A stretch of DNA of 64,000 nucleotides from a bacterium (GCA_031441465.1 JANOEP010000049.1:15210-79209); one strand, 5' to 3'. Shown: positions 1 to 64,000, numbered from the stretch's first letter. A program made the numbers and translations. Notes: generated by a model from the letters alone, not told the origin.

Positions 1-1
1 C

Positions 2-697
2 CAGCGTGTGGCGCCAGACCTGGTAAGAGCGCAGGGTGCCGGGGTCCTTCTTGGTGTAGAAGAGGGTGCGGTCGTCCTCGGCCCAGACGTGGTTGCCGCT
101 GGCGTTGGGGATGGCGTCGGGCAGGACCGCGCCCGTCGTCAGGTCCTTGAAGCGGATCGTGTAGAGGCGCCGCCCGACGGCGTCGTCGGCCCAGGCCAGG
201 ACGCCGCCGCCGGAGCTGACCGCGGTGTTGCGGGCCTGGAAGAAGGCGTGGCCTTCGGCCAGGACGTTGACGTCCAGCAGCACCTGCTCGGGCGCGTCCG
301 GCGCGTCCGCCCGGCGGCAGAAGACCGGGTATTCCTGGCCCCGGGCGAAGCGCGCGTAGTACCAGTGGCCGCGGTCGAGGTAGGGAACGGTGTCGTCGTC
401 CTTCTTGATGCGCCCGGTGATCTCCGCGAAGAGCGTCTCCTGCAGGGCGGCCGTGGGCGCCAGCACCGCGCCGGCGTAGGTGTTCTCGGCCTCGAGGTAG
501 GCGATCACCGCGGGGTCCTCACGACGGTTGAGCCAGTAGTAGTCGTCGACGCGCTCGCCGCCGAACTCCCGGAACACGTGGGGTTCGACCCGTGCGACCG
601 GCGGCGCGGGAGCGGTGACGGGGTCCGCAGCGGCGGCGAGGCCGCCGAGGCCGCAGCAAGCGGCGACGAACAGGAACCGCAGCAGGGGGGTGCGCAT
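2..697 (-). CDS. ptrB: Oligopeptidase B / S9A peptidase, N-terminal part (runs off the window)
   Basis: Not in the ORF track; translated by hand from ATG at 697: signal peptide MRTPLLRFLFVAACCG..., then ERVDDYYWL...AYLEAENTY...LFAEITGRIK...VLLDVNVLAEG...DAVGRRLYTIRFKDL, typical of the PtrB beta-propeller region. Confidence 0.85.
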   Translation of the reverse strand, partial: MRTPLLRFLFVAACCGLGGLAAAADPVTAPAPPVARVEPHVFREFGGERVDDYYWLNRREDPAVIAYLEAENTYAGAVLAPTAALQETLFAEITGRIKKDDDTVPYLDRGHWYYARFARGQEYPVFCRRADAPDAPEQVLLDVNVLAEGHAFFQARNTAVSSGGGVLAWADDAVGRRLYTIRFKDLTTGAVLPDAIPNASGNHVWAEDDRTLFYTKKDPGTLRSYQVWRHTL

Positions 698-826
698 GAG
701 GGCCGCCTCTCGCCGGAGTGAAGCCGGGCCGGGATCGATGTCGGCGGTGTGTGGCTACGCAACCGCGCCTCGACAGTTGCGCGCCCGCCGCCTACACTGG
801 CGCCGCACTCCAGCCGAGGCGGCGCC

Positions 827-2005
827 ATGTCCCGGAACGCCATGTTGACCGGTCTCGACGTCCTGGTCGAGCGCGACTTCGCGCCGTTGTGCGGTCGGCG
901 CGTCGGCCTGCTCTGCCACCCCGCCTCGGTGGACCGCCGCCTGCGCCACGCCGCGCGCCTGCTGCACGAAGCCGACGGCGTGGACCTGCGCTGTCTGTTC
1001 GGCCCGCAGCACGGCCTGCGGGGCGAGACCCAGGACAACATGGTCGAATGGCGCGGCTTCACCGACCCGGTGACCGGCCTGCCGGCCTACTCCCTCTACG
1101 GCGAGCACCGCCGGCCCACCGCGGCGATGCTCGCGGACCTCGACCTGCTGGTGATCGACCTGCAGGACGTCGGCGCGCGCTACTACACCTTCATCTGGAC
1201 CATGCTGCTGTGCCTCGAGGCGTGCGCCGATCAGGGCAAGTCGGTGCTGGTGCTCGACCGCCCGAACCCCCTGGGAAACGCCCGCGAGGGCAACGTCCTG
1301 GACCCCGCCTTCCGCTCCTTCGTCGGCCTCGAGCCGCTGCCCATGCGGCACGGCCTGACCGTCGGCGAACTGGCCCGGCTCTTCCGCCGACGCCGCGGCC
1401 TGGACGTCGACCTCGAGGTGATCGGCTGCCGCGGCCTGGATCCCGGCGCCTGGTTCGACGAGACCGGCCTGCCCTGGGTCCTGCCGTCCCCGAACATGCC
1501 GACGCTGGACACCGCCGCGGTCTACCCCGGCATGTGCCTGCTTGAGGGCACCCAGATGTCGGAAGGGAGGGGCACGACGCGGCCCTTCGAGATCTTCGGC
1601 GCGCCGTGGCTCGCGCCGGAGCGGCTCGCCGATCGCCTGGCCGGCGCCGACCTGCCGGGCGTCCGGCTGCGGCCGCTGCACTTCGAACCCGCTTTCCAGA
1701 AGCACCGGGGCCGGCTGTGCGGCGGCCTGCAGTTGCACGTGACCGACCGCCGTGCGTTCCGGCCCGTGCTGACCGCGGTCGCGGTGCTCTGCGCGGCGCG
1801 CGCCCTGTGGCCGGACGAATTCCGCTGGCAGGAGCCGCCGTACGAGTACGAGACGGTGAAGCCGCCGATCGACATCCTCGCCGGCGGCCGCGGGCTGCGC
1901 GAGGGCGTCGACGCCGGCGCCGACCCGCGCGACCTCGTCGGCGGCTGGGACCCGGAGTTGCGGCGCTTCGAGGCCGAATTCGAGGAGCTGCGCGGCGATG
2001 GCTGA
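827..2005 (+). CDS. namZ: Exo-beta-N-acetylmuramidase NamZ (DUF1343 family)
   Basis: Motifs LFGPQHG, DLQDVGARYYTF, VLDRPNP, RHGLTVGELA, PSPNMP, SEGRGTTRPFE; ATG at 827 inside ORF 749..2005. Confidence 0.88.
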   Translation: MSRNAMLTGLDVLVERDFAPLCGRRVGLLCHPASVDRRLRHAARLLHEADGVDLRCLFGPQHGLRGETQDNMVEWRGFTDPVTGLPAYSLYGEHRRPTAAMLADLDLLVIDLQDVGARYYTFIWTMLLCLEACADQGKSVLVLDRPNPLGNAREGNVLDPAFRSFVGLEPLPMRHGLTVGELARLFRRRRGLDVDLEVIGCRGLDPGAWFDETGLPWVLPSPNMPTLDTAAVYPGMCLLEGTQMSEGRGTTRPFEIFGAPWLAPERLADRLAGADLPGVRLRPLHFEPAFQKHRGRLCGGLQLHVTDRRAFRPVLTAVAVLCAARALWPDEFRWQEPPYEYETVKPPIDILAGGRGLREGVDAGADPRDLVGGWDPELRRFEAEFEELRGDG

Positions 2006-3749
2006 GCGCGCGACCGGCGTCCGCGGCGCCATGATCCTGGCCGCGGGGCTCGGCACGCGCCTGCGGCCCCTGACCGACACGACCCCCAAGCCGCTGGTGC
2101 AGCTCGGCGGCCGCACGCTGCTGGCGCGGATCGCCGCGAGGCTGCACGGCGCCGGCGCGCGGCGCCTCGCCGTGAACGCCCACCACCTGCCGCAGTCGAT
2201 CGCGCAGGCGTCGCACGCGCTGGTCGGATTCGACGAAGTCCGCGTCTTCACCGAGCCCGCCATCCTGGGCACCGCCGGCGGGATCGCGAACGCGCGCGCG
2301 TTTTTCCGCGGTGAGCCCCACATCCTGCTGCACAACGGCGACGTCGAGGCCGACACCGACCTCGCCGCCCTCGTCGCCGACCATCTCGCGACGGGAGCGG
2401 CCGCGACCCTGTTGCTCGCCGACTGGGCGCCCGTCAATTCCGTGCAACTGGGCGGCGACGGGATCGTGCGCGACATCGGCGACCGCGGTCACGCCCCCGT
2501 GCGCGACGGCGACCGCTCCCTGACCTACACCGGCGTCGCGGTGCTCGCCGCGCGCTTCCTCGACGCCCTGCCCGACGGCCCGGGCGCCCTCACCGACGCG
2601 CTGCGCTCCTGGATCGTGCGCGAGCCCGGGTCGGTGCGCGGCATCGCGCCGGCCGACCTGCGCTGGTCCGACCTGGGGACGCCCGGACGCTACCTCGACG
2701 CGCTGCTCGCGCTGGACGACCCGGCCGACGCGGCCGCGGCCGCCGCCGCCGTCGCCGCGCTGCCGGTCGTGAAGTCGTGCGGCTGGGACGGGGCCGCCGT
2801 CACGCGACTGGCGCCCGAGGGTTCCGACCGCGGCTTCTGGCGCCTGCGCCGGGGCGCCGGGAGCGCCGTGCTCATGAAGGACCGCCCCCGCGATCCCGAG
2901 TTCGACCGCGCGGTGTCGGTCGCCGCCTTCCTACACGCGGAGGATCTCGGCGGCGCCGCGGTCCTCGGCGCCGACCGCGAGGACGGCGCCGCCCTGCTCG
3001 AAGACCTCGGCGACGACTCGCTGCACCGCCTCGCGCACGCTCCGGGCGCCGACCGCCTGGCCCTGTACGGCCCGGTCGTCGACCTGCTGGCGGCGTTGCA
3101 GTCGCGCGGCACCGCCCAGAGCGGCGCCTGCCCCGCGGCTTGCGACCGTGTCTTCGGGCGCGAGGACCTGCTGGCCGAGACCGCCTACTTCCGCCGCCGT
3201 TTCCTGCTGGAGGACCGCGGGCTGTCCGCATCGCAACTGGACGGCCTCGACGCCGAGTTCGCAGCGCTGGCCGACGCCGTGTCGGCGCAGCCGCGCGCCC
3301 TGATGCACCGCGACTTCCAATCGCGGAACATCCTGCTGCACGACGGCCGCGTGCGTCTGGTGGACGTGCAGGGGATGCGGCTCGGGCCCTGCGCCTACGA
3401 CCTGATGTCCCTGCTGCGCGACGCCTATGTCGATCTCGGCGACGAGCTGCGCAGCGCGCTCCTGGACCGCTTCGCCAGGGCAAGCGCCGCCGCCGGCGGC
3501 CCGGCCCCGCGCCCGGCGGCGGAACTGCGCCGGGACGCGACCCTGGCCGGTCTGCAGCGCGTCCTGCAGGCCCTCGGGGCGTTCGCCTTCCTCTCGAACG
3601 TCAAGGGCAAAACGGCCTTCCGTAATCATATCCATCTGGCATGGAATCACTTACAGGACTTGCTGGCCGACTTGGAGCGCCTCCCGCCCCCCGCCCCCCG
3701 CATGGCGAAACTCCATCATGTCGTTGCAATAATCACTATTGATCAATAA
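1998..3749 (+). CDS. Fusion of a MurU-like nucleotidyltransferase (N-term) and an AmgK-like anomeric sugar kinase (APH fold, C-term)
   Basis: N-term ILAAGLGTRLRPLTDTTPKPL, LGTAGG, HNGD; C-term EGSDRGFWR, LLEDLGD, HRDFQSRN, GPCAYDLMSLLRD, LQRVLQALGAF; overlaps the end of namZ. Confidence 0.82.
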   Translation: MAERATGVRGAMILAAGLGTRLRPLTDTTPKPLVQLGGRTLLARIAARLHGAGARRLAVNAHHLPQSIAQASHALVGFDEVRVFTEPAILGTAGGIANARAFFRGEPHILLHNGDVEADTDLAALVADHLATGAAATLLLADWAPVNSVQLGGDGIVRDIGDRGHAPVRDGDRSLTYTGVAVLAARFLDALPDGPGALTDALRSWIVREPGSVRGIAPADLRWSDLGTPGRYLDALLALDDPADAAAAAAAVAALPVVKSCGWDGAAVTRLAPEGSDRGFWRLRRGAGSAVLMKDRPRDPEFDRAVSVAAFLHAEDLGGAAVLGADREDGAALLEDLGDDSLHRLAHAPGADRLALYGPVVDLLAALQSRGTAQSGACPAACDRVFGREDLLAETAYFRRRFLLEDRGLSASQLDGLDAEFAALADAVSAQPRALMHRDFQSRNILLHDGRVRLVDVQGMRLGPCAYDLMSLLRDAYVDLGDELRSALLDRFARASAAAGGPAPRPAAELRRDATLAGLQRVLQALGAFAFLSNVKGKTAFRNHIHLAWNHLQDLLADLERLPPPAPRMAKLHHVVAIITIDQ

Positions 3750-3767
3750 TAATGACGATGGTATAAT
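3739..3767 (+). promoter_or_regulatory. Sigma70-type promoter for the 3879 gene
   Basis: TTGATC-17 bp-TATAAT with extended -10 TG; overlaps a perfect palindrome TATTGATCAATA (3737-3748). Confidence 0.6.
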
Positions 3768-3878
3768 TATTGACGTCGCGGCCGGGCAGGTAAGCCGGTC
3801 GCGCCCCTCACCGCCGGGATCGACCGTCGAGCCGGGCAGAGATGTTGGCATCGTGACGTCGCGAACCAGGAGACCGAC

Positions 3879-4433
3879 ATGACAACCTTGCGCCTGCTGC
3901 TGCTGTTCTGCCTGATCGCTGCCGTGCCCGCGCTGGCCGACCCCCTGGTCATCCCCCTGACCAATGTCGACGGCCAGTACGTCGCGCGGTTCGGCGAGAG
4001 TGCACGGTCCACCACCTTCACCCTCGCACCCGAAATCGGTGCGATCGACGACCTGTCGATCCACTGGACCGGCGAGGCCTTCAACGGCCAGCGTCGCGAC
4101 GGCAACGGCAACCTCGTGGACTGGATCGCCGACTTGGTCGCGTTCGTGCCCGACCCCCACGGTGGGTTCCTGTGGGCCGTGGCGCAGCCGCTGACCGGCG
4201 CCTTCGACCTCAGCACGCCGTTCACCACCCTCGGCGGCAGCGCCGTGGCGAGCTGGGCGTTCCTGCTGGACGGTCCCGTCCAGGTCGGCCTGGCCCTGGT
4301 CGCGAGCCAGGACGACGACATGGAAATCGTGGCCTGGCCCGAGGCGCGCCTCGATGCGGCCGCGATCGAGGCCGGCACGTACGTCGGCAACGAAGACGCC
4401 ACCTGGGGGAGCGTGAAGGCTCTCTACCGATAG
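3879..4433 (+). CDS. Secreted hypothetical protein with C-terminal WGxxKxxYR tail
   Basis: RBS AGGAG, signal peptide (...AVPALA-D), ends NEDATWGSVKALYR*. Confidence 0.8.
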   Translation: MTTLRLLLLFCLIAAVPALADPLVIPLTNVDGQYVARFGESARSTTFTLAPEIGAIDDLSIHWTGEAFNGQRRDGNGNLVDWIADLVAFVPDPHGGFLWAVAQPLTGAFDLSTPFTTLGGSAVASWAFLLDGPVQVGLALVASQDDDMEIVAWPEARLDAAAIEAGTYVGNEDATWGSVKALYR

Positions 4434-4456
4434 TTTTCCCAGCAGGTGAGGGGAAG

Positions 4457-4493
4457 CGGGGCGCCGGTCGCTGTGGGCCGGTGCCCTGTTTTT
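4457..4493 (+). terminator. Probable intrinsic terminator
   Basis: GC-rich hairpin (ggggcgccggtc...ggccggtgccc) followed by a T-run, just after the 4433 stop. Confidence 0.5.
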
Positions 4494-4549
4494 CGATTTG
4501 CTGCCGGGCGGCTCCGGCTTACTCTGGACCGACCCGAAGGGAGATCGTG

Positions 4550-5803
4550 ATGCACGACAGGATCCAGGTGGCGGTGGACTCGGAGATCGGCGGACTGGAG
4601 GCGGTGCTGCTGCACCGGCCGGGGCCCGAGATCGAGAACATGACACCGCAGAACGCCGAGCGCGCATTGTACAGCGACATCCTCAACCTGCCGGAAGCCT
4701 CGGCGGAGTACGCCGTGCTGGAGGGCGTGCTGGCCCGTTGCGCGCTGGTGCTGCACGTGGACGAGCTGCTGGCGGACGTGCTCGCGGACGAGACGGCGCG
4801 CGCCGCGCTGCTGCGCCGCATCTGCGCGCGGGAGAACGTCGACCGGCTCGAAAGCGCCCTGGCGGCGTTGCCCGCCGCGGAACTGGCGCGGCGCCTCGTC
4901 GAGGGCATCGCCCTGGAGCCGGCGTCGTTGACCGACTACCTGAGCGCCGAGCGCCACGCCCTGCGCCCCCTGCACAACCTGTTCTTCATGCGCGATACGG
5001 CGGCCGCGGTCGGCGACCGCGTCCTGGTCGGCCGCATGGCCAACGCGGTGCGCGAGCGCGAGGCGGTGATCCTCGAGGCGGTGCTGCGCTGCCACCCGTT
5101 GCTGCGCGCGCGCACCGTCGAACCGGACTCCCTGGTCGGTTCCGCCATGAAGCTGGAGGGCGGCGACGTGCTGGTCGCGCGCGAGGACCTGCTGATCTTC
5201 GGCCTCGGCCAGCGCACCTCGCCGCAGGCCGTCGATTTCGTCGTCGAACGCCTGCGCGAGACGCGCGGGCGCTTCGACGTGGTGGTCCAGGAACTGCCGG
5301 CCGCGCCGGAATCGTTCATCCACCTCGACATGGTCTTCACCATCCTGGATCGCGACGCCTGCCTGATCTACGAGCCGGTGATCACGGGGCCGACGCGCCT
5401 GCGCACGGTGCACCTGAGCGTCGAGGGGGGGCGCGTCGTGTCGATCCGCGAGGACGAGCACCTGCTGGACTGCCTGCGCCGGCTCGGCCTGGACCTCGAA
5501 CCGGTGGCCTGCGGCGGCCACACCGACCCCTGGCTCCAGGAGCGCGAGCAGTGGCACTCCGGCACCAACAGCTTCGCGCTGGCGCCGGGGCGCGTGATCG
5601 TCTACGGCCGCAACGTCCACACGGTCGAGGAGCTGGACCGCCACGGCTTCGCCGTCATCGAGGCCCGCGACGTTGTCGACGGCCGCGTCGATCCCGCCGC
5701 CTACCGGCGCTGCGCCATCGTGCTGCCCGGCTCGGAACTCCCCCGTGGCGGCGGCGGGCCGCGCTGCATGACGATGCCCCTGCGACGGGCGTCGGTTTCT
5801 TGA
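4550..5803 (+). CDS. arcA: Arginine deiminase
   Basis: SEIG...LLHRPG, NLFFMRD, LEGGD, HLDMV, GGGPRCMTMP catalytic motifs; RBS GAAGGGAG upstream of ATG 4550. Confidence 0.88.
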   Translation: MHDRIQVAVDSEIGGLEAVLLHRPGPEIENMTPQNAERALYSDILNLPEASAEYAVLEGVLARCALVLHVDELLADVLADETARAALLRRICARENVDRLESALAALPAAELARRLVEGIALEPASLTDYLSAERHALRPLHNLFFMRDTAAAVGDRVLVGRMANAVREREAVILEAVLRCHPLLRARTVEPDSLVGSAMKLEGGDVLVAREDLLIFGLGQRTSPQAVDFVVERLRETRGRFDVVVQELPAAPESFIHLDMVFTILDRDACLIYEPVITGPTRLRTVHLSVEGGRVVSIREDEHLLDCLRRLGLDLEPVACGGHTDPWLQEREQWHSGTNSFALAPGRVIVYGRNVHTVEELDRHGFAVIEARDVVDGRVDPAAYRRCAIVLPGSELPRGGGGPRCMTMPLRRASVS

Positions 5804-5840
5804 CCCATCACCCCCGCCGTCTTCATCGGCGACGGTGCGA

Positions 5841-8228
5841 TCACCTGACGATCACCATCTTGTGCGTCGCCAGCCGCGCATCATCACGCACGCGGATCAG
5901 GTAGGTTCCGGCCGCCACGGCGCGGCCCGCCTCATCGTGCGCGTCCCAGGTGAACAACATCGGCGTCTTGCTGCCGGCGCCGCGATGGAGCTGCCGCACC
6001 AGGTGCCCGCGCACATCGAACACGCTCACCTCGAGCAGTCCGCGCCCGGAAGCAGTCACTTCGAAAGACGAGGCTCCTGGCGACGGGTTGGCCAGCAAGG
6101 CGCGGATCAGCGGCAAGGCCGCTTCATCACGCGGCTGCGGCGCGGAGGTCATGCTGCCGGGTCCGTGCAGTCCGTGCCCCGCCGCGACCGCCTGGTCCCA
6201 GTCGCCGATGAACTCCCACCAGTTGGAGAGCGCCTCGCTGCCGTAAGCCAGGCCGTTGTCGTGGCCCGGCATGCTCATCATCCAGTAGATGTACCACTGC
6301 GTTTCGACGCGCTGGCTGAAGTCCATCACACCGTCCGGCCACGGCCACACCAGCGATCCCCAGGTGTCGACGTTCAACGGCGTGAAGGTGCCCGAACCGT
6401 CGACGGTCCAGTCGGCGATGTCGCTGAGGACCACCGTCTGGTTCTCGTAGTCGTAATCGGCCAGCGTGTTGGGGGGGCTGTGCGTGTCCCCGCAACGGCC
6501 GGTCACTTTGTTGCCATCCTGGTCCTGGCCGCGCCACTGCTTCCAGAAGAGGTCGGCATTGCCGTCCTGCTGCTCGTTCACCCAGGCGAGCTGCGATTCC
6601 AGCTGGTGCCCGTGGTCATGCACCGCCTCGGCCTGGCTGCGGCGGAAGTTGTAACCGTAAACGACGTAGGACTTGTCGTAGACCGGCAGGTCGGACGGGT
6701 CGCGGTTGCTGTTGGAGATGTCGCCCGTCAACGGGCTCGACATGTTCGATTCCCAGCCGCCGCGGAAATCGGCCACGTCGTGCAGGCCCGGGTCGAAGCT
6801 GGGCCAACGCCCCAGGCCGCCCGTCCAGACCCAGATCTCCTTGACGCCCAGGTCTTCCACGTAGTGGCGCACGTCGAGGCGATCGAAGATCGTGAACCAG
6901 TCCGCTTCCCACAACGGGTCGCCCTGGTCGTAGCCGACGATCTTGCCGGGCGGCGTCTGCTCGTAGACGGTGATCTGGTCCACCACCCGATAGCCCAGCG
7001 ACGGCCGCGCCTGCGGGTCGTTGTACGCGCGGAATCGGCTGCCCTGCTCCAGGGAGAACTTCGTGCGGCGGTTCATCGCCAGCACGTCGGCATCCAGCTG
7101 GGCCAGGGTCAGCGGGTTCAGCCACCAGAAGTCCGGCGAGATGGAAGTGTCCAGGTTGACTCCGTCCGCGGTCGCGAAGTACCTGATGACCAGCACCGGC
7201 ACCTCCCAGATGGCGTTGGTCACGGGCGTCGACAGGTCGTTTGGCAGCACTTCATGCGTCGGAGCCAGGACCGGCGCCCGCACCTGCAACTCGCAGGACG
7301 CCGACCGTCCCCGGTACGTCGCCGTCAGCGTGACTGTTCCCGCGCCCACGGCGCGCAGAGCGCCGTCCGGCAGCACGTCCACGGCATTCGCATCGCTGGT
7401 CGACCAGGCGGCGACGCTCTGCGGGATCTCGACCTCGCCGAACTGCGTCGTGGCCGTCAGCGTCACGTACACGGGCCAGGTCACCCACGGCTCCGTCGCG
7501 CGTGGCGCCGCCGTCAGATCGGTGACCGTCAGCCCCGCCAGGAAGGCCGCTTCGATTTCCGCCGCGCTGCGCACGACGCTGCTGATGCGCCATTCGTCGA
7601 TCGCGCCTTCGAGGGTGTCGCCGGCGCCCTCGCCGCCGACCTGGAACTGCGCGTCCCCGATCGCCGGCGGCGTGTAGCCCACGCCCTCTTCACCCCGCAG
7701 CACGCCGTCGATGTAGACGCGGGCAACGTCGCTGTCCCAGGTAAACGCGCAATGGTGCCACTGCTCGGCCGCCCATTCGCCGGCCAGGTTGCAGCTCGCG
7801 CCGCGTTCGGGCAGGCCGTGGTCGCTCCACCGGTTGATCATGATCCGCAGATTGTCGGCGCCGTCCTTCGCCAGCAACAGGCCGCCCCAAGTCCCCCAGG
7901 TCAGCATCAGGTGTGTCTGGCCGTCGTTGCCGGCCCAGTGCGGTTTCAGCCAGAACTCGACGGTTCCCGCCGCCATGACCAGATTGCCTGCCGCGGCGTA
8001 GCGCAATTGCGCACCGCTCGGCAAATCGATGGCTTGGCCGAACACGCCGCCCGTGTAGCCGACGCCCGAGGCCGAGGCCGGGCTTTCGCCGGCTGCGCCC
8101 AGCACATTCCCGTTGCCGTGAAGAAGCAAGAGAGTGTGTGCGTCGGGCGTGAGCTCCTGCGCGACGGCAGGCCCGACGGCGATCGCGAGCAGCAGAGCCG
8201 CGACGCTGATCCTGGCGAATGAATGCAT
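5841..8228 (-). CDS. Secreted multidomain protein: LamG-like domain + Ig-like domain + putative metal-binding domain + FlgD/T9SS-like C-terminal domain
   Basis: Signal peptide from ATG 8228; GTVEFW...WHHCAFTWD...YIDG...GAIDEWRIS (LamG); WSTSDANAVDV...GTVTLTATY (Ig); HDHGHQLE; C-term ANP...VFDVRGHLVRQL...TWDAHDEAGRAVAAGTYLIR...KMVIVR. Confidence 0.75.
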   Translation of the reverse strand: MHSFARISVAALLLAIAVGPAVAQELTPDAHTLLLLHGNGNVLGAAGESPASASGVGYTGGVFGQAIDLPSGAQLRYAAAGNLVMAAGTVEFWLKPHWAGNDGQTHLMLTWGTWGGLLLAKDGADNLRIMINRWSDHGLPERGASCNLAGEWAAEQWHHCAFTWDSDVARVYIDGVLRGEEGVGYTPPAIGDAQFQVGGEGAGDTLEGAIDEWRISSVVRSAAEIEAAFLAGLTVTDLTAAPRATEPWVTWPVYVTLTATTQFGEVEIPQSVAAWSTSDANAVDVLPDGALRAVGAGTVTLTATYRGRSASCELQVRAPVLAPTHEVLPNDLSTPVTNAIWEVPVLVIRYFATADGVNLDTSISPDFWWLNPLTLAQLDADVLAMNRRTKFSLEQGSRFRAYNDPQARPSLGYRVVDQITVYEQTPPGKIVGYDQGDPLWEADWFTIFDRLDVRHYVEDLGVKEIWVWTGGLGRWPSFDPGLHDVADFRGGWESNMSSPLTGDISNSNRDPSDLPVYDKSYVVYGYNFRRSQAEAVHDHGHQLESQLAWVNEQQDGNADLFWKQWRGQDQDGNKVTGRCGDTHSPPNTLADYDYENQTVVLSDIADWTVDGSGTFTPLNVDTWGSLVWPWPDGVMDFSQRVETQWYIYWMMSMPGHDNGLAYGSEALSNWWEFIGDWDQAVAAGHGLHGPGSMTSAPQPRDEAALPLIRALLANPSPGASSFEVTASGRGLLEVSVFDVRGHLVRQLHRGAGSKTPMLFTWDAHDEAGRAVAAGTYLIRVRDDARLATHKMVIVR

Positions 8229-8464
8229 GAATCCCCCCCGATTCCGACGATTCTCCATGCTGGCGTGATGGGACCCCCGCGAAATGATAGTACACATCCA
8301 GGAGCGCGCGGCAGGAAAATCGCGGCGTGGGGGCCGGCGAAACGGGGTCGGGGCGCCGTTACCAGGCCCGAGCCGACGCGCCCGCGGTTGCGAAGTGCGG
8401 CAGCCGTCGCTAATATCGGCGCCGGCAGGCAATCGGTCCGTGAACCGCAATCCGGAGGTTTGGC

Positions 8465-9292
8465 GTGAATTCGAGGCATGTCCTGGTGGTGGCGGCGCTG
8501 GTCGCCGTTTGTTCCGGCGCGTCGGCCGGCGAGTGGCAGAAGTCCGCGGACCTGGGGCTGATGTTCAGCCAGAGCGGCTACAGCGGTTCCTGGGCCGGCA
8601 GCGAGCTGGGCTCGGTGGTCTGGACCTTCACCGGCGACGTCGCGGCGCAGAAGGATCTCAACGCCTCGACGAACTGGAAGAACACCCTGAAGCTCACCTA
8701 CGGCCAGACCCACCAGGAGAAGGAAACCGCCGCCGGCAAGGTGTGGGCGTCGCCGCTGAAGTCGACCGACCGCATCTTCTTCGAGTCGCTGCTGCGCTTC
8801 GGCACCGACCGCCCGATCACGCCCTACCTGGCCTTCGCGGCCGAGACCCAGTTCCACGACGGCGACAACCACCCGCTGACGCCGGCCCTGCTGACCGAGT
8901 CCGCGGGCCTTGGCCGACAGCTGGTCAAGAACGAGACGACCGACCTGATGACCCGCGTCGGCCTCGGCGTGCGCCAGCGCACGGCCTACCGGGTCGCGAC
9001 GGTGCAGGACGCCGGCCTGGAGTGGGTCACGGACCTGACGCACACCTTCAACCCCCAGTTGAACGTCGTCTCGAAGCTGCGGGTCTTCCAGGCCGTCGCC
9101 AGTAATCTCGACGAGACGTACGGCGACGACTGGCAGGGCACCGACGTCGCCTACGAGACGAAGTTTTCGGCGCAGGTCTCCAAGTACGTGCAGACCTCGC
9201 TGTTCCTGGAGTGGCTCTACGACCGGGAGATCTCCGACCGCGGGCGCTGGCGGGAAATCGTCGGCTTCGGCGTGACTTACAAACTGTTCTAG
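8465..9292 (+). CDS. Outer-membrane beta-barrel protein (DUF3078/DUF481-like)
   Basis: Signal peptide, FSQSGYSGSWAG motif, amphipathic strands, terminal GFGVTYKLF BAM-type signature. Confidence 0.7.
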   Translation: MNSRHVLVVAALVAVCSGASAGEWQKSADLGLMFSQSGYSGSWAGSELGSVVWTFTGDVAAQKDLNASTNWKNTLKLTYGQTHQEKETAAGKVWASPLKSTDRIFFESLLRFGTDRPITPYLAFAAETQFHDGDNHPLTPALLTESAGLGRQLVKNETTDLMTRVGLGVRQRTAYRVATVQDAGLEWVTDLTHTFNPQLNVVSKLRVFQAVASNLDETYGDDWQGTDVAYETKFSAQVSKYVQTSLFLEWLYDREISDRGRWREIVGFGVTYKLF

Positions 9293-9344
9293 TCGCGCCG
9301 CGCGACGGATCGCGGGGCCGGAGCGCGCGGGCGTTCCGGCCTCG

Positions 9345-10703
9345 TCACGCCGGATCGCGTTTCAGCCCCGGCAGCAGCACCCCCGCCGACACCAGCAGTC
9401 CCGGGAAGATGGGCTCGACGCCCAGCCAGGGCCCGCCGCTCCCCAGCGCCAACCAGGCCAGCGAGACGCCGCCGGCGGCCAGCATCGAGGCGGTGGCGCG
9501 GCCCACCCTGGGCCGCCAGCGCGTGTAGCCGAGCATGATCGGCAGCAGCAGCACGGGCGTGCCCACGCTGCCGAGGTGGTGCCAAAGGCCGATCACCGAT
9601 CCCGACCACAGGGCCAGGACGACCGCGAGGACCGACGTCGCGAGCAGACCGATGCGCACGGCCGTCATGGTGCCCGGATCGTCGGCGGGCGGGCCGCCGC
9701 GCCGCAACCGCAGCCAGACGTCGCGGCCGGCGGTGATGGCGGCGATGAAGGCGTAGGAATCGACCGTGGACATGATCGTCGCCAGCAGGCTGGTCAGGAA
9801 CAGTCCCTGCAGCAACGGCGGCAGGACCGCCGCGGCCAGCCGCGGGAACGCGGCCACCGGATCCTCCAGGCCCGGCAGCACGGCGCGCGCGTAGAGCCCC
9901 GAGGTGGTGGTCAGGAAGTCGAAGAACACCCAGAACAGGATCGAGACGAGCAGGCCGCGCCGGGCCGTGCGCTCGTCGCGCGCGGCGCAGCAGCGCTGGT
10001 AGAAGGCCGGCTCGACCAGGGTCGTGGCCGCGATCACGTACCAGATCGCCACGGCCTGGAAGCCGCGGCCGCCGTGCCAGGTCAGGTGCTGCGGCGGCAG
10101 CGCGTCGCGCAGGAAATCCCAGCCCCCGAACTTCGCGACGCACACCGGCACCAGCACCATGAAGCCCAGGAACATCAGGACGAACTGCACGATCTCGGTG
10201 CCGACCACCGCGCGCAGGCCCCCGCGCACCACGTAGCCCACCGACAGCACCATGCCCAGCACGGCGCCGAGCCACAGCGGCCAGCCCAGGGCCATCTCGA
10301 CCAGCACGCCCATCATCAGCACGTAGGGCGCCGGCACCGTCATCACGAAGATCACGGCCGCGCCCAGCGCCGCGGCGCGCGTGCCGTAGCGCTCCTGCAG
10401 CAGGTCGGGCATGGTCAGCGCCCGGCCGCGGCGCGCACGGCCGGCCAGCACGAGCGCGAAGACCAGGGCGTAGAGGTAGTAGGGCGCCCCGAACACGAGC
10501 CAGTTGCTGACGCCGTAGGTCCAGGCGTACTCGCCGACGCCCAGGATGCCGCCGTACCAGGTCGAGACCGTGGTCGCCACGAAGGCGGGCAGCGTCAGGC
10601 GCCGGCCGGCGAGGAGGTAGTCGGTCTCGTCGCGGGCCGGCGTCCGGAACAGGCGCAGCACCGCGTAGGCCAGGAACAGGGCGTAGGCGACGACGATGAT
10701 CAT
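9345..10703 (-). CDS. Sodium:solute symporter family protein, probably a thiamine or thiamine-precursor transporter
   Basis: DYLLAGR, TMPDLLQERYG, GGLRAVV, YQRCCAAR, LATIMSTVDS (SSS family motifs); last gene of the TPP-riboswitch operon. Confidence 0.82.
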   Translation of the reverse strand: MIIVVAYALFLAYAVLRLFRTPARDETDYLLAGRRLTLPAFVATTVSTWYGGILGVGEYAWTYGVSNWLVFGAPYYLYALVFALVLAGRARRGRALTMPDLLQERYGTRAAALGAAVIFVMTVPAPYVLMMGVLVEMALGWPLWLGAVLGMVLSVGYVVRGGLRAVVGTEIVQFVLMFLGFMVLVPVCVAKFGGWDFLRDALPPQHLTWHGGRGFQAVAIWYVIAATTLVEPAFYQRCCAARDERTARRGLLVSILFWVFFDFLTTTSGLYARAVLPGLEDPVAAFPRLAAAVLPPLLQGLFLTSLLATIMSTVDSYAFIAAITAGRDVWLRLRRGGPPADDPGTMTAVRIGLLATSVLAVVLALWSGSVIGLWHHLGSVGTPVLLLPIMLGYTRWRPRVGRATASMLAAGGVSLAWLALGSGGPWLGVEPIFPGLLVSAGVLLPGLKRDPA

Positions 10704-11413
10704 GGGATCGCCGCACCCGCGACCAATCCGCCGCGGCGCACCACCACCAGCAGCGAGCCCGCCCCGACCGTCAGACGGACGGGCCCGTCGGCGACCTCGT
10801 TGGAAACGGTGGCCGGACCGCGGCCGTCCACCACGGCGTCCCGCAGGGGGTAGCGGACGCCGCTGATCGTGACGCTGTGCGCGCCGCCCGGCAGCGGCAG
10901 CAGCGAGAGCGCGGTGCCGACGGGCAGGTCCCAGACGAACGACTCGCCTGAGCCCGCCCTGACCGCCGCCGTCCCGGCGTCCGCCAGCAACAGGCGCAGG
11001 CGACCGGCCCAACGCTCCGGCAGCAACGCGTTGTGCAGCGCGTGGTCGAGCAAGCCGCCGCCCGCACCCAGCAGCACGGCCTCGCGGCAGCCCTCGCGCT
11101 CGGCGAACTCCAGGGCCTTCTCCGCGTCGGTCGTGTCCTCCCTCGTGTCGCGCACCACCCGCACGCTGTCCGGCACGTCACGGACGCCCTCGCCCAGGGT
11201 GTCGAGGTCGCCGACGATCGCGTCCGGCAGGCGCGGCAACCGGGCGTAGGGGCGGCCCGCCGCGTCGGCGCAGAGGAAGAGGTCGGCCGCCGCCAGGTGC
11301 GCGGCCAGCAGGTGCGGCGGTGGGGGATCGCCATCGGCCAGCACGACGGCGCGCCGGCCGCGCTTCGGCAGCAGGATTCCGTCGAAGCCGACCGGTGTCC
11401 CGTCAGAAGTCAT
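10700..11413 (-). CDS. thiN: Thiamine pyrophosphokinase
   Basis: LCADAA, IVGDLD, EDTTDAEKAL, GGLLDHALHN, GVRYPL, VSNE motifs. Confidence 0.85.
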   Translation of the reverse strand: MTSDGTPVGFDGILLPKRGRRAVVLADGDPPPPHLLAAHLAAADLFLCADAAGRPYARLPRLPDAIVGDLDTLGEGVRDVPDSVRVVRDTREDTTDAEKALEFAEREGCREAVLLGAGGGLLDHALHNALLPERWAGRLRLLLADAGTAAVRAGSGESFVWDLPVGTALSLLPLPGGAHSVTISGVRYPLRDAVVDGRGPATVSNEVADGPVRLTVGAGSLLVVVRRGGLVAGAAIP

Positions 11414-13673
11414 AGCGCACGCCCGTCTGGAAGTTGCGGCCGGCGGCGGGGATCAACCAGCGGCCGTCGTACCAGTAGCCGTTGGTCTCGTACTCGGCGT
11501 CCAGGACGTTGCGCACGTCCAGGGAGAGGCGCGCGCCGCGCAGGCCGGGCGCGTATCCGGCCAGATCCAGGCCCGCGCTCAGGTCGAGGGTCGCGTAGCC
11601 GTCGATCGTGCGCGCGTCGAGGCCCGTGGCGTCGAGGTGCTGACGGCCCACGCTGCGCAGGCGCAGGCGGGTGTCGAGGGCGCCGAAGTCCGACGCCAGG
11701 GTCAGGCTCGCGAGGTGGTTCGGGAACAGAGGGATCGGGTTGCCGGCGTCATCGAAGCTGCCGCTCTCCCCGTTGGGACCGATGGTCGCGATGTAGGCGT
11801 CGAACTCGTCCCAGCTGCGCGAGGCGGCGAGGCGCAGTTCGTGCCGTGGCGCCAGGCGCGCGGTCAGGCCCAGTTCCAGGCCGCGGTGTAGGGTGCGTTC
11901 GGCGTTGCCGCGGATCGCGGCGCCGTCATCGTCGACCGCGCCGTAGGGGACGATCTCGTTCGTGAAATCCATCCAGTACCCGTTGAGAGTCCAGCTCAGA
12001 CGATCGTTGCGCCACGACCAGCCCAGCTCCCAGTCGACGGCCTTCTCCTCGCGCACGTAGGGATCGGACCACTGCAGGTATTCGGGATTGCCGTCTCCGT
12101 CTTCGTCCACCTCGCGGCTGGTGCGGAACAGAGGCGCGACGCCCAGGTCGTCGGGCCCGTACCAGGTGTCGTACAGCTCGCCGTCGGTCGGCTCGCGGCG
12201 CGTCACGCCGACGTGGAGGTACGTCGTCGCGCGCCCACCCCAGGGCCGCGTCGGCAGTTCCCAGTGCACGCCGCCCTTGGGGTTGAACCAGTTGTACTCC
12301 ACCTCGTAGGCGTGCCGGTCCTCGCCGGTGAAGTTGCCCAGCTCGGCCTGTCGGAAGGCGTACTCCTTGTGCTGGAGCTGCAGGTCGGCGATCAGGGTCA
12401 GGCCCGGCGCCGCCTCGATCATCGTGTTGACGAAGACGCTCTGCGCCTGCTTATCGCCGGTGTAGCGGTAGTAGTCCACGCCCCGCAGGCCGTCGACGAC
12501 GCCCGCGACCGACAGCACGTCGCCGTGGTGGTCGCTGTGGAAGTCGTACAGGTCGCCGCCGAGGATCGTGCGGCCGCCGCCGTGGCGGATCTCCAGGTGC
12601 GGCACCCAGCCGAGCTGGTCCTTGTCCACGATCTTGCGGCGCACGAGGTCGACCGCGTCGTCCGCTCCCAGGCCGAGGCTGCGGTCGAGGCTGTAATCCC
12701 CGGCCCGCACCCCTGCCTTGAGGTTCTCGTAGAAGCCCTCGCCGTGGATCAGGTAGGCGGCCTGCACGAGGGTCACGCGGTCGGACAGCTCCCAGCGGTG
12801 GTGCAGTTCGTAGTGGGGCTGCCGGAAGTCGTCGACGGCGTGCGGGTAGGTCTCGGGGTTGGCGCGCCGGTCGATCAGCAGATCCGCTTCCGCGGCCGCG
12901 TTCCAGCCGTGCTTGCTCACCTCGTGGCCGGTGTAGAAGTTGGCCTGCAGCGACTGGTTCACGCCGGCCCAGCGCCCGCTCCAGAACGCGCCCCACAGGC
13001 GGCTGCCGGTGCGGTCGCGGTAGCCGTCGCTGAGGATGCGCGACCAGCGGACGGCGCTGCTGAAACCGTTGCCGACCAGGCCGGTCTGCCAGGCGGCCGA
13101 CCCGCGCCAGGTGCCGAAGCTGCCCCCCTGCAGCGCGACGCGGCCGGAGGCTTCGTCGTCGAGCTGCTCGGTGACCAGGTTCACGGTGCCGCCGACGGCG
13201 GTCGTCGCGCCCAGGGAGTTGGTGATCCCGCGCTGCACCTGGACGTCCTCCAGCGATGCCGCCAGGTCGGGCACGTCCACCCAGTAGACCTGGTGATCCT
13301 CGGGATCGTTCAGGGGGATGCCGTTGATCATCACACCCACGCGTTTCTGGTCGAAGCCGCGGATGTTCAGGTAGGTGTAGCCGACGCCGTTGCCGGCGTC
13401 CGAGGTGGCGTGCAGCCCCGGAGTGTCCTCGAGCAGCAGGGGCAGGTCGGCGGCGCCGAGGCGGTCCTGCAGTTCCGCGGCGGTGATGTTCTGCTGGCTG
13501 AGGCGGACCTCCCCGCCGTACCGCGAGGCGGTGACGACGACCTCGGGCGCCCAGTCGAGGTCGAGTGTGTCGGGGAGTGCGTCGTGCGGGTCCGACGCCG
13601 AGGCGGCGACGGCGAGCAGGAGGCAGCCGAGGGCCGCCGCACGGGGGCCGACGGCGACCAGGAGACGCGCCAT
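11403..13673 (-). CDS. TonB-dependent receptor, thiamine-type
   Basis: EVVVTASR, plug SDAGNGVGYTYLNIRGFDQ...NGIPLNDPEDHQVYWVD, C-term GRNFQTGVRYDF; directly downstream of a TPP riboswitch. Confidence 0.88.
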   Translation of the reverse strand: MARLLVAVGPRAAALGCLLLAVAASASDPHDALPDTLDLDWAPEVVVTASRYGGEVRLSQQNITAAELQDRLGAADLPLLLEDTPGLHATSDAGNGVGYTYLNIRGFDQKRVGVMINGIPLNDPEDHQVYWVDVPDLAASLEDVQVQRGITNSLGATTAVGGTVNLVTEQLDDEASGRVALQGGSFGTWRGSAAWQTGLVGNGFSSAVRWSRILSDGYRDRTGSRLWGAFWSGRWAGVNQSLQANFYTGHEVSKHGWNAAAEADLLIDRRANPETYPHAVDDFRQPHYELHHRWELSDRVTLVQAAYLIHGEGFYENLKAGVRAGDYSLDRSLGLGADDAVDLVRRKIVDKDQLGWVPHLEIRHGGGRTILGGDLYDFHSDHHGDVLSVAGVVDGLRGVDYYRYTGDKQAQSVFVNTMIEAAPGLTLIADLQLQHKEYAFRQAELGNFTGEDRHAYEVEYNWFNPKGGVHWELPTRPWGGRATTYLHVGVTRREPTDGELYDTWYGPDDLGVAPLFRTSREVDEDGDGNPEYLQWSDPYVREEKAVDWELGWSWRNDRLSWTLNGYWMDFTNEIVPYGAVDDDGAAIRGNAERTLHRGLELGLTARLAPRHELRLAASRSWDEFDAYIATIGPNGESGSFDDAGNPIPLFPNHLASLTLASDFGALDTRLRLRSVGRQHLDATGLDARTIDGYATLDLSAGLDLAGYAPGLRGARLSLDVRNVLDAEYETNGYWYDGRWLIPAAGRNFQTGVRYDF

Positions 13674-13712
13674 GGTGGTTCCTTCCTTACGGGCCGTGGA
13701 ACCGGCGGCGAT

Positions 13713-13744
13713 AAAAAAACGCCGGCTCCGTCGAGGGGGCCGGC
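13713..13744 (-). terminator. Terminator hairpin in the riboswitch expression platform
   Basis: Minus strand GCCGGC-C-CC...GG-A-GCCGGC followed by GTTTTTTT, between the aptamer and the receptor start codon. Confidence 0.7.
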
Positions 13745-13766
13745 CGCATGGCGGTCGTTGCAGATT

Positions 13767-13843
13767 CCCGTTTCCCTACGCCGGCATGACCCGGTTCAGG
13801 TTCCAAGGGTCTCTCTCAGGCCTGAAAGGCCACCCCTAACGGT
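13767..13843 (-). ncRNA. TPP riboswitch (THI element)
   Basis: Minus strand TAGGGGTG...GGCCTGAGAGAGACCCTTGGAACCTGAACCGGGTCATGCCGGCGTAGGGAA matches the CUGAGA / ACCUGA / AUGCxxGCGxAGG consensus. Confidence 0.93.
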
Positions 13844-13853
13844 TGACCCGTTC

Positions 13854-13882
13854 ACCATAGGTCGGCCGCTGGGGCGTGTCAA
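13854..13882 (-). promoter_or_regulatory. Sigma70 promoter of the thiamine operon
   Basis: Minus strand TTGACA-17 bp-TATGGT immediately upstream of the riboswitch. Confidence 0.7.
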
Positions 13883-13955
13883 GAGATGGCGGGGCGGCGG
13901 GGGTCGTGTTAACGTCTGGTTCCGACTGCGGAATTGTCGCGAACGGAGCCGCGAA

Positions 13956-14393
13956 TTGAACGACCTGATCGCCGGCCCCGCCGGCCCGACCCTGGAACTG
14001 CTGCGCAACGCGCGCCTGTTCGTGAGGCGTCCGGGAGCCTTGGCCCTGCTCGAGCGCGAGCGGACGGCCCGGATCCGGCTGACGACGGACCAGATCCACC
14101 ATCCGGACACCCCGGGCGACTACGTGGTCCGGCACGGCCGGTTGCGCCTGTCGGAATTCCTGGCGGACGGCCGCGAAGTCTGCCGGGCGGTGCTGCAGAC
14201 AGGTTTTTCCTTCACGATTCACGGTCCTGCCGCGACTGCGCGGCCCGGAACGCCGCTGGACGTCTGCGTGCTGATGGCCTTGGGCGACGTCGAACTCTGG
14301 CGACTGCCGGCCGGATCGTTCGGGCGGCTGGACGTGACCTCCGGCCAACTCCGCGACCGGCACCTCGCCCACGACCTCGAGGAGAACCGATGA
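13956..14393 (+). CDS. Small protein with a degenerate cyclic-nucleotide-binding (Crp effector)-like domain
   Basis: TTG start after GGAG; YVVRHGRLRLSEFLADGREVCRAVLQTG resembles the cNMP beta-roll; stop overlaps the gpmI ATG (ATGA). Confidence 0.5.
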   Translation: MNDLIAGPAGPTLELLRNARLFVRRPGALALLERERTARIRLTTDQIHHPDTPGDYVVRHGRLRLSEFLADGREVCRAVLQTGFSFTIHGPAATARPGTPLDVCVLMALGDVELWRLPAGSFGRLDVTSGQLRDRHLAHDLEENR

Positions 14394-15964
14394 CCGACCG
14401 CCGCCGCCCCCACACCCCGCTGGTCCTGTGCATCCTGGACGGTTTCGGCTGGCGCCGCGGTCCCGGCTCCGAATACGGCAACGCCATCGCGTTGGCGAAA
14501 CCGGCGTACTACGAGAGCCTGCTGGGCGAGTACCCGCACACGACGCTGCATTGCCACGGGCTCGAAGTGGGCTTGCCCGAAGGCCAGATGGGCAACAGTG
14601 AGGTGGGGCACCTGACGATCGGCTCCGGCCGCGTCATCGACCAGGACCTCAACCTGGTGACGCGCAGCCTCGCGAGCGGCGCCTTTGCCGAGCACCCCGT
14701 CTGGCGACGTCTCGTTTCGGAACTGAAGGAGCGGGGGGGACGGCTGCACCTGCTGGGCCTGGTTTCCGACGGCGGCGTCCACTCTCACGTCGAACATCTG
14801 AAGGAGATCATCCGGATCGCGGCCGGCCAAGGCGTCGGCGAGATCTTCATCCACGCCTTCCTGGACGGGCGCGACACCGACCCCCACGGCGGCCTGCAAT
14901 ACGTGCGGGATCTGGAAGCCGAACTGGCCGGGATCGGCCGGGGACGGATCGCCACCGTCGGCGGCCGCTACTACGCCATGGACCGCGACCAACGCTGGGA
15001 CCGGGTCGAGAAGGCCTGGCGTGCGCTGGTCCACGGCGAGGGGGAGAAGGCGTCCGACGCCGCGGCGGCGATCCGGCGTTCCTACGAGGGCGGGGTCACC
15101 GACGAGTTCATGCTCCCGACCGTGATCGTCGATGCGGGCGACGCCCCCCTGGCGACGGTCCGCGACGGCGATGCCGTCTTCTTCTGGAATTTCCGCTCCG
15201 ACCGGGCCCGCGAGCTGACCTGGGCGTTCAACGTGGACGGTTTCGACGGCTTCCCGCGGCCGATCCGCCCCGCCGTGGACTACCTGTGCATGACGGTCTA
15301 CGACGAGAGTCTGGGCCTGCCGGTGATGTTCGACCCCGAGGCGCCCCGCGACCTGCTGGCCGACGTCTTCGCCGCGCACGGGGTGACCAACCTGCGCACC
15401 GCCGAGACCGAGAAGTACGCCCACGTGACCTACTTCTTCAACGGCGGGCGCGAAGAGCCGTTCGCGGGCGAGGACCGGCGGCTCGTCCCCTCGCCGAAGG
15501 TCGCCACCTACGACCTGCAGCCGGAGATGAGCGCACCGGCCGTCGCGGGGATCGTCCTGGAGGCGCTGGCGGCCGGCCGGCATGAAGTGATCGTGGTGAA
15601 CTTCGCCAACGGCGACATGGTGGGCCACACCGGCGTGCTGGAAGCGGCGGTGGCGGCGGTCCGCACCCTCGACGGGTTGCTGGCGCGGATCGTGCCGGCG
15701 GTGCTGGAGCGCGACGGCGTCCTGCTGCTGACCGCCGACCACGGCAACTGCGAGGAGATGATCGCCCCGGACGGGCGCGTCTTGACCAATCACACCCTGA
15801 ACGACGTGCCCTTCGTCGTGGTCGGCCGGGAATTTGCCGGCCGCCGCGGCATCCTGTCGGCACGCGACGACGCCGGTCTGCGGGACATCGCCCCGACCAT
15901 GCTCGACCTGCTCGGGCTGCCCCAGCCGGAGGCCATGACCGGCAGGTCTCTGCTGACTACTTGA
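14390..15964 (+). CDS. gpmI: 2,3-bisphosphoglycerate-independent phosphoglycerate mutase
   Basis: ILDGFG, GQMGNSEVGH, SDGGVHSH, DGRD, GRYYAMDRD, ETEKYAHVT, DMVGHTG, TADHGN. Confidence 0.95.
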   Translation: MTDRRRPHTPLVLCILDGFGWRRGPGSEYGNAIALAKPAYYESLLGEYPHTTLHCHGLEVGLPEGQMGNSEVGHLTIGSGRVIDQDLNLVTRSLASGAFAEHPVWRRLVSELKERGGRLHLLGLVSDGGVHSHVEHLKEIIRIAAGQGVGEIFIHAFLDGRDTDPHGGLQYVRDLEAELAGIGRGRIATVGGRYYAMDRDQRWDRVEKAWRALVHGEGEKASDAAAAIRRSYEGGVTDEFMLPTVIVDAGDAPLATVRDGDAVFFWNFRSDRARELTWAFNVDGFDGFPRPIRPAVDYLCMTVYDESLGLPVMFDPEAPRDLLADVFAAHGVTNLRTAETEKYAHVTYFFNGGREEPFAGEDRRLVPSPKVATYDLQPEMSAPAVAGIVLEALAAGRHEVIVVNFANGDMVGHTGVLEAAVAAVRTLDGLLARIVPAVLERDGVLLLTADHGNCEEMIAPDGRVLTNHTLNDVPFVVVGREFAGRRGILSARDDAGLRDIAPTMLDLLGLPQPEAMTGRSLLTT

Positions 15965-16202
15965 TTATGAATAATTAAATTCAACATTATGAGCCGGTTT
16001 CCGGCCCATCGCGCCACATCATATGAAAAAACCGTGAAGTTGTAGACAAATCAGAGGCTTCGATGTATCATCTTGCGAGCACAGAGTTCGTGGGCCGCGA
16101 TCCACTTTCCACGCTTCATAATCCTGAACTTGACGCCTGGATCCGACTCCCACTCGTGCCCTGCGCGGGAAACGTGTGTCCGAAGCAGAGGAGACAGAAA
16201 GC

Positions 16203-18122
16203 ATGAAACGAACGCTCCAGAGCGCCGTGGCGCTCGCCGTTGTCGTGTGCGTGGCGGGGATCGCCGCCGCCCAGACGATCGACGACATCCAGTACTACAA
16301 TCCCACGACCGGCGCGCCGGCCAGCCCCTACAACGGCACGACCCAGACCGTCGAGGGCCGGGTCTACGTCGTCAAGGGCACCTACAACGCCGGCAGCCAC
16401 TACATCATCGACAACTCCGGCAACGGCATCGCCTTCTTCAACTCGGCGGCGCCCCCGCTGACCTACGGCGACCGCGTCTCGGTCACCGGCACGGTGGGCA
16501 TTTTCCAGGGCGAGATCCAGCTCTCTCCCGCGCCGACGGTGACCTTCCTCGGCGCCGAGGCCGCCCCGGTGCCGGTCGTGATGACGATCGCCCAGGCCAA
16601 GTCCGACTACGAGAACGTGGGCAAGTTCGTCTCGATCGCCGGCACGATCGCGACCCCGGTGGCTTCCAACCAGTTCAGGATGAACGCCGGCACCGACACC
16701 ATCATCGTCTATGTCGACACCGATACCGGCATCAACACCGGCGGCGTCGCGGTGGGCGACAGCTACCGGATCCTCGCCCCGCTGGTCAACTTCACGGGCG
16801 GCATCATGGAGCTGAAGCCCCGTCGCCAGAGCGACCTCATCGAGGGCACGGGCCCGATCATCGACGTGATCAACTGCACCGACTGGACCCCGCTGGCCAG
16901 CGACCCGATCACCGTCACCTCGACGATCACCGACGACGTCGCCGTGACCTCCGCAGCGCTCTACTACCGCGACGACTCCGGCGACAGCACCGGCGTCTTC
17001 CTGAGCGTCGCCATGTCCAACCTCGGCGCCAACGTGTGGTCGGGCACGATCCCCGGCGGCACCCTGGGCCGCCAGGTCGACTTCTACGTCCGCGCGCTGG
17101 ACGGCAACGGCAACATCTCGCTGAACCCGGGCGACGCCCCGGCCGGCTGGTACGAGGTCGCGGTGGGCATCACGTCCATCCACGACGTGCAGTACGTCAA
17201 CCCCGCGACCACCCCGCAGAACTCGCCGTTCACGGGCCGCGTCGTCAACGTGCAGGGCATCGTCACGGCCGGCACCGGCGACGCCGGTTCGACCAGCAAG
17301 TTCATCATGCAGGACGGCGCGGGCACCTACAGCGGACTGCTCTGCTACGAGGGGACCGCCGCCAACTTCCTGCTGCCCGGCGACGAGGTCCAGGTCGGCG
17401 GCTACATCGAGGAGTACTTCGGCCTGACCGAGATGAACCCGCACAACGGGACGGCGATCGAGTACATCTCCTTCGAGAACGCCCTGCCCACCTACCACCA
17501 GGTGCACACCGTCGTGCTGTCCGACGACACGTCGCCCGGCGGTTACCTGGGCGAGGCCTACGAGAGCGTCCTGGTGCGCACGTTCTCCTCGACCGTGCTC
17601 GACACCCTGGGCTCGGCCGTGTACAGCGAGTTTCTGTGCTCCGACACCGGCGTCCGCGCCGACTCGCTGGTCGTCAACGCCGCCTTCAACATGGTGTACA
17701 ACCCGGTCATCGGCGACCTGGTCACGGCGAAGGGCTTCATGGACTACGCCTTCGGCGAGTTCCAGCTGGTCCCCTTGCGCGACGAGGACATCGTGGTCGG
17801 CGCCACGGCCGTCGACGACGGCCTGCCCCACGTCCTGCCCGCGGGCGGGTTCTCGAGCGTCATGCCGAACCCGTTCAACCCCAAGACGGAGATCCGCTTC
17901 GTCCTGACGCGGGACAACCTGACGCAGCTGAACATCTACAACATCCGCGGCGAGCTGGTCTCCACGCTCGTCAACGAGCGCCTCCAGGGCAGCGGCGAGC
18001 GCGTCGTGACCTGGGACGGCACCGACAACGCCGGCCAGCAGGTGGCCAGCGGCACCTACTTCGCCCGTCTGCGCATCGGCGGCGACGTGCTGCAGGTCCG
18101 CAAGCTCATGCTGGTGAAGTAG
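16203..18122 (+). CDS. Secreted protein with YhcR/ExeM-like OB-fold domains and a FlgD/T9SS-like C-terminal domain
   Basis: Signal peptide; TIDDIQ and TSIHDVQ OB-fold repeats; linker TAVDD; PNPFNPKTEIRF...IYNIRGELV...WDGTDNAGQQVASGTYFARL...KLMLVK. Confidence 0.8.
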   Translation: MKRTLQSAVALAVVVCVAGIAAAQTIDDIQYYNPTTGAPASPYNGTTQTVEGRVYVVKGTYNAGSHYIIDNSGNGIAFFNSAAPPLTYGDRVSVTGTVGIFQGEIQLSPAPTVTFLGAEAAPVPVVMTIAQAKSDYENVGKFVSIAGTIATPVASNQFRMNAGTDTIIVYVDTDTGINTGGVAVGDSYRILAPLVNFTGGIMELKPRRQSDLIEGTGPIIDVINCTDWTPLASDPITVTSTITDDVAVTSAALYYRDDSGDSTGVFLSVAMSNLGANVWSGTIPGGTLGRQVDFYVRALDGNGNISLNPGDAPAGWYEVAVGITSIHDVQYVNPATTPQNSPFTGRVVNVQGIVTAGTGDAGSTSKFIMQDGAGTYSGLLCYEGTAANFLLPGDEVQVGGYIEEYFGLTEMNPHNGTAIEYISFENALPTYHQVHTVVLSDDTSPGGYLGEAYESVLVRTFSSTVLDTLGSAVYSEFLCSDTGVRADSLVVNAAFNMVYNPVIGDLVTAKGFMDYAFGEFQLVPLRDEDIVVGATAVDDGLPHVLPAGGFSSVMPNPFNPKTEIRFVLTRDNLTQLNIYNIRGELVSTLVNERLQGSGERVVTWDGTDNAGQQVASGTYFARLRIGGDVLQVRKLMLVK

Positions 18123-18150
18123 CCGGTTTTCGACTGCTTCGAGGACGCAC

Positions 18151-18182
18151 GGAAGCCCCGGCCCCGCGGCCGGGGCTTTCCC
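18151..18182 (+). terminator. Intrinsic terminator
   Basis: Hairpin AAGCCCCGGCC-ccgc-GGCCGGGGCTT followed by pyrimidines. Confidence 0.7.
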
Positions 18183-18250
18183 TTGCTGTTTCAATCTTCA
18201 TTGATTAATCTGGAATGACCGATTTCGACACTCCAGCGAGGAAGTGCGAC

Positions 18251-18607
18251 GTGAACGAGTTGATCCGGATCTCCGACGCGGCGGCGGACGCCTTCGGCGC
18301 CCTCGACCTGCCGCCGGACGGCCCGCAAGCCGTCCGCCTCTACTTCCAGGGCTTCGGCTGAGGAGGTCCCGCCGTGGGCATGGCTCTGGACGAGCCGAAG
18401 GACGACGACAGGACGGTCACGACACAAACCCTGGACTTCATCATGGCGCCCGACGTGGTGTCGGTCGTCGAGCAGGGGGGCGGCATCGTCATCGACTACG
18501 TCGACGACGGCGTGCGCAAAGGCTACACGCTGAACCTGGCCGACCGCCTCGGCGGTGCCGGCGACGAATGCGGCGGCGGCAGCTGCGGCAGCGGGGGCTG
18601 CGGCTGA
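18251..18607 (+). CDS. HesB/IscA-like selenoprotein (in-frame UGA = Sec at 18359-18361)
   Basis: GTG 18251 reads MNELIRISDAAA...VRLYFQGFG-UGA-GGPAVGMALDEPKDDD...IDY; the G-U-GGP...LDEP pattern is that of HesB-like selenoproteins; hairpin GGCTC-tggac-GAGCC just downstream. Confidence 0.85.
18362..18400 (+). promoter_or_regulatory. Candidate bacterial SECIS element
   Basis: Stem GGCTC/GAGCC (18382-18396) with a G-containing apical loop about 25 nt after the UGA. Confidence 0.6.
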
Positions 18608-18633
18608 CCGGAACCTTGAACCTCGATTCAGCA

Positions 18634-18661
18634 AGCGGGGAGGGGCGACCCTCCCCGCCTT
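18634..18661 (+). terminator. Terminator-like hairpin after the HesB-like gene
   Basis: GCGGGGAGGG-gcga-CCCTCCCCGC. Confidence 0.6.
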
Positions 18662-18679
18662 CGCTCTCAACTACTGATT

Positions 18680-18808
18680 CGGTACAAGCCGTCGTGACAG
18701 GGGTGTCCGGAGGTATCCTGCGCCAGGAGGGCGCAGGATGCCGCAGGCCAAGCGCGCCGGGCACAGGATGTGCCCGGCACGCGTCCCCTGTCGCGACGGC
18801 TTGTACCG
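18680..18808. repeat. 129-bp palindromic element (MITE/ERIC-like or structured RNA) with 24-bp terminal inverted repeats
   Basis: CGGTACAAGCCGTCGTGACAGGGG ... CCCCTGTCGCGACGGCTTGTACCG (23/24 complementary) enclosing two hairpins with AGGA loops. Confidence 0.75.
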
Positions 18809-18812
18809 TTGT

Positions 18813-19625
18813 TCAGCGGAAGGCTGTGATGTAGGCCACCCAAGCCGGCGAATTGTCGCCCTCGTCTCGGAGCTGGAATTCGCCGTCGGGCTCGCCGTCC
18901 TCGTCGGCGCCCTCCCAGTAGACATCCACCCGCGAGAAGCCGGCCTCCAGCAGGAGGTCGCGGACCTCGGGGATCGACCACAGGCGCCAACGGTAGACGA
19001 AGGCGTTGGTCAGCTCGCTGCCGTCGGGGAAGCGGAAGTGGATGCGGCAGACGTATTCGTGGGTGATGGGGTTGAAGGCGTCCTGATCCCAGACGTAGGT
19101 GAAGCCCTCGCAGTCGCGCTCTTCGAACTGGAGCACCTGGGCCTCCGACCCGCCGAAGATGTCCAGCATCAGCATGCCTTCGGGGCGAAGCGAGCGCCGG
19201 CAGTTCTCCAGGTAGCCCTTCAGTTCCGCGCGCCCGTGGAAGCACCACCACGAGAAGTTCGTGGCGGCCAGCACGTCCACGGCCGGGCCGGCGACGTGGC
19301 GCACGTCGTCCTGGACCAGCGTGGCGCGCGCGGCGGCGGCGCCCAGCGGTTGCACGTTGTGCTCGCGGCCCCAGTCGAGGGTCGGGCCGTCGAGGTCCAC
19401 GCCCAGGGCCGTGTTGTCCGGTCGGTGGCGGATCCAGCAGCAGCCCAGGTTCAGCGTCCCGCAGAAATCCTCGCGCAGGTCGCGCGGGAGGCGCCCGTAG
19501 GCGGCGGCGAAGGCGTGGTCGATGAACTCGACCTCGGCCTCGGGGTTCTGCACGGCGTTCTCGTAGAGCAGGTGGGGATCGGCGGTGGCGGCGGTCAGCC
19601 GCGGACGTCTGGCGGTCCTGGACAA
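18813..19625 (-). CDS. Class I SAM-dependent methyltransferase-like protein
   Basis: LYENAVQNP, LREDFCGT, GVDLD, NFSWW, LDIFGG, YRWRLWSIPE; likely TTG start at 19625 after GGAG (GTG at 19652 is the alternative). Confidence 0.75.
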   Translation of the reverse strand: MSRTARRPRLTAATADPHLLYENAVQNPEAEVEFIDHAFAAAYGRLPRDLREDFCGTLNLGCCWIRHRPDNTALGVDLDGPTLDWGREHNVQPLGAAAARATLVQDDVRHVAGPAVDVLAATNFSWWCFHGRAELKGYLENCRRSLRPEGMLMLDIFGGSEAQVLQFEERDCEGFTYVWDQDAFNPITHEYVCRIHFRFPDGSELTNAFVYRWRLWSIPEVRDLLLEAGFSRVDVYWEGADEDGEPDGEFQLRDEGDNSPAWVAYITAFR

Positions 19626-20026
19626 GGTGTTATCTCCCGATCGTATGTCCACCTGGGGCGACCCCGCGCGGGTCGCCGGCGCCGGGGAACATAATCACAC
19701 GCGGCGACCACGAACAACCACCAATCGGACGCCGATCCGCACCTCCGCTGCCACGACTGCCCCCGTCGCGTCATCATCGGATCTTGCACGGTCGGCCCGC
19801 CGTCGGTCCGGAAATGCCTGACCCGTGTCGCCCGCCGTCCGATTGCGGAACTCATCCTCAGCGTCGTGGGGAGCCTGCCGGGTTCCGGGCGGCTAGGCGC
19901 GACACCGCCGGCACCCCGGTCTCCCGTGCCAACCCCCCGTCCACGAGCACCTTGCGACCCTCGTGCGGGGCGACTGCAATGCCATGTGCAAAGGGATGTT
20001 ACGTAAACAGCGCCTGCCATGACCTG

Positions 20027-20042
20027 TGGCATATCGCTTGCA
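20027..20042 (+). promoter_or_regulatory. Sigma54 (-24/-12) promoter
   Basis: TGGCAT-ATCGC-TTGCA with exact GG(-24)/GC(-12) spacing, about 105 bp upstream of the giant gene. Confidence 0.75.
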
Positions 20043-20147
20043 CCTGGACCCGCTGGCCCGTGCCGCAACGCCGGATCTCCATGTCCGGCTTTGCATTCTG
20101 CACGGCCGTCCGCGACCCGGACGTCCCTGGATCCCTTCCACGGCGGG

Positions 20148-23100
20148 ATGACCATGAACGAGCGCACGCGCAGCAAGTTCGCCATCGCCAAGTTCGCCAC
20201 TGTCTTGGCTCTGGGCCTGATGGCCCTGGCCCCGACGGTCGCCCAGGCGTTCGACCACCTCGAGATCACGGTGATCAACCCCGAGATCGTCGACGGCCGG
20301 CCCTCGGTGACCATCTACGAACAGTTCAGCGTGCTCGTGCGGGCGGTGAACGCCGACGGCTCGACCGACACCGCGGCGGACTTCATCCGCGCCGCGCTGT
20401 CCTCGCCGGACGTGGCCGCGAACATGCCGGCGTCGGCCTACCTGCAGAACGGCGAGCGCATCTTCACCGGGATCGACTTCCTGGACGACGGGCAGCCGGT
20501 CCGGATGCGCGTCGCGGACCAGGACGACGGCTCGGTGCCGTTCGCCCAGGTGGAGATCAACTGCTACAACTTCGTTCACCATTTCGAATTCGGCGTGCCG
20601 CCCGGCGACAAGTTCGTCGGCCAGACCGTCGCGCTGACGGTCACCGCCCGCGATCATCTCAACGCGGCCGTCCGCAACTTCGGCGACGACGTGGTGCTGT
20701 CGCCGGCCCTCGGGCACTTCACCGCGGGCCCGTCGCTCACCGTCGGCGGCGGTTCGTTCGTCTTCGGCGTCGCCGCGGTCAACGTGGTCTTCCAGGGCAC
20801 CGATCCCGCGACGCAGCAGAACACGGTCAACGCCCTGAACACCGTCGTCTACCCGACGCAGGCCTCGGCCGCGATCGGCAGCGGGCTCGTGGCGCCCCTC
20901 TACCCCGGGACCCTGAACCGCGTCGTGCTGCTGCTGCCGGGCCAGACCCTCACGCCCGGCGTCAGTCCGGGCCGCAGCGGCACGGCCATCGCACAGATCT
21001 CGGGCTTCCCGTTCACCGGCATCGACGTCTACGCGACCGACCAGTACTGGAACCCCGTGGCGGCGGGCCCCTTCCCGACGCTGGCCTGGAGCGCGAACGA
21101 CGCGGCGCCCGGCGTGGCGCTACCCGCAGGCGGCCCCATGAGCAGCAACACGGTCCAGGACCAGGCGGCCACCCTGATGACCTCGGGCCTGCGCCAGATG
21201 ACCGTCACCGCGTCGGGGGCCATCTCGACCTCGAGTTCGGCGAACGTCCAGGTCAACCCGGCGGGCCTCCACCACTTCTCGTTCGACTACGCCGTGCTCG
21301 ACACCAACGTCGTCCAGGCGACCACGACCCCGTTCCAGATCCGGGTGCGCGCCTACGACTCGTTCAACAATCTCTTCCCGTACAACGGGCCGGTTTCGAT
21401 GCGGGTGCGCATCGGCGCGAGCGACGAGAGCGCCGACTACCTGATCACGACCAGCAACAACTTCGTCGGCGGCGTGCTGAACGCCTCGATGCAGGTGACC
21501 AAGCGCGCGTTCAGCGCCCGGATCATCGTCGACAGCAACACCGGCGTGGTGACGCTGTCGGGCGACTTCCAGGTGAACGCGGGTCCCATGGAGAAGGTCC
21601 TGTTCACGCTGCCAGGCCAGACCTGGACGCCCGGTCTGAACGACCCGGACTTCGGCGGCAACATCGGCCTGCCCACGCCGATCGTCGCCGGGCAGATGGT
21701 CGAACCCCTGGAGATCCGGGCCGTGGACCGCTACGGGAACCTCGTCTCCGGCGCGCGCACCGTCGCCATCACCTGCCCGACGGGCCACCTGCTGCTGCTC
21801 GACGGCGGGGGCAGCCTGATCGAGAGCGGCGTCATCAGCCTGAACGGGACCGGCGTCTACAGCGCGTTGATGGCGACGTTCGGCGACCAGGTGCTGCAGG
21901 CCGGCGTCGGCGGGCAGGCGGACAGCTTCTCGAGCCCCCTGCACGTCTCGCCGAACACCTACCAGCGGCTGATGGTGATCGCGCCCGGCGAGACGCTGGA
22001 CGCCGGCACGATCTACGCGCCCGGCAAGCTCGGCCTCCCGTCCCCGCAGGACGCGGGTGCGCCCTTCAACATCCAGGTCGTCGCCACCGACTACTACTTC
22101 AACCCGATCGACGCGACGAGCCCGTTCCTGCCGATCCCGCTCAGCTTCACCAGCACCGATCTCCAGGCGACCCTGCCCGCCGGGCCCCAGAGCCTGCAGA
22201 CCGGGACCGGCGTCTTCCAGGTCACGCTCAAGACGCTGGCCGACCCCAACCAGCAGCTGGTCACCGCCACCGACCAGGTGCGGTCCTACACCGCGTCCGC
22301 GCTGATCCCGGTCGAGGCCGGCGTGATCGACCACTTCGAGATCGGCGTCAACAACGGCACCAACCCCGACCCGACCGACAGCCTCGAGTCCGTGCCCGAC
22401 CACCAGGCCGGCGCTTGGCTGCCGAACCTCACCGTGATCGCGCGCGACGCCTACGGCAACCACATCCGCGCCTTCACCGACAGCGTCACCCTGCACCTGA
22501 ACGTGGACGGCGACGTGCTGGCGCCGGTGCGCATCAGCCTCGCCGACGGCTACGGCAGCGGCACCTACCAGGGCGTGTGGCGCGGCAGCCTGCGCATCAC
22601 GCGCGCCGGCTCGGGGGTCACCGTGTCGGCCTTGGACGACATCTACGGCCGCTCGGGCGTGAGTAACGCCTTCACCGTCTTCCCGGGCGCCTACGTCGGC
22701 TTGCAGGTCCTGCTGCCGGGCGAGACGGCCACACCGGGCGAAGCGCCCGGCAAGTTCGGCACCCCGTTGCCGGTGGTGGCCGGAGAAGAAGTGACCGCCG
22801 CGGTGTCCGCCCTGGACGCCTGGTGGAACCCGACGCCCGCCGGCCCCATCGTCAGGGTGTCGAGCAGCGGCTATGCAGACCTGATCTCGGCCAACGACGT
22901 GCCGCTGGATCCCGACGGCACGTCGGACTTCGCGCTGTCCTTCCGCACGGCGACGGCGCAGACGCTGCGCGCGCGGGACCTCGCGGTGTCCGCCCGCCGC
23001 GATTCCTGCCTCGCGACGGTGACCCCGGACGCGTTCTACCGCCTCCAGGCGATCGCGCCGGGAGAGACGCCGAATCCGGGCGGCCCCGAGGTCGACGGCA

Positions 23101-26100
23101 AGACCGGCGCGCCCGCGGTGCAGACCGCGACGCTGCAGTTCCCGCTGACCGTCAACGCCGTCGACCGCTTCTGGAACCGGGTCGACAACAGCTTCCACAA
23201 CATCCACCTCGGCAGCGACGAGGGCTCCATCGTGCCGGGCAACCCCCTGAACAACGGCCAGGCGCTGGCCGCCGGCGAGATCGTGTTCCCCGTGGCGATC
23301 TCGAGCCTCGGCTACGCCACGCTCACGGCCTACGACCTGACCGACGCCGGGATCCTGGGCCACGACGTGGTCGTGCAGGTTGCCGCCGGGGCCCAGTACC
23401 GGATCACGACCCCCGACACCGCGCTCGTCGGTCCGCCGAGCACCTTCGCCATGACCGTGGAACTGGTGGACGAGGCCGGGACCGTCATGGTCAACGCCTA
23501 CAACCCGGTCACCCTGCGCGTCCTGACGCCGACGCTGCAGCCGGCCCCGGGCGTGCTGCTGGCGACGGGCGCCCAGCTGACCGCCGGCGTCGTCACGATC
23601 CCCGGCCAGGCCTACGACATCGCCAGCCGCATCGTCGTCGAGGTGAGCGACACCTCCGGTCGGCTCGGCTACAGCGACATCATCCGCATGGACCCCAACG
23701 GTCTCTGGTACGACGTCATCGTCGGCACGACCCCGACGCCCGTGACGGGGCCGCCGGCGGCCTTCCCGGTGACGGTGCGGCTGCGCGACACCGAGACCGG
23801 GTCGCTCGTGGACGACGACCGTTTCTTCAGCGTCGCGGTCGTCGACGACGACGGCGCGCTCGGAGCGGGTGCCGTCGGCGTGACCACACGCCGCCTGGTC
23901 GACGGCCAGGTCACCTTCCAGCAGACCTACACGCAGGCCGGCGAGTTCGCGGTGCGCGCCTTCGATCCCAGCGGCCTGGCCGGCGACAGCCCCCTGTTCA
24001 CCGTCCAGCCGAGCGGGTACCAGCGGCTGCAGCTGCTGGCGCCGGGGGAGACGGCACGACCGGGCGCCGCCGCCTTCGCCGCCACCGGCAAGTCGGCCCT
24101 GCCCGACACCCAGCGCTCGGGCGAACCGTTCCCGCTCGCGGTGCGCGCCGTGGACCAGTACTGGAACCCGATCGGCGACGAAGCGTCCGGCCGGATCCAC
24201 CTCGCGGCGACCGACGGCTCGTTCTCCTGGCCGGACAACCCCGACCCGCAGGACGCGCCCTTCTTCCTGGGCGGCCGCGCCGTCGACGCCTTCCTGGTGG
24301 CCGAGGGCGAGGTGGGCGTGACCGTGAGCGATCTCGACGCGCCGCAGCTGCCGGGGCAGACCGTCGCGGTGCCGGTGCGCCGCCCGTACGCCTACGAGGT
24401 CACCGTGCCCGCGTCTGCCCAGACCGGCGGCATGCCGGGCTTCGCGATGACGGTGCGGCTGGTCGACCCCGACACCGGGGACCCCATCGCCGACGCGGGG
24501 CACCGCGTCACCCTGACGCCGCTGCGGGCCAACTTCGCGCCCGGCACGGGCGTGCTCGGCACCGCGGAGGTCTACCTGGTCAACGGCGTCTCGTTCATCA
24601 GCGACCAGAGCTACAGCGCCCTGGAAGACCTGCGGGTCCGCGTCGCCGACGACTACGGCCGGCAGGCCACGAGCGACGTCGTGACGATGGAGACGGGCGG
24701 CCTCTACTACGACGTGGTCGCGCCCGCGACCGCGACCGTGGGCGGCCCGGCCACCCTCCCGATCGCGGTCGACCTGATCGACAGCAACACCGGCGAGCGC
24801 GTGACGGCCCACAGCGGCCTGATCCAGATCTCGGTGCTCAGCGCCGCCACCGGCGAGGCCGGCGGCGGCGTGCTGGGCACCATCCAGCAGATGCTGACCG
24901 GCGGCCACACCGACATCCAGCAGACCTACACGCTGGCCGAGGAAGTCTACTTCCGCGTCGTCGACGGCGACGGCAACGAGGGCTTCTCCAACAGCTGCCG
25001 CCTGGAAGCCGACGGCTTCAAGCAGCTGCAGATCGTCGCGCCCGGCGAGACGCCCGAGCCCGGCGCCGAGGCCGGCACCGGCAAGATCGGCGCCCCGGTG
25101 GTCCAGACGGCGGGCGAGCCCTTCGTCGTGGAACTGCGCGCGGTCGACCAGTTCTTCAACCCCGTCACGTCGCTGGACGACGGCGCCCTGGAGCTGACCT
25201 GCTCGGAGCCCGATCTCTTCGCCTGGCAGAATCCCGCGGACTACCACGCCCCCTTCGTCGGCGGTCGCCGGCAGGTGGGGGTCGTGCTCGACGGCGCGGG
25301 CAACCTGACCCTCAGCGCCGACGACACCCAGCACCCGTCGGCCGGCCAGGGCCACGTGACCATCCCGGTGGCGGAGGCCGTCTACCAGGTCACCGTCCCG
25401 GACACGACCTTCGTGGGGCCGCCCTCGCGCTTCGCGGTGGGCGTGCGCCTGGTCAACCCGGCCACCGGGGCCACGGTGCCGGCGGGCAACCGCATCGCCC
25501 TGGAAGCGCTGCGCTACGACTTCGGCGCGCCCGAAGGACTGCTCGGCGTCACGGGGTGGACGCTGCTGCAGGGCTCGGCCGACATCGCCACGCAGAGCTA
25601 CGGCGTCAGCGAGCGCATCATCATCCGCGTGTCCGACGAGCGCGGCCGCACGACCGACAGCGCCGTGGTGACGGTCATCCCCGTGGGCGTGACCTACGCC
25701 GTGACGGCCCCCGACACGGTCGTCGCCGGCGAGTCCTGGCCGCTGTCGGTCACGCGCGTCGACGTGACCACGGGCCGTCTGGTCACCGGCTACGACGAGA
25801 CCTTCAGCATCTCGGCGATCAACGCCTGGTCGGGCGCGGTGCGCCCCGATCCGGCGCTCGTGCCGACGGGCGTGCTGCGCTACACCTACGGCGCCACCGT
25901 CGAGGGCCGCGCGCTGCTCGACAACCAGGCCTACGACCGCGCCGAGTCGATCTACCTGCGCGTGACCGACGCCGCCGGCGGCGACGTGCTCAGCCGCCTG
26001 ATCACCGTGCTGGCCGCGCCGGCCCGGTTCTTCACCCTGACCCTGCTCGAGCCGGACGGCTCGCCCTTCGACCGCGTCCTGCGGCCCGACCAGCAGATCC

Positions 26101-26939
26101 GCGTCCGCGTCGCGGCGCGCGACGAGGGCGGCAACCCGGCGCCCCGCGCCGCCGTCGCCTTCGAGATCCGCGCCGGAGAGGCCACGCTCGGCTCGGCGCG
26201 CGCCGGCGCGGTGCACCTGACGACCGGCAGCGACGGCACCGTCGAGACGACCCTGCGCATCGGCGCCTTCGGGACGACGGACGTCCTGCTGCGGGCCGGC
26301 GTGGACGCCCTCGACCCCGAGGAGGTCCTGCTGAGCGTGGCCGGGCCGCCGGTCACCACGGTGATGTTCACGGGCGTCGCCAGCGAGTACCTCGACGGCT
26401 GGTACGTCAGCGACGACACGCGGATCGCCCTGTCGGCGGTGCCGGGGATCCCCGAGGCGACCACGACGATCCGTTTCGACATCGATCAGGCCGACGGCGT
26501 GCAGCCGCTGACCGCCTACGAGGAGCCCTTCACCCTGGGCGACCTGATCCCGGGCGAATCCGGGGTTCATGTCCTGCGCTTCTTTGCCGAAGAGAACACC
26601 GGCGTGCAGGAGGCGCTGAGGGAAATCAAGCTGTACACCACGCAGGCGTTGGCCGAGGACCGGGAGATCACCAACCGCCCCAACCCGTTCAACCCCGTGC
26701 TCGAGCTGACGCGGATCCTGTTCAAACCGACGGCCGCCGGTACCGTGAACATCACGATCTACGACCTCTACGGGGCGATCGTGCTGAATCACCACCTGAA
26801 CGCCGCCGCCGACCAGACCACCGAATTCGCCTGGAACGGCCGCAACGGCCAGGGCGACGTGGTGGCCAACGGCGGCTACATCTGCCGGGTGACCGGCCAG
26901 GGCTTCGATTTCCGCCGCAAGATCGCGGTGGTGAAGTAG
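20148..26939 (+). CDS. Giant (~2,260 aa) secreted repetitive Ig-like surface protein with FlgD/T9SS-like C-terminal domain
   Basis: Signal peptide (...TVAQA-F); repeated PG[EQ]T...A.D.[YFW][WFG]N and Y.V..P...G.P..F units; C-term NRPNPFNP...IYDLYG...WNGRNGQGDVVANGGYICRV...KIAVVK; start 20148 or 20154. Confidence 0.85.
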   Translation: MTMNERTRSKFAIAKFATVLALGLMALAPTVAQAFDHLEITVINPEIVDGRPSVTIYEQFSVLVRAVNADGSTDTAADFIRAALSSPDVAANMPASAYLQNGERIFTGIDFLDDGQPVRMRVADQDDGSVPFAQVEINCYNFVHHFEFGVPPGDKFVGQTVALTVTARDHLNAAVRNFGDDVVLSPALGHFTAGPSLTVGGGSFVFGVAAVNVVFQGTDPATQQNTVNALNTVVYPTQASAAIGSGLVAPLYPGTLNRVVLLLPGQTLTPGVSPGRSGTAIAQISGFPFTGIDVYATDQYWNPVAAGPFPTLAWSANDAAPGVALPAGGPMSSNTVQDQAATLMTSGLRQMTVTASGAISTSSSANVQVNPAGLHHFSFDYAVLDTNVVQATTTPFQIRVRAYDSFNNLFPYNGPVSMRVRIGASDESADYLITTSNNFVGGVLNASMQVTKRAFSARIIVDSNTGVVTLSGDFQVNAGPMEKVLFTLPGQTWTPGLNDPDFGGNIGLPTPIVAGQMVEPLEIRAVDRYGNLVSGARTVAITCPTGHLLLLDGGGSLIESGVISLNGTGVYSALMATFGDQVLQAGVGGQADSFSSPLHVSPNTYQRLMVIAPGETLDAGTIYAPGKLGLPSPQDAGAPFNIQVVATDYYFNPIDATSPFLPIPLSFTSTDLQATLPAGPQSLQTGTGVFQVTLKTLADPNQQLVTATDQVRSYTASALIPVEAGVIDHFEIGVNNGTNPDPTDSLESVPDHQAGAWLPNLTVIARDAYGNHIRAFTDSVTLHLNVDGDVLAPVRISLADGYGSGTYQGVWRGSLRITRAGSGVTVSALDDIYGRSGVSNAFTVFPGAYVGLQVLLPGETATPGEAPGKFGTPLPVVAGEEVTAAVSALDAWWNPTPAGPIVRVSSSGYADLISANDVPLDPDGTSDFALSFRTATAQTLRARDLAVSARRDSCLATVTPDAFYRLQAIAPGETPNPGGPEVDGKTGAPAVQTATLQFPLTVNAVDRFWNRVDNSFHNIHLGSDEGSIVPGNPLNNGQALAAGEIVFPVAISSLGYATLTAYDLTDAGILGHDVVVQVAAGAQYRITTPDTALVGPPSTFAMTVELVDEAGTVMVNAYNPVTLRVLTPTLQPAPGVLLATGAQLTAGVVTIPGQAYDIASRIVVEVSDTSGRLGYSDIIRMDPNGLWYDVIVGTTPTPVTGPPAAFPVTVRLRDTETGSLVDDDRFFSVAVVDDDGALGAGAVGVTTRRLVDGQVTFQQTYTQAGEFAVRAFDPSGLAGDSPLFTVQPSGYQRLQLLAPGETARPGAAAFAATGKSALPDTQRSGEPFPLAVRAVDQYWNPIGDEASGRIHLAATDGSFSWPDNPDPQDAPFFLGGRAVDAFLVAEGEVGVTVSDLDAPQLPGQTVAVPVRRPYAYEVTVPASAQTGGMPGFAMTVRLVDPDTGDPIADAGHRVTLTPLRANFAPGTGVLGTAEVYLVNGVSFISDQSYSALEDLRVRVADDYGRQATSDVVTMETGGLYYDVVAPATATVGGPATLPIAVDLIDSNTGERVTAHSGLIQISVLSAATGEAGGGVLGTIQQMLTGGHTDIQQTYTLAEEVYFRVVDGDGNEGFSNSCRLEADGFKQLQIVAPGETPEPGAEAGTGKIGAPVVQTAGEPFVVELRAVDQFFNPVTSLDDGALELTCSEPDLFAWQNPADYHAPFVGGRRQVGVVLDGAGNLTLSADDTQHPSAGQGHVTIPVAEAVYQVTVPDTTFVGPPSRFAVGVRLVNPATGATVPAGNRIALEALRYDFGAPEGLLGVTGWTLLQGSADIATQSYGVSERIIIRVSDERGRTTDSAVVTVIPVGVTYAVTAPDTVVAGESWPLSVTRVDVTTGRLVTGYDETFSISAINAWSGAVRPDPALVPTGVLRYTYGATVEGRALLDNQAYDRAESIYLRVTDAAGGDVLSRLITVLAAPARFFTLTLLEPDGSPFDRVLRPDQQIRVRVAARDEGGNPAPRAAVAFEIRAGEATLGSARAGAVHLTTGSDGTVETTLRIGAFGTTDVLLRAGVDALDPEEVLLSVAGPPVTTVMFTGVASEYLDGWYVSDDTRIALSAVPGIPEATTTIRFDIDQADGVQPLTAYEEPFTLGDLIPGESGVHVLRFFAEENTGVQEALREIKLYTTQALAEDREITNRPNPFNPVLELTRILFKPTAAGTVNITIYDLYGAIVLNHHLNAAADQTTEFAWNGRNGQGDVVANGGYICRVTGQGFDFRRKIAVVK

Positions 26940-26947
26940 GAGAGGCC

Positions 26948-28282
26948 ATGCAGCGCCACGCGGACAACAACCAGCGCCAGCACCCCCGACGCGCCCGCGG
27001 TGCGACGGTCCGGCGATTCGTCGCGTTCCTGACCCTGGCGGCCGTCCTGGCCGCCGCGCCGGCCCTCGCCGGCCAGGACGGCGGCGCGCCCGGCGCGTTC
27101 CTGCGCTTCGGCAGCAGCGCCCGCAGCCTCGCCCTGGGCGGGGCCGTCGGCGCGCTCGGCGGCGACGTCGCCACCGTGTACTGGAACCCGGCCGCCTTGT
27201 CGCAGCTGCGCACGATGGAGGTGACGGCGATGGGAGCCACCCTCTTCGGCGACACCCGCTACTCGTACGTGGCGTTCGGCCTGCCGAGCGAGGGCCGGGG
27301 CACCTTCGCCTTCAGCGGCACCTTCACCAACAGCGGCGAGTTCGAGCGCGCGTCGGAGTGGATCGACATGAACGACACCTTCCAGGAGAAGGAAGGGATC
27401 TTCGCGCTGACCTACGGCCGCGGCAACAGCCGCCTGGGCTGGGGCGTCACCCTGAAGTCGATCTCCCAGGACGTGGGCGGCTTCACCGGCTCGGGCTATG
27501 GCGCCGACCTGGGCCTCTACCTGCGGCCCGAGCGCCGGCTCAGCCTGGGCGTCTCCTACCAGAACGCCCTGCAGCCCGAGATCACGCTGGTCGACCAACC
27601 CGAGAAGCTGGCCCGGACCCTGCGCGCCGGCGCCGGCCTGCATTTCTTCAACAACCGCATGCTCGTGCTGACCGACCTGGTCCGCACCGACGGGATGGAC
27701 CTGGACTTCCAGGGCGGCATCGAGACCTGGCCCCTGCGCCAGCTGGTGCTGCGCGGCGGTTACGACACCGTCCGCGACCAGACCAGCTTCGGGGCCGGCG
27801 TGCGCTGGCAGAACTGGCAGCTCGACTACGCCCACGTCGCGCACGACCTGGGCTCCACGACGGTGGTCAGCGCCACGATGCGCTTCGGCATCACCGACGG
27901 CGTCGAGATCCACAGCGACCGCCTGCGCTTCAGCCCGTCGGGGAACGACCGCAGCGTGTCCTTCGGGGTCGACACGGCGCTGCGCGGCGAGGTGGCGGAG
28001 TGGCGCGTCGAGATCCGCAACGACCAGGGCGAACTGGTGCGGCGGATCTTCGAGGAGGGCCCGCCGCCGGAGGCCGTGGCCTGGGGCGGCGAGGACGAGA
28101 ACGGCCGGCTGGTGGGCGACGGCGTCTACAGCGCCACCGTCTTCGTCATGGACGACCTGGGCCAGGAGTGGGACCACGAGGTCCAGGTGGAGATCATGGG
28201 CTTCCGCAACCGGACCCGGACCCCGATCCGCATCGACATCGACGGTTCCGAGAGCCTGAAATCGCGAGAGGACGACCGATGA
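26948..28282 (+). CDS. PorV/PorQ-family outer-membrane barrel fused to a C-terminal FlgD-like Ig domain
   Basis: GAFLRFGSSARSLALGGA...DVATVYWNPAAL (PorV/FadL-type N-term), DLG, LRGGY, LDYA; then FSPSGND...WRVEIRNDQGELVR...WGGEDENGRLVGDGVY. Confidence 0.75.
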   Translation: MQRHADNNQRQHPRRARGATVRRFVAFLTLAAVLAAAPALAGQDGGAPGAFLRFGSSARSLALGGAVGALGGDVATVYWNPAALSQLRTMEVTAMGATLFGDTRYSYVAFGLPSEGRGTFAFSGTFTNSGEFERASEWIDMNDTFQEKEGIFALTYGRGNSRLGWGVTLKSISQDVGGFTGSGYGADLGLYLRPERRLSLGVSYQNALQPEITLVDQPEKLARTLRAGAGLHFFNNRMLVLTDLVRTDGMDLDFQGGIETWPLRQLVLRGGYDTVRDQTSFGAGVRWQNWQLDYAHVAHDLGSTTVVSATMRFGITDGVEIHSDRLRFSPSGNDRSVSFGVDTALRGEVAEWRVEIRNDQGELVRRIFEEGPPPEAVAWGGEDENGRLVGDGVYSATVFVMDDLGQEWDHEVQVEIMGFRNRTRTPIRIDIDGSESLKSREDDR

Positions 28283-31200
28283 AACGACATCCCGCCGCCT
28301 GGCTGCCGGCCCTGCTGGTGCTGCTGGTCTTCGCCGCCCTGCCGGTCTTCGCCGGCGACGACGACTCGGTGGTCCCGAACGAGGATGCGCTCTGGCGCGC
28401 CGCCGGCGACACCTTCGCCCGCGACACGGACAAGAGCAACGCCCTGCAGCAGTTCCAGCTGTACCTGACCCATTACAAGAAGACCGACCGCGCGGCCCGC
28501 GCCCAGTACATGGTGGCCGAATGCTACTTCTGCAACGGCGACTACGACACGGCGCTGCGCGAGTACGCGAGGGTCGGGAAGTTCAAGGGCGGCGACCCGT
28601 ACCTTGCGGGCAGCGCGCTGCTGCGCCAGGGCGAATGCCAGTTCAACCTGGGCAAGCAGGAGCGGGCCCTGGAGACCTTCACGCAACTGCTGCAGCAGAG
28701 CACCGACAGCTTCCTCGCCGGCGAGGCCCTGTTCGCCATGGGCCAGACCCAGGCCTCGCTGCAGGACTGGCGCAGCGTGGAGAAGACCTACAAGCAGCTG
28801 CTGGCCGACCGGCCCGGCTACCAGAGGCTGCCGCAGGTGCAGTTCGTCCTGGGCCTGTTCGCCTACGTGAAGCAGGACTACGAGGGGGCCACGCAGCACT
28901 TCGAGAAGGTGGGCACGGACCTGGGCCTCTACTACCTCGGCCGCTGCCTCGAGGCTTCCGGCCAGTACATCCTGGCCGTGCAGCGCTACCGCCAGGCCCT
29001 GCGGCTCTTCCCGGACAGCCCGCTGGCCGACGACGCCGCGTTCAGCGTCGCCGAGGCTTTCTACAACAGCGACCAGAACAAGGTCGCCGCGCGCAGCTAC
29101 CGCGACTTTCTCGAAGGGTACCCCGACAGCAAGTTCGTGCCGATGGCGCGTTACAAGCAGGCCTGCGTGGACTACCGCTCCGGCGAGTACAACGAGTGCG
29201 TGCGCAAGCTCGAGGATCTCTGCAAGGATCTCGGCGGCGAGCCGATCTGCGCGCCGGCCAACTACCTGATGGGCTCGGCCTGGATGGCGCTCGGGCGGAC
29301 CAGCCACGCCATCTTCGCCTTCACCGAGGTGGTCAAGGGCTACCCGGATTCGGAACTCGCCAGCGCCGCCATGCACAAGGTCGTCTACGCCTACATCGCC
29401 GAGAAGAACTACCCCCAGTCCATCCTGATGGCACACGAGTTCATGGACATCTTCCCCGGCGATCCGCTGTCGGCCCGCGTCCAGGTGCTCCTGGGCTACG
29501 CCCACAAGGAGCTGCAGGAGTACGACCTCGCGGTGCGCGAATTCCAGAACGTGATGGACCGCCACGTCAACACCGACGCCGGCGAGCGGGCGCTGTTCCT
29601 GGCGACCGACACCTACCTGAAGCTGGAGCAGTACGACCGCCTGATCACCAACTACCACTTCATCGCCAACCGCCTGCTGCCCACGCCCAGCCCGTGGCGC
29701 GCGCGGACCTACTATCAGCTCGGCGAGGCCTACTACCACGAGGGTCTCTTCCGCGAAGCGGGCGGCATGTACCGGCTGGTGCTGACCGGCTACCCGCGCA
29801 GCGAGGTGGCGGCGGCCAGCCTGCAGGGCCTCGTCGCCAGCTACAGCCAGATCGGCGAGTACGACCTGGCCCTGGAGGAACAGGAGAAGTTCCTCTTCGA
29901 GCTGGCGAACGCCGACAGCGAAGAGGGCGGCAACTCGCTGGCCCTCGGCTCGCTCTACTTCAACCAGCACGACTACCAGAAGGCGCTGGAGGAGATCACA
30001 AAATTCCTGGAGCGCAACCCCGAAGGCCCGCAGGCCGCGGCCGCGCTGCTCAACCAGGGCGACTGCTTCTACCGCCTGCAGTACTACGAGAACGCGGTGG
30101 AGGCCTGGCGGAAGCTGGTCACGAACTTCCCGCGGGCGAGCGAAGCCGACGAGGCGCTCTACCGCCTGGCCGACACCCAATTCGGTCTGGCCCGCTTCGA
30201 AGAGGCGCGAGCCAGCTACCTGACGCTGCAGAAGCGCACGCCCGACGGCGCCCACGCCGCCGACGCCGCCTTCGGCTTGGCCAACTGCCACTACAACCAG
30301 CAGCAGGACCAGGCGGCGATCACGGCCTTCCAGGCCTTCCTCGAGGATTTCCCGGAGGACCCCCGCGTCGAGGACGCGGAACTGGGCATCCAGAGCTGCT
30401 ACTACCGCAGCGGCAAGGACATGGAGGAGTACCTGGGCACCCGTCCGGACAGCCCCCTGGCCGGGGACTATTACTGGACTAAAGGTCAAAACTTGTTTGC
30501 CGAAGGAAACTACGAGGCCGCTGCCAAGGCGTTCGAAAAAGTCACCCTGGACTACGCCGACAGCGAGAGCGCCCCGGGCGCCCTCTTCTACCTGGCCGAG
30601 AGCTACTACCGCTTGGAGCAGATGCCGATGGCGCTCGCAGGCTACCGCAGTTTCCTGAAGACGAACCCCGACCACGAGCTGGTCGGGTTGTCGCGCTTCC
30701 GCGAGGGCACCGTCCTGTACAAGACGGAGCAGTACGAGGAGGCGGCGGAAGCCTACGAGTACCTGGTCGACACCATGCCCGCCGGCGAGTACTCGCCCCT
30801 GGCCCTGTTCAACGCCGGCCTCTGCTACCAGGAACTCGAGGACTGGCCGGCCGCCATCGGCGCGCTGATCCGCTTCCAGGCGGACTACCCCGCCGACGAG
30901 CGGGCCAAGGGCCTCGCCTTCCAGATCGCCACGCTGTACCAGGACGAACTCGGCGATTTCGAGAACGCCGCGACGGCCTACCAGAAGGCGCTCGAGAAGG
31001 GCGAAGCCGGCATCGAGGAGATCGGCTACCGGCAGGGGCAGTGCTACGAGAAGCTCGACCGCATCGAGCAGGCCGTCGCCAGCTACGAGATGTCCGCCAG
31101 CGGCGCCGACGTCGCGGCCCCGCACCGCATCGCCAGCCTGGCCCAGATCGGCCAGATCAGCGAGGAGCGCGGGGACTGGAACACCGCCGTCCAGGCCTAC

Positions 31201-31293
31201 AACAGGATCGTGCAGACCAACGGCAAGCCGGAATGGACGGCGATGGCCGAGGGCCGGCTCGCCGAAATCCAGGCCATGTCCGCCGGCAACTAG
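28279..31293 (+). CDS. Large periplasmic tetratricopeptide-repeat protein (BamD/CpoB-like repeats, ~1,000 aa)
   Basis: Signal peptide; many TPRs of the form [FY]PxS..A..A.[FY]..[AG]..Y; ATGA overlap with the preceding gene. Confidence 0.85.
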   Translation: MKRHPAAWLPALLVLLVFAALPVFAGDDDSVVPNEDALWRAAGDTFARDTDKSNALQQFQLYLTHYKKTDRAARAQYMVAECYFCNGDYDTALREYARVGKFKGGDPYLAGSALLRQGECQFNLGKQERALETFTQLLQQSTDSFLAGEALFAMGQTQASLQDWRSVEKTYKQLLADRPGYQRLPQVQFVLGLFAYVKQDYEGATQHFEKVGTDLGLYYLGRCLEASGQYILAVQRYRQALRLFPDSPLADDAAFSVAEAFYNSDQNKVAARSYRDFLEGYPDSKFVPMARYKQACVDYRSGEYNECVRKLEDLCKDLGGEPICAPANYLMGSAWMALGRTSHAIFAFTEVVKGYPDSELASAAMHKVVYAYIAEKNYPQSILMAHEFMDIFPGDPLSARVQVLLGYAHKELQEYDLAVREFQNVMDRHVNTDAGERALFLATDTYLKLEQYDRLITNYHFIANRLLPTPSPWRARTYYQLGEAYYHEGLFREAGGMYRLVLTGYPRSEVAAASLQGLVASYSQIGEYDLALEEQEKFLFELANADSEEGGNSLALGSLYFNQHDYQKALEEITKFLERNPEGPQAAAALLNQGDCFYRLQYYENAVEAWRKLVTNFPRASEADEALYRLADTQFGLARFEEARASYLTLQKRTPDGAHAADAAFGLANCHYNQQQDQAAITAFQAFLEDFPEDPRVEDAELGIQSCYYRSGKDMEEYLGTRPDSPLAGDYYWTKGQNLFAEGNYEAAAKAFEKVTLDYADSESAPGALFYLAESYYRLEQMPMALAGYRSFLKTNPDHELVGLSRFREGTVLYKTEQYEEAAEAYEYLVDTMPAGEYSPLALFNAGLCYQELEDWPAAIGALIRFQADYPADERAKGLAFQIATLYQDELGDFENAATAYQKALEKGEAGIEEIGYRQGQCYEKLDRIEQAVASYEMSASGADVAAPHRIASLAQIGQISEERGDWNTAVQAYNRIVQTNGKPEWTAMAEGRLAEIQAMSAGN

Positions 31294-31323
31294 CCGGCTC
31301 AACTCAGAGAGAGGAACCTTCAC

Positions 31324-32049
31324 ATGCTGGGGATGTCGCTCACCAAAGTCATTTTCGGTTCGTGGTCGATGCTCATGCTCATCGCCTGCTCCATCGTCAC
31401 GATCGCCTACGCGATCGAGCGCGTGGTGTATTTCCACCGTTCCCGTTCCGACGTGCGGGCCTTCATGAAGGACCTCGCCGCCAGGATGAAGACCGGCGAC
31501 ATGAAGGCCGCCACCCAGTGGTGCGACCAGCAGAAGGGCGCCGCCGCCCGCGTCGTCAGCCAGTGCCTGCCGCAGGTGCACATCAACGCCTCGGAACTCA
31601 AGCAGCGCTTCGACACCGCCATCGAGATGGAGCAGGTGGAGATGGAGCGCAACCTGAGCATCCTGGGCACGATGAGCAACATCGCCCCGCTGCTGGGCCT
31701 CTTCGGCACGGTGATCGGCATCGTCCGCTCCTTCAACGACATCGGACGCACCGGCGCCGGCGGCAGCGCCGTGGTGGCCATGGGCGTCGGCGAGGCGCTG
31801 ACGGCCACGGCGGCCGGCATCTTCGTGGCCGTCATCGCCACGATCTGCTTCAACTACTGCGTGCGCCGCATCCGTACCCGCATCATCGAGCTGGAGGACG
31901 TCCGCGAGGAGTTCTTCTGCGTGCTGCGCGGCCTCGCGCGGCAGGACGGTCCCGCGTCTGCGCGCGCCAAGGCGGACAAGCACGACGTCAACGCCCTGTG
32001 CGACGCCGTCGTCACTTCGGCCCAGGAACCCGCCGCGGTCGGCCGGTAG
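31324..32049 (+). CDS. MotA/TolQ/ExbB proton-channel family protein
   Basis: APLLGLFGTVIGIV...GVGEALTATAAGIFVA. Confidence 0.92.
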   Translation: MLGMSLTKVIFGSWSMLMLIACSIVTIAYAIERVVYFHRSRSDVRAFMKDLAARMKTGDMKAATQWCDQQKGAAARVVSQCLPQVHINASELKQRFDTAIEMEQVEMERNLSILGTMSNIAPLLGLFGTVIGIVRSFNDIGRTGAGGSAVVAMGVGEALTATAAGIFVAVIATICFNYCVRRIRTRIIELEDVREEFFCVLRGLARQDGPASARAKADKHDVNALCDAVVTSAQEPAAVGR

Positions 32050-32064
32050 GAAGCGAGACCCGAC

Positions 32065-32496
32065 GTGGCACGATCCGACCGATCGCAACTGCACCAGGAG
32101 AGTTCGCCCAACATCACCCCGTTGGCGGACGTCACTACGATCCTGATCATCGTGTTCCTGATGACCATGCCGGCCATCCTCGGCAACGGCATCCAGGTCA
32201 ACGCGACGCGCGCCGAGGCCAGCGAGACCGTGGTCACCACGCGCGAGCAGCAGGACCAGGAGATGCTCATGGTGAGCGTCGCCCCCGAGGGCATCAAGAT
32301 CAACGGCGAGACGGTGGTGCTCGCGGAACTCGAGCGGCGGCTGAAGGACGCGCTCTCCACGCGCACCGACAAGACCGTCGTCATCGTGCCGAGCGACTTC
32401 GTGAAGCTCGGCGACGTGGTCGACGTCATGGACGCCGCCAAGGGCGGCGGCGCCAGCAGCCTGGCGCTCCTGAACCGCAAGGAGGGGGCGCGATGA
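32065..32496 (+). CDS. ExbD/TolR family protein (copy 1)
   Basis: PNITPLADVTTILIIVFLMT with the conserved Asp; C-term VVDVMDAAK. Confidence 0.88.
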   Translation: MARSDRSQLHQESSPNITPLADVTTILIIVFLMTMPAILGNGIQVNATRAEASETVVTTREQQDQEMLMVSVAPEGIKINGETVVLAELERRLKDALSTRTDKTVVIVPSDFVKLGDVVDVMDAAKGGGASSLALLNRKEGAR

Positions 32497-32903
32497 AGGT
32501 CTACCGCTACGAGTGCAAGACGAACGTCGCGCCGCTGATCGACGTCTCGCTGTGCATCGTCCTGACCCTGATGATGATCTCGCCGTTCCTCAACGAAACC
32601 GCCCAGGTGGTGGACCTGCCCGTGGCCCGCGCGAGCCAGATGGACGACACCGACAACACCGAGGTCATCTTCACCCTCGACGGCAAGATCTACGTGGGCG
32701 ATGAGCAGATCGCGCTCGAGGAGGTGCGGACCCGGCTGACGCCCCTGTTCGAGAACAACCCGGACGCCGTGGCGGTCATCAAGGCGGACAAGAGCCTGCT
32801 GTACGGTGATGTCGAGCGCCTCATCGCCGAGGTCGAGGGCGCCAAGGCGGCCCGCATCGCCATCTCCACCGGCAAGAAGGACACGGAGGGGGCGGAGCTA
32901 TGA
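32493..32903 (+). CDS. ExbD/TolR family protein (copy 2)
   Basis: ATG 32493 (ATGA overlap); TNVAPLIDVSLCIVLTLMM, VDLP.A, IKADKSLLYG. Confidence 0.88.
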   Translation: MKVYRYECKTNVAPLIDVSLCIVLTLMMISPFLNETAQVVDLPVARASQMDDTDNTEVIFTLDGKIYVGDEQIALEEVRTRLTPLFENNPDAVAVIKADKSLLYGDVERLIAEVEGAKAARIAISTGKKDTEGAEL

Positions 32904-34243
32904 TGATGCAGGAAATCAGTCGCCGCGCGGCGACGACGGGCGGCTTCACCGCCAGCTTCGTCATCCACGCCAGCATCATCCTGCTGCTCATGCTGATGAT
33001 GCGCGAGGGCGCCCGCAAGGCGGGCGAGGCGTTCGACGAGCTGACGGAGATCGCCTACATCGAAGCCCAGTACGGCGAGGACGTGGCCCAGAAGGTCCGC
33101 CTCAAGACGCAGCCGGTGGTCCAGCCGCAACAGGAGGCCCCGGCCGAAACGAAGCTCGACGAGGCGCCGGTCCCGCAGCCGGAGACGGCGCAGCCCGCGC
33201 TGCAGAGCCGCCCGCTGCTGCAGACCCTGCCCAACAAGCTGGCGACGCGGCCCTTGCTGCCGAGCCGGCGGGCCGCGGACGTGGACGCGCCCCGGCTGTC
33301 GACCGCCCAGCAGCGCCAGTTCCTGGACACCACTTCGCGCCAGCTGGATTCCCGGACCTTCGCCGACGCCGCGCCGCGGCTCGACACGCGCAACCTGCGG
33401 GATCCCTCGGCCATGGCGGCGGACGCGAACGCGCCGCGCCTGACGTCGAGAGAGGCGCAGGCCGCGTTCCAGGGCAACGACGTGGCGCTGGTCGGGCGCA
33501 AGAGCAGCGTGGACCTCTCCGAGGTCGACTTCGAGGTCGGGCAGGGCGGCACCTCGTCCGGCGGCGGCCGCATGGCGCTGCAGTTGGCCACCGGCGGCAG
33601 CGAGACGGGCCACGCCGGCCTGGTCGGCGGCCGTCTCGAAGAAGGCCAGACGGCCTACCAGGGTTCGGTGGCCGCGCTGGTCCAGACCGCGAAGGACAAC
33701 GAGCGGCGGGCCGCGGCCGCGATCGACGTAGCGGCTCCCGCGCGTTCCACCGAGGGCCGCACCACGCTGCTCGACTACGGCCCGGGCGGCACGACCGGCG
33801 CCACCGGCCAAGCCAGCCTGCGCGGCCGGCAGCAGGCTCCGGCCGAGGCGCCGAGCGCCGCGGCGGTGGCCCAGGCCACCGGCAAGCAGGCGGTGCAGCC
33901 GCCGACGCAACTGGCCGAGACCCAGGCCAAGGCCATGGGCGGCAAGGGCGTCTCGATGACCATCAGCGGCCAGATCAGCGACCGCAAGGTCGTCGCCAGC
34001 GCCATGCCGCTCTACAGCGAGGCGGCCCGCAAGGCCGGCTGGGAGGGCGTGGTGGCCGTGCACTTCACGGTCCTGCCCGACGGCCGGGTCAAGGACAACA
34101 TGTACTTCGATCAGACCTCGGCCCACCGCGACCTGAACCGGGCCGCGATGGACGCCGTCAAGCAGTTCCGCTTCGAGCCTCTCTCGGGCGCGGACCGTGT
34201 CGAACAGTGGGGGGTGATCACGATCGTCTTCCGCCTCAATTGA
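32900..34243 (+). CDS. TonB-family energy transducer with a long periplasmic linker
   Basis: N-term TM with SFVIH; P/A/Q-rich linker; C-term PLYSEAARKAGWEGVVAVHFTVLPDG...AAMDAVKQFRFEP. Confidence 0.88.
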   Translation: MMMQEISRRAATTGGFTASFVIHASIILLLMLMMREGARKAGEAFDELTEIAYIEAQYGEDVAQKVRLKTQPVVQPQQEAPAETKLDEAPVPQPETAQPALQSRPLLQTLPNKLATRPLLPSRRAADVDAPRLSTAQQRQFLDTTSRQLDSRTFADAAPRLDTRNLRDPSAMAADANAPRLTSREAQAAFQGNDVALVGRKSSVDLSEVDFEVGQGGTSSGGGRMALQLATGGSETGHAGLVGGRLEEGQTAYQGSVAALVQTAKDNERRAAAAIDVAAPARSTEGRTTLLDYGPGGTTGATGQASLRGRQQAPAEAPSAAAVAQATGKQAVQPPTQLAETQAKAMGGKGVSMTISGQISDRKVVASAMPLYSEAARKAGWEGVVAVHFTVLPDGRVKDNMYFDQTSAHRDLNRAAMDAVKQFRFEPLSGADRVEQWGVITIVFRLN

Positions 34244-34296
34244 GCGGAACCCCGACAACTCCATAGCCGACGAACCTGAGTCAAAGGACACACATC

Positions 34297-35235
34297 ATGA
34301 CTCGCAACGACTTCAGGGGATTGTTGACCATCGCCGCGGGCGTCTGCCTCCTGTTCGGCAGCGCTCCGGCCCCCGCCTGGACGGAACAGGAAACGGCCGC
34401 CAACCAGGGCCTGCCCGAGATGGTCGTGGAAGCCGAAAACCAGGTCCTGCAGGACATCACCAAGAGCACGTTCGAGGTCGCGCTCAGCGCCGCGATCATC
34501 GACACGTTCTTCACGGACTTCGATGAGGCGGTCCTGGTGATCAGCCCCGTCGAGGGCCTGCAACCCTTCCTGAACAACCCTCGCGACCTGCACAGCGACC
34601 AGGTCCCGCACTGCTGGCTGCGGGACCCGGCGCAGCCGCCGGTGGTGACGTTCTTCCCGGAAGACCCCGAAGGGCACCAGGCCCGCCGCTGGGCGCTGAC
34701 GGTGACCGACTTCCGGGGCGCCCCCTTCCGCCACTTCGAGGAGAAGGGCCAGCCGCCGGACCAGGTCGCCTGGGACGGCCGCGGGGACCTCAACGAGATG
34801 CTGCAGGTGGGCTACCCCTACAGTTACGTCTTCAGCGTCACCGACAAGGGCACCAACACCTACAACTACGCCGGGATCAGCTTCCGTATCCCGGCCGTGG
34901 ACTACCGCGAGAAGAACGAGCGGCGGCTCGAGTTCACCGGCGACGAGGTGTTCCAGAAGGGCGGCACGCTCCTGCGCGACAGCGGCCGCGGCTGGCTGAC
35001 CCGCGCGGCGGACCAGATCCGCCGGGACCATCCCTATTCGCCGCTGAAGGTCGTGGTGCAGGCGGAGAACAAGCTCCTGGCCCAGGACCGCGCCAAGGTC
35101 GTGGCCGAGTTCCTGGTCGGGTGCATGCTGCTCTCCGACGACTGGATCAAGGTCGAGGCCGTGGCCAAGCCCGATCTCCGCTCGGAGATGGACGGCTCGG
35201 TGAGCATCCGCGTGGAGCACGCTGCGGGAGTTTGA
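34297..35235 (+). CDS. Periplasmic protein: FlgD-like Ig domain + OmpA_C-like domain
   Basis: Signal peptide; WALTVTD...VAWDGRGD...YSYVFSVTD; then VFQKGG..L...LAQDRAKVVAEFL (OmpA-like). Confidence 0.6.
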   Translation: MTRNDFRGLLTIAAGVCLLFGSAPAPAWTEQETAANQGLPEMVVEAENQVLQDITKSTFEVALSAAIIDTFFTDFDEAVLVISPVEGLQPFLNNPRDLHSDQVPHCWLRDPAQPPVVTFFPEDPEGHQARRWALTVTDFRGAPFRHFEEKGQPPDQVAWDGRGDLNEMLQVGYPYSYVFSVTDKGTNTYNYAGISFRIPAVDYREKNERRLEFTGDEVFQKGGTLLRDSGRGWLTRAADQIRRDHPYSPLKVVVQAENKLLAQDRAKVVAEFLVGCMLLSDDWIKVEAVAKPDLRSEMDGSVSIRVEHAAGV

Positions 35236-35268
35236 GCGACACTCGCACGGCGAGCCGAACGCGAACAA

Positions 35269-35380
35269 GGGGGTGCCGCCCGCGCGGCGCCCCCGTCCAT
35301 TTGTCGATCCGGGCGCCGCACCTTCGGCGCCCGCGGCCACTTGTCGAATCCGGGCGCCGCACCTGCGGCGCCCTCGGCGT
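35269..35380. repeat. Tandem ~40-bp hairpin repeats (REP-like)
   Basis: ttgtcgatccgggcgccgcaccttcggcgcccgcggc (35301) and ttgtcgaatccgggcgccgcacctgcggcgccctcggc (35341), plus a related hairpin at 35269-35294. Confidence 0.7.
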
Positions 35381-35456
35381 CTACGGGGGTTGATTTAATC
35401 CGGTATTTGAGGGATGATGTCGGGCACACGCGCCGATCCGGGGGGAGAGGGGATCC

Positions 35457-36191
35457 ATGGACGCGACCAGCAGCTCGAAAGTCGCCGAACGACTGGCGGA
35501 CAGCCCGTTCGGCCGGAAGGTGGGGTCCGAGATCTGCGGCACCCTGCTGGACATGTCCGTGACGGTCGACTTCGAGGCCGGCGCGGTGCTCTTCGAGGAG
35601 GGGGACCCGCCGCAGGGCGTGTACTTCGTCTGCGAAGGTCAGGTCAAGCTGATCCGCTCCGGTCCCGGCTACCGCGAGCACATCGTTCATCTCGCCGAGC
35701 GGCAGGCCGTGTTCGGGGAGGCATCGCTCTTCATGGCGACCCACCCCGTGACCGCGGTCGCCCTGAAGCCGAGCACCCTGCTGCGCTTTTCCCGCGCCCC
35801 GTTTCTCGAGTACATGGCCCGCCAGCCCGTCCTGCAGGGCTACGTCCTGGAAGTCATGGCGGGCTGGCTGCAGCAGCTCATCGAGAAGATCGACGAGTTG
35901 ACCCTCTGCGGCGGCGCCCAGCGGCTGGCCCGCTACCTCGTCGGCCTCCACGAGAAGAACCCCTACGCCGGCTATGTCATCGCCGCGCAGGTGGAATTGC
36001 CGACCCGCAAGCGCGACCTCGCCACGATGCTCAACATGAACCAGCCCTCCCTGTCGCGCATCCTGCGGCAGCTCCAGGACCAGACCCTGATCGAGGTCAA
36101 GGGGCGCCGCGTCGTCCTGAAGGATCTCGAGGCGCTGCGCGGTCTGGCGCGGTTGCCAGAATTCAAGGGCGTGCACCGGGATTTCGCCTGA
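35457..36191 (+). CDS. Crp/Fnr family transcriptional regulator
   Basis: LFEEGD...YFVCEGQVKL...FGE (cNMP domain); QRLARYL; HTH DLATMLNMNQPSLSRIL. Confidence 0.9.
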   Translation: MDATSSSKVAERLADSPFGRKVGSEICGTLLDMSVTVDFEAGAVLFEEGDPPQGVYFVCEGQVKLIRSGPGYREHIVHLAERQAVFGEASLFMATHPVTAVALKPSTLLRFSRAPFLEYMARQPVLQGYVLEVMAGWLQQLIEKIDELTLCGGAQRLARYLVGLHEKNPYAGYVIAAQVELPTRKRDLATMLNMNQPSLSRILRQLQDQTLIEVKGRRVVLKDLEALRGLARLPEFKGVHRDFA

Positions 36192-36232
36192 GCCGCGTTG
36201 GAGATCCCGCCCGGCGGGGTCGGCCCGCCGTC

Positions 36233-36261
36233 TTGACATTCCAGCGTCAAAGGCCTATTCT
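36233..36261 (+). promoter_or_regulatory. Sigma70 promoter of rpsD
   Basis: TTGACA-17 bp-TATTCT. Confidence 0.75.
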
Positions 36262-36435
36262 TGCCTGTTCCGGGCCGATACGGACCTAGGTGATGGATGC
36301 GTGCGAGCGGCGCCCTGCGGGGACCGGCTCCACGCCCGCCGGCCCGCAGGTGAAGACGCCGTCAATCCATCGACGATCATCTCATGATCGCGCACGACGG
36401 CCTTCGCGAACCCGAGACGCCTTGGAGGCAGTGAC

Positions 36436-37044
36436 GTGAAGTTTACCGGATCGAAGATCAAGAAGTCCCGAGCGCTGGGCATCCCCCTGTCGCCGAAGGC
36501 CGAGCGCTACCTCGACCGCAAGCCGTACCCGCCCGGACAGCACGGCAAGCTGCAACAGATGCGTCGCCGCAAGATGTCGCCGTACAAGACCCAGCTGCTC
36601 GAGAAGCAGAAGCTGCGCGCCCAGTACAACATCCACGAGCGCCAGCTGCGCAATTACTACGCGCGGGCCTCGCGCAAGGGCGACATGGTCAACTCGCTGG
36701 TGCAGGAGCTGGAGTCGCGGCTGGACACGGTGGTCCTGCGCGGCGGTCTGGCCCGCTCGATCTACGCCGCGCGCCAGTACGTGAGCCACGGCCACATCCT
36801 GGTCGACGGCCGCAAGGTCAACATCGCCAGCTTCCGCGTGCGGCCCAACCAGGTCGTCGGCATCCGCGAGAAGAGCCGCAACCTCGACTGCATCCAGATC
36901 GCCCTGGACACGTCGCAGACCGTGCCGCCCTACCTGGAGCGCGACAAGAAGTCCATGACCGTGAAGTTCCTCTACGACCCCCCGCGGTCGGAGGTCCCTC
37001 TGATGTGCGAAGTGCCGCTGGTCATCGAGTTCTACTCGCGCTGA
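36436..37044 (+). CDS. rpsD: 30S ribosomal protein S4
   Basis: YPPGQHG, QLLEKQKL, LESRLDTVV, ARQYVSHGHILVDG, IEFYSR. Confidence 0.96.
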   Translation: MKFTGSKIKKSRALGIPLSPKAERYLDRKPYPPGQHGKLQQMRRRKMSPYKTQLLEKQKLRAQYNIHERQLRNYYARASRKGDMVNSLVQELESRLDTVVLRGGLARSIYAARQYVSHGHILVDGRKVNIASFRVRPNQVVGIREKSRNLDCIQIALDTSQTVPPYLERDKKSMTVKFLYDPPRSEVPLMCEVPLVIEFYSR

Positions 37045-37066
37045 TCCTCGACAAGATCGCCGGACG

Positions 37067-37096
37067 AGCCCGGAGCCCTGCGGCTCCGGGCTTTTT
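37067..37096 (+). terminator. Intrinsic terminator after rpsD
   Basis: GAGCCCGGAGCC-ctgc-GGCTCCGGGCTTTTT. Confidence 0.85.
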
Positions 37097-37344
37097 ACGA
37101 TGAATTGACTCCAGATATCAACAAAAAGCGAACGCCGACTGATCGAGTAAATGATTACGGATTTGTGAGTTACCGCACATTGCCTGATCGCCGGAACAGA
37201 TCCGTGCAATTAATAGTTGTGCCGTGGTTCTTAATTTTGTGTTATAGTATTGATGTTCGCCGCAGGTCTCCCCAGGACCTGGCGGGCAGAGGATCGAGCA
37301 CCGAGCACGGCGATGGTCGTCGCCGTCAGCTACCAGGAGAACCG

Positions 37345-38025
37345 ATGATGAAAAAGCTTACGATCGCATCTCTCTTGATCCTGAGCCTCGCGGTCGTCGC
37401 GCAGGCCGGCGTCATCAACGACATCCGCACCGGCGTCATCCCCGAAGGCAGCGTGGTTGTGGTCAACGGCGCCGTGGTGACCGCCGTGCAGAACAACAGC
37501 TTCACGATGACCGAACTGCCCGCCGGCCCCTACACGGCCATCTGGGTCTACGTCGGCGCCGCGCCCACGGTCGCCATCGGCGACCTCGTCGAGGTGAAGG
37601 GCTTGACTCGCAATTTCAACGGCCGCGCCGAGATCAACCTGCTCTACCCCGGCGACGCGCACGCCACGGTCACGGGCTCGGGCCTGGTGCCGAACATCCA
37701 GCTGACCACCACGCAGCTGCAGGCCGACCCCGAAGCTTGGGAGAGCCACGTCGTGACCATCACCGACGGCCTGATCGTGCAGGAGATGCTGCCCGAAGGC
37801 ATGTGGCGCGCCGCTTCGGTCGAGACCGGCCTGAGCGTGGTCTTCGACGACTACTTCTACGACTACGCCACGGTCGACCTGGGCGACTGCTACAACAACG
37901 CCTACGGCATGTACCAGTGGTTCGGCGGCATCTGGATCTTCAAGGTCTTCACGACCGCGGACACCGACTGCACCGTCGCCAACGAGGACTTGAGCTTCGG
38001 TTCGCTCAAGGCGCTCTACCGGTAA
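37345..38025 (+). CDS. Secreted OB-fold protein with C-terminal FGxxKxxYR tail (paralog 1)
   Basis: AGGAG RBS, signal peptide MMKKLTIASL...AQA; ends CTVANEDLSFGSLKALYR*. Confidence 0.8.
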   Translation: MMKKLTIASLLILSLAVVAQAGVINDIRTGVIPEGSVVVVNGAVVTAVQNNSFTMTELPAGPYTAIWVYVGAAPTVAIGDLVEVKGLTRNFNGRAEINLLYPGDAHATVTGSGLVPNIQLTTTQLQADPEAWESHVVTITDGLIVQEMLPEGMWRAASVETGLSVVFDDYFYDYATVDLGDCYNNAYGMYQWFGGIWIFKVFTTADTDCTVANEDLSFGSLKALYR

Positions 38026-38045
38026 TCCGATCCTCTTCGAGGCTG

Positions 38046-38080
38046 GGGAAGGGACCGCCGATCACGGCGGTCCCTTTTTC
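38046..38080 (+). terminator. Intrinsic terminator
   Basis: AAGGGACCGCCG-atca-CGGCGGTCCCTTTTT. Confidence 0.8.
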
Positions 38081-38240
38081 CAACCATCCGGCGCATTCGT
38101 AAAATGATCCACCATTTCGACGGCGCGTTTGCAGAATCCTCCCGATCCGTGCTACGCTCTCGCCCCGACGGCTTCCAGCCTCACCGGGGCGCCCTGCGGC
38201 GCATCCGTGGAAGCCCCCACCTCGACGAAAGGCTTTTGAG

Positions 38241-38930
38241 ATGAAGCTGCTTGCTACCGTGCTGCTGCTGCTGGTCGCCCTGCCCGCGTTCGCCGGAACC
38301 ATCATCGACCTGCAGATGGGCGCCTACACCGTCGGCGCCGAAGTCGTGGTCAACGGCGCCGTGGTCACCGGTGTCCGCTACAACGGTTTCTTCATGACCG
38401 AGGATCCGAACGCGCCCTACGCCGGCGTCTGGGTCTTCACCAGCACCGCCCCCGGCGTGACGGTGGGTCAGCTGGTGAACGTCGCCGGCCTCTACGAGGA
38501 GTACTACAGCTACACGGAGATCAACGTCTTCACCGACCCCAACGGCTACGTCACGGTGCTGGGCGAGCACATGGGCGCCATCTACCCGTTGCCGGTCACG
38601 GTGACCGAACTGGCCGCCAACGGCGAGGCCTACGAGGGCTGCTTCATCATGGTGACCGACGGCATGATCGTGGTGACCGCCCCGAACCCCTACGGCGAGT
38701 GGCAGGTCGAGTCCTACGAGGCGCCCGGCCAGTTCCTTTGGATGGACGACTACTGGTACGACGACACGACCGTCCAGCTGGGCGAATGCTACGACTGCGC
38801 GACGGGCATGCTGGCGTTCAGCTTCGGCACCTTCAGGCTGGAGCCGATCGCCGATGCGATCTGCGTGGTCGACTGCACGGTGGCCAACGAGGACCTGAGC
38901 TTTGGCGCCGTCAAGGCCCTGTACAAGTAG
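38241..38930 (+). CDS. Secreted OB-fold protein with C-terminal FGxxKxxYK tail (paralog 2)
   Basis: Signal peptide; clearly similar to the 37345 protein (VVVNGAVVT, PYxxxWV, TDG, DDYxYD, LGxCY); ends CTVANEDLSFGAVKALYK*. Confidence 0.82.
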   Translation: MKLLATVLLLLVALPAFAGTIIDLQMGAYTVGAEVVVNGAVVTGVRYNGFFMTEDPNAPYAGVWVFTSTAPGVTVGQLVNVAGLYEEYYSYTEINVFTDPNGYVTVLGEHMGAIYPLPVTVTELAANGEAYEGCFIMVTDGMIVVTAPNPYGEWQVESYEAPGQFLWMDDYWYDDTTVQLGECYDCATGMLAFSFGTFRLEPIADAICVVDCTVANEDLSFGAVKALYK

Positions 38931-38957
38931 GTTCTGGCTACGAAATTGTCCCTGCTC

Positions 38958-38983
38958 GAGGCGAGGCCCCGTGGCCTCGCCTC
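38958..38983. terminator. Hairpin between convergent genes
   Basis: GAGGCGAGGCC-ccgt-GGCCTCGCCTC. Confidence 0.6.
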
Positions 38984-39006
38984 TGCCGTTGGCGGTGCGG
39001 CGGCCG

Positions 39007-39975
39007 TCAATCCCCGCGCGCCAGGTGCCCGCGGACGTAGTCGCGGACGCCGTCCTCGAGGCGGGTGAAGGGGCGGTCGTACCCGGCGCGGCGGAGCTTC
39101 GCGAGGTCGGCCTGCGTGTGGTACTGGTACTTCCCGCGCAGGTGGTCGGGCATCTCGATGTAGTCGATCCGGGGCTCGCGGCCCAGGGCCGCGAAGACGG
39201 CGGTCGCCAGGTCGTTCCAGCTGCGGGCCTCGCCGGTGCCGCAGTTGAACAGGCCGTTGATCTGCGGGTGGTCGAGCAGCCAGAGCACGACGTCCACGGC
39301 GTCGCGCACGTCGATGAAATCGCGCACCTGGCCGCCGTCGGCGAATTCCGGGCGGTAGGACTTGAACAGGTCGACCCGGCCGCCCGCGAGGATCTGGCCG
39401 TGGGCCTTGTGGACGACCGAGCGCATGTCGCCCTTGTGGTCCTCGTGCGGGCCGTAGACGTTGAAGAACTTCAGGCCGGCGATGCCGTCCAGATGGTCGT
39501 GGCGCAGTGCCCACAGGTCGAACAGCTGCTTGGAGAAGCCGTACATGTTCAGCGGCGCGAGGGCGGGCGTCGCGGCGTCCTCGTCGCTGTAGCCGAGCGC
39601 GCCGTCGCCGTAGGTGGCGGCGCTGCTGGCGTAGATGAAGCGGATCCCCTCCTCGAGGCACCACTCGCACAGCTCGCGGGTATAGCGGTAGTTGTTGTCC
39701 AGGAGGTAGTCGGCGTCGGTCTCGGTGGTGCTGCTGCAGGCGCCCAGATGGATCACGGCGTCGATGTCGGCGGCCAGCGCGCCCTCGCGCACGTCCAGCC
39801 GGAAGTCGTCCTTGTCCACGACGTCCTCGACGCGCAGGCCCAGCAGGTTGCGCCACTTCGCGCCGTCGCGCAGGCGGTCCACCACCACGATGTCGTCGAC
39901 CCCGCGGGCGTTGAGCCCGCGCACGACGTTGGCGCCGATGAAGCCGGCGCCGCCGGTCACGATGATCCTGCCCAT
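39007..39975 (-). CDS. hldD: ADP-L-glycero-D-manno-heptose 6-epimerase
   Basis: IIVTGGAGFIG, HLGACSSTTE, YASSAATYG, PLNMYGFSK, FNVYGPHEDHKG, KYQYHTQAD. Confidence 0.93.
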   Translation of the reverse strand: MGRIIVTGGAGFIGANVVRGLNARGVDDIVVVDRLRDGAKWRNLLGLRVEDVVDKDDFRLDVREGALAADIDAVIHLGACSSTTETDADYLLDNNYRYTRELCEWCLEEGIRFIYASSAATYGDGALGYSDEDAATPALAPLNMYGFSKQLFDLWALRHDHLDGIAGLKFFNVYGPHEDHKGDMRSVVHKAHGQILAGGRVDLFKSYRPEFADGGQVRDFIDVRDAVDVVLWLLDHPQINGLFNCGTGEARSWNDLATAVFAALGREPRIDYIEMPDHLRGKYQYHTQADLAKLRRAGYDRPFTRLEDGVRDYVRGHLARGD

Positions 39976-40037
39976 GGTCCCTCCCGGGATGCGGGTCGTT
40001 GCGTCGGGTGCGAATCTACCCGCAGGACGGGGCAGCG

Positions 40038-40877
40038 TCAACGCGGGTCGCCGGGAAGGCGGCCCCGCGAGCGTTGCCACAGCTTCCAGTCGCGCATCAC
40101 GGCGCCGATCGCCGAGGTCGCCGACCAGACGAAGCCGGGCCAGCCGTCCACGACGCCGGTGCGCATCACGTACTGGCGCCAGAAGGTGGCCGGACCGGTG
40201 GTCAGCAGGTGCCACCAGCGGAAGCGGTACTTGTCGCCCAGGGCGTCCAGCGTGGTGTAGTGGTCCACCTTGCGCAGGTAGGCGCGCCAGTCGTCCATCG
40301 CCGCGTGCAGCAGCGGTTCCTCGAGCCGGCCCGCCGTGGCGCCGGGAGCGAGCTGCAGGCTCTCGTGGACCAGCGAGGGGGTGAAGCCCGCCCGCCCGCG
40401 CCGGACCAGCCGCAGGGTGTGGTCGCGGGCGAGGCAGCGCGCGCGCATGCGCCGTCCCAGCACGGTGTTGACGCGATGCAGCAGCCAGCCGTCGTGCTGC
40501 CCGAGGCCGCCGCCGGCCTTCAGCTCGCGGAGCCGGTCGCGCAGGGCGGGCGACAACTCCTCGTCGGCGGCGATGCACAGGGCCCAGTCCGCGGACACGC
40601 GGTCCAGCGCCGCCTGCCAGGCGGCGCCGAAGCCGTGGAATTCGAGGCGGTCGGCGACGACGCGGGGGAAGGCGCCGCCCGCGGCGGCGGCGGCGACGAT
40701 GCCGGGCGTGCCGTCGTCGCTGCCGGTGTCCAGGACGACCAGTTCGTCGACCAGCCCCGCGAGGCTGGCGAGGCAGCGCGGCAGGAGCCGCTCCTCGTTC
40801 TTGACGATCAGGAATGCCGCCAGGGTGTCCAGGGTCGCGCCTCGCAGTGTGTCCGTCCTCGTCGGGAGACCGTTCAT
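40038..40877 (-). CDS. GT2 glycosyltransferase (LPS core, WaaE/KdtX-like)
   Basis: IVKNEE, VLDTGSDDGT, AADEEL, VHE, LLH, DGWPG. Confidence 0.8.
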   Translation of the reverse strand: MNGLPTRTDTLRGATLDTLAAFLIVKNEERLLPRCLASLAGLVDELVVLDTGSDDGTPGIVAAAAAGGAFPRVVADRLEFHGFGAAWQAALDRVSADWALCIAADEELSPALRDRLRELKAGGGLGQHDGWLLHRVNTVLGRRMRARCLARDHTLRLVRRGRAGFTPSLVHESLQLAPGATAGRLEEPLLHAAMDDWRAYLRKVDHYTTLDALGDKYRFRWWHLLTTGPATFWRQYVMRTGVVDGWPGFVWSATSAIGAVMRDWKLWQRSRGRLPGDPR

Positions 40878-40957
40878 GGAATATTCTCGTTGAATAATAA
40901 AGAATTACAAGTTTCATTCGTGGGTGCGCCGCGCCGGCGCGAGGTTCGGGCTCCAGG

Positions 40958-42100
40958 ATGTTCGAGGCACGACCCGTGAGGATCCTGTTCAGCAGTTGCC
41001 TGCAGGAGTGGGGGGGCGGCGAGCACTGGATGCTGTCGACCGCCCTCGGGCTGCGCGCCCGGGGCCATCAGGTCGAACTGGCGTGCGCCCGCGGCAGCGA
41101 ACTGGCGCGGCGCGGCGCGGCCGCCGGGCTCGCGGTGACGGAGCTGGTCTTCCACGGCGACCTGGACCCGGCTCTCTCCTGGCGCTACTGGCGGTTGTGC
41201 CGGCGGCACCGGATCGACCTGCTCTGCCTGAACATGGACAAGGTGCTGCGTGTGGCGGGACCAGCCGCGAGGCTGGCCGGCGCCGTGGTCGTGCCGCGGC
41301 GCGGCAGCGAGTCTCCCCTCGGCAGCAAGGTCTCGCACAAACTCGCGTACCTGAAGGTCGCCGCCGGCGTCATCGTCAACTCGCTGGCCACCCGCGCGAC
41401 ACTGCTGGCGAGCGCCCCCTGGCTGCCCGCGGACAAGGTCCGCGTCATCGCCAACGGGATCGACGTCGCACGCTACGCCCCGGACCCCGCCGCGCGCGCC
41501 GCGGTGCGCGCCGAAGCCGGCGCCGGGCCGCGGACGCCGGTGCTCGGGATGGTCGGCGAGCTGACGACGCGCAAGAACCACCTGGTGGTCGTGCGGCAGC
41601 TCGGGGCCCTGCGCGCGCTGCATCCCGACCTGCAGCTGTGGATCGTCGGCGAGGGGCCGCAGCGCGACGTCCTGCTCGAGGCGGCCCGCGCGGCCGGCGC
41701 CGCGGACGCCCTGCGTCTGTTGGGGTTCCGCGACGACGTGCCCCGCATCCTGCAGGGGGTCGACGTGTTCTGCCACCCGGCGCGGCGCGAGGGCTTCGGC
41801 TACGCCGTGGTCGAGGCGATGGCCGCCGGCAAGCCGGTCGTCGTCGCGCGCGCGAGCAACCTGCCGGAGATCGTGCCGGACGGCGAGGCGGGCCTGCTGC
41901 GCGATCCCGACGACGGTGATGGCTGGCGCGGGGCCGTCGCGGCCCTGCTCGGCGACGCCGCGCTGGCCGGGCGGCTGGCAGGCGCGGGCCGGCGGCGGGC
42001 CGGCGAGCTGTACTCGTGCGGGCGGATGCTCGACGAGGTCGAAGAGCATTTCCGAGAGCTGCTGCGCCGTTCCGCCGGGAGCGGAGCCGCGGCCGGTTAG
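40958..42100 (+). CDS. GT4 glycosyltransferase
   Basis: WGGGE, VIANGID, KNH, LGFRDDV, EGFGYAVVEAMAAG. Confidence 0.85.
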   Translation: MFEARPVRILFSSCLQEWGGGEHWMLSTALGLRARGHQVELACARGSELARRGAAAGLAVTELVFHGDLDPALSWRYWRLCRRHRIDLLCLNMDKVLRVAGPAARLAGAVVVPRRGSESPLGSKVSHKLAYLKVAAGVIVNSLATRATLLASAPWLPADKVRVIANGIDVARYAPDPAARAAVRAEAGAGPRTPVLGMVGELTTRKNHLVVVRQLGALRALHPDLQLWIVGEGPQRDVLLEAARAAGAADALRLLGFRDDVPRILQGVDVFCHPARREGFGYAVVEAMAAGKPVVVARASNLPEIVPDGEAGLLRDPDDGDGWRGAVAALLGDAALAGRLAGAGRRRAGELYSCGRMLDEVEEHFRELLRRSAGSGAAAG

Positions 42101-42150
42101 TTTCCGACACCACCACGACCGCAACCCATCACAGCAGACGAGGAGAGGCG

Positions 42151-42624
42151 ATGAGCTACCCCGTGAACGAAAAACAGATCATCCGCAACTGCAAGATCGG
42201 CGAAGGCACCAAGATCTGGAACTTCGTCAACATGTACGATTGCGAGGTGGGCCGCGACAGCATGATCGGCACCTTCGTCGAGCTGCAGAACGGCGTCAAG
42301 GTGGGGGACCGCACGCGCGTCCAGAGCCACACCTTCGTCTGCGAGCTGGTGACCATCGGCGACGACGTGTTCGTTGGCCACGGCGTCATGTTCATCAACG
42401 ACACGATGCCGCCGCAGCCCGAGAAGGAGAAGTGGAAGTCCACGACCATCGAGGACCGCGCCTCGATCGGCAGCAACGTGACCCTGCTGCCGGTGCGCAT
42501 CGGCCACGACGCGGTGGTCGGGGCGGGCGCCGTCGTGACGAAGGACGTGCCGCCAGGCGCCGTCGTCGCCGGCAACCCCGCGCGCATCCTGCGCTACAAG
42601 GAGGGTTTCGGGCCGAAGGCCTGA
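42151..42624 (+). CDS. Hexapeptide-repeat acyltransferase (sugar N-acetyltransferase)
   Basis: Left-handed beta-helix repeats, GVMFIND, GAGAVVTKDV...GNPAR. Confidence 0.85.
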   Translation: MSYPVNEKQIIRNCKIGEGTKIWNFVNMYDCEVGRDSMIGTFVELQNGVKVGDRTRVQSHTFVCELVTIGDDVFVGHGVMFINDTMPPQPEKEKWKSTTIEDRASIGSNVTLLPVRIGHDAVVGAGAVVTKDVPPGAVVAGNPARILRYKEGFGPKA

Positions 42625-42732
42625 TCCGGCTGCGGAACGCCGCCGACGCGATTATCCTGACCCCGCGGTGCGGGCGCCGTCGGCGCCCGTTCCCCTGTCG
42701 AGACGCGACCAGATCCCGGGAGGCCCTTGCAC

Positions 42733-44355
42733 ATGCCGATCTCCTGCCCACACGGCCGGTACAGGTTGTTGCCTGCCTTGGCGTTCCTCGCAGCCTGCGC
42801 CGCCGCCGGACTGGCCGGTCCGCCGGCTTCCGCGGCCCCACCCGCCGCGGCCGAGCCCGACAGCGCCCTGGCGCTAGCCCTCGCCCGGATCGACGGCGAG
42901 CCCCTCGCGCTCGAGCAGGCGCTGCTCGCGGCGGTCGAGGGCTCCACCGATGCGCGGATCGCGCGGGCCGAACTGGACGCCGCGCGGGGTTCGCTGCGGC
43001 GGGAGCGCGGCGGATTCGATCCCGAATTCTTCGGCGGCTTGAGCCGCAACGCTTCCGACCAGCCCACCGCCTCCCTCTTCGCCGGCGCCAGCGTTCTGGA
43101 GACGGAGCAGAGCGTGGGCACGGCGGGGCTGTCCTTGAAGACGCGCTGGGGCACCGAGCTGACGGCCTCGCTGGAAGCGGCGCGGTCCGAGACCAACAAC
43201 GCCTACGCGTCGCTGCGGCCGCAGTACGACGCGGCCGGCCGCCTCGAGCTGCGCCAGCCGCTGTTGAAGGGATTCGGCGCGGCGGCGGGCGGCGCCCTGG
43301 CGTCCGCCGAACGCAGCTACGAGGCCGCGCTCGCCGCTCACGACGACGCCGTCCTGGGCGTGCGCGCCGTGATCGAGACGGCCTACTGGCAGCTCCACGG
43401 TGCGGTGCGCGACCTCGCCGTGCAGCAGTTGCTGCGCGACCAGGCAGCCTCCCTGCTGTCGGAGACCCGCGTCAGGGCGGACGCCGGGTTGATCGGTCCG
43501 GTCCAGGTGGCAAGCTCGCGCGTGTTCCTGGCCGAGCAGGAGCAGGCGCTGCTGGATCGGCGCGAGTCACTGGATCTGGTATCGGACAGCTTCGCCGCGC
43601 TCATCGGGCGCCGCCCGCAGGCGGGAGCGCGCCGCTACCTGACCACCGATGCGCCGCCGCTCGCCTACACGGTGCCCGACGAGGAGGCGACGGTGGCCGT
43701 GGCCCTGTCCGACAACCTCCAACTGCGGTCGTTCGAACGGAATGTGGCCGCCCTGGAGGCGCTCGCGGACGCCGCCGCGGGCAACGCGCGGCCCCGGCTG
43801 GACCTGCTCGGCTCGCTGGGCGGCGCGGGACTGTCCGGTTCGGGCCGGCAGATCGTCTCGCCCTTCGGCGCCGACCCGGAGACCATCCGGACCGCCGACA
43901 TCGGCGGTCTCGGCGAGAGCTTGGACCAGGTCGTGCGGCGGACGTACCCGAACTGGAGCGTCGGCGTGAGCTTCTCGATGCCGCTGGGCGGCCGCGCCGG
44001 AGGCGGCGAACGCGACCGGATCCGGGCCTCCACGACCTACGCGGGCCTGCAGCTCGAGTCCGCGCGCCGCGGCCTGGAATCGCGGGTCCGCGCCGACTGC
44101 CGCGAACTCGCTGCCAGCCGCGACCGGCTCGCCCTGGCCGACGAGGGCGTCGCGGCGTCCCGCGAGCAGGTGCGGATCGGTCTGATCGAGTTCCGCAACG
44201 GCCGCACGACGGCCTTCGAACTGGTGCGCCTGGCGGCCGACCTGGCCGCGGCGCAGCAACGGCATTCCCAGGCGTTGGTGCGCGCCGCCCGCGCGGCGGC
44301 CGACCTGCGGCACCTGACGGCGGACGGTTTCATCACCAAGGAGAGCGGGCAGTGA
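42733..44355 (+). CDS. TolC-family outer-membrane efflux protein
   Basis: Signal peptide, ELRQPLL.G, AYWQL, PRLDL, WSVGVSFSMPLG; first gene of the RND operon. Confidence 0.85.
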   Translation: MPISCPHGRYRLLPALAFLAACAAAGLAGPPASAAPPAAAEPDSALALALARIDGEPLALEQALLAAVEGSTDARIARAELDAARGSLRRERGGFDPEFFGGLSRNASDQPTASLFAGASVLETEQSVGTAGLSLKTRWGTELTASLEAARSETNNAYASLRPQYDAAGRLELRQPLLKGFGAAAGGALASAERSYEAALAAHDDAVLGVRAVIETAYWQLHGAVRDLAVQQLLRDQAASLLSETRVRADAGLIGPVQVASSRVFLAEQEQALLDRRESLDLVSDSFAALIGRRPQAGARRYLTTDAPPLAYTVPDEEATVAVALSDNLQLRSFERNVAALEALADAAAGNARPRLDLLGSLGGAGLSGSGRQIVSPFGADPETIRTADIGGLGESLDQVVRRTYPNWSVGVSFSMPLGGRAGGGERDRIRASTTYAGLQLESARRGLESRVRADCRELAASRDRLALADEGVAASREQVRIGLIEFRNGRTTAFELVRLAADLAAAQQRHSQALVRAARAAADLRHLTADGFITKESGQ

Positions 44356-45443
44356 TTCACCGACACGCGGTATCGAAGCGCGCCGCGGGCGCGATCCTCG
44401 CGGCCCTCGTCCTGGCCCTGGCCGCCGGCTGCGCGAAGGAGAAGGCGGGGGGCGGCTTCGCCATGCCGCCGATGCCGGTCGTCACGGCGACGGCGACGCC
44501 CACGGCCATGCACGACAGCTACACGGCCGTCGGCACCTTCGAGGCGACCGAGCAGGTCGTCGTCACGGCCGAGATCGACGGCCTGGTCATGGAGCTGCCC
44601 TTCCGCGAGGGCGGCGCCCTGCGCCGGGGCGACCTGATCGCGCGGATCGACGACGCCCAGACCCGCGCCGAGACCGACCGCGCCGAGGCCCGCGTCGCGC
44701 AGAGCAGCGCCGCGTTCGACCGCGTGCGCTCCGTCGTCGACCAGGGCGCCGGCGCCCCGCAGGACCTCGACGACGCCGCGGCGGCCCTGAAGGTGGCCGA
44801 GGCCGACCTGGCGGTGGCCCGGGCGCGTCTGGCCAAGACCAGGATCGTCGCGGCCTTCGACGGCACCGCCGGCACGCGCCGCGTCAGCCGCGGCGCCTTC
44901 CTGCGGACCGGCGACGCGATCACCGAGCTGGCCCGCCTCGACCGGCTGCGCCTGCTGTTCGCGGTGCCCGAGCGGTACCTGGGCGCGCTGCGCCCGGGCG
45001 CGCCGGTCGCGGTGCGGACCACGGCCTACCCGGACCTCGTGTTGTCCGGCACGCTCGCCGTCGTCGAGCCGGTGGTCGACGCGGCCACCCGCAGCGTCGG
45101 GGTCGTGGCCCTGATCGACAACGCCGACGGCCGCCTGCGGCCCGGCATGTCGGCCGAGGCGTCGGTGGTGCTGGACGAGCGGCCCGCGGCGCTGGCCCTG
45201 CCCAGCGAAGCCGTGGTCGCCCAGGGCGACCGCATGCTCGTCTACGTGATCCAGCCCGACAGCACGGTCGCGCCCGTCCCGGTGACCCTGGGTCTGCGCA
45301 CTTCCTCCCTCGTCGAGATCCTCGAAGGCCTCGCCCCGGGTGCGCTGGTGGTGCGTGCCGGTCATCAGAAGATCTACCCGGGCGCCCGCGTGATCCCCCT
45401 TCCGGCCGGCGACGCGCCGACCGCCGGCGGAGGGGCCCGATGA
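44352..45443 (+). CDS. RND efflux periplasmic adaptor (MFP)
   Basis: GTG overlapping the TolC stop; lipobox LAAGC; RIVAAFDG, VDAATRS, LRPGMSA, VEILEGL. Confidence 0.88.
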   Translation: MIHRHAVSKRAAGAILAALVLALAAGCAKEKAGGGFAMPPMPVVTATATPTAMHDSYTAVGTFEATEQVVVTAEIDGLVMELPFREGGALRRGDLIARIDDAQTRAETDRAEARVAQSSAAFDRVRSVVDQGAGAPQDLDDAAAALKVAEADLAVARARLAKTRIVAAFDGTAGTRRVSRGAFLRTGDAITELARLDRLRLLFAVPERYLGALRPGAPVAVRTTAYPDLVLSGTLAVVEPVVDAATRSVGVVALIDNADGRLRPGMSAEASVVLDERPAALALPSEAVVAQGDRMLVYVIQPDSTVAPVPVTLGLRTSSLVEILEGLAPGALVVRAGHQKIYPGARVIPLPAGDAPTAGGGAR

Positions 45444-48400
45444 AGCTGAGCGACGTCTCCATCCAGCGGCCGGTCTTCGCGACGGTGATGAGCCTGGCCA
45501 TCGTGCTGCTCGGCGTGATCTCGTACACGCGGCTGCCGGTGCGCGAGTACCCCGACATCGACCCGCCGATCGTCTCGGTCTCGACGTTCTACCGCGGCGC
45601 CAGCCCCAGCGTGGTCGAGACCGAGATCACCGACGTGCTCGAGGAGACGTTCTCGACCCTCGAGGGCGTCAAGTCGCTCACGTCGTCGAGCCGCGAGCAG
45701 GGCTCGACCATCACCATCGAGTTCGAGCTGAGCCGCGACGTCGACGAGGCGGCCAACGACGTGCGCGACCGCGTGTCCCGCGCCCGCGGCAGCCTGCCCA
45801 ACGAGGCGGAAGATCCCGTCGTCGAGAAGATCGACACCAACGCCCAGCCGATCGTCTGGCTGGCCCTGCAGAGCGACGTGCACGGCACGCTCGAGATGTC
45901 GGACCACGCGGATCGCGTGCTGAAGGACCGCCTGCAGCGCCTGCCGGGCGTCGGCTCGGTGTTCATCGGCGGCGAGCGCCGCTACGCCATGCGTGTCTGG
46001 CTCGACCCGCGCCGGCTGGCCGCGCGCGGGCTGACCGCCGGCGACGTGGCGGTGGCCCTCGCCCGCGAGAACGCGGAGATCCCCGGCGGCCGCGTCGAGG
46101 GCGCGCAGCGGGAGTTCGCGGTGCGCACCCGCGGCGAGCTGGTCACGGCCGAGGAGTTCGGAGCGATGGTCGTCGCGACCCGCGAGGGCGGGGTGGTGCG
46201 CCTGCGCGACGTCGCCGAGGTGACCGTCGGCGCCGAGGACGAGCGCACCGTCACCCGCTACAACGGCCTGCCCGCCGTCGGGCTGGGCGTGGTCAAACAG
46301 GGCAAGGCCAGCACGCTGGAGGTGGCGGAAGTCGTGCGCGCGACGCTGCCGTCGCTGCGTGAGGAGCTGCCGGCGGGCATGCGGCTGGAAGTGGCCTACG
46401 ACTCGTCGCTGTTCATCAGCGAGTCGATTCACGAGGTCCGCGACACGCTGCTGATCGCCGTCGCGCTGGTGATCCTGGTGATCCTGGTCTTCCTGAAAAG
46501 CCTGCGGGCCACCCTGATCCCCGTGCTGGCGATCCCGGTCTCGATCGTGGGCACCGCGACGGTCGCCCTGGCCATGGGCTTCACGATCAACATCCTGACG
46601 CTGCTGGCGCTGGTGCTGGCCATCGGCCTGGTCGTGGACGACGCCATCGTGATGCTGGAAAACGTCCACCGGCACCTCGAGATGGGCAAGACCCGCCGGC
46701 GCGCCACCGTCGACGCCGCGCGCGAGATCGGCTTCGCGATCGTCGCGACGACCGTCTCGCTGGTGGCGGTGTTCATCCCGCTGTCGTTCCTGACCGGGAC
46801 CGTGGGCCGGCTGTTCCGCGAGTTCGGCATCTCGGTGGCCGTGGCCGTGCTGCTGTCGGGCTTCGTCGCCCTGACGCTGACGCCCATGCTCTGCTCGAAG
46901 ATGCTGTCCCCCCTGGCCGGCAAGCGCCGGAGCTGGGCCGAGCGGTCATTCGAGGCGTTCTTCTCGGGCCTGAACCGCTCCTACGGCGCCACGCTGCGCT
47001 GGTGCCTCGGGCACCGCGCGCTGGTGCTGGTGTCGGCGGCCCTGATGATCGCGGCGGCGGCCTGGGTCTACCGGCTGCTGCCGCGCGAGCTGGTGCCCGT
47101 GGAGGACCGCAGCGCGGCCTTCGGCATCGTGATCGCGCCCGAAGGTTCGACCCTCGATTACACCGACGCCGCCATGCGTCAGGTCGAGTCGGTGCTGATG
47201 CCCCTGCCCGAGCGCCGGGGCCTGTTCACCGCCGTGGGCCTGGGCTTCGGCGGGCCGGGCCGGGTCACCGACGGCTTCCTGTTCCTGAACCTGGCGCGCG
47301 CCGACGAGCGCGACCGCACCCAGCAGGAGATCGTCCAGGGCCTGTTCCCGCCGCTGATGGGCATCCCGGGCGTGCTGGCCTTCGTGGTCAACCCGCCCAG
47401 CATCGGCGGCAGCTTCGATTCCAAGCCCATCGAGTACGTGCTCAAGGGAGACAGCTACGAGCAGCTCGGCGAGGCCGTGCAGATCATGATGGCCAAGGCC
47501 CAGGAGCTGGGCTACCTGGTCAACCTGGACACGGACCTCAGCCTGAACAAGCCCCAGCTGGACATTGAGATCGACCGTGAGCGGGCCGGCCAGCTGGGCG
47601 TTTCGGTCACCGAGATCGGCTCGACGCTCGAGGCCCTGCTCGGCGGCCGCGTCGCCGGCAACTACAAGAGTGGTTCGAAGCAGTACGACGTGATCGTCCA
47701 GATGCGGCCGTCGGAGCGCGCGACGCCCGACGCGATCGGCAGCCTGCTGGTGCGCGGCGCCGGTGGACTGGTGCCCCTGGCCAACGTGGTCCGGATCCGC
47801 GAGACCGTCGCGCCCAAGGAGCTGAACCACTACAATCGCGTGCGGGCCGCCTCCCTCGGCGCCAGCTTGGCGCCCGGCGTGGACCTGGGCACGGCGCTGG
47901 ACGCCCTGGACCGCATCGTGCGCGACGACCTGCCCGCCGGCGTGACCCGCGAGCTGAAGGGCCAGTCGCGCGAGTACCGCGAGTCCAGCGGCAGCCTGAA
48001 CTTCCTGTTCGGCCTGGCGATCGTGTTCATCTTCCTGGTGCTGGCGGCGCAGTTCGAGAGCTTCGTCCACCCGCTGACGATCCTGCTGTCGGTGCCGTTG
48101 GCCGTGGTGGGCGCCCTGCTCGCGCTCTTCGCCCTGGGGCAGGGCCTGAACATCTACTCCCAGATCGGCCTGATCATGCTGATCGGCCTGGTGACCAAGA
48201 ACGCTATCCTGATCGTGGAGTACGGCAACCAGCGGCGCAACGGCGGCGAATCGGCGCGCGAGGCCATCGTCCAGGCCGCGGCCATCCGCCTGCGCCCGAT
48301 CCTGATGACCTCGTTCACGACGATCTTCGGCATCCTGCCCATCGCCATGGGCCTGGGCGCCGGCGGCGAGTCGCGGCAGCCGCTGGGGATCACGGTGGTC

Positions 48401-48511
48401 AGCGGGATGCTGTTCTCGACCTTCCTGACCCTGGTGCTGGTGCCGGTGGTGTACGACCTGCTGTCGCGCTTCACGCACGCGCAGGTCGAGGGGGACGAAC
48501 CCGGGGAGTGA
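45440..48511 (+). CDS. RND efflux permease (AcrB/AcrD/AcrF family)
   Basis: RPVFATV, LPVREYP, AIGLVVDDAIVMLEN, IGLVTKNAILIVE, RLRPILMT. Confidence 0.95.
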   Translation: MKLSDVSIQRPVFATVMSLAIVLLGVISYTRLPVREYPDIDPPIVSVSTFYRGASPSVVETEITDVLEETFSTLEGVKSLTSSSREQGSTITIEFELSRDVDEAANDVRDRVSRARGSLPNEAEDPVVEKIDTNAQPIVWLALQSDVHGTLEMSDHADRVLKDRLQRLPGVGSVFIGGERRYAMRVWLDPRRLAARGLTAGDVAVALARENAEIPGGRVEGAQREFAVRTRGELVTAEEFGAMVVATREGGVVRLRDVAEVTVGAEDERTVTRYNGLPAVGLGVVKQGKASTLEVAEVVRATLPSLREELPAGMRLEVAYDSSLFISESIHEVRDTLLIAVALVILVILVFLKSLRATLIPVLAIPVSIVGTATVALAMGFTINILTLLALVLAIGLVVDDAIVMLENVHRHLEMGKTRRRATVDAAREIGFAIVATTVSLVAVFIPLSFLTGTVGRLFREFGISVAVAVLLSGFVALTLTPMLCSKMLSPLAGKRRSWAERSFEAFFSGLNRSYGATLRWCLGHRALVLVSAALMIAAAAWVYRLLPRELVPVEDRSAAFGIVIAPEGSTLDYTDAAMRQVESVLMPLPERRGLFTAVGLGFGGPGRVTDGFLFLNLARADERDRTQQEIVQGLFPPLMGIPGVLAFVVNPPSIGGSFDSKPIEYVLKGDSYEQLGEAVQIMMAKAQELGYLVNLDTDLSLNKPQLDIEIDRERAGQLGVSVTEIGSTLEALLGGRVAGNYKSGSKQYDVIVQMRPSERATPDAIGSLLVRGAGGLVPLANVVRIRETVAPKELNHYNRVRAASLGASLAPGVDLGTALDALDRIVRDDLPAGVTRELKGQSREYRESSGSLNFLFGLAIVFIFLVLAAQFESFVHPLTILLSVPLAVVGALLALFALGQGLNIYSQIGLIMLIGLVTKNAILIVEYGNQRRNGGESAREAIVQAAAIRLRPILMTSFTTIFGILPIAMGLGAGGESRQPLGITVVSGMLFSTFLTLVLVPVVYDLLSRFTHAQVEGDEPGE

Positions 48512-48564
48512 GGGCCGGCTGCGGATCGCGGCGCGGCGCGCCCCATCCGTGGTAGACTCGTACC

Positions 48565-50361
48565 ATGAAACCGACCGCCGACACACCGGCGAAGGAAATC
48601 TTCGCGACCGCCTGGCAGGACGAGGCCCCGGACCTCGGCGTCCTGAAGCGGTGGCTCCACGAGAATACCCGGCTCGGACCGCACCGCACCGTGCCGGCGG
48701 TGCCCTGCCTGATCCACGACACCTACCTCGACACGCCGGATCTGAGGATCCTGCGCGCCGGCTACGCCCTGCGGATCCGGCGGGCGGCCGGTGCGGCGAC
48801 GGCGTCCCTCGTGGAACCGGCGCCCCGGGACGGCGGCGGCGAGCGCCGCGAGATCACGCAGCCGCTGGCGCCGGCCCGCGAAGCGACGTTCTTCGGGGAA
48901 CGGGGGCCGGTCGTCGATCGGCTGCAGGCGATCTGCCGGGAAGACGAACTGGTGACTCTGGCGCGGGTCCGCACCGAGCGGCGCGCCTACCGGGTCGTCC
49001 ACGGCGCCCACGCGGACGTCGGCGATCCGGCCGCGGCCGGCGGCGGCCCCGGCGCGGAAGTCACCCTCGACCGCAGCCTCCTGACCGATGCTTCCGGCCA
49101 CACCCATCGGCGCTCGTACCTGAACCTCGCGGTTGCGCACGCCGGCGACCCGGCGTTCCGCCTCCTGGCCGACCGGCTGCGCGGGGAGTACGGCCCGCGG
49201 GGGGCGAAGGGGGCGGCGGAATCGGCCGCCGCGTGGGCGATCCGGGCGGCGGGCGTGCGGGTGGACGGGACGAGGCCCCCCGGCGCCGAAGCGTTCGCGG
49301 AGATCGAACGCGCGATGTCCGTGCAGCAGGCTGCGGACACGGTCCTGCGTCGCCACCTCGCGTCGTTCCTCTGGCACGAGCCTGGCACCCGGCTCGGCGA
49401 CGACCCGGAGCGGCTGCACGACATGCGAGTGGCGTGCCGCCGCCTCCGAGCAGCCTTGAAGCTGTTCCGGCCGGTGTATCCCGGCGAGGAGGCAGACCGG
49501 CTGCGCCGCCGGCTCGGCGACTTCGGGCGCTGTCTGGGTGAGGTCCGCGACTTCGACGTCTTCATCGACGATGTCAGGGAGCGCAGCGGCGGTCTCCGCT
49601 CGTTGGACCCCGCCGCGGCCGACCCCCTGCTCCTGCATCTCGAGCGGGAGCGGGCGCGGGCCCGGGAACGGCTGCGGGAAGCCCTGGATTCGCCGGAGTT
49701 CGCGGTCTTGAAGCGCGACCTCGCCGGGCTGCGCCCGTGCCCGCTGGTCGGCCCGTCGGTGGGTTCCCTGCCGCGCTTCGCCGCCCGGGTCGTCCGTCGT
49801 GCGCGCGGCCGGGTGAGGCGTCTGGCCCGGGATCTGGCCCCCGACTCGCCGGCGGCGGATTTCCATCGGCTGCGGATCGGGATCAAGCGCCTGCGCTACT
49901 CGCTCGAATTCTTCGAGGATCTCTACGGCGCGGCGGCGAAGAACCTGCTCCAGGGCCTCGTCGACGCCCAGGATCTGCTGGGTCGGCACCAGGATGCGCA
50001 GGTCTCGGTGGAGAAGCTGCGCCGGATCGCCGTCGAGGAACCGGCGGGATTCAACCCCGCCGGTTGGCTGGCCCTGGGCGAACTCATGCGGATCCATCTG
50101 CGGCGCGCGAAGAAACTGCGCCGCCGACTCCCGCTCCGGATGCGCCGACTGGAGCGGAAGCGCTGGCCGGCTCTCGGGCGGGCCATGAAGCGCATGTCGA
50201 CCCAGACGGGTGCGCCGGCGAGCGAGGACACCGGTCGCGAACTGCCGGCCGCGACCACCGGCCAGGATCCGGCGGGCCCGCCCATCGCCGTCGAGTCGCC
50301 CCTCGCCGGCGTGGCGACCGCCCCTACCCGCAAGACCCGCGGCAAGTCCGTCGGGCATTGA
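48565..50361 (+). CDS. CYTH-like + CHAD domain protein
   Basis: DTYLDTPD...LRIR...RREI...EVTLD (CYTH); LHDMRVACRRLR, LGEVRDFDV, FHRLRIGIKRLRY, QDLLG.HQD (CHAD). Confidence 0.85.
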   Translation: MKPTADTPAKEIFATAWQDEAPDLGVLKRWLHENTRLGPHRTVPAVPCLIHDTYLDTPDLRILRAGYALRIRRAAGAATASLVEPAPRDGGGERREITQPLAPAREATFFGERGPVVDRLQAICREDELVTLARVRTERRAYRVVHGAHADVGDPAAAGGGPGAEVTLDRSLLTDASGHTHRRSYLNLAVAHAGDPAFRLLADRLRGEYGPRGAKGAAESAAAWAIRAAGVRVDGTRPPGAEAFAEIERAMSVQQAADTVLRRHLASFLWHEPGTRLGDDPERLHDMRVACRRLRAALKLFRPVYPGEEADRLRRRLGDFGRCLGEVRDFDVFIDDVRERSGGLRSLDPAAADPLLLHLERERARARERLREALDSPEFAVLKRDLAGLRPCPLVGPSVGSLPRFAARVVRRARGRVRRLARDLAPDSPAADFHRLRIGIKRLRYSLEFFEDLYGAAAKNLLQGLVDAQDLLGRHQDAQVSVEKLRRIAVEEPAGFNPAGWLALGELMRIHLRRAKKLRRRLPLRMRRLERKRWPALGRAMKRMSTQTGAPASEDTGRELPAATTGQDPAGPPIAVESPLAGVATAPTRKTRGKSVGH

Positions 50362-50372
50362 TCGGAGACGAC

Positions 50373-50879
50373 GTGGAACTCTTGCTCATCCGCCACGCGA
50401 TCGCCGAGGAACGTCGTTCCGGCGAGTGGTCCGGCGACCGCGACCGCCCCCTGACGTCCTCGGGCGAGGACCGGTTCCGTCGCCTCGCGCGTCTGCTGGC
50501 GACGGTGTGGGATCCACCGGACCTGATCCTCTCCAGCCCCTACGCCCGCGCCTGGCGGACGGCGCAGATCCTCACCGAGGAATGCGGGTGGCCGGCGCCC
50601 GAGGCCTTCCCCAGCCTCGAACCGATGCACGCACCGGCCGCGACCGTCGCCGCGCTGAACCAGCGGACCGCAGCGGGGCGTGTCGTGCTCGTGGGCCACG
50701 AGCCCACGCTGCACGAAATCCTCTCGTGGCTGCTGGGCGGCTCGCCCGACGGCGTCTCGCTGGAGATGAAGAAGGGCGGGGCGGCGTTGGTGCGTTGCGA
50801 AGCCGGGCCGGAAGCCGGCGCCGCTCATCTGCTGTGGCTCCTGCCGCCGCGCGTCCTGCTCGCCGTCGCCGGAGAGTGA
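50373..50879 (+). CDS. sixA: Phosphohistidine phosphatase SixA
   Basis: LLLIRHAIA, DRDRPLT, SSPYARAWRTA, LVGHEP. Confidence 0.85.
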   Translation: MELLLIRHAIAEERRSGEWSGDRDRPLTSSGEDRFRRLARLLATVWDPPDLILSSPYARAWRTAQILTEECGWPAPEAFPSLEPMHAPAATVAALNQRTAAGRVVLVGHEPTLHEILSWLLGGSPDGVSLEMKKGGAALVRCEAGPEAGAAHLLWLLPPRVLLAVAGE

Positions 50880-50993
50880 TCCCGCCGGCGCCCGCCCCAT
50901 AATGCGGACTCATTATCTCTTGATTACCTTGGACCGCGATCGCAGGTACTGCGGCGACCGTCGCCGGCCGGGCTTCAACCGGAGGATTTCGCC

Positions 50994-53672
50994 TTGATCG
51001 GCAAGATGCTCGCCCACTACGAGATCCTCAGGTCCCTCGGCCGCGGCGGCATGGGCGAGGTGTACCTCGCCCGCGACACCCGCCTGGGCCGCGAGGTCGC
51101 GCTCAAGCTGCTGCCGGTCGACATGAGGGCCGATGCGGGCCGCCGCGCCCGCTTCGAGCGCGAGGCCCAGGCGGTGGCCGCCCTGAACCATCCCCACGTG
51201 GTCACGCTCTACGCCGTGGAGGAAGCCGACGGCCTGCCGTTCCTGGTGATGGAGTACGTGGAGGGCCGCACCCTCGACGAGGAGATCCCGCCCGGCGGCC
51301 TGCCCGTCCGACGGTTCTTCGAACTCGGGCTCGCCTTGACCGAGGCGGTCGCCGCCGCCCACGCCAAGGGCATCACCCACCGCGACCTGAAGCCCCGCAA
51401 CGTGATGATCGACCGCGAGGGTCGCCTCAAGGTCCTGGATTTCGGGCTGGCCAAGCTGCTGGACCGGCCGGACGCGGGCGCGGACGACGACACCGTCGCC
51501 GCCGACGTGACCCGCGAGGGCACCATCGTCGGCACCGTGGCCTACATGTCCCCCGAGCAGGCCGAGGGCAAGCCGGTGGACAGCCGTTCGGACGTCTTTT
51601 CCCTGGGCATCCTGCTCTACCAGATGGCCACCGGCCTGCAGCCCTTCAAGGGCGATTCGCAGCTTTCGATCCTCGCGGCGGTCCTGCGCGACCACCCGAC
51701 GCCGGTGGTCGAGGTCCGCCCGGAGCTGCCGCGCCAGTTGGCCCGCATCGTCCGCCGGTGTCTCGAGAAGGACCCCGCGCGGCGCTACGAGACGGCCCGC
51801 AGCGCCCATTACGATCTGCAGGCCCTGCGCGAGGAGCTGGACTCGGGCGAGTTCGAGAAGCCGGAATTCGCCGTGCCGTCGGCGCGGCGGCCGGGCCGGC
51901 GCCGCGTCGGGCAACTGGTCGCGGGCCTGGCCCTGCTGGCGGTGATCGCCGTCGGCGCCGTCCGGCTCGGCGCCCGTAAGCCGACGGCGGTCGCATCGGC
52001 GGTCGGGACCGCGCCGGTGTCCGCCGCCGCGGTGCCGACCATCGTGGTCTTCCCCTTCGAAAACCTGGGCCCGCCGGAGGACGCGTATTTCGCCGCGGGC
52101 ATGACGGTCGAGATCGTCACCAGCCTCACCGCGATCGACGGCCTGCGCGTGGTTTCCCGCACCAGCGCCCAGAACTACGACCGCGCCGGCAAGTCCATGC
52201 AGCAGATCGCCGCCGCTCTCGGGGTCGACTACGTGCTGGAGGGATCGGTGCAGTGGCAGCGCGATGCGAGCGGCGTCAGCCGGGTGCGGGTGACGCCGCT
52301 GCTGATGGACGCCGCCGCCGACCGGCAGATCTGGGCGAACCGCTACGACCGCGCCATGGAGGAGATCTTCGCGCTGCAGTCGGAGATCGCCGCCGAGGTG
52401 GTCCGCAGCCTGGGCGTGACCCTGGCGGCGGCCGGCACCGCGCCGGTCGAGGCCGCGCCGACCCGGGACATGGCGGCCTACCACGCCTACCTGCGCGGGC
52501 AGGAGATCCTCGACTCGTCGCGCTTCGCCAGGGCGGACTGGCTGCTGGCCGTCGACATGCTGGAGAAGGCCGTGGCGCGGGATCCCGATTTCCACGAGGC
52601 CTGGGTGGCCCTGGCGCGAGCCAACTCGGGACTCTGCCACTTCGACTGGGACCGCACCCCGGAGCGCCTGGCCAGGGCTAAGGCCGCCGTGGACCGGGCC
52701 CGGGCCATCGCGCCCGACTCGTACCTGTCCCATTACGCGGCCGGCGTCTATTACTACTGGGGCTTGAAGGACTACGATCAGGCCCTCGCCGCGGTCCGGC
52801 AGGCGGACCGGATCCGCCCCAACGTTCCCGACGTCATGGAGCTGATGGCGTACGTGCTGCGGCGGCAGGAGTCGTATGCCGAGGCGGCGGTGATCCTCGA
52901 ACGCGTCGCCGTGCTGTCGCCCGGCGTGGCTCCTGTCGCCAACCACCTCGCCGAGACCCTGGCCATCGTGGAGCGCTACGAGGATGCGGACCGCTGGGGG
53001 CGGCAGGCCATGGAACTCGGCCCCGACGAGCCCATGAACTTCACCATCGCCGCCTGGAACGCCATCCAGGCCGGCTGGCCCGAGCGGGTGCGCCGGTACG
53101 TCGCGGAGATTCCCCCGTCCACGGACCCCGAGATCCGGCAACGGCTCTTCCGGATCCATCTCGAACTCAGGGACTACCCGGCTGCGTTGCGCCATGCGGA
53201 GCAGTTGCCGGAGTGCGTGGAGTCGCAGTACGAAATCATCTCGCGCGAACTGAGCCTGGCGATGATCTATCGGGCGATGGACGACCCGGAGCAGGCCCGA
53301 CGGCACTTCGCGCTCGCCGAGCGCATCCTGGCCGCGAGGATGGCCGAGAAGCCCGAAGCCGGCAACGTGGTCGCCGCGCACGCGGTGGCGTTGGCGGGCA
53401 TCGGCCGGGCGGACGAAGCGATGGCCGGGATCCGGCGCTCCTTCGCCCTCTATCCCGTCAACAAGGACCGTTGGATCGCCACCTGGCGCCAATACGATCA
53501 GGTCGTCATCGAGATGATGGTCGGACGGGCCGAGGCCGCCGTCGCGAATCTGGGCGAACTCATGACCCGCCAGACGGACGTCGTCTCGCCCGCCCTGCTC
53601 GCGTCTTCGCCGGTCTTCGACCCGCTGCGTGGGCGTGAGGATTTCAAGCGGCTCGTGGCGGCGCAGATCTGA
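50994..53672 (+). CDS. Hanks-type Ser/Thr protein kinase with TM, TolB-like and TPR regions
   Basis: LGRGGMGEVY, VALK, HRDLKPRN, DFGLAK, GTVAYMSPEQ; then IVVFPFENL...YVLEGSV and TPRs. Confidence 0.9.
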   Translation: MIGKMLAHYEILRSLGRGGMGEVYLARDTRLGREVALKLLPVDMRADAGRRARFEREAQAVAALNHPHVVTLYAVEEADGLPFLVMEYVEGRTLDEEIPPGGLPVRRFFELGLALTEAVAAAHAKGITHRDLKPRNVMIDREGRLKVLDFGLAKLLDRPDAGADDDTVAADVTREGTIVGTVAYMSPEQAEGKPVDSRSDVFSLGILLYQMATGLQPFKGDSQLSILAAVLRDHPTPVVEVRPELPRQLARIVRRCLEKDPARRYETARSAHYDLQALREELDSGEFEKPEFAVPSARRPGRRRVGQLVAGLALLAVIAVGAVRLGARKPTAVASAVGTAPVSAAAVPTIVVFPFENLGPPEDAYFAAGMTVEIVTSLTAIDGLRVVSRTSAQNYDRAGKSMQQIAAALGVDYVLEGSVQWQRDASGVSRVRVTPLLMDAAADRQIWANRYDRAMEEIFALQSEIAAEVVRSLGVTLAAAGTAPVEAAPTRDMAAYHAYLRGQEILDSSRFARADWLLAVDMLEKAVARDPDFHEAWVALARANSGLCHFDWDRTPERLARAKAAVDRARAIAPDSYLSHYAAGVYYYWGLKDYDQALAAVRQADRIRPNVPDVMELMAYVLRRQESYAEAAVILERVAVLSPGVAPVANHLAETLAIVERYEDADRWGRQAMELGPDEPMNFTIAAWNAIQAGWPERVRRYVAEIPPSTDPEIRQRLFRIHLELRDYPAALRHAEQLPECVESQYEIISRELSLAMIYRAMDDPEQARRHFALAERILAARMAEKPEAGNVVAAHAVALAGIGRADEAMAGIRRSFALYPVNKDRWIATWRQYDQVVIEMMVGRAEAAVANLGELMTRQTDVVSPALLASSPVFDPLRGREDFKRLVAAQI

Positions 53673-53703
53673 TCGTGCGCCGCGACCGGCGGGCGATCCG
53701 GGC

Positions 53704-54204
53704 TCAGCGGTAGGCGGACTTGACCGCGCCCCAGGCGCTCGTCTCGAAGTTGGGTTCGATGCCCGTGGTATTCAGGCACACGGGCTCCACGGCCAGTTCC
53801 GCGCGCGGCATCACGCGGGCGGGCGACACCGGCACCGTGACGGCGCCGGTCAACTCCGACCACGCGCCCGATTCCGCGTCGAACCAGCGCAAGACCACGG
53901 CCCAATCGCCCGGCGGGACGTCGGTCACGACGACTTCCAGATCGAAGCAGCAGACGCAGTCGCAAGGCGATTCTTCCAGGACGCGCTCGGTCACCGTGAG
54001 CACGCCTTCTTGCAGGCCGACGTCGTAGAGGATCGGCTCGGGGCAGCAGTTGTACATCGCGGCGAGGTGCGTCAATCGCACCGTACCGGGGGTGGGACCG
54101 ACGCCGAGGGTCAGCTCGTCGGTATTCAGGCAGGCCGAGGGATCGGCGGCCGCATGCGAGGCCGCGAACAGGACGGCCAGCAACAGCCTGGTTCGCATGT
54201 GCAC
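53704..54204 (-). CDS. Small Cys-rich secreted protein with C-terminal WGxxKxxYR tail
   Basis: Signal peptide; YNCC and PCDCVCCFDL; ends TTGIEPNFETSAWGAVKSAYR*. Confidence 0.75.
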   Translation of the reverse strand: MHMRTRLLLAVLFAASHAAADPSACLNTDELTLGVGPTPGTVRLTHLAAMYNCCPEPILYDVGLQEGVLTVTERVLEESPCDCVCCFDLEVVVTDVPPGDWAVVLRWFDAESGAWSELTGAVTVPVSPARVMPRAELAVEPVCLNTTGIEPNFETSAWGAVKSAYR

Positions 54205-54292
54205 GGCGGCGCCTCCCTCGGACGACAGGTACCCGATCCGGTCGTTGAATAGATGATATCACAACCAGGATTCCCGGACCACCGCCGCCGAC

Positions 54293-55021
54293 TCACCAGT
54301 TCCGCAGCGGCGCGGTGAACTCCGACCCGTCGATCCCGCCCATCTGCCGCTGGATCTCGCCCTGTCGGCGCAGGACGTAGGCCGAAGGCCGCCCGGCGCT
54401 CATCCGCCGCGGGTTGGGCAGCACGGCCGCCAGCCGCGCGGCGCGGGCGCGGTCGAGCCCGTCCGCGCCGACGTCGAAGTGGCGGCGGCAGGCCGCCTCG
54501 GCGCCGAAGATCCCGTCGCCCCACTCCGCGATGTTCAGGTAGACCTCGAGGATGCGCGTCTTGGGCCAGAGCAGCTCCAGCCAGAACGTGAACCACGACT
54601 CCAGCCCCTTGCGCACCCAACTGCGCCCGGTCCACAGGAACAGGTTCTTGGCCGTCTGCTGCGAGATGGTCGAGGCGCCGCGCAGCCGCCCGCCGTCCTC
54701 GGCGTCCGCCATCGCCTTGCGGATGGCCGCGACGTCCCAGCCGCGGTGCGTGAAGAACCGCTGGTCCTCGGCGGCGATCACCGCCAGCGGCAGCGCACGC
54801 GCGAGGTGCGCCCGTGAGGTCCAGCGGTAGTCCAGCCGGAACTCGCGGTGCTGCCGCTTCGCCTCCCACCAGCGTTCGACCATCACGCCCGAGACGGGCG
54901 GCGGCACGAAGCGCAGCGCCAGCACGACCAGGACGGTGCCGGCCACCCAAGCGGCCGCCAGACGCCAGGCCCAGCGCCAGAGCCGTCGCGGCAGTCCCAC
55001 CGTTCGCGCGCGCAGGGACAC
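54293..55021 (-). CDS. mtgA: Monofunctional biosynthetic peptidoglycan transglycosylase
   Basis: AAEDQRFFTHRG, RGASTISQQTAKNLFL, RKGLE, ILEVYLN, LPNP. Confidence 0.92.
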   Translation of the reverse strand: MSLRARTVGLPRRLWRWAWRLAAAWVAGTVLVVLALRFVPPPVSGVMVERWWEAKRQHREFRLDYRWTSRAHLARALPLAVIAAEDQRFFTHRGWDVAAIRKAMADAEDGGRLRGASTISQQTAKNLFLWTGRSWVRKGLESWFTFWLELLWPKTRILEVYLNIAEWGDGIFGAEAACRRHFDVGADGLDRARAARLAAVLPNPRRMSAGRPSAYVLRRQGEIQRQMGGIDGSEFTAPLRNW

Positions 55022-55031
55022 GGTCCTCCTC

Positions 55032-56462
55032 TCAGCGGGCGGGGCACCGCGCCAGGATCCAGTCGCGGACCGTGTCCAGGGCGACCGGGTTCATCGTCTC
55101 CTCGATCAGACCGTATTCGGACGGCTGGCCCGTCGCCGCCGTCTGCAGCAGGTGGTTGAGGCCGGGCAGGCGCCGGATCGTCACGTCCTGGTTGCCGCCC
55201 TCGCGCAGCGCGCGTTCGATCTCGGTGAGGTTCTGGTCGGGATCCACCTGCAGATCGCGCTCGCCGTTGACCGCCAGCACGGGGCAGCGCACCCGGCGCA
55301 GCGCCTCGCGGGGGTCCAGCGCCGTCGCGTAACGGAACCACGGCGTGACCAGGCCCGAGATGGTGGCGTCCAGCAAGGCCGTCAGATCGGCCGGATCCTG
55401 CCCGGTGTCCGGTCGCGCCGCCCGCTGATCGCGGATGAGCCGCTCGAGATCCGCTCGGATCGAGGTGCTGTCGGCGCCGGCGGCTAGGCGGTCGAGCACC
55501 AGGCGCGTGCGGGCCAGTTCGGTCTTGACGGTGAGCGAATCCGCCCCGCCCGCCCGCATGATCAGTTCGGACTGGCGCAGGATCACCTCGCCCAGCGGCA
55601 CGCCCGTGCCGGCGAGCATGACCACGAAGCCGACGTCGCCAGGCGCGCGCACGGCGGCCATGGGCGCCGCGATGCCGCCCTCGCTATGCCCGATCAGGCC
55701 GACGCATCCGCCGGCGATCTCCGGGCGCGCGCGCAGCAGCGCGACGCCGGCCAGGGCGTCGTCCGCGAAGTCCGAGGTGGTCGACCGCGTCACCGAGCCG
55801 GTCGAGCCGCCCACGCCGCGGTCGTCGGCGCGCAGTACGGCCAGGCCGCCGCGGGTGAGGTGGTCGGCCAGCACCAAGAAGAACTTGTGGCCGAACAGCT
55901 CCTCGTCGCGGTTCTGCGCACCGCTGCCGGTCAGCAGCACCGCGGCGGGGAAGGGGCCCGCGCCCTCGGGCAGCGTCAGCGTGCCGGCGAGGACGACGTC
56001 GCCGTTGCGGTACGTCACTTCCTCGGTCCGGTAGGGGAAGGGGGGCTTCGGCTCCTGCGGCCGCGCCGGAAGCGCCACGACCTCGCGCCCGAGCCGGAAC
56101 GGAAAGGTCATCCCGTTCTGGGTGAAGTCGCCGGCGACCTTGCCGTCGACGAGCACGCCGCGGAACGTCGGCTGGCCCGGGATCTTGGCGATGACGAACA
56201 CGAGGGAGTCGGCGTCGGCCTTCACGTTCTCGAGCGGCAGGCCGACCGCGCCCTGCATCGGGATGTCGATCGCACCCTTCCAGATCCCACCCTCCGACGC
56301 GAGATCCACCTTGATGGCGAGTTCCTGCCCGGGCAGGACGATGACGCCCTCCCAGTGGCCGGCCGCAGCCGCTGCCGGCGCGTCCGCCCGCGCCGCGGAT
56401 GCGGTGAGCAGGACGAAGGCGCAGGCGAGGATCCGGGCGATCGTGCGTGGCGTGGTCTTCAT
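55032..56462 (-). CDS. Secreted alpha/beta hydrolase (S9/S15-like)
   Basis: Signal peptide from ATG 56462; RPQEPKPPFPY, LAGTLTLP, GSGAQNRDE, GHSEGG nucleophile motif, DLQV, LNHL. Confidence 0.85.
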   Translation of the reverse strand: MKTTPRTIARILACAFVLLTASAARADAPAAAAAGHWEGVIVLPGQELAIKVDLASEGGIWKGAIDIPMQGAVGLPLENVKADADSLVFVIAKIPGQPTFRGVLVDGKVAGDFTQNGMTFPFRLGREVVALPARPQEPKPPFPYRTEEVTYRNGDVVLAGTLTLPEGAGPFPAAVLLTGSGAQNRDEELFGHKFFLVLADHLTRGGLAVLRADDRGVGGSTGSVTRSTTSDFADDALAGVALLRARPEIAGGCVGLIGHSEGGIAAPMAAVRAPGDVGFVVMLAGTGVPLGEVILRQSELIMRAGGADSLTVKTELARTRLVLDRLAAGADSTSIRADLERLIRDQRAARPDTGQDPADLTALLDATISGLVTPWFRYATALDPREALRRVRCPVLAVNGERDLQVDPDQNLTEIERALREGGNQDVTIRRLPGLNHLLQTAATGQPSEYGLIEETMNPVALDTVRDWILARCPAR

Positions 56463-57160
56463 GTCGGGTTCCTGTGGTTGAGGGTGGTCAGCAGCAGCCG
56501 GGGATCGTCCCCGATCAGCAGGTCGGCGCCGAGGGCGGCCATCGCGCGCGCGGCGCCGGCGTCGTTGAGTGTCCAGACGGCCAGGCGGGCGCCGGCGGCG
56601 TGGACCGCGGCCGCGACGCCCGCGGTGACGGCTTCCTTGCGCAGCGACAGGGTGCGTGCGCCGAAGCGCGCCAGCAGGCCGGCCGGATCGCGGCCCGGTT
56701 CGCGGGCGATCACGCCCAGGGGCCAACCGTCCGCAGCGGCCGCCATCGTCGTCAGCAGGTCGGGTTCGAAGGACTGCACCTCGAGATCCAGGCGGCCGCG
56801 CCAGGGGGCGAGTTCGCGCCGCAGGTCCGGCCAGGACCTCATCCCCTTGACCTCGACGAAGACCGTGAACGCGGGCCCGCCCGACGCCAGCAGTCCGAGG
56901 GCGTCCTGCAGCGACGGGATGGTCCCGCCCCGCTTGGCGGGTCTGCCGAGCAAGCCGGCCAGGTCCGTCTCGGCGATCAGCCCGGACGGCGTGTCGGGAT
57001 CGTGGTGGACGACGAAGGCGCCGTCGCGGGTCTGGTGGACGTCGAACTCGACGCCCGCAGCGCCGGATTGCAGAGTCAGCCGGAAGGCCGCCAGGGTGTT
57101 CTCGGGCGCGTGCGCCGAGTCGCCGCGGTGGGCGAGGGTCAGCGGGTTGACGGGCGGCAT
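56459..57160 (-). CDS. Glycerophosphodiester phosphodiesterase family protein
   Basis: AHRG, PENTLAAF, VEFDV, VVHHD, EVK, QSF, WTLN. Confidence 0.88.
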   Translation of the reverse strand: MPPVNPLTLAHRGDSAHAPENTLAAFRLTLQSGAAGVEFDVHQTRDGAFVVHHDPDTPSGLIAETDLAGLLGRPAKRGGTIPSLQDALGLLASGGPAFTVFVEVKGMRSWPDLRRELAPWRGRLDLEVQSFEPDLLTTMAAAADGWPLGVIAREPGRDPAGLLARFGARTLSLRKEAVTAGVAAAVHAAGARLAVWTLNDAGAARAMAALGADLLIGDDPRLLLTTLNHRNPT

Positions 57161-57340
57161 GGCGACGCTCCATTGGGTTCAACGGCTGCCGGTCGACGAT
57201 TGTCCGCCGCCCCGTGCGGCCGTTCAAGTGATATCAGCGCGGTCGTGTGCAGCGGGAGGGACGGTCGGCCGCCGCTGCAAATTCCGATGTCGCGACGGTA
57301 CAGACCGTGATATCGATGCCGGAAGCATGAGGGAGGATCC

Positions 57341-58735
57341 TTGAAGGTTGGACGGCAACGATCGGCGGCGGCACCCCTCGCGGACGGGGCCGCCCTCTCC
57401 CGCGCCCTCGGCTTCCGCGAAGCCCTGTCCCTGGTCGTCGGGCGCATCATCGGCTCCGGCATCTTCCGCACGCCCGGGCCGATCATGGCGCTGACCGGCG
57501 GGGCCGCGCTCTTCTTCGGCGTGTGGGTCCTGGCCGGGGTGATGACCCTGCTGAGCGCCTTGTGCTATGCCGAGCTGGTGGCCATGCTGCCGCGTTCGGG
57601 CGGGCCGTACGCCTACCTCAAGGCCGCTTATCCGCCGTGGTGGGCGTTCCTGAGGGGTTGGGCGATGTTCTTCGTCTCCGAGACGGCGACCATCGCCGCC
57701 GTCGCCCTGGTCTTCGCCGAGTACGCGCGGACGCTCTGGGAGGCGGGCGGCGGCGCGGGTTGGCCGCTGGGTCTCGAGACGGCGACGGCCGCCGGCGGGG
57801 TGTGGCTGCTCACCTGGGTCAACGTGCGGGGCGTGCGGGCCGGAGGGCGCACCCAGAACACGCTCACCGTGTTGAAACTGGCCGCGCTCGCGGCCGTGGC
57901 TTGGGTGGGCCTGACCGCGGCGCGCGGCGCTTCACCCGCCGAGGCCGCAGCGCCGCTCGCCTCGCCCGGCGGCTGGGCCGCGGTGCTGGCCGTCGGCGCG
58001 TCGCTGCGCTACGCCTTCTTCGCCTTCAGCGGCTGGGAAGGCGCCACCTACGTGGCGGAGGAAGTGCGCGAGCCGGAGCGCAACCTGCCGCGCTCGCTGC
58101 TGCTGGGCATCGCCGTGGTGATGGCGACCTACCTGCTGGTCAACGCCGCCTACCTGCGCCAGCTCGGGCCCGCGGGCATGGCCGGCGCGAAGCAGGTCGC
58201 CGCCGACGCGATGCGGGCTGCGCTCGGTCCGGCCGGCGTGGTGCTGATCGCGCTCGCGGTGGTGCTGAGCACCTTCGGCAACATCAATGCACAGGTCCTG
58301 GTCAAGGCCCGCACCTGGCACGCGATGGCCCGGGACGGCCTCTTCCCGGCCGTGTTCGGCGGCGTCCACGCCCGGCACCACACGCCGGTCGGGGCGCTGG
58401 TCGCCCAGGGCGTCTGGGCGACGGTCCTGCTGGTTGCGGCCGGTCTCGCCGGCCGTTCCTACGAGACGGTCATCGACTTCTTCGCCTTCACCTCGGCGGT
58501 CTTCAACCTGTCGACCTTCGCCGCGGTCGCGATCCTGCGCCGCCGCCTGCCCGACGCGCCGCGCCCGTTCCGCGTGCCGGGCTGGCCCTGGACGCTCGGC
58601 GTCGTGCTGGTCATCCAGGCGGCGTTCCTGGTGGTCACGGCGATCACGGCGCCCCTGCCGTCGCTGCTGGGCGCCCTGCTCACGCTGACCGGTCTGCTGT
58701 GGTATTTCCGGCGGGGCCGGCTCCGGTCGGCCTAA
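57341..58735 (+). CDS. APC-family amino acid permease
   Basis: IIGSGIF, YAEL...P.SGGPYAY, FAFSGWE...EEVREPERNLP, AMARDG, RPFRVP. Confidence 0.88.
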   Translation: MKVGRQRSAAAPLADGAALSRALGFREALSLVVGRIIGSGIFRTPGPIMALTGGAALFFGVWVLAGVMTLLSALCYAELVAMLPRSGGPYAYLKAAYPPWWAFLRGWAMFFVSETATIAAVALVFAEYARTLWEAGGGAGWPLGLETATAAGGVWLLTWVNVRGVRAGGRTQNTLTVLKLAALAAVAWVGLTAARGASPAEAAAPLASPGGWAAVLAVGASLRYAFFAFSGWEGATYVAEEVREPERNLPRSLLLGIAVVMATYLLVNAAYLRQLGPAGMAGAKQVAADAMRAALGPAGVVLIALAVVLSTFGNINAQVLVKARTWHAMARDGLFPAVFGGVHARHHTPVGALVAQGVWATVLLVAAGLAGRSYETVIDFFAFTSAVFNLSTFAAVAILRRRLPDAPRPFRVPGWPWTLGVVLVIQAAFLVVTAITAPLPSLLGALLTLTGLLWYFRRGRLRSA

Positions 58736-58915
58736 TTCGATGACTGGCATACCGTTCCAGGACCGATCGGCAACGTGGGACTGTATCCTCAATGATCACG
58801 TTTTTGTGATTAATTCCTCCCGATCGGATGTAATTATGATAATATGTACGCCGTCGTGTGCAGGGGTCTACCACCGTGGCACACAGAAACGCACTTCAGA
58901 CGTAGGGGGACGAGA

Positions 58916-59764
58916 ATGAATATCAAGGCAATGTTCCGCAAGCACGCATTGGTCGTGCTGCCGGTCCTGTTCCTGATCGCCGCCAGCCCGGCGCTGGCCA
59001 CCCACATCGAGACGTTCAGCGGCACGGCCGACTGCTCGGGCTTCGTCGTCAACGCTACGGTCGTCTTCCGCACCTACCCGATCGTGGTCGGGCAGGCCCT
59101 GGTCGACTACAACGTGGTTCTCTCCCAGGCCGGCGCACCCGTCCAGACGCGGTCCGGCCAGGTCGTCATCGTACCCGCGTCACCCGTCATCAGCCTGGCC
59201 GGACTCTGGGACGGCGATCTGTGCGGCGATTACACGGTCGCCGGCACCATCGTCCTGACCACTCCGGCCTACCCGTCGGACAACGCCGACGTCCGCAACA
59301 CGCGCACCTTTGCGGCGACCTTCAACTGCGACTGCCCTGAGCAGGACGCCTGCCACTACACTCCCGGCTACTGGAAGAATCACGCCAGCGTCTGGCCGAT
59401 GACCAGCTTCAGCCTCGGCAACGCGGCCTACAACCAGTCGCAGCTGCTCGCGATCCTGCGCCAGCCGGTGCGCGGCGACGCCACGATCATCCTCGCCCAC
59501 CACCTGATCGCGGCCATGCTAAACGTCGCCAACGGCGCCAGCACCGGCATCCAGGGGGACATCGACGACGCCAACGACTTCCTGGCCGCGCATCCGCTCG
59601 GTAGCAACCCCTCGGACCCCGCGCGCTCGCAGGGGCTGGCGATCAAGAATCTCTTGGCTGGTTACAACGAGATGGGTTGCCCCGACGGCGCCGACAAGGG
59701 CCTGCCGCTGGACGGCGAAGACGCGGCCAGCAGCTGGGGCGAGCTGAAGGCCATCTACCGCTGA
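58916..59764 (+). CDS. Secreted hypothetical protein (TPGYWKNH domain) with C-terminal WGxxKxxYR tail
   Basis: Signal peptide; [11 protein letters not shown]...[11 protein letters not shown]; ends [15 protein letters not shown]. Confidence 0.78.
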
Positions 59765-59794
59765 TCCCGCCGTCACCGAGGTGACCGCGGTCTT

Positions 59795-59829
59795 GAGGGG
59801 GCGTCCTTCCGGGGACGCCCCTTCGTTCG
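59795..59829 (+). terminator. Terminator hairpin; target of the group IIC intron
   Basis: GGGGCGTCC-ttccgg-GGACGCCCC followed by TTCGTTCG, then the intron 5' end. Confidence 0.8.
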
Positions 59830-61715
59830 GTGCGCCCGGCAGGGCGCACTCACTAGGAGGTGCAAGTCCTCTACAGACCCGACAGGGGGAACTGTTAGCC
59901 GAACGGCAAGGGCTGCCACCGCGAGGTGGGGTCTGAAGGAAGCCGCCGGCAAAGCACTGGCCCGACGAACAGAAATCGCATACGAGGCGTCCGTGCCGGG
60001 CGAGGAGTCCGAGCCCTCTAAAGCCCAGTACCTGTCCGGAAGGCGCGGCCGTAGATGCGGCGGGCATAAGTGTGAAGGTGGGTGTGCATTACCCGGGGAG
60101 ATCTGTCGACCTGCCTTGTGCTACGGCCGCCGCGAGGCGGTCGGAAGGGTCGGCAGAAGTCAGCCGAGGGCATAGTAGGCCGTTCGATCCGGCTGAAGGC
60201 CCGAACATGGACATGGAGCAGGAGATCCGGACCTCGATGGCCAATCACGACACAGACCGTTCGGCTGGGATGCCGGGCACCATCCCTGAGGGTAGCGGGC
60301 GGAACCCGCGAGAGTACGGGGCCGGGGTGTCGATGGCTGCGATGGACTGGAACCACTTCCGCTCGGAGACGACACAATTGATGAACGCGGTGGTCGAACG
60401 CGAGAACATGGTGACGGCCTTGCGCCGGGTGGAAAGGAACAAGGGAGCCGCCGGGATCGATGGGATGCCGGTCAGCGAGCTTCGTTCTCATCTCCAGGAG
60501 CACTGGCCCCGGATCAGGGAAGAGCTGCTCAGCGGCAGCTACCGGCCGTCGGCGGTGAGGGAAGTCCTGATCCCGAAGCCCGGCGGCAAAGGGATGCGCA
60601 AGCTCGGCATCCCGACGGTGGTTGACCGTCTGATCCAGCAGGCTCTGCATCAGGTGTTGAGCCCGATCTTCGACCCCTTCTTCAGCCCCCACAGCTACGG
60701 GTTCCGCCCCGGCCGCAGTGCGCATCAGGCCGTGCTCCAGGCGCGGGAGTATGTGTCCGACGGTCGCCGGTGGGTCGTGGACATGGATCTGGAGAAGTTC
60801 TTCGACCACGTGGACCACGACATCCTGATGTCGCGGGTCGGTCGAAGGGTCGGGGATCGGCGGGTCCTTGCCGTGATCCGTCGCTATCTGCAGGCCGGGA
60901 CGATGGCCGGAGGCTTGGAGTCTCCGCGTCAGGAAGGCACGCCGCAAGGCGGCCCCCTGTCGCCGCTGCTGTCGAACATCCTGCTGGACGATCTGGACAA
61001 GGAACTGGAGCGACGCGGGCACACGTTCTGCCGTTATGCTGACGACTGCAATGTCTATGTGCGGTCCCGGCGAGCGGGCGAGCGGGTGCTGGCGTCCCTG
61101 ACCAGCTATCTGCAGAAACGGTTGAAGTTGAAGGTGAACGCGACCAAGAGCGCGGTCGACCGTCCATGGCAGCGCCGGTTCCTCGGCTACTCGCTGACGA
61201 TGCACAAGCAGCCGCGGCTGAAGGTCGCCCCTGCGAGCGTGCAGCGTCTGCGGGACAAGCTGAGGGCGGTGTTCCGCCGCGGTCGTGGCCGCAATCTGGG
61301 TCGGCTGATCACCGAAGACTTGCAGCCGCTGCTGCGTGGCTGGATCAACTACTTCCGGCTGGCTGAGGTCAAGGGCGTCTTCGATGAGCTGGACGGGAGG
61401 ATCCGCCGGAAGCTGCGGAACATCCTCTGGCGGCAATGGAAGCGCCCTGGGACCCGGGGCCGGAAGTTGATGCAGCGGGGGTTGGACGAGGTCAGGGCGT
61501 GGCGATCGGCCGCCAACGGGCGTGGCCCGTGGTGGAACTCCTGGGCCTCACACCTGAACCAGGCCCTTCCCCGGAGCTACTTCGATCGCTGTGGTCTCGT
61601 GAATCTGCAGAACGAGTTGCGCCGACTCCAATATGTCCCATGAACCGCCGTGGTACGTGAACCGTATGCCCGGTGGTGTGGGAGGGTGAGGTCGCGAGGC
61701 CTCACCCTACCCGAT
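59830..61715 (+). mobile_element. Group II intron, bacterial class C (IIC)
   Basis: 5' GTGCG at 59830; domain V AACCGCCGTGGTACGTGAACCGTATGCCCGGTGGTGT with CGC triad (~61643-61680); domain VI ending CCCTACCCGAT at 61715; inserted directly after a terminator stem. Confidence 0.93.
60237..61643 (+). CDS. ltrA: Group II intron reverse transcriptase/maturase (no endonuclease domain)
   Basis: NKGAAGIDG, IPKPGG..RKLGIPTV.DR, SYGFRPGRS, DLEKFFD, GTPQGGPLSPLL, RYADD, GWINYF; exact start uncertain (60207/60213/60237). Confidence 0.93.
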   Translation: MANHDTDRSAGMPGTIPEGSGRNPREYGAGVSMAAMDWNHFRSETTQLMNAVVERENMVTALRRVERNKGAAGIDGMPVSELRSHLQEHWPRIREELLSGSYRPSAVREVLIPKPGGKGMRKLGIPTVVDRLIQQALHQVLSPIFDPFFSPHSYGFRPGRSAHQAVLQAREYVSDGRRWVVDMDLEKFFDHVDHDILMSRVGRRVGDRRVLAVIRRYLQAGTMAGGLESPRQEGTPQGGPLSPLLSNILLDDLDKELERRGHTFCRYADDCNVYVRSRRAGERVLASLTSYLQKRLKLKVNATKSAVDRPWQRRFLGYSLTMHKQPRLKVAPASVQRLRDKLRAVFRRGRGRNLGRLITEDLQPLLRGWINYFRLAEVKGVFDELDGRIRRKLRNILWRQWKRPGTRGRKLMQRGLDEVRAWRSAANGRGPWWNSWASHLNQALPRSYFDRCGLVNLQNELRRLQYVP

Positions 61716-61716
61716 T

Positions 61717-62676
61717 TCAGTCGACGATTTCCAGACCCCGCCGGCGGATCGCGCCGCCGAGGGTTTCCTCGGTCGCCTTCATGTGGCAGCCGGTGAGGCC
61801 GAACTGGACGTAGATCGACTGGAATTCGTCGCGGACCTCCGCGTAGATGCCGGGCCATTCGGCCGGCGGGATGTCCAGCGACGAGAAGGCCCGGTCGATC
61901 AGCGCGTCGCAGCGGGCGGGTTCGCGGCAGAGGCAGCTGGACAGCAGCGAGGCCGTCGCGATGCACGGTGCGACCGAGTCGCCCAGACCCGCCTCCACGA
62001 TCTGCTGGGGCGTCGCGGTGTGGGCGCCGACCAGATCGACCATCCGCTCCGGGAACTTCCAGGAGCGCAGGATCCAGGCGCCGGCCCGGCCGTGGTCCCA
62101 GCCGTGGGTCTCGCGCTCGATCTCGGCCAGCGGCCGCCGGCTGCGGCGCCACTCGGTGAGCATCGGCTCGTAGAACGTCTGGCAACCGGTCAGCAGCACC
62201 GGCACCGCCACGTCGGCCACCAGCATGGCCGTGAAGGCGGCTTCCGCTTCCCCCGGCCGGCAGCGCCGGGCCAGCGAGCGGGCGAGCAGCGAGCGCAGCA
62301 GGGTGTCGGTCCAGTAGGCCTCGTGCCGGAACAGCTCTCCCGGCGGCTTGGGCAGCGCGTCGTGCACCGAGTAGCCCAGGATCACCGAGCGGACCCGGTC
62401 GAATCCCAGCAGGCTGATGGCGTGCCGGACGCTGGTGACCTCGTTCCGCAAGGCGAACAGCGACGAGTTGATGGTCGTCATGATCCTGACGCTCAGCTCC
62501 AGCTCGGCGCCGATGATCGTCTCGAGCTTCAAGATGTCCGGATCCGCGCGGTTGACCTCTTCCAGCACCTTCGCCACGGCCGCGGGCAGCGGCGGCAGCT
62601 TCACGCGGGCGAACATCACGTCGAAGTTCCCGTCCGCGACGGCGGTGTGCATCTTCAGCGAGTCGAGCAGGCCCAT
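61717..62676 (-). CDS. HDOD domain protein (paralog 2)
   Basis: LPPLP, INSSLFAL...VTSVRHAISLLG, WDH..GAWILRSWKFP. Confidence 0.85.
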   Translation of the reverse strand: MGLLDSLKMHTAVADGNFDVMFARVKLPPLPAAVAKVLEEVNRADPDILKLETIIGAELELSVRIMTTINSSLFALRNEVTSVRHAISLLGFDRVRSVILGYSVHDALPKPPGELFRHEAYWTDTLLRSLLARSLARRCRPGEAEAAFTAMLVADVAVPVLLTGCQTFYEPMLTEWRRSRRPLAEIERETHGWDHGRAGAWILRSWKFPERMVDLVGAHTATPQQIVEAGLGDSVAPCIATASLLSSCLCREPARCDALIDRAFSSLDIPPAEWPGIYAEVRDEFQSIYVQFGLTGCHMKATEETLGGAIRRRGLEIVD

Positions 62677-62700
62677 GGCGGTGTCGCCTTCCGGTATCGG

Positions 62701-63630
62701 TCAGTGGTTGGTCGTTTCCTGCAGCACGTTCAGCACCTCGAGGGCGAGGTGGCCGGCGAGTTCGAATTCCGTGCAGATGGCACCGAAGCTGTCGCGCACC
62801 TGGTCGTGGATCGCCGGCCAGGCCGGCGGCGCGATGTTCAGCTCCTTGCGGGCGACGCGGATCAGGTTGCGGCAGCGGGCCGCGTCCGGCTTGAGCGCGC
62901 TGGGCAGCAGCGAGGCCACCATCACCGGCAACGCCACGGTGTTGGTCAGCCCCTGTTGGCGGATCTGTTCGGCGCTGCAGTTGTGGGCGCCGGCGATCGT
63001 CACCAGCGTGGGCGGGAATTCCCATTTTTCGAGGATCCAGGCGCTGGCCAGGGCGTGGTCCCAGCCCACATGGTCGCGCTCGAGCTGCGCCAGCTCGTTC
63101 GGCTGGCCGCTCCAGCGCGCGAAGACCGACAGGTAGGTGTCGGCGTAGACGGTCAGCAGGATGGGCACGGAGATGTCCGCCAGCATCATCGCCGTGAACG
63201 CCTCCTCCTCGTCGCCGAGGCCGGAGCGCCGCGACAGGATGCGGGCCAGCAGCGAGCGCAGCAGGGTGTCGGTCCAGAACGCCTCGTGCTTGAAGAGGCG
63301 CGTCGGCGGGTGCGGCACCGATTCGAGGACCGCGTAGCTCAGCACGATCGAGCGGATGCGGTCCACCCCGAGCAGCGCCACGGCGTGGCGGATCGAGGTC
63401 ACCTGGGTACGCAGGGCGAAGTGCGAGGAGTTGATCGTGCGCAGCACCTTGGCGCTGATCAGCGGTTCCGTCGCGATGATGCGCTCGATGCGCCCGACCT
63501 CGGCCTCGGGGCTGTTGACCTCCGCCAGCAATCGCGACACGGCCGCCGGCAGCACCGGCAGCTTGACGTGCTGAAACGCCGCGGTGAATTCGTCCCTGAA
63601 CGTGCCGGGACCATGCGTAACGACATCCAT
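62701..63630 (-). CDS. HDOD domain protein (paralog 1)
   Basis: LPVLP, EPLISAKVLRTINSSHFAL...VTSIRHAVALLG, WDHA..AWILEKWEFP; ATG 63630 follows GGAG. Confidence 0.85.
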   Translation of the reverse strand: MDVVTHGPGTFRDEFTAAFQHVKLPVLPAAVSRLLAEVNSPEAEVGRIERIIATEPLISAKVLRTINSSHFALRTQVTSIRHAVALLGVDRIRSIVLSYAVLESVPHPPTRLFKHEAFWTDTLLRSLLARILSRRSGLGDEEEAFTAMMLADISVPILLTVYADTYLSVFARWSGQPNELAQLERDHVGWDHALASAWILEKWEFPPTLVTIAGAHNCSAEQIRQQGLTNTVALPVMVASLLPSALKPDAARCRNLIRVARKELNIAPPAWPAIHDQVRDSFGAICTEFELAGHLALEVLNVLQETTNH

Positions 63631-63683
63631 GACGGGCTCCATGGGCGATGGAGAGCTCGGCGAAGGTACAGTAGTTGTTCAAG

Positions 63684-63710
63684 TTTTCGGCCACTCCCGC
63701 ATCGACTTGA
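63684..63710 (-). promoter_or_regulatory. Sigma28 (FliA)-like promoter upstream of the HDOD pair
   Basis: Minus strand TCAA-15 bp-GCCGAAAA versus consensus TAAA-N15-GCCGATAA. Confidence 0.5.
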
Positions 63711-63735
63711 GGGTTTCGGCCATGGCCGAACCGGC

Positions 63736-63999
63736 TCAGCGGACCAGGCGGCAGCCTAGAGCGATGGAGAGGAACTTGGATTCCTCGGAGTCCGCGCGGC
63801 TGGTCAAGACGCAGGGCGCGCTCGTGCCCACGACCGCGGCGGCGAGGCGGCCGCCGGACAGCAGCGTGCCCGCCTTGTAGAAGATGTTGCCGCTCTCGAT
63901 GTTGGGGAAGACCAGGATGTCCGCCGCGCCGCCCAGCGGCGAGACCAGGCCCTTGATGTCGCAGGCCTCGGGCGAGATGGCGACGTCCAGGGCCAGGGG
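63736..63999 (-). CDS. ptb: Phosphate butyryl/acetyltransferase, C-terminal part
   Basis: Translated by hand: PLALDVAIS.EA...KG...GGAADILVFPNIESGNIFYK...VGTSAPCVLTSRADS. Confidence 0.82.
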   Translation of the reverse strand, partial: PLALDVAISPEACDIKGLVSPLGGAADILVFPNIESGNIFYKAGTLLSGGRLAAAVVGTSAPCVLTSRADSEESKFLSIALGCRLVR

Positions 64000-64000
64000 C

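Follow-up and report, generated by a model that had tools for sequence, protein, structure and literature searches.

The main result of this analysis is a conserved bacterial operon of eight genes, which we predict, from sequence, structural models and analogy and with an even chance of being right, to encode a dedicated and accessory machine, powered by protons and extending across the cell envelope, that resembles the Agl–Glt machine and is coupled to a PorV-type anchor and a surface protein. The operon occupies positions 20148–35235 of the stretch analysed, a 64,000-nt bacterial sequence (GCA_031441465.1 JANOEP010000049.1:15210-79209), hereafter the window. Gene calls and profile matches recover all eight co-oriented genes on the + strand, tightly packed and in several cases overlapping, as the initial annotation had described. 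According to the coordinates, the overlaps are of 4 nt and lie at three junctions (barrel/TPR, ExbD/ExbD and ExbD/TonB), and the remaining intergenic gaps are 8, 30, 15 and 53 nt. A search of the published literature found no description of this eight-gene operon. The features are as follows:

20027..20042, + strand: sigma-54-type −24/−12 promoter element, TGGCAT-N5-TTGCA (read in the sequence)
20148..26939, + strand: giant cargo protein, 2263 aa, with a signal peptide and a FlgD_ig tail, putatively a T9SS-type sorting domain (profiles)
26948..28282, + strand: PorV/PorQ-family outer-membrane barrel, 444 aa, with a C-terminal Ig (FlgD_ig) domain (profile, AF2 model)
28279..31293, + strand: secreted TPR protein, 1004 aa, with YbgF/CpoB- and BamD-like repeats (profiles)
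31324..32049, + strand: ExbB/TolQ-family proton channel (PF01618)
32065..32496, + strand: ExbD/TolR-family protein 1, GTG start (PF02472)
32493..32903, + strand: ExbD/TolR-family protein 2 (PF02472)
32900..34243, + strand: TonB-like transducer, 447 aa (PF03544)
34297..35235, + strand: last gene, encoding a periplasmic Ig + OmpA-like protein of 312 aa (AF2 model, Foldseek)

The block contains no Plug domain, tolB or pal, in agreement with the earlier claim that neither a TonB-dependent receptor nor tolB/pal is found among the operon genes. Nine Plug-domain receptors are encoded elsewhere in the genome, and the nearest of them, a TonB-dependent receptor, lies 6.4 kb upstream on the opposite strand (11403–13673).

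The gene order is more than chance. All eight genes were detected, in the same order, in 19 out of 20 loci (eight families) of the phylum, which is Krumholzibacteria on the NCBI records of homologues; the twentieth locus stops at a contig end. In the genome-collection scan, an Ig-tailed barrel was found at 12 loci, eight of which have the full series of genes down to the last; in three of the other four the contig stops within the operon, and the fourth (L085) is incomplete without explanation, while 68 out of 80 loci contain plain PorV-family barrels from other phyla with no adjoining TPR–motor module. The same order is found in metagenome contigs of 30–45% GC (L185, L187, L189, L183) and is kept down to 25–30% protein identity; one such metagenome barrel cluster bears the NCBI name Candidatus Firestonebacteria. 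The synteny check proposed with the initial annotation thus came out in favour of a conserved order. In one genome each of those labelled Latescibacterota, Zixiibacteriota, Gemmatimonadota and Fermentibacteria, no Ig-tailed barrel was found; a genome labelled Eiseniibacteriota and flagged unpublished (G156) has one, and no conclusion rests on it. The locus scans were run on smaller alignments, two alignments being too divergent, and the word-indexed barrel searches, by sequence and by profile, returned only relatives of at least 51% identity and members of the phylum, so that their hits give no readable cross-phylum range.

One of these contigs, L183, carries a natural fusion: a single protein of 1344 aa comprises the barrel (NF033709, 145 bits) together with the giant TPR protein, and downstream of the fused gene lie ExbB-ExbD-ExbD-TonB and then the last gene. 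Such fusions form nine protein clusters (1206–1394 aa, 36–79% identity over the barrel part). Since this fusion exists, the barrel and the TPR protein are likely in contact. The last gene and the Ig-tailed barrel are also lost together: homologues of the former are present in 100 out of 151 sampled phylum genomes, and of the 20 genomes at least 90% complete that have no last gene, one yielded the Ig-tailed barrel of the operon and the other 19 did not. Thus, the operon is not essential, being absent from about a third of the sampled phylum genomes, a point against our preferred reading.

These observations bear on the simplest alternative, an ordinary Ton system that happens to follow an unrelated adhesin–barrel pair. 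Contig C9 of the same genome does contain TPR-ExbB-ExbD-ExbD-TonB modules with neither cargo nor barrel, as such a coincidence would suggest. However, retention of the order in contigs of different composition and at low identity, the barrel–TPR fusion, the joint loss of two markers and the three 4-nt overlaps refute it, and we find it hardly credible. Several loci nevertheless demonstrate that the modules are separable, which counts against our preferred reading of a single machine: L180 has the order barrel-ExbD-ExbD-TonB-last gene, with no TPR or ExbB gene, L181/L182 have a permuted gene order, and in L184 and L196 a stretch of at least 6 kb downstream of the Ig-tailed barrel is free of motor genes.

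The sigma-54-type element lies 121 nt upstream of the cargo start. A strict version of the motif precedes the cargo gene in eight out of 28 loci (background 0.0085 per kb), and a relaxed version, in 15 out of 28 (background 0.054 per kb). The genome encodes one protein with the RpoN box and 12 with the GAFTGA motif, both of which we take to be identifying motifs. Expression of the operon may be controlled by sigma-54. A scan with the sigma-70 consensus returned no sites, and no clear terminator was seen downstream of the last gene. In three RNA libraries, from two studies, there are contigs covering the first three genes at 90–95% identity, and one of them, 3562 nt long, runs from the cargo gene through the entire barrel gene into the TPR gene. 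As RNA libraries may contain DNA, and as such contigs can neither prove a single transcript nor give the transcription start, they weakly support joint expression of the first genes.

The cargo protein ends in a FlgD_ig tail (33.7 bits, cut-off 27) that is similar to the tails of at least 29 other proteins of the genome; its match to TIGR04183 (21.4 bits) is slightly below the cut-off of 23, which we count against the preferred reading. The body is built of modules, probably Ig-like, in which the pattern "PGE/QT...D-x-[YF]-[WFG]-N" recurs; a self-comparison with BLAST detected no internal repeats, and a PDB sequence search found no relative of the body. The orthologues are invariably encoded by the first gene of the operon and vary in length from about 1000 to 3110 aa.

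The barrel matches NF033709 PorV_fam with 115.9 bits (cut-off 90) and has its FlgD_ig domain at residues 334–398. The AF2 model (mean pLDDT 79.7) contains 14 strands followed by an Ig sandwich, and the best fold matches are PorV structures, 8gl6_F (E 5e-10) and 6h3i_F, with FadL and TodX second-best; the Toluene_X family match (E 0.0097, 14.9 bits) is below the family threshold of 29.7 bits. PorV being ahead by both profile and fold, the barrel is PorV-like rather than a plain FadL transporter, as had been supposed. Since it is PorV-like and has 14 strands in the model, its Ig tail should be periplasmic.

A second explanation is TonB-powered import of a new design. Here the TonB-like protein would open a PorV/FadL-type barrel plugged by its N-terminal segment, and the giant protein would bind the substrate, for example a polymer or a hydrophobic compound, at the surface, much as the surface binding proteins of SusC-type transporters do. 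The presence of FadL and TodX among the barrel folds agrees with this, as does the N-terminal segment, which is among the most conserved parts of the barrel; moreover, the arm ends in a TonB_C domain, known for opening outer-membrane transporters, and other PorV-family barrels of the genome adjoin a TonB-dependent receptor and an ExbB-like gene (contig C54). On the other hand, the operon has no Plug domain, the barrel is nearer to PorV than to FadL, profile and PDB searches found no recognisable binding or catalytic domain in the cargo, and a non-systematic look at the loci examined revealed no ABC or MFS transporter genes kept beside the operon. Taking all this into account, we consider import unlikely. 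The absence of a receptor counts against our preferred reading as well, TonB_C domains having, to our knowledge, no established partners other than the TonB boxes of Plug-domain receptors.

The TPR protein matches TIGR02795 with 303 bits over 12 stretches, and TPR families of Pfam match it too. The ExbB protein is recognised by PF01618 (98.6 bits), its closest PDB sequences being TolQ (63 bits) and ExbB (54 bits), and the two ExbD proteins, by PF02472 (68.3 and 66.5 bits). The TonB-like protein has a single membrane helix, which contains S-x3-H, and a linker of about 300 aa that leads to the TonB_C domain (PF03544, 52.4 bits, residues 370–446), for which the PDB matches are TonB C-terminal domains. 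In the sequences, both ExbD proteins retain an Asp in the membrane helix; this residue and the S-x3-H of the TonB helix are presumably significant for function. The genome encodes two further ExbB-ExbD-ExbD-TonB modules and, on contig C46, a canonical tolQ-tolR-tolB-pal-ybgF set, and so neither ordinary uptake nor Tol–Pal function requires the operon motor. In a tree of the operon ExbB and the genome's six paralogues, which have long branches (200 bootstrap trees), the ExbB proteins of the two ordinary modules pair with strong support and the operon ExbB lies outside them, but the operon sequences form one group in none of the 200 trees. Only the pairing of the ordinary modules is solid; therefore the suggestion that the Exb/Ton genes are distinct from uptake systems holds with respect to this pair, and the remainder of the tree is too poorly resolved to extend it, a further point against our preferred reading.

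Behind its signal peptide, the last protein has a conserved N-terminal segment modelled with low confidence, followed by a FlgD_ig-like Ig domain and, at the C-terminus, an OmpA-like one. Although Pfam OmpA gives just E 0.0084, the AF2 model is confident at residues 105–310, and Foldseek retrieves the C-terminal domains of YiaD, PA0833, MotB and OmpA, from E 3.5e-7. The Arg of what we take to be the usual wall-binding motif of OmpA-like domains is retained only in the window's own clade, which also counts against the preferred reading. The alignment of the protein with its homologues contains no conserved lipobox or lipoprotein signal. The conserved N-terminal strand resembles a TonB box, at a guess; a complex prediction for residues 28–312 of this protein and residues 345–447 of the TonB-like protein, both given as alignments, scored 0.07 and 0.00 against a mark of 0.32, and speaks neither for nor against binding.

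Several of these features suit a second Tol–Pal-like upkeep system, with the TPR protein in the role of CpoB and the last protein in that of Pal, serving membrane tethering, constriction or vesicle release. The best-scoring models of the operon ExbB and ExbD are TolQ and TolR (below the cut-offs of those models), the 12 repeat stretches of the TPR protein are YbgF/CpoB-like, and the last protein folds as the C-terminal domains of Pal, OmpA and MotB. By description, the operon also recalls the Fibrobacter OmpA-TPR-TPR-ExbB-ExbD-ExbD-TonB cluster, which in the accounts drawn on here is linked to a vesicle complex (PMC6851124, PMC4619616, PMC8092306). Yet the genome already has its canonical set; in the operon TolB is lacking, TonB_C takes the place of the TolA domain and the last protein bears no lipoprotein signal, and about a third of the phylum does without the operon; nor would an upkeep system explain the giant surface protein and the PorV-type barrel. 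We thus rate this reading as distinctly improbable.

Returning to the predicted machine, its surface protein would depend on the type IX secretion of the cell. SprA/Sov is encoded outside the operon, on contig C54 of the same genome (TIGR04189, 470.8 bits), and was found in all 151 sampled phylum genomes, in 147 of them above the cut-off. A PorU-like gene (403 bits) adjoins a PorV-family gene, and about 50 proteins of the genome have the same kind of C-terminal tail. These components are consistent with the boldest proposal of the initial annotation, namely, that the operon energises type IX secretion in place of GldLM/PorLM, and so is the arrangement of the genes, which recalls porP-porK-porL-porM-porN, a layout of barrel, scaffold, channel, periplasm-spanning and periplasmic proteins. 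Searches of the genome with TIGR03513, TIGR03517 and PF12081 found no GldL or GldM; this silence means little, since the same searches were also silent in three genomes labelled Bacteroidota. The distribution speaks against the proposal: SprA is in every sampled genome, the last gene is present in only two thirds of the same genomes, and the Ig-tailed barrel was found in just one of the 20 genomes without the last gene. Replacement of GldLM is accordingly not supported and appears very improbable, and the same contrast indicates that the operon is accessory. As a separate observation, the genome has five FGE-sulfatase matches, one of which (contig C61) adjoins an RND efflux set, not gldLMN-like genes; FGE-sulfatase was rejected as a handle on gldK, the examined matches being EgtB-like in two comparison genomes and RND-adjacent in this one.

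Beyond the barrel–TPR contact, we infer the physical contacts, the export through SprA, the transfer of force and the biological role of the machine as follows. In the inner membrane, the ExbB channel and a mixed pair of ExbD proteins would drive the long TonB-like arm. The 1000-aa TPR protein would be the periplasmic scaffold, attached to the barrel on the periplasmic side, where the C-terminus of the barrel lies. The PorV-family barrel, in the outer membrane, would grip the putative sorting tail of the giant Ig-repeat protein at the cell surface, in a manner modelled on PorV with PorU and PorQ with PorZ, the giant protein having presumably reached the surface via the type IX translocon (SprA) encoded elsewhere. 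The last protein may tether the assembly to the cell wall by its OmpA-like domain, and its Ig domain may dock on the Ig tail of the barrel. Motor force reaching the outer-membrane module would then move, expose or reshape the surface protein, and the purpose might be adhesion or surface movement, by comparison with the Agl–Glt machine of Myxococcus. In its most specific form, this reading has a Ton/Agl-type motor pulling a giant filament, delivered by type IX secretion, via the TPR protein and the PorV-type barrel for adhesion or movement, with the system widespread in uncultured phyla and perhaps an early relative of Agl–Glt; we put this form forward tentatively, as possible but well short of even chances.

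The Ton, Tol, Agl–Glt and GldLM systems reuse one kind of proton motor for work at the outer membrane, and each newly described use of it gave rise to a field, whether uptake, division, gliding or secretion. The operon, which comes from lineages without cultured representatives, couples such a motor to parts so far met solely in type IX secretion, and the barrel–TPR fusion tells which parts touch. It may thus provide a testable entry both to the role of PorV-family barrels outside Bacteroidota and to that of the "core complex" outside gliding bacteria, and it cautions that not every ExbB-ExbD-TonB set in a metagenome serves nutrient uptake.

Compared with the known systems, the operon shares features with each. 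As in the Ton system, it has members of the ExbB, ExbD and TonB_C families, S-x3-H in the TonB helix and an Asp in each ExbD helix; unlike the Ton system, the operon has no Plug-domain receptor, ExbD is encoded twice and the linker is about 300 aa long, and the two other complete modules could serve the nine receptors of the genome. With Tol–Pal it shares a channel and stator that score best against TolQ/TolR, CpoB-like TPR repeats and the Pal/OmpA-like fold of the last protein; TolB, the TolA domain and a lipoprotein signal on the last protein are lacking, and the canonical set is elsewhere. Like the type IX pairs (PorU–PorV and PorZ–PorQ; PorV is also present in the SprA complexes 6H3I and 8GL6), the operon has a barrel of the PorV/PorQ family encoded directly after a tailed protein, in a genome with SprA and a PorU-like gene, but this barrel is extended by a periplasmic Ig domain or, in one lineage, by an entire TPR protein. 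The type IX literature searched reports no PorV-family barrel in one operon with an ExbB-ExbD-TonB motor.

According to the accounts drawn on here, the cluster FSU_2396 to FSU_2404 of Fibrobacter succinogenes S85 has eight genes, encoding OmpA, two TPR proteins, ExbB, two ExbD and TonB, with a giant TPR protein of 146.7 kDa; expression of the cluster is high, particularly on cellulose, and the TPR and OmpA products are found in a vesicle complex (PMC6851124, PMC4619616, PMC8092306). These accounts, with which the operon is compared by description only, mention neither a PorV-type barrel nor a tailed cargo. Copies of the "core complex" have been reported in F. succinogenes (Luciano et al., 2011, PMC3169522, in the gene table and text used here), and our guess is that this cluster is one of them.

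The closest architecture is that of Agl–Glt; the likeness comes from comparing the operon with the published gene table and text, not from phylogeny. In the parts of that source used here, the "core complex" comprises a TolQ-like, two TolR-like, a TonB-like and large secreted TPR proteins, encoded in a cluster of aglR, aglQ and aglS with gltD, gltE, gltG and gltC, and its function outside gliding bacteria is described as unknown (PMC3169522). The operon likewise combines in one cluster one TolQ/ExbB-like, two TolR/ExbD-like and one TonB-like protein with a large TPR protein (GltD, of 1191 aa, in Agl–Glt), and thus the comparison made in the initial annotation is apt within this source. The NCBIfam Glt models, which are narrow, score far below their cut-offs on the operon (GltC 23.4 bits vs. 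450), no equivalent of GltC or GltE is present, and the TonB-like protein has no FHA domain, as only about 20 residues precede its membrane helix. In Myxococcus, Agl–Glt has links both to outer-membrane proteins and to a surface adhesin; to the common set of motor and scaffold, the operon adds its own outer parts, an Ig-tailed PorV-family barrel, a cargo whose tail is type IX-style and an Ig + OmpA-like protein.

Gene calls and profile searches delimit an eight-gene operon within the window (C49:15210–79209), which belongs to a genome of 3.49 Mb in 74 contigs, 96.8% complete, with a G+C content of about 70%.

Features of the operon and its upstream region.
20027–20042, + strand: sigma-54-type element TGGCAT-N5-TTGCA, 121 nt before the first gene
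20148–35235, + strand: eight-gene operon (gene calls and profile searches)
First gene, + strand: cargo, 2263 aa, secreted (PF13860 FlgD_ig, 33.7 bits, cut-off 27)
Second gene, + strand: PorV/PorQ-family barrel, 444 aa (NF033709, 115.9 bits, cut-off 90)
Third gene, + strand: TPR protein, 1004 aa, secreted (twelve YbgF/CpoB-like stretches)
Genes four to six, + strand: ExbB, then two ExbD (profile searches)
Seventh gene, + strand: TonB, 447 aa (TonB_C at the C-terminal end)
Eighth gene, + strand: last gene, 312 aa (faint OmpA match by profile)

Three of the gene junctions are 4-nt overlaps and the remaining gaps measure 8 to 53 nt, so the initial annotation described the number, content and spacing of the genes correctly. 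The FlgD_ig/type IX-style sorting domain of the giant cargo occupies its last 90 residues (21.4 bits against TIGR04183, cut-off 23), and a second FlgD_ig domain is found in the barrel (residues 334–398). Two further secreted proteins with a FlgD_ig-type sorting tail are encoded in the window at 5841–8297 (−) and 16176–18122 (+), one of them carrying a lectin-like Laminin_G_3 domain. The operon is directly followed by a Crp/Fnr-family regulator (cNMP-binding and HTH_Crp_2 domains; 35457–36191, +), located before rpsD. Farther downstream lie a group II intron reverse transcriptase/maturase (RVT_1 and GIIM; 60207–61643, +) and a tandem pair of HDOD-domain genes (61717–62676, − and 62701–63642, −).

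The AlphaFold2 model of the barrel (mean pLDDT 79.7, from an alignment of 21 sequences) has 14 strands and, after them, an Ig sandwich. Its top matches among solved structures are PorV subunits of the Flavobacterium SprA complexes, 8gl6_F (E 5e-10) and 6h3i_F, with FadL and TodX ranking below them. As the strand number is even, the Ig tail is expected in the periplasm if the barrel has the topology usual for its kind. For the last protein, residues 105 to 310 are modelled with confidence, as an Ig sandwich and a beta-alpha-beta-alpha-beta-beta domain; the latter matches YiaD, PA0833, MotB, TssL, and OmpA C-terminal domains, starting from E 3.5e-7, and thus the earlier label of an OmpA-like anchor holds at the level of fold. 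In sequence comparison with the PDB, ExbB takes a place between the two families, with 63 bits for TolQ and 54 bits for ExbB, and the C-terminal end of the TonB arm matches TonB C-terminal domains.

The operon is retained as a unit within the phylum. Homologues of the last gene occur in 100 of 151 sampled genomes (79 of the 117 good ones), and phmmer detected all eight genes in 19 of 20 fetched loci from eight families, the twentieth stopping at a contig end within the TPR gene; tblastn alone missed ExbD in two fetched loci and TonB in one. Order and strand are identical across these loci, down to 25–30% identity. A chance neighbourhood of unrelated genes is, against this background, barely credible. 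A scan with the barrel alignment, taking one genome per species, yielded 80 loci, 12 of them with an Ig-tailed barrel (two coming from the same chromosomes as L064 and L071). Every gene through the last is present in eight of the twelve; three others break off at the end of a contig or locus, and in L085 nothing is detected past the start of the TPR gene, after position 12302, where 9 kb free of N follow. In the other 68 loci, which come from other phyla, the PorV-family barrel is a plain one and lacks a neighbouring TPR–motor module. NCBI records of barrel homologues carry the name "Candidatus Krumholzibacteria."

Of the 150 best matches in a search of 1.84 billion representative proteins with the barrel profile, about 25 are full-length barrels with an Ig tail, many of low-GC composition; one cluster bears the NCBI name Candidatus Firestonebacteria, and look-alike clusters in the ESM Atlas are named WOR-3, Eiseniibacteriota, and Elusimicrobiota, all these names being leads only. 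Four Ig-tailed barrels used as queries against metagenomes retrieved 80 loci, 11 of which contain such a barrel. The complete operon order recurs in L189 (32% GC), L187 (45% GC), and L185 (30% GC), L187 carrying two additional genes and L185 just one ExbD. L180 reads barrel–ExbD–ExbD–TonB–last gene, with TPR and ExbB missing; the order is permuted in L181 and L182, and in L184 and L196 motor genes were not found within at least 6 kb downstream of the barrel. The inserted genes are VWA-like (L187:8713–9873, between barrel and TPR), of 377 aa (L187:14333–15466, between ExbB and ExbD), and HAMP-like, of 188 aa (L185:2578–3144, between barrel and TPR). Numerous metagenomes of unrelated origin (sludge, biofilm, groundwater, cave, drinking water) share about 14–16% of sampled words with 19800–29700 of the window, and contigs of one DNA run (X3) are 90–99% identical to this region, which suggests that close relatives are widespread, the identity coming from that single run.

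The strongest evidence in this analysis for a working contact between barrel and TPR protein comes from a natural gene fusion. In L183 (41% GC), one 1344-aa open frame comes after a tailed protein of 3110 aa; residues 44–311 of the frame are a PorV-family barrel (NF033709, 145 bits) and the remainder is a giant YbgF-like TPR protein; ExbB, ExbD, ExbD, TonB, and the last gene come next. The same fusion is seen in nine protein clusters of 1206–1394 aa from several sources, with 36–79% identity in the barrel part, and hence is not an assembly error. Thus, the barrel and the TPR protein probably act in contact, the TPR part being periplasmic. A related family comprises shorter fusions beside giant tailed proteins, in which a PorV-family barrel of about 545–610 aa bears a short C-terminal TPR extension, its gene lying between those of the tailed protein and of a protein of about 650 aa.

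Shorter barrel–TPR fusions (similar ones in L192–L202 and L218).
L190:9809–11638: barrel with TPR extension
L200:9974–11605: barrel with TPR extension
L210:6856–8523: barrel with TPR extension

In one distant cluster, P0285, a single protein unites a part that resembles the barrel with an Ig-like domain and an OmpA domain.

The initial annotation took the ExbB–ExbD–TonB genes for a motor used instead of GldLM. The distribution of SprA, the type IX translocon protein, speaks against this: every one of the 151 genomes sampled from the phylum has a match to it (147 over the cut-off), including those where the marker genes, i.e., the last gene and the Ig-tailed barrel, are gone. In 20 genomes that are 90% complete or more and lack the last gene, the profile of this gene gives nothing but short matches to the Ig motif (10 of 20), and the barrel profile finds an Ig-tailed barrel in one (G103, on a 2.3-kb contig); the two markers were thus lost together. 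By these gene distributions, the operon is accessory and cannot energise the type IX translocon in general, and that it serves as the type IX motor of this lineage is very improbable. Three GldL/GldM models have no match in the window's genome, the same models being silent in three genomes labelled Bacteroidota. The genome does encode SprA (470.8 bits), eight PorV-family proteins above the cut-off, one of its PorV-family genes adjoining a PorU-like gene (403 bits, cut-off 420), and about 50 proteins with the kind of tail carried by the cargo.

Two other readings concern the motor genes. A TonB-gated importer of new design is rather unlikely. The genome has nine Plug-domain receptors, the nearest of them (Plug and barrel; 11403–13673, −) lying 6.4 kb upstream of the operon on the opposite strand; behind it, on its own strand, come thiamin pyrophosphokinase and sodium:solute symporter genes (10700–11413, − and 9345–10703, −), and the group resembles a set for vitamin uptake. 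A system like Tol-Pal, for upkeep or vesicles, for which the likeness would be the Fibrobacter cluster FSU_2396–2404 in its published description (PMC6851124, PMC4619616, PMC8092306), seems still less probable. Seven MotA/ExbB-family genes are present in the genome, and the further ExbB loci include two ordinary ExbB–ExbD–ExbD–TonB modules, one with a 617-aa TPR protein in front, a canonical TolQ–TolR–TolB–Pal–YbgF set, a flagellar MotAB pair, and two more sets; hence, the operon is neither the sole Ton system of the cell nor its Tol-Pal system. The TPR-led module (L023; C9:157070–162795, −) reads TPR(617 aa)–ExbB–ExbD–ExbD–TonB(259 aa), then genes of 124 and 324 aa, repeating the order of the operon centre without cargo or barrel, and in the ExbB tree its ExbB forms a pair with the one encoded at the beginning of C49 (support 100/100). 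A second place with a PorV-family barrel near an ExbB-family gene is L022 (C54:13678–24954, −), comprising a TonB-dependent-receptor-like gene, a 944-aa gene, the barrel, a GWxTD protein, an ExbB-like gene, and TolC.

With gene starts roughly estimated, a strict sigma-54 motif precedes the first gene in eight of 28 loci (background 0.0085 per kb) and a relaxed one in 15 of 28 (0.054 per kb); the genome encodes one protein with an RpoN box and 12 with a GAFTGA motif. The first three operon genes are covered by contigs of three RNA libraries from two studies, which at 90–95% identity derive from relatives. One such contig of 3562 nt covers 25506–29048 and crosses two gene junctions, a weak sign that the operon is expressed as one unit.

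The most likely reading, though we rate it as evenly balanced, is that the operon encodes a dedicated proton-driven machine spanning the envelope, the Agl-Glt plan joined to a PorV-type barrel. By analogy with PorV–PorU and PorQ–PorZ, this barrel would hold the tail of the giant protein at the surface. In the literature searched, outside which most subscription journals lie, no account was found of an operon that combines a PorV-type barrel with ExbB–ExbD–TonB. The Agl-Glt "core complex," as described by Luciano et al. (2011; PMC3169522), consists of one TolQ-like, two TolR-like, and one TonB-like protein with large secreted TPR proteins, and its function outside gliders is given there as unknown. 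The motor and TPR part of the operon follows the same plan, to which the operon adds the PorV-type barrel.
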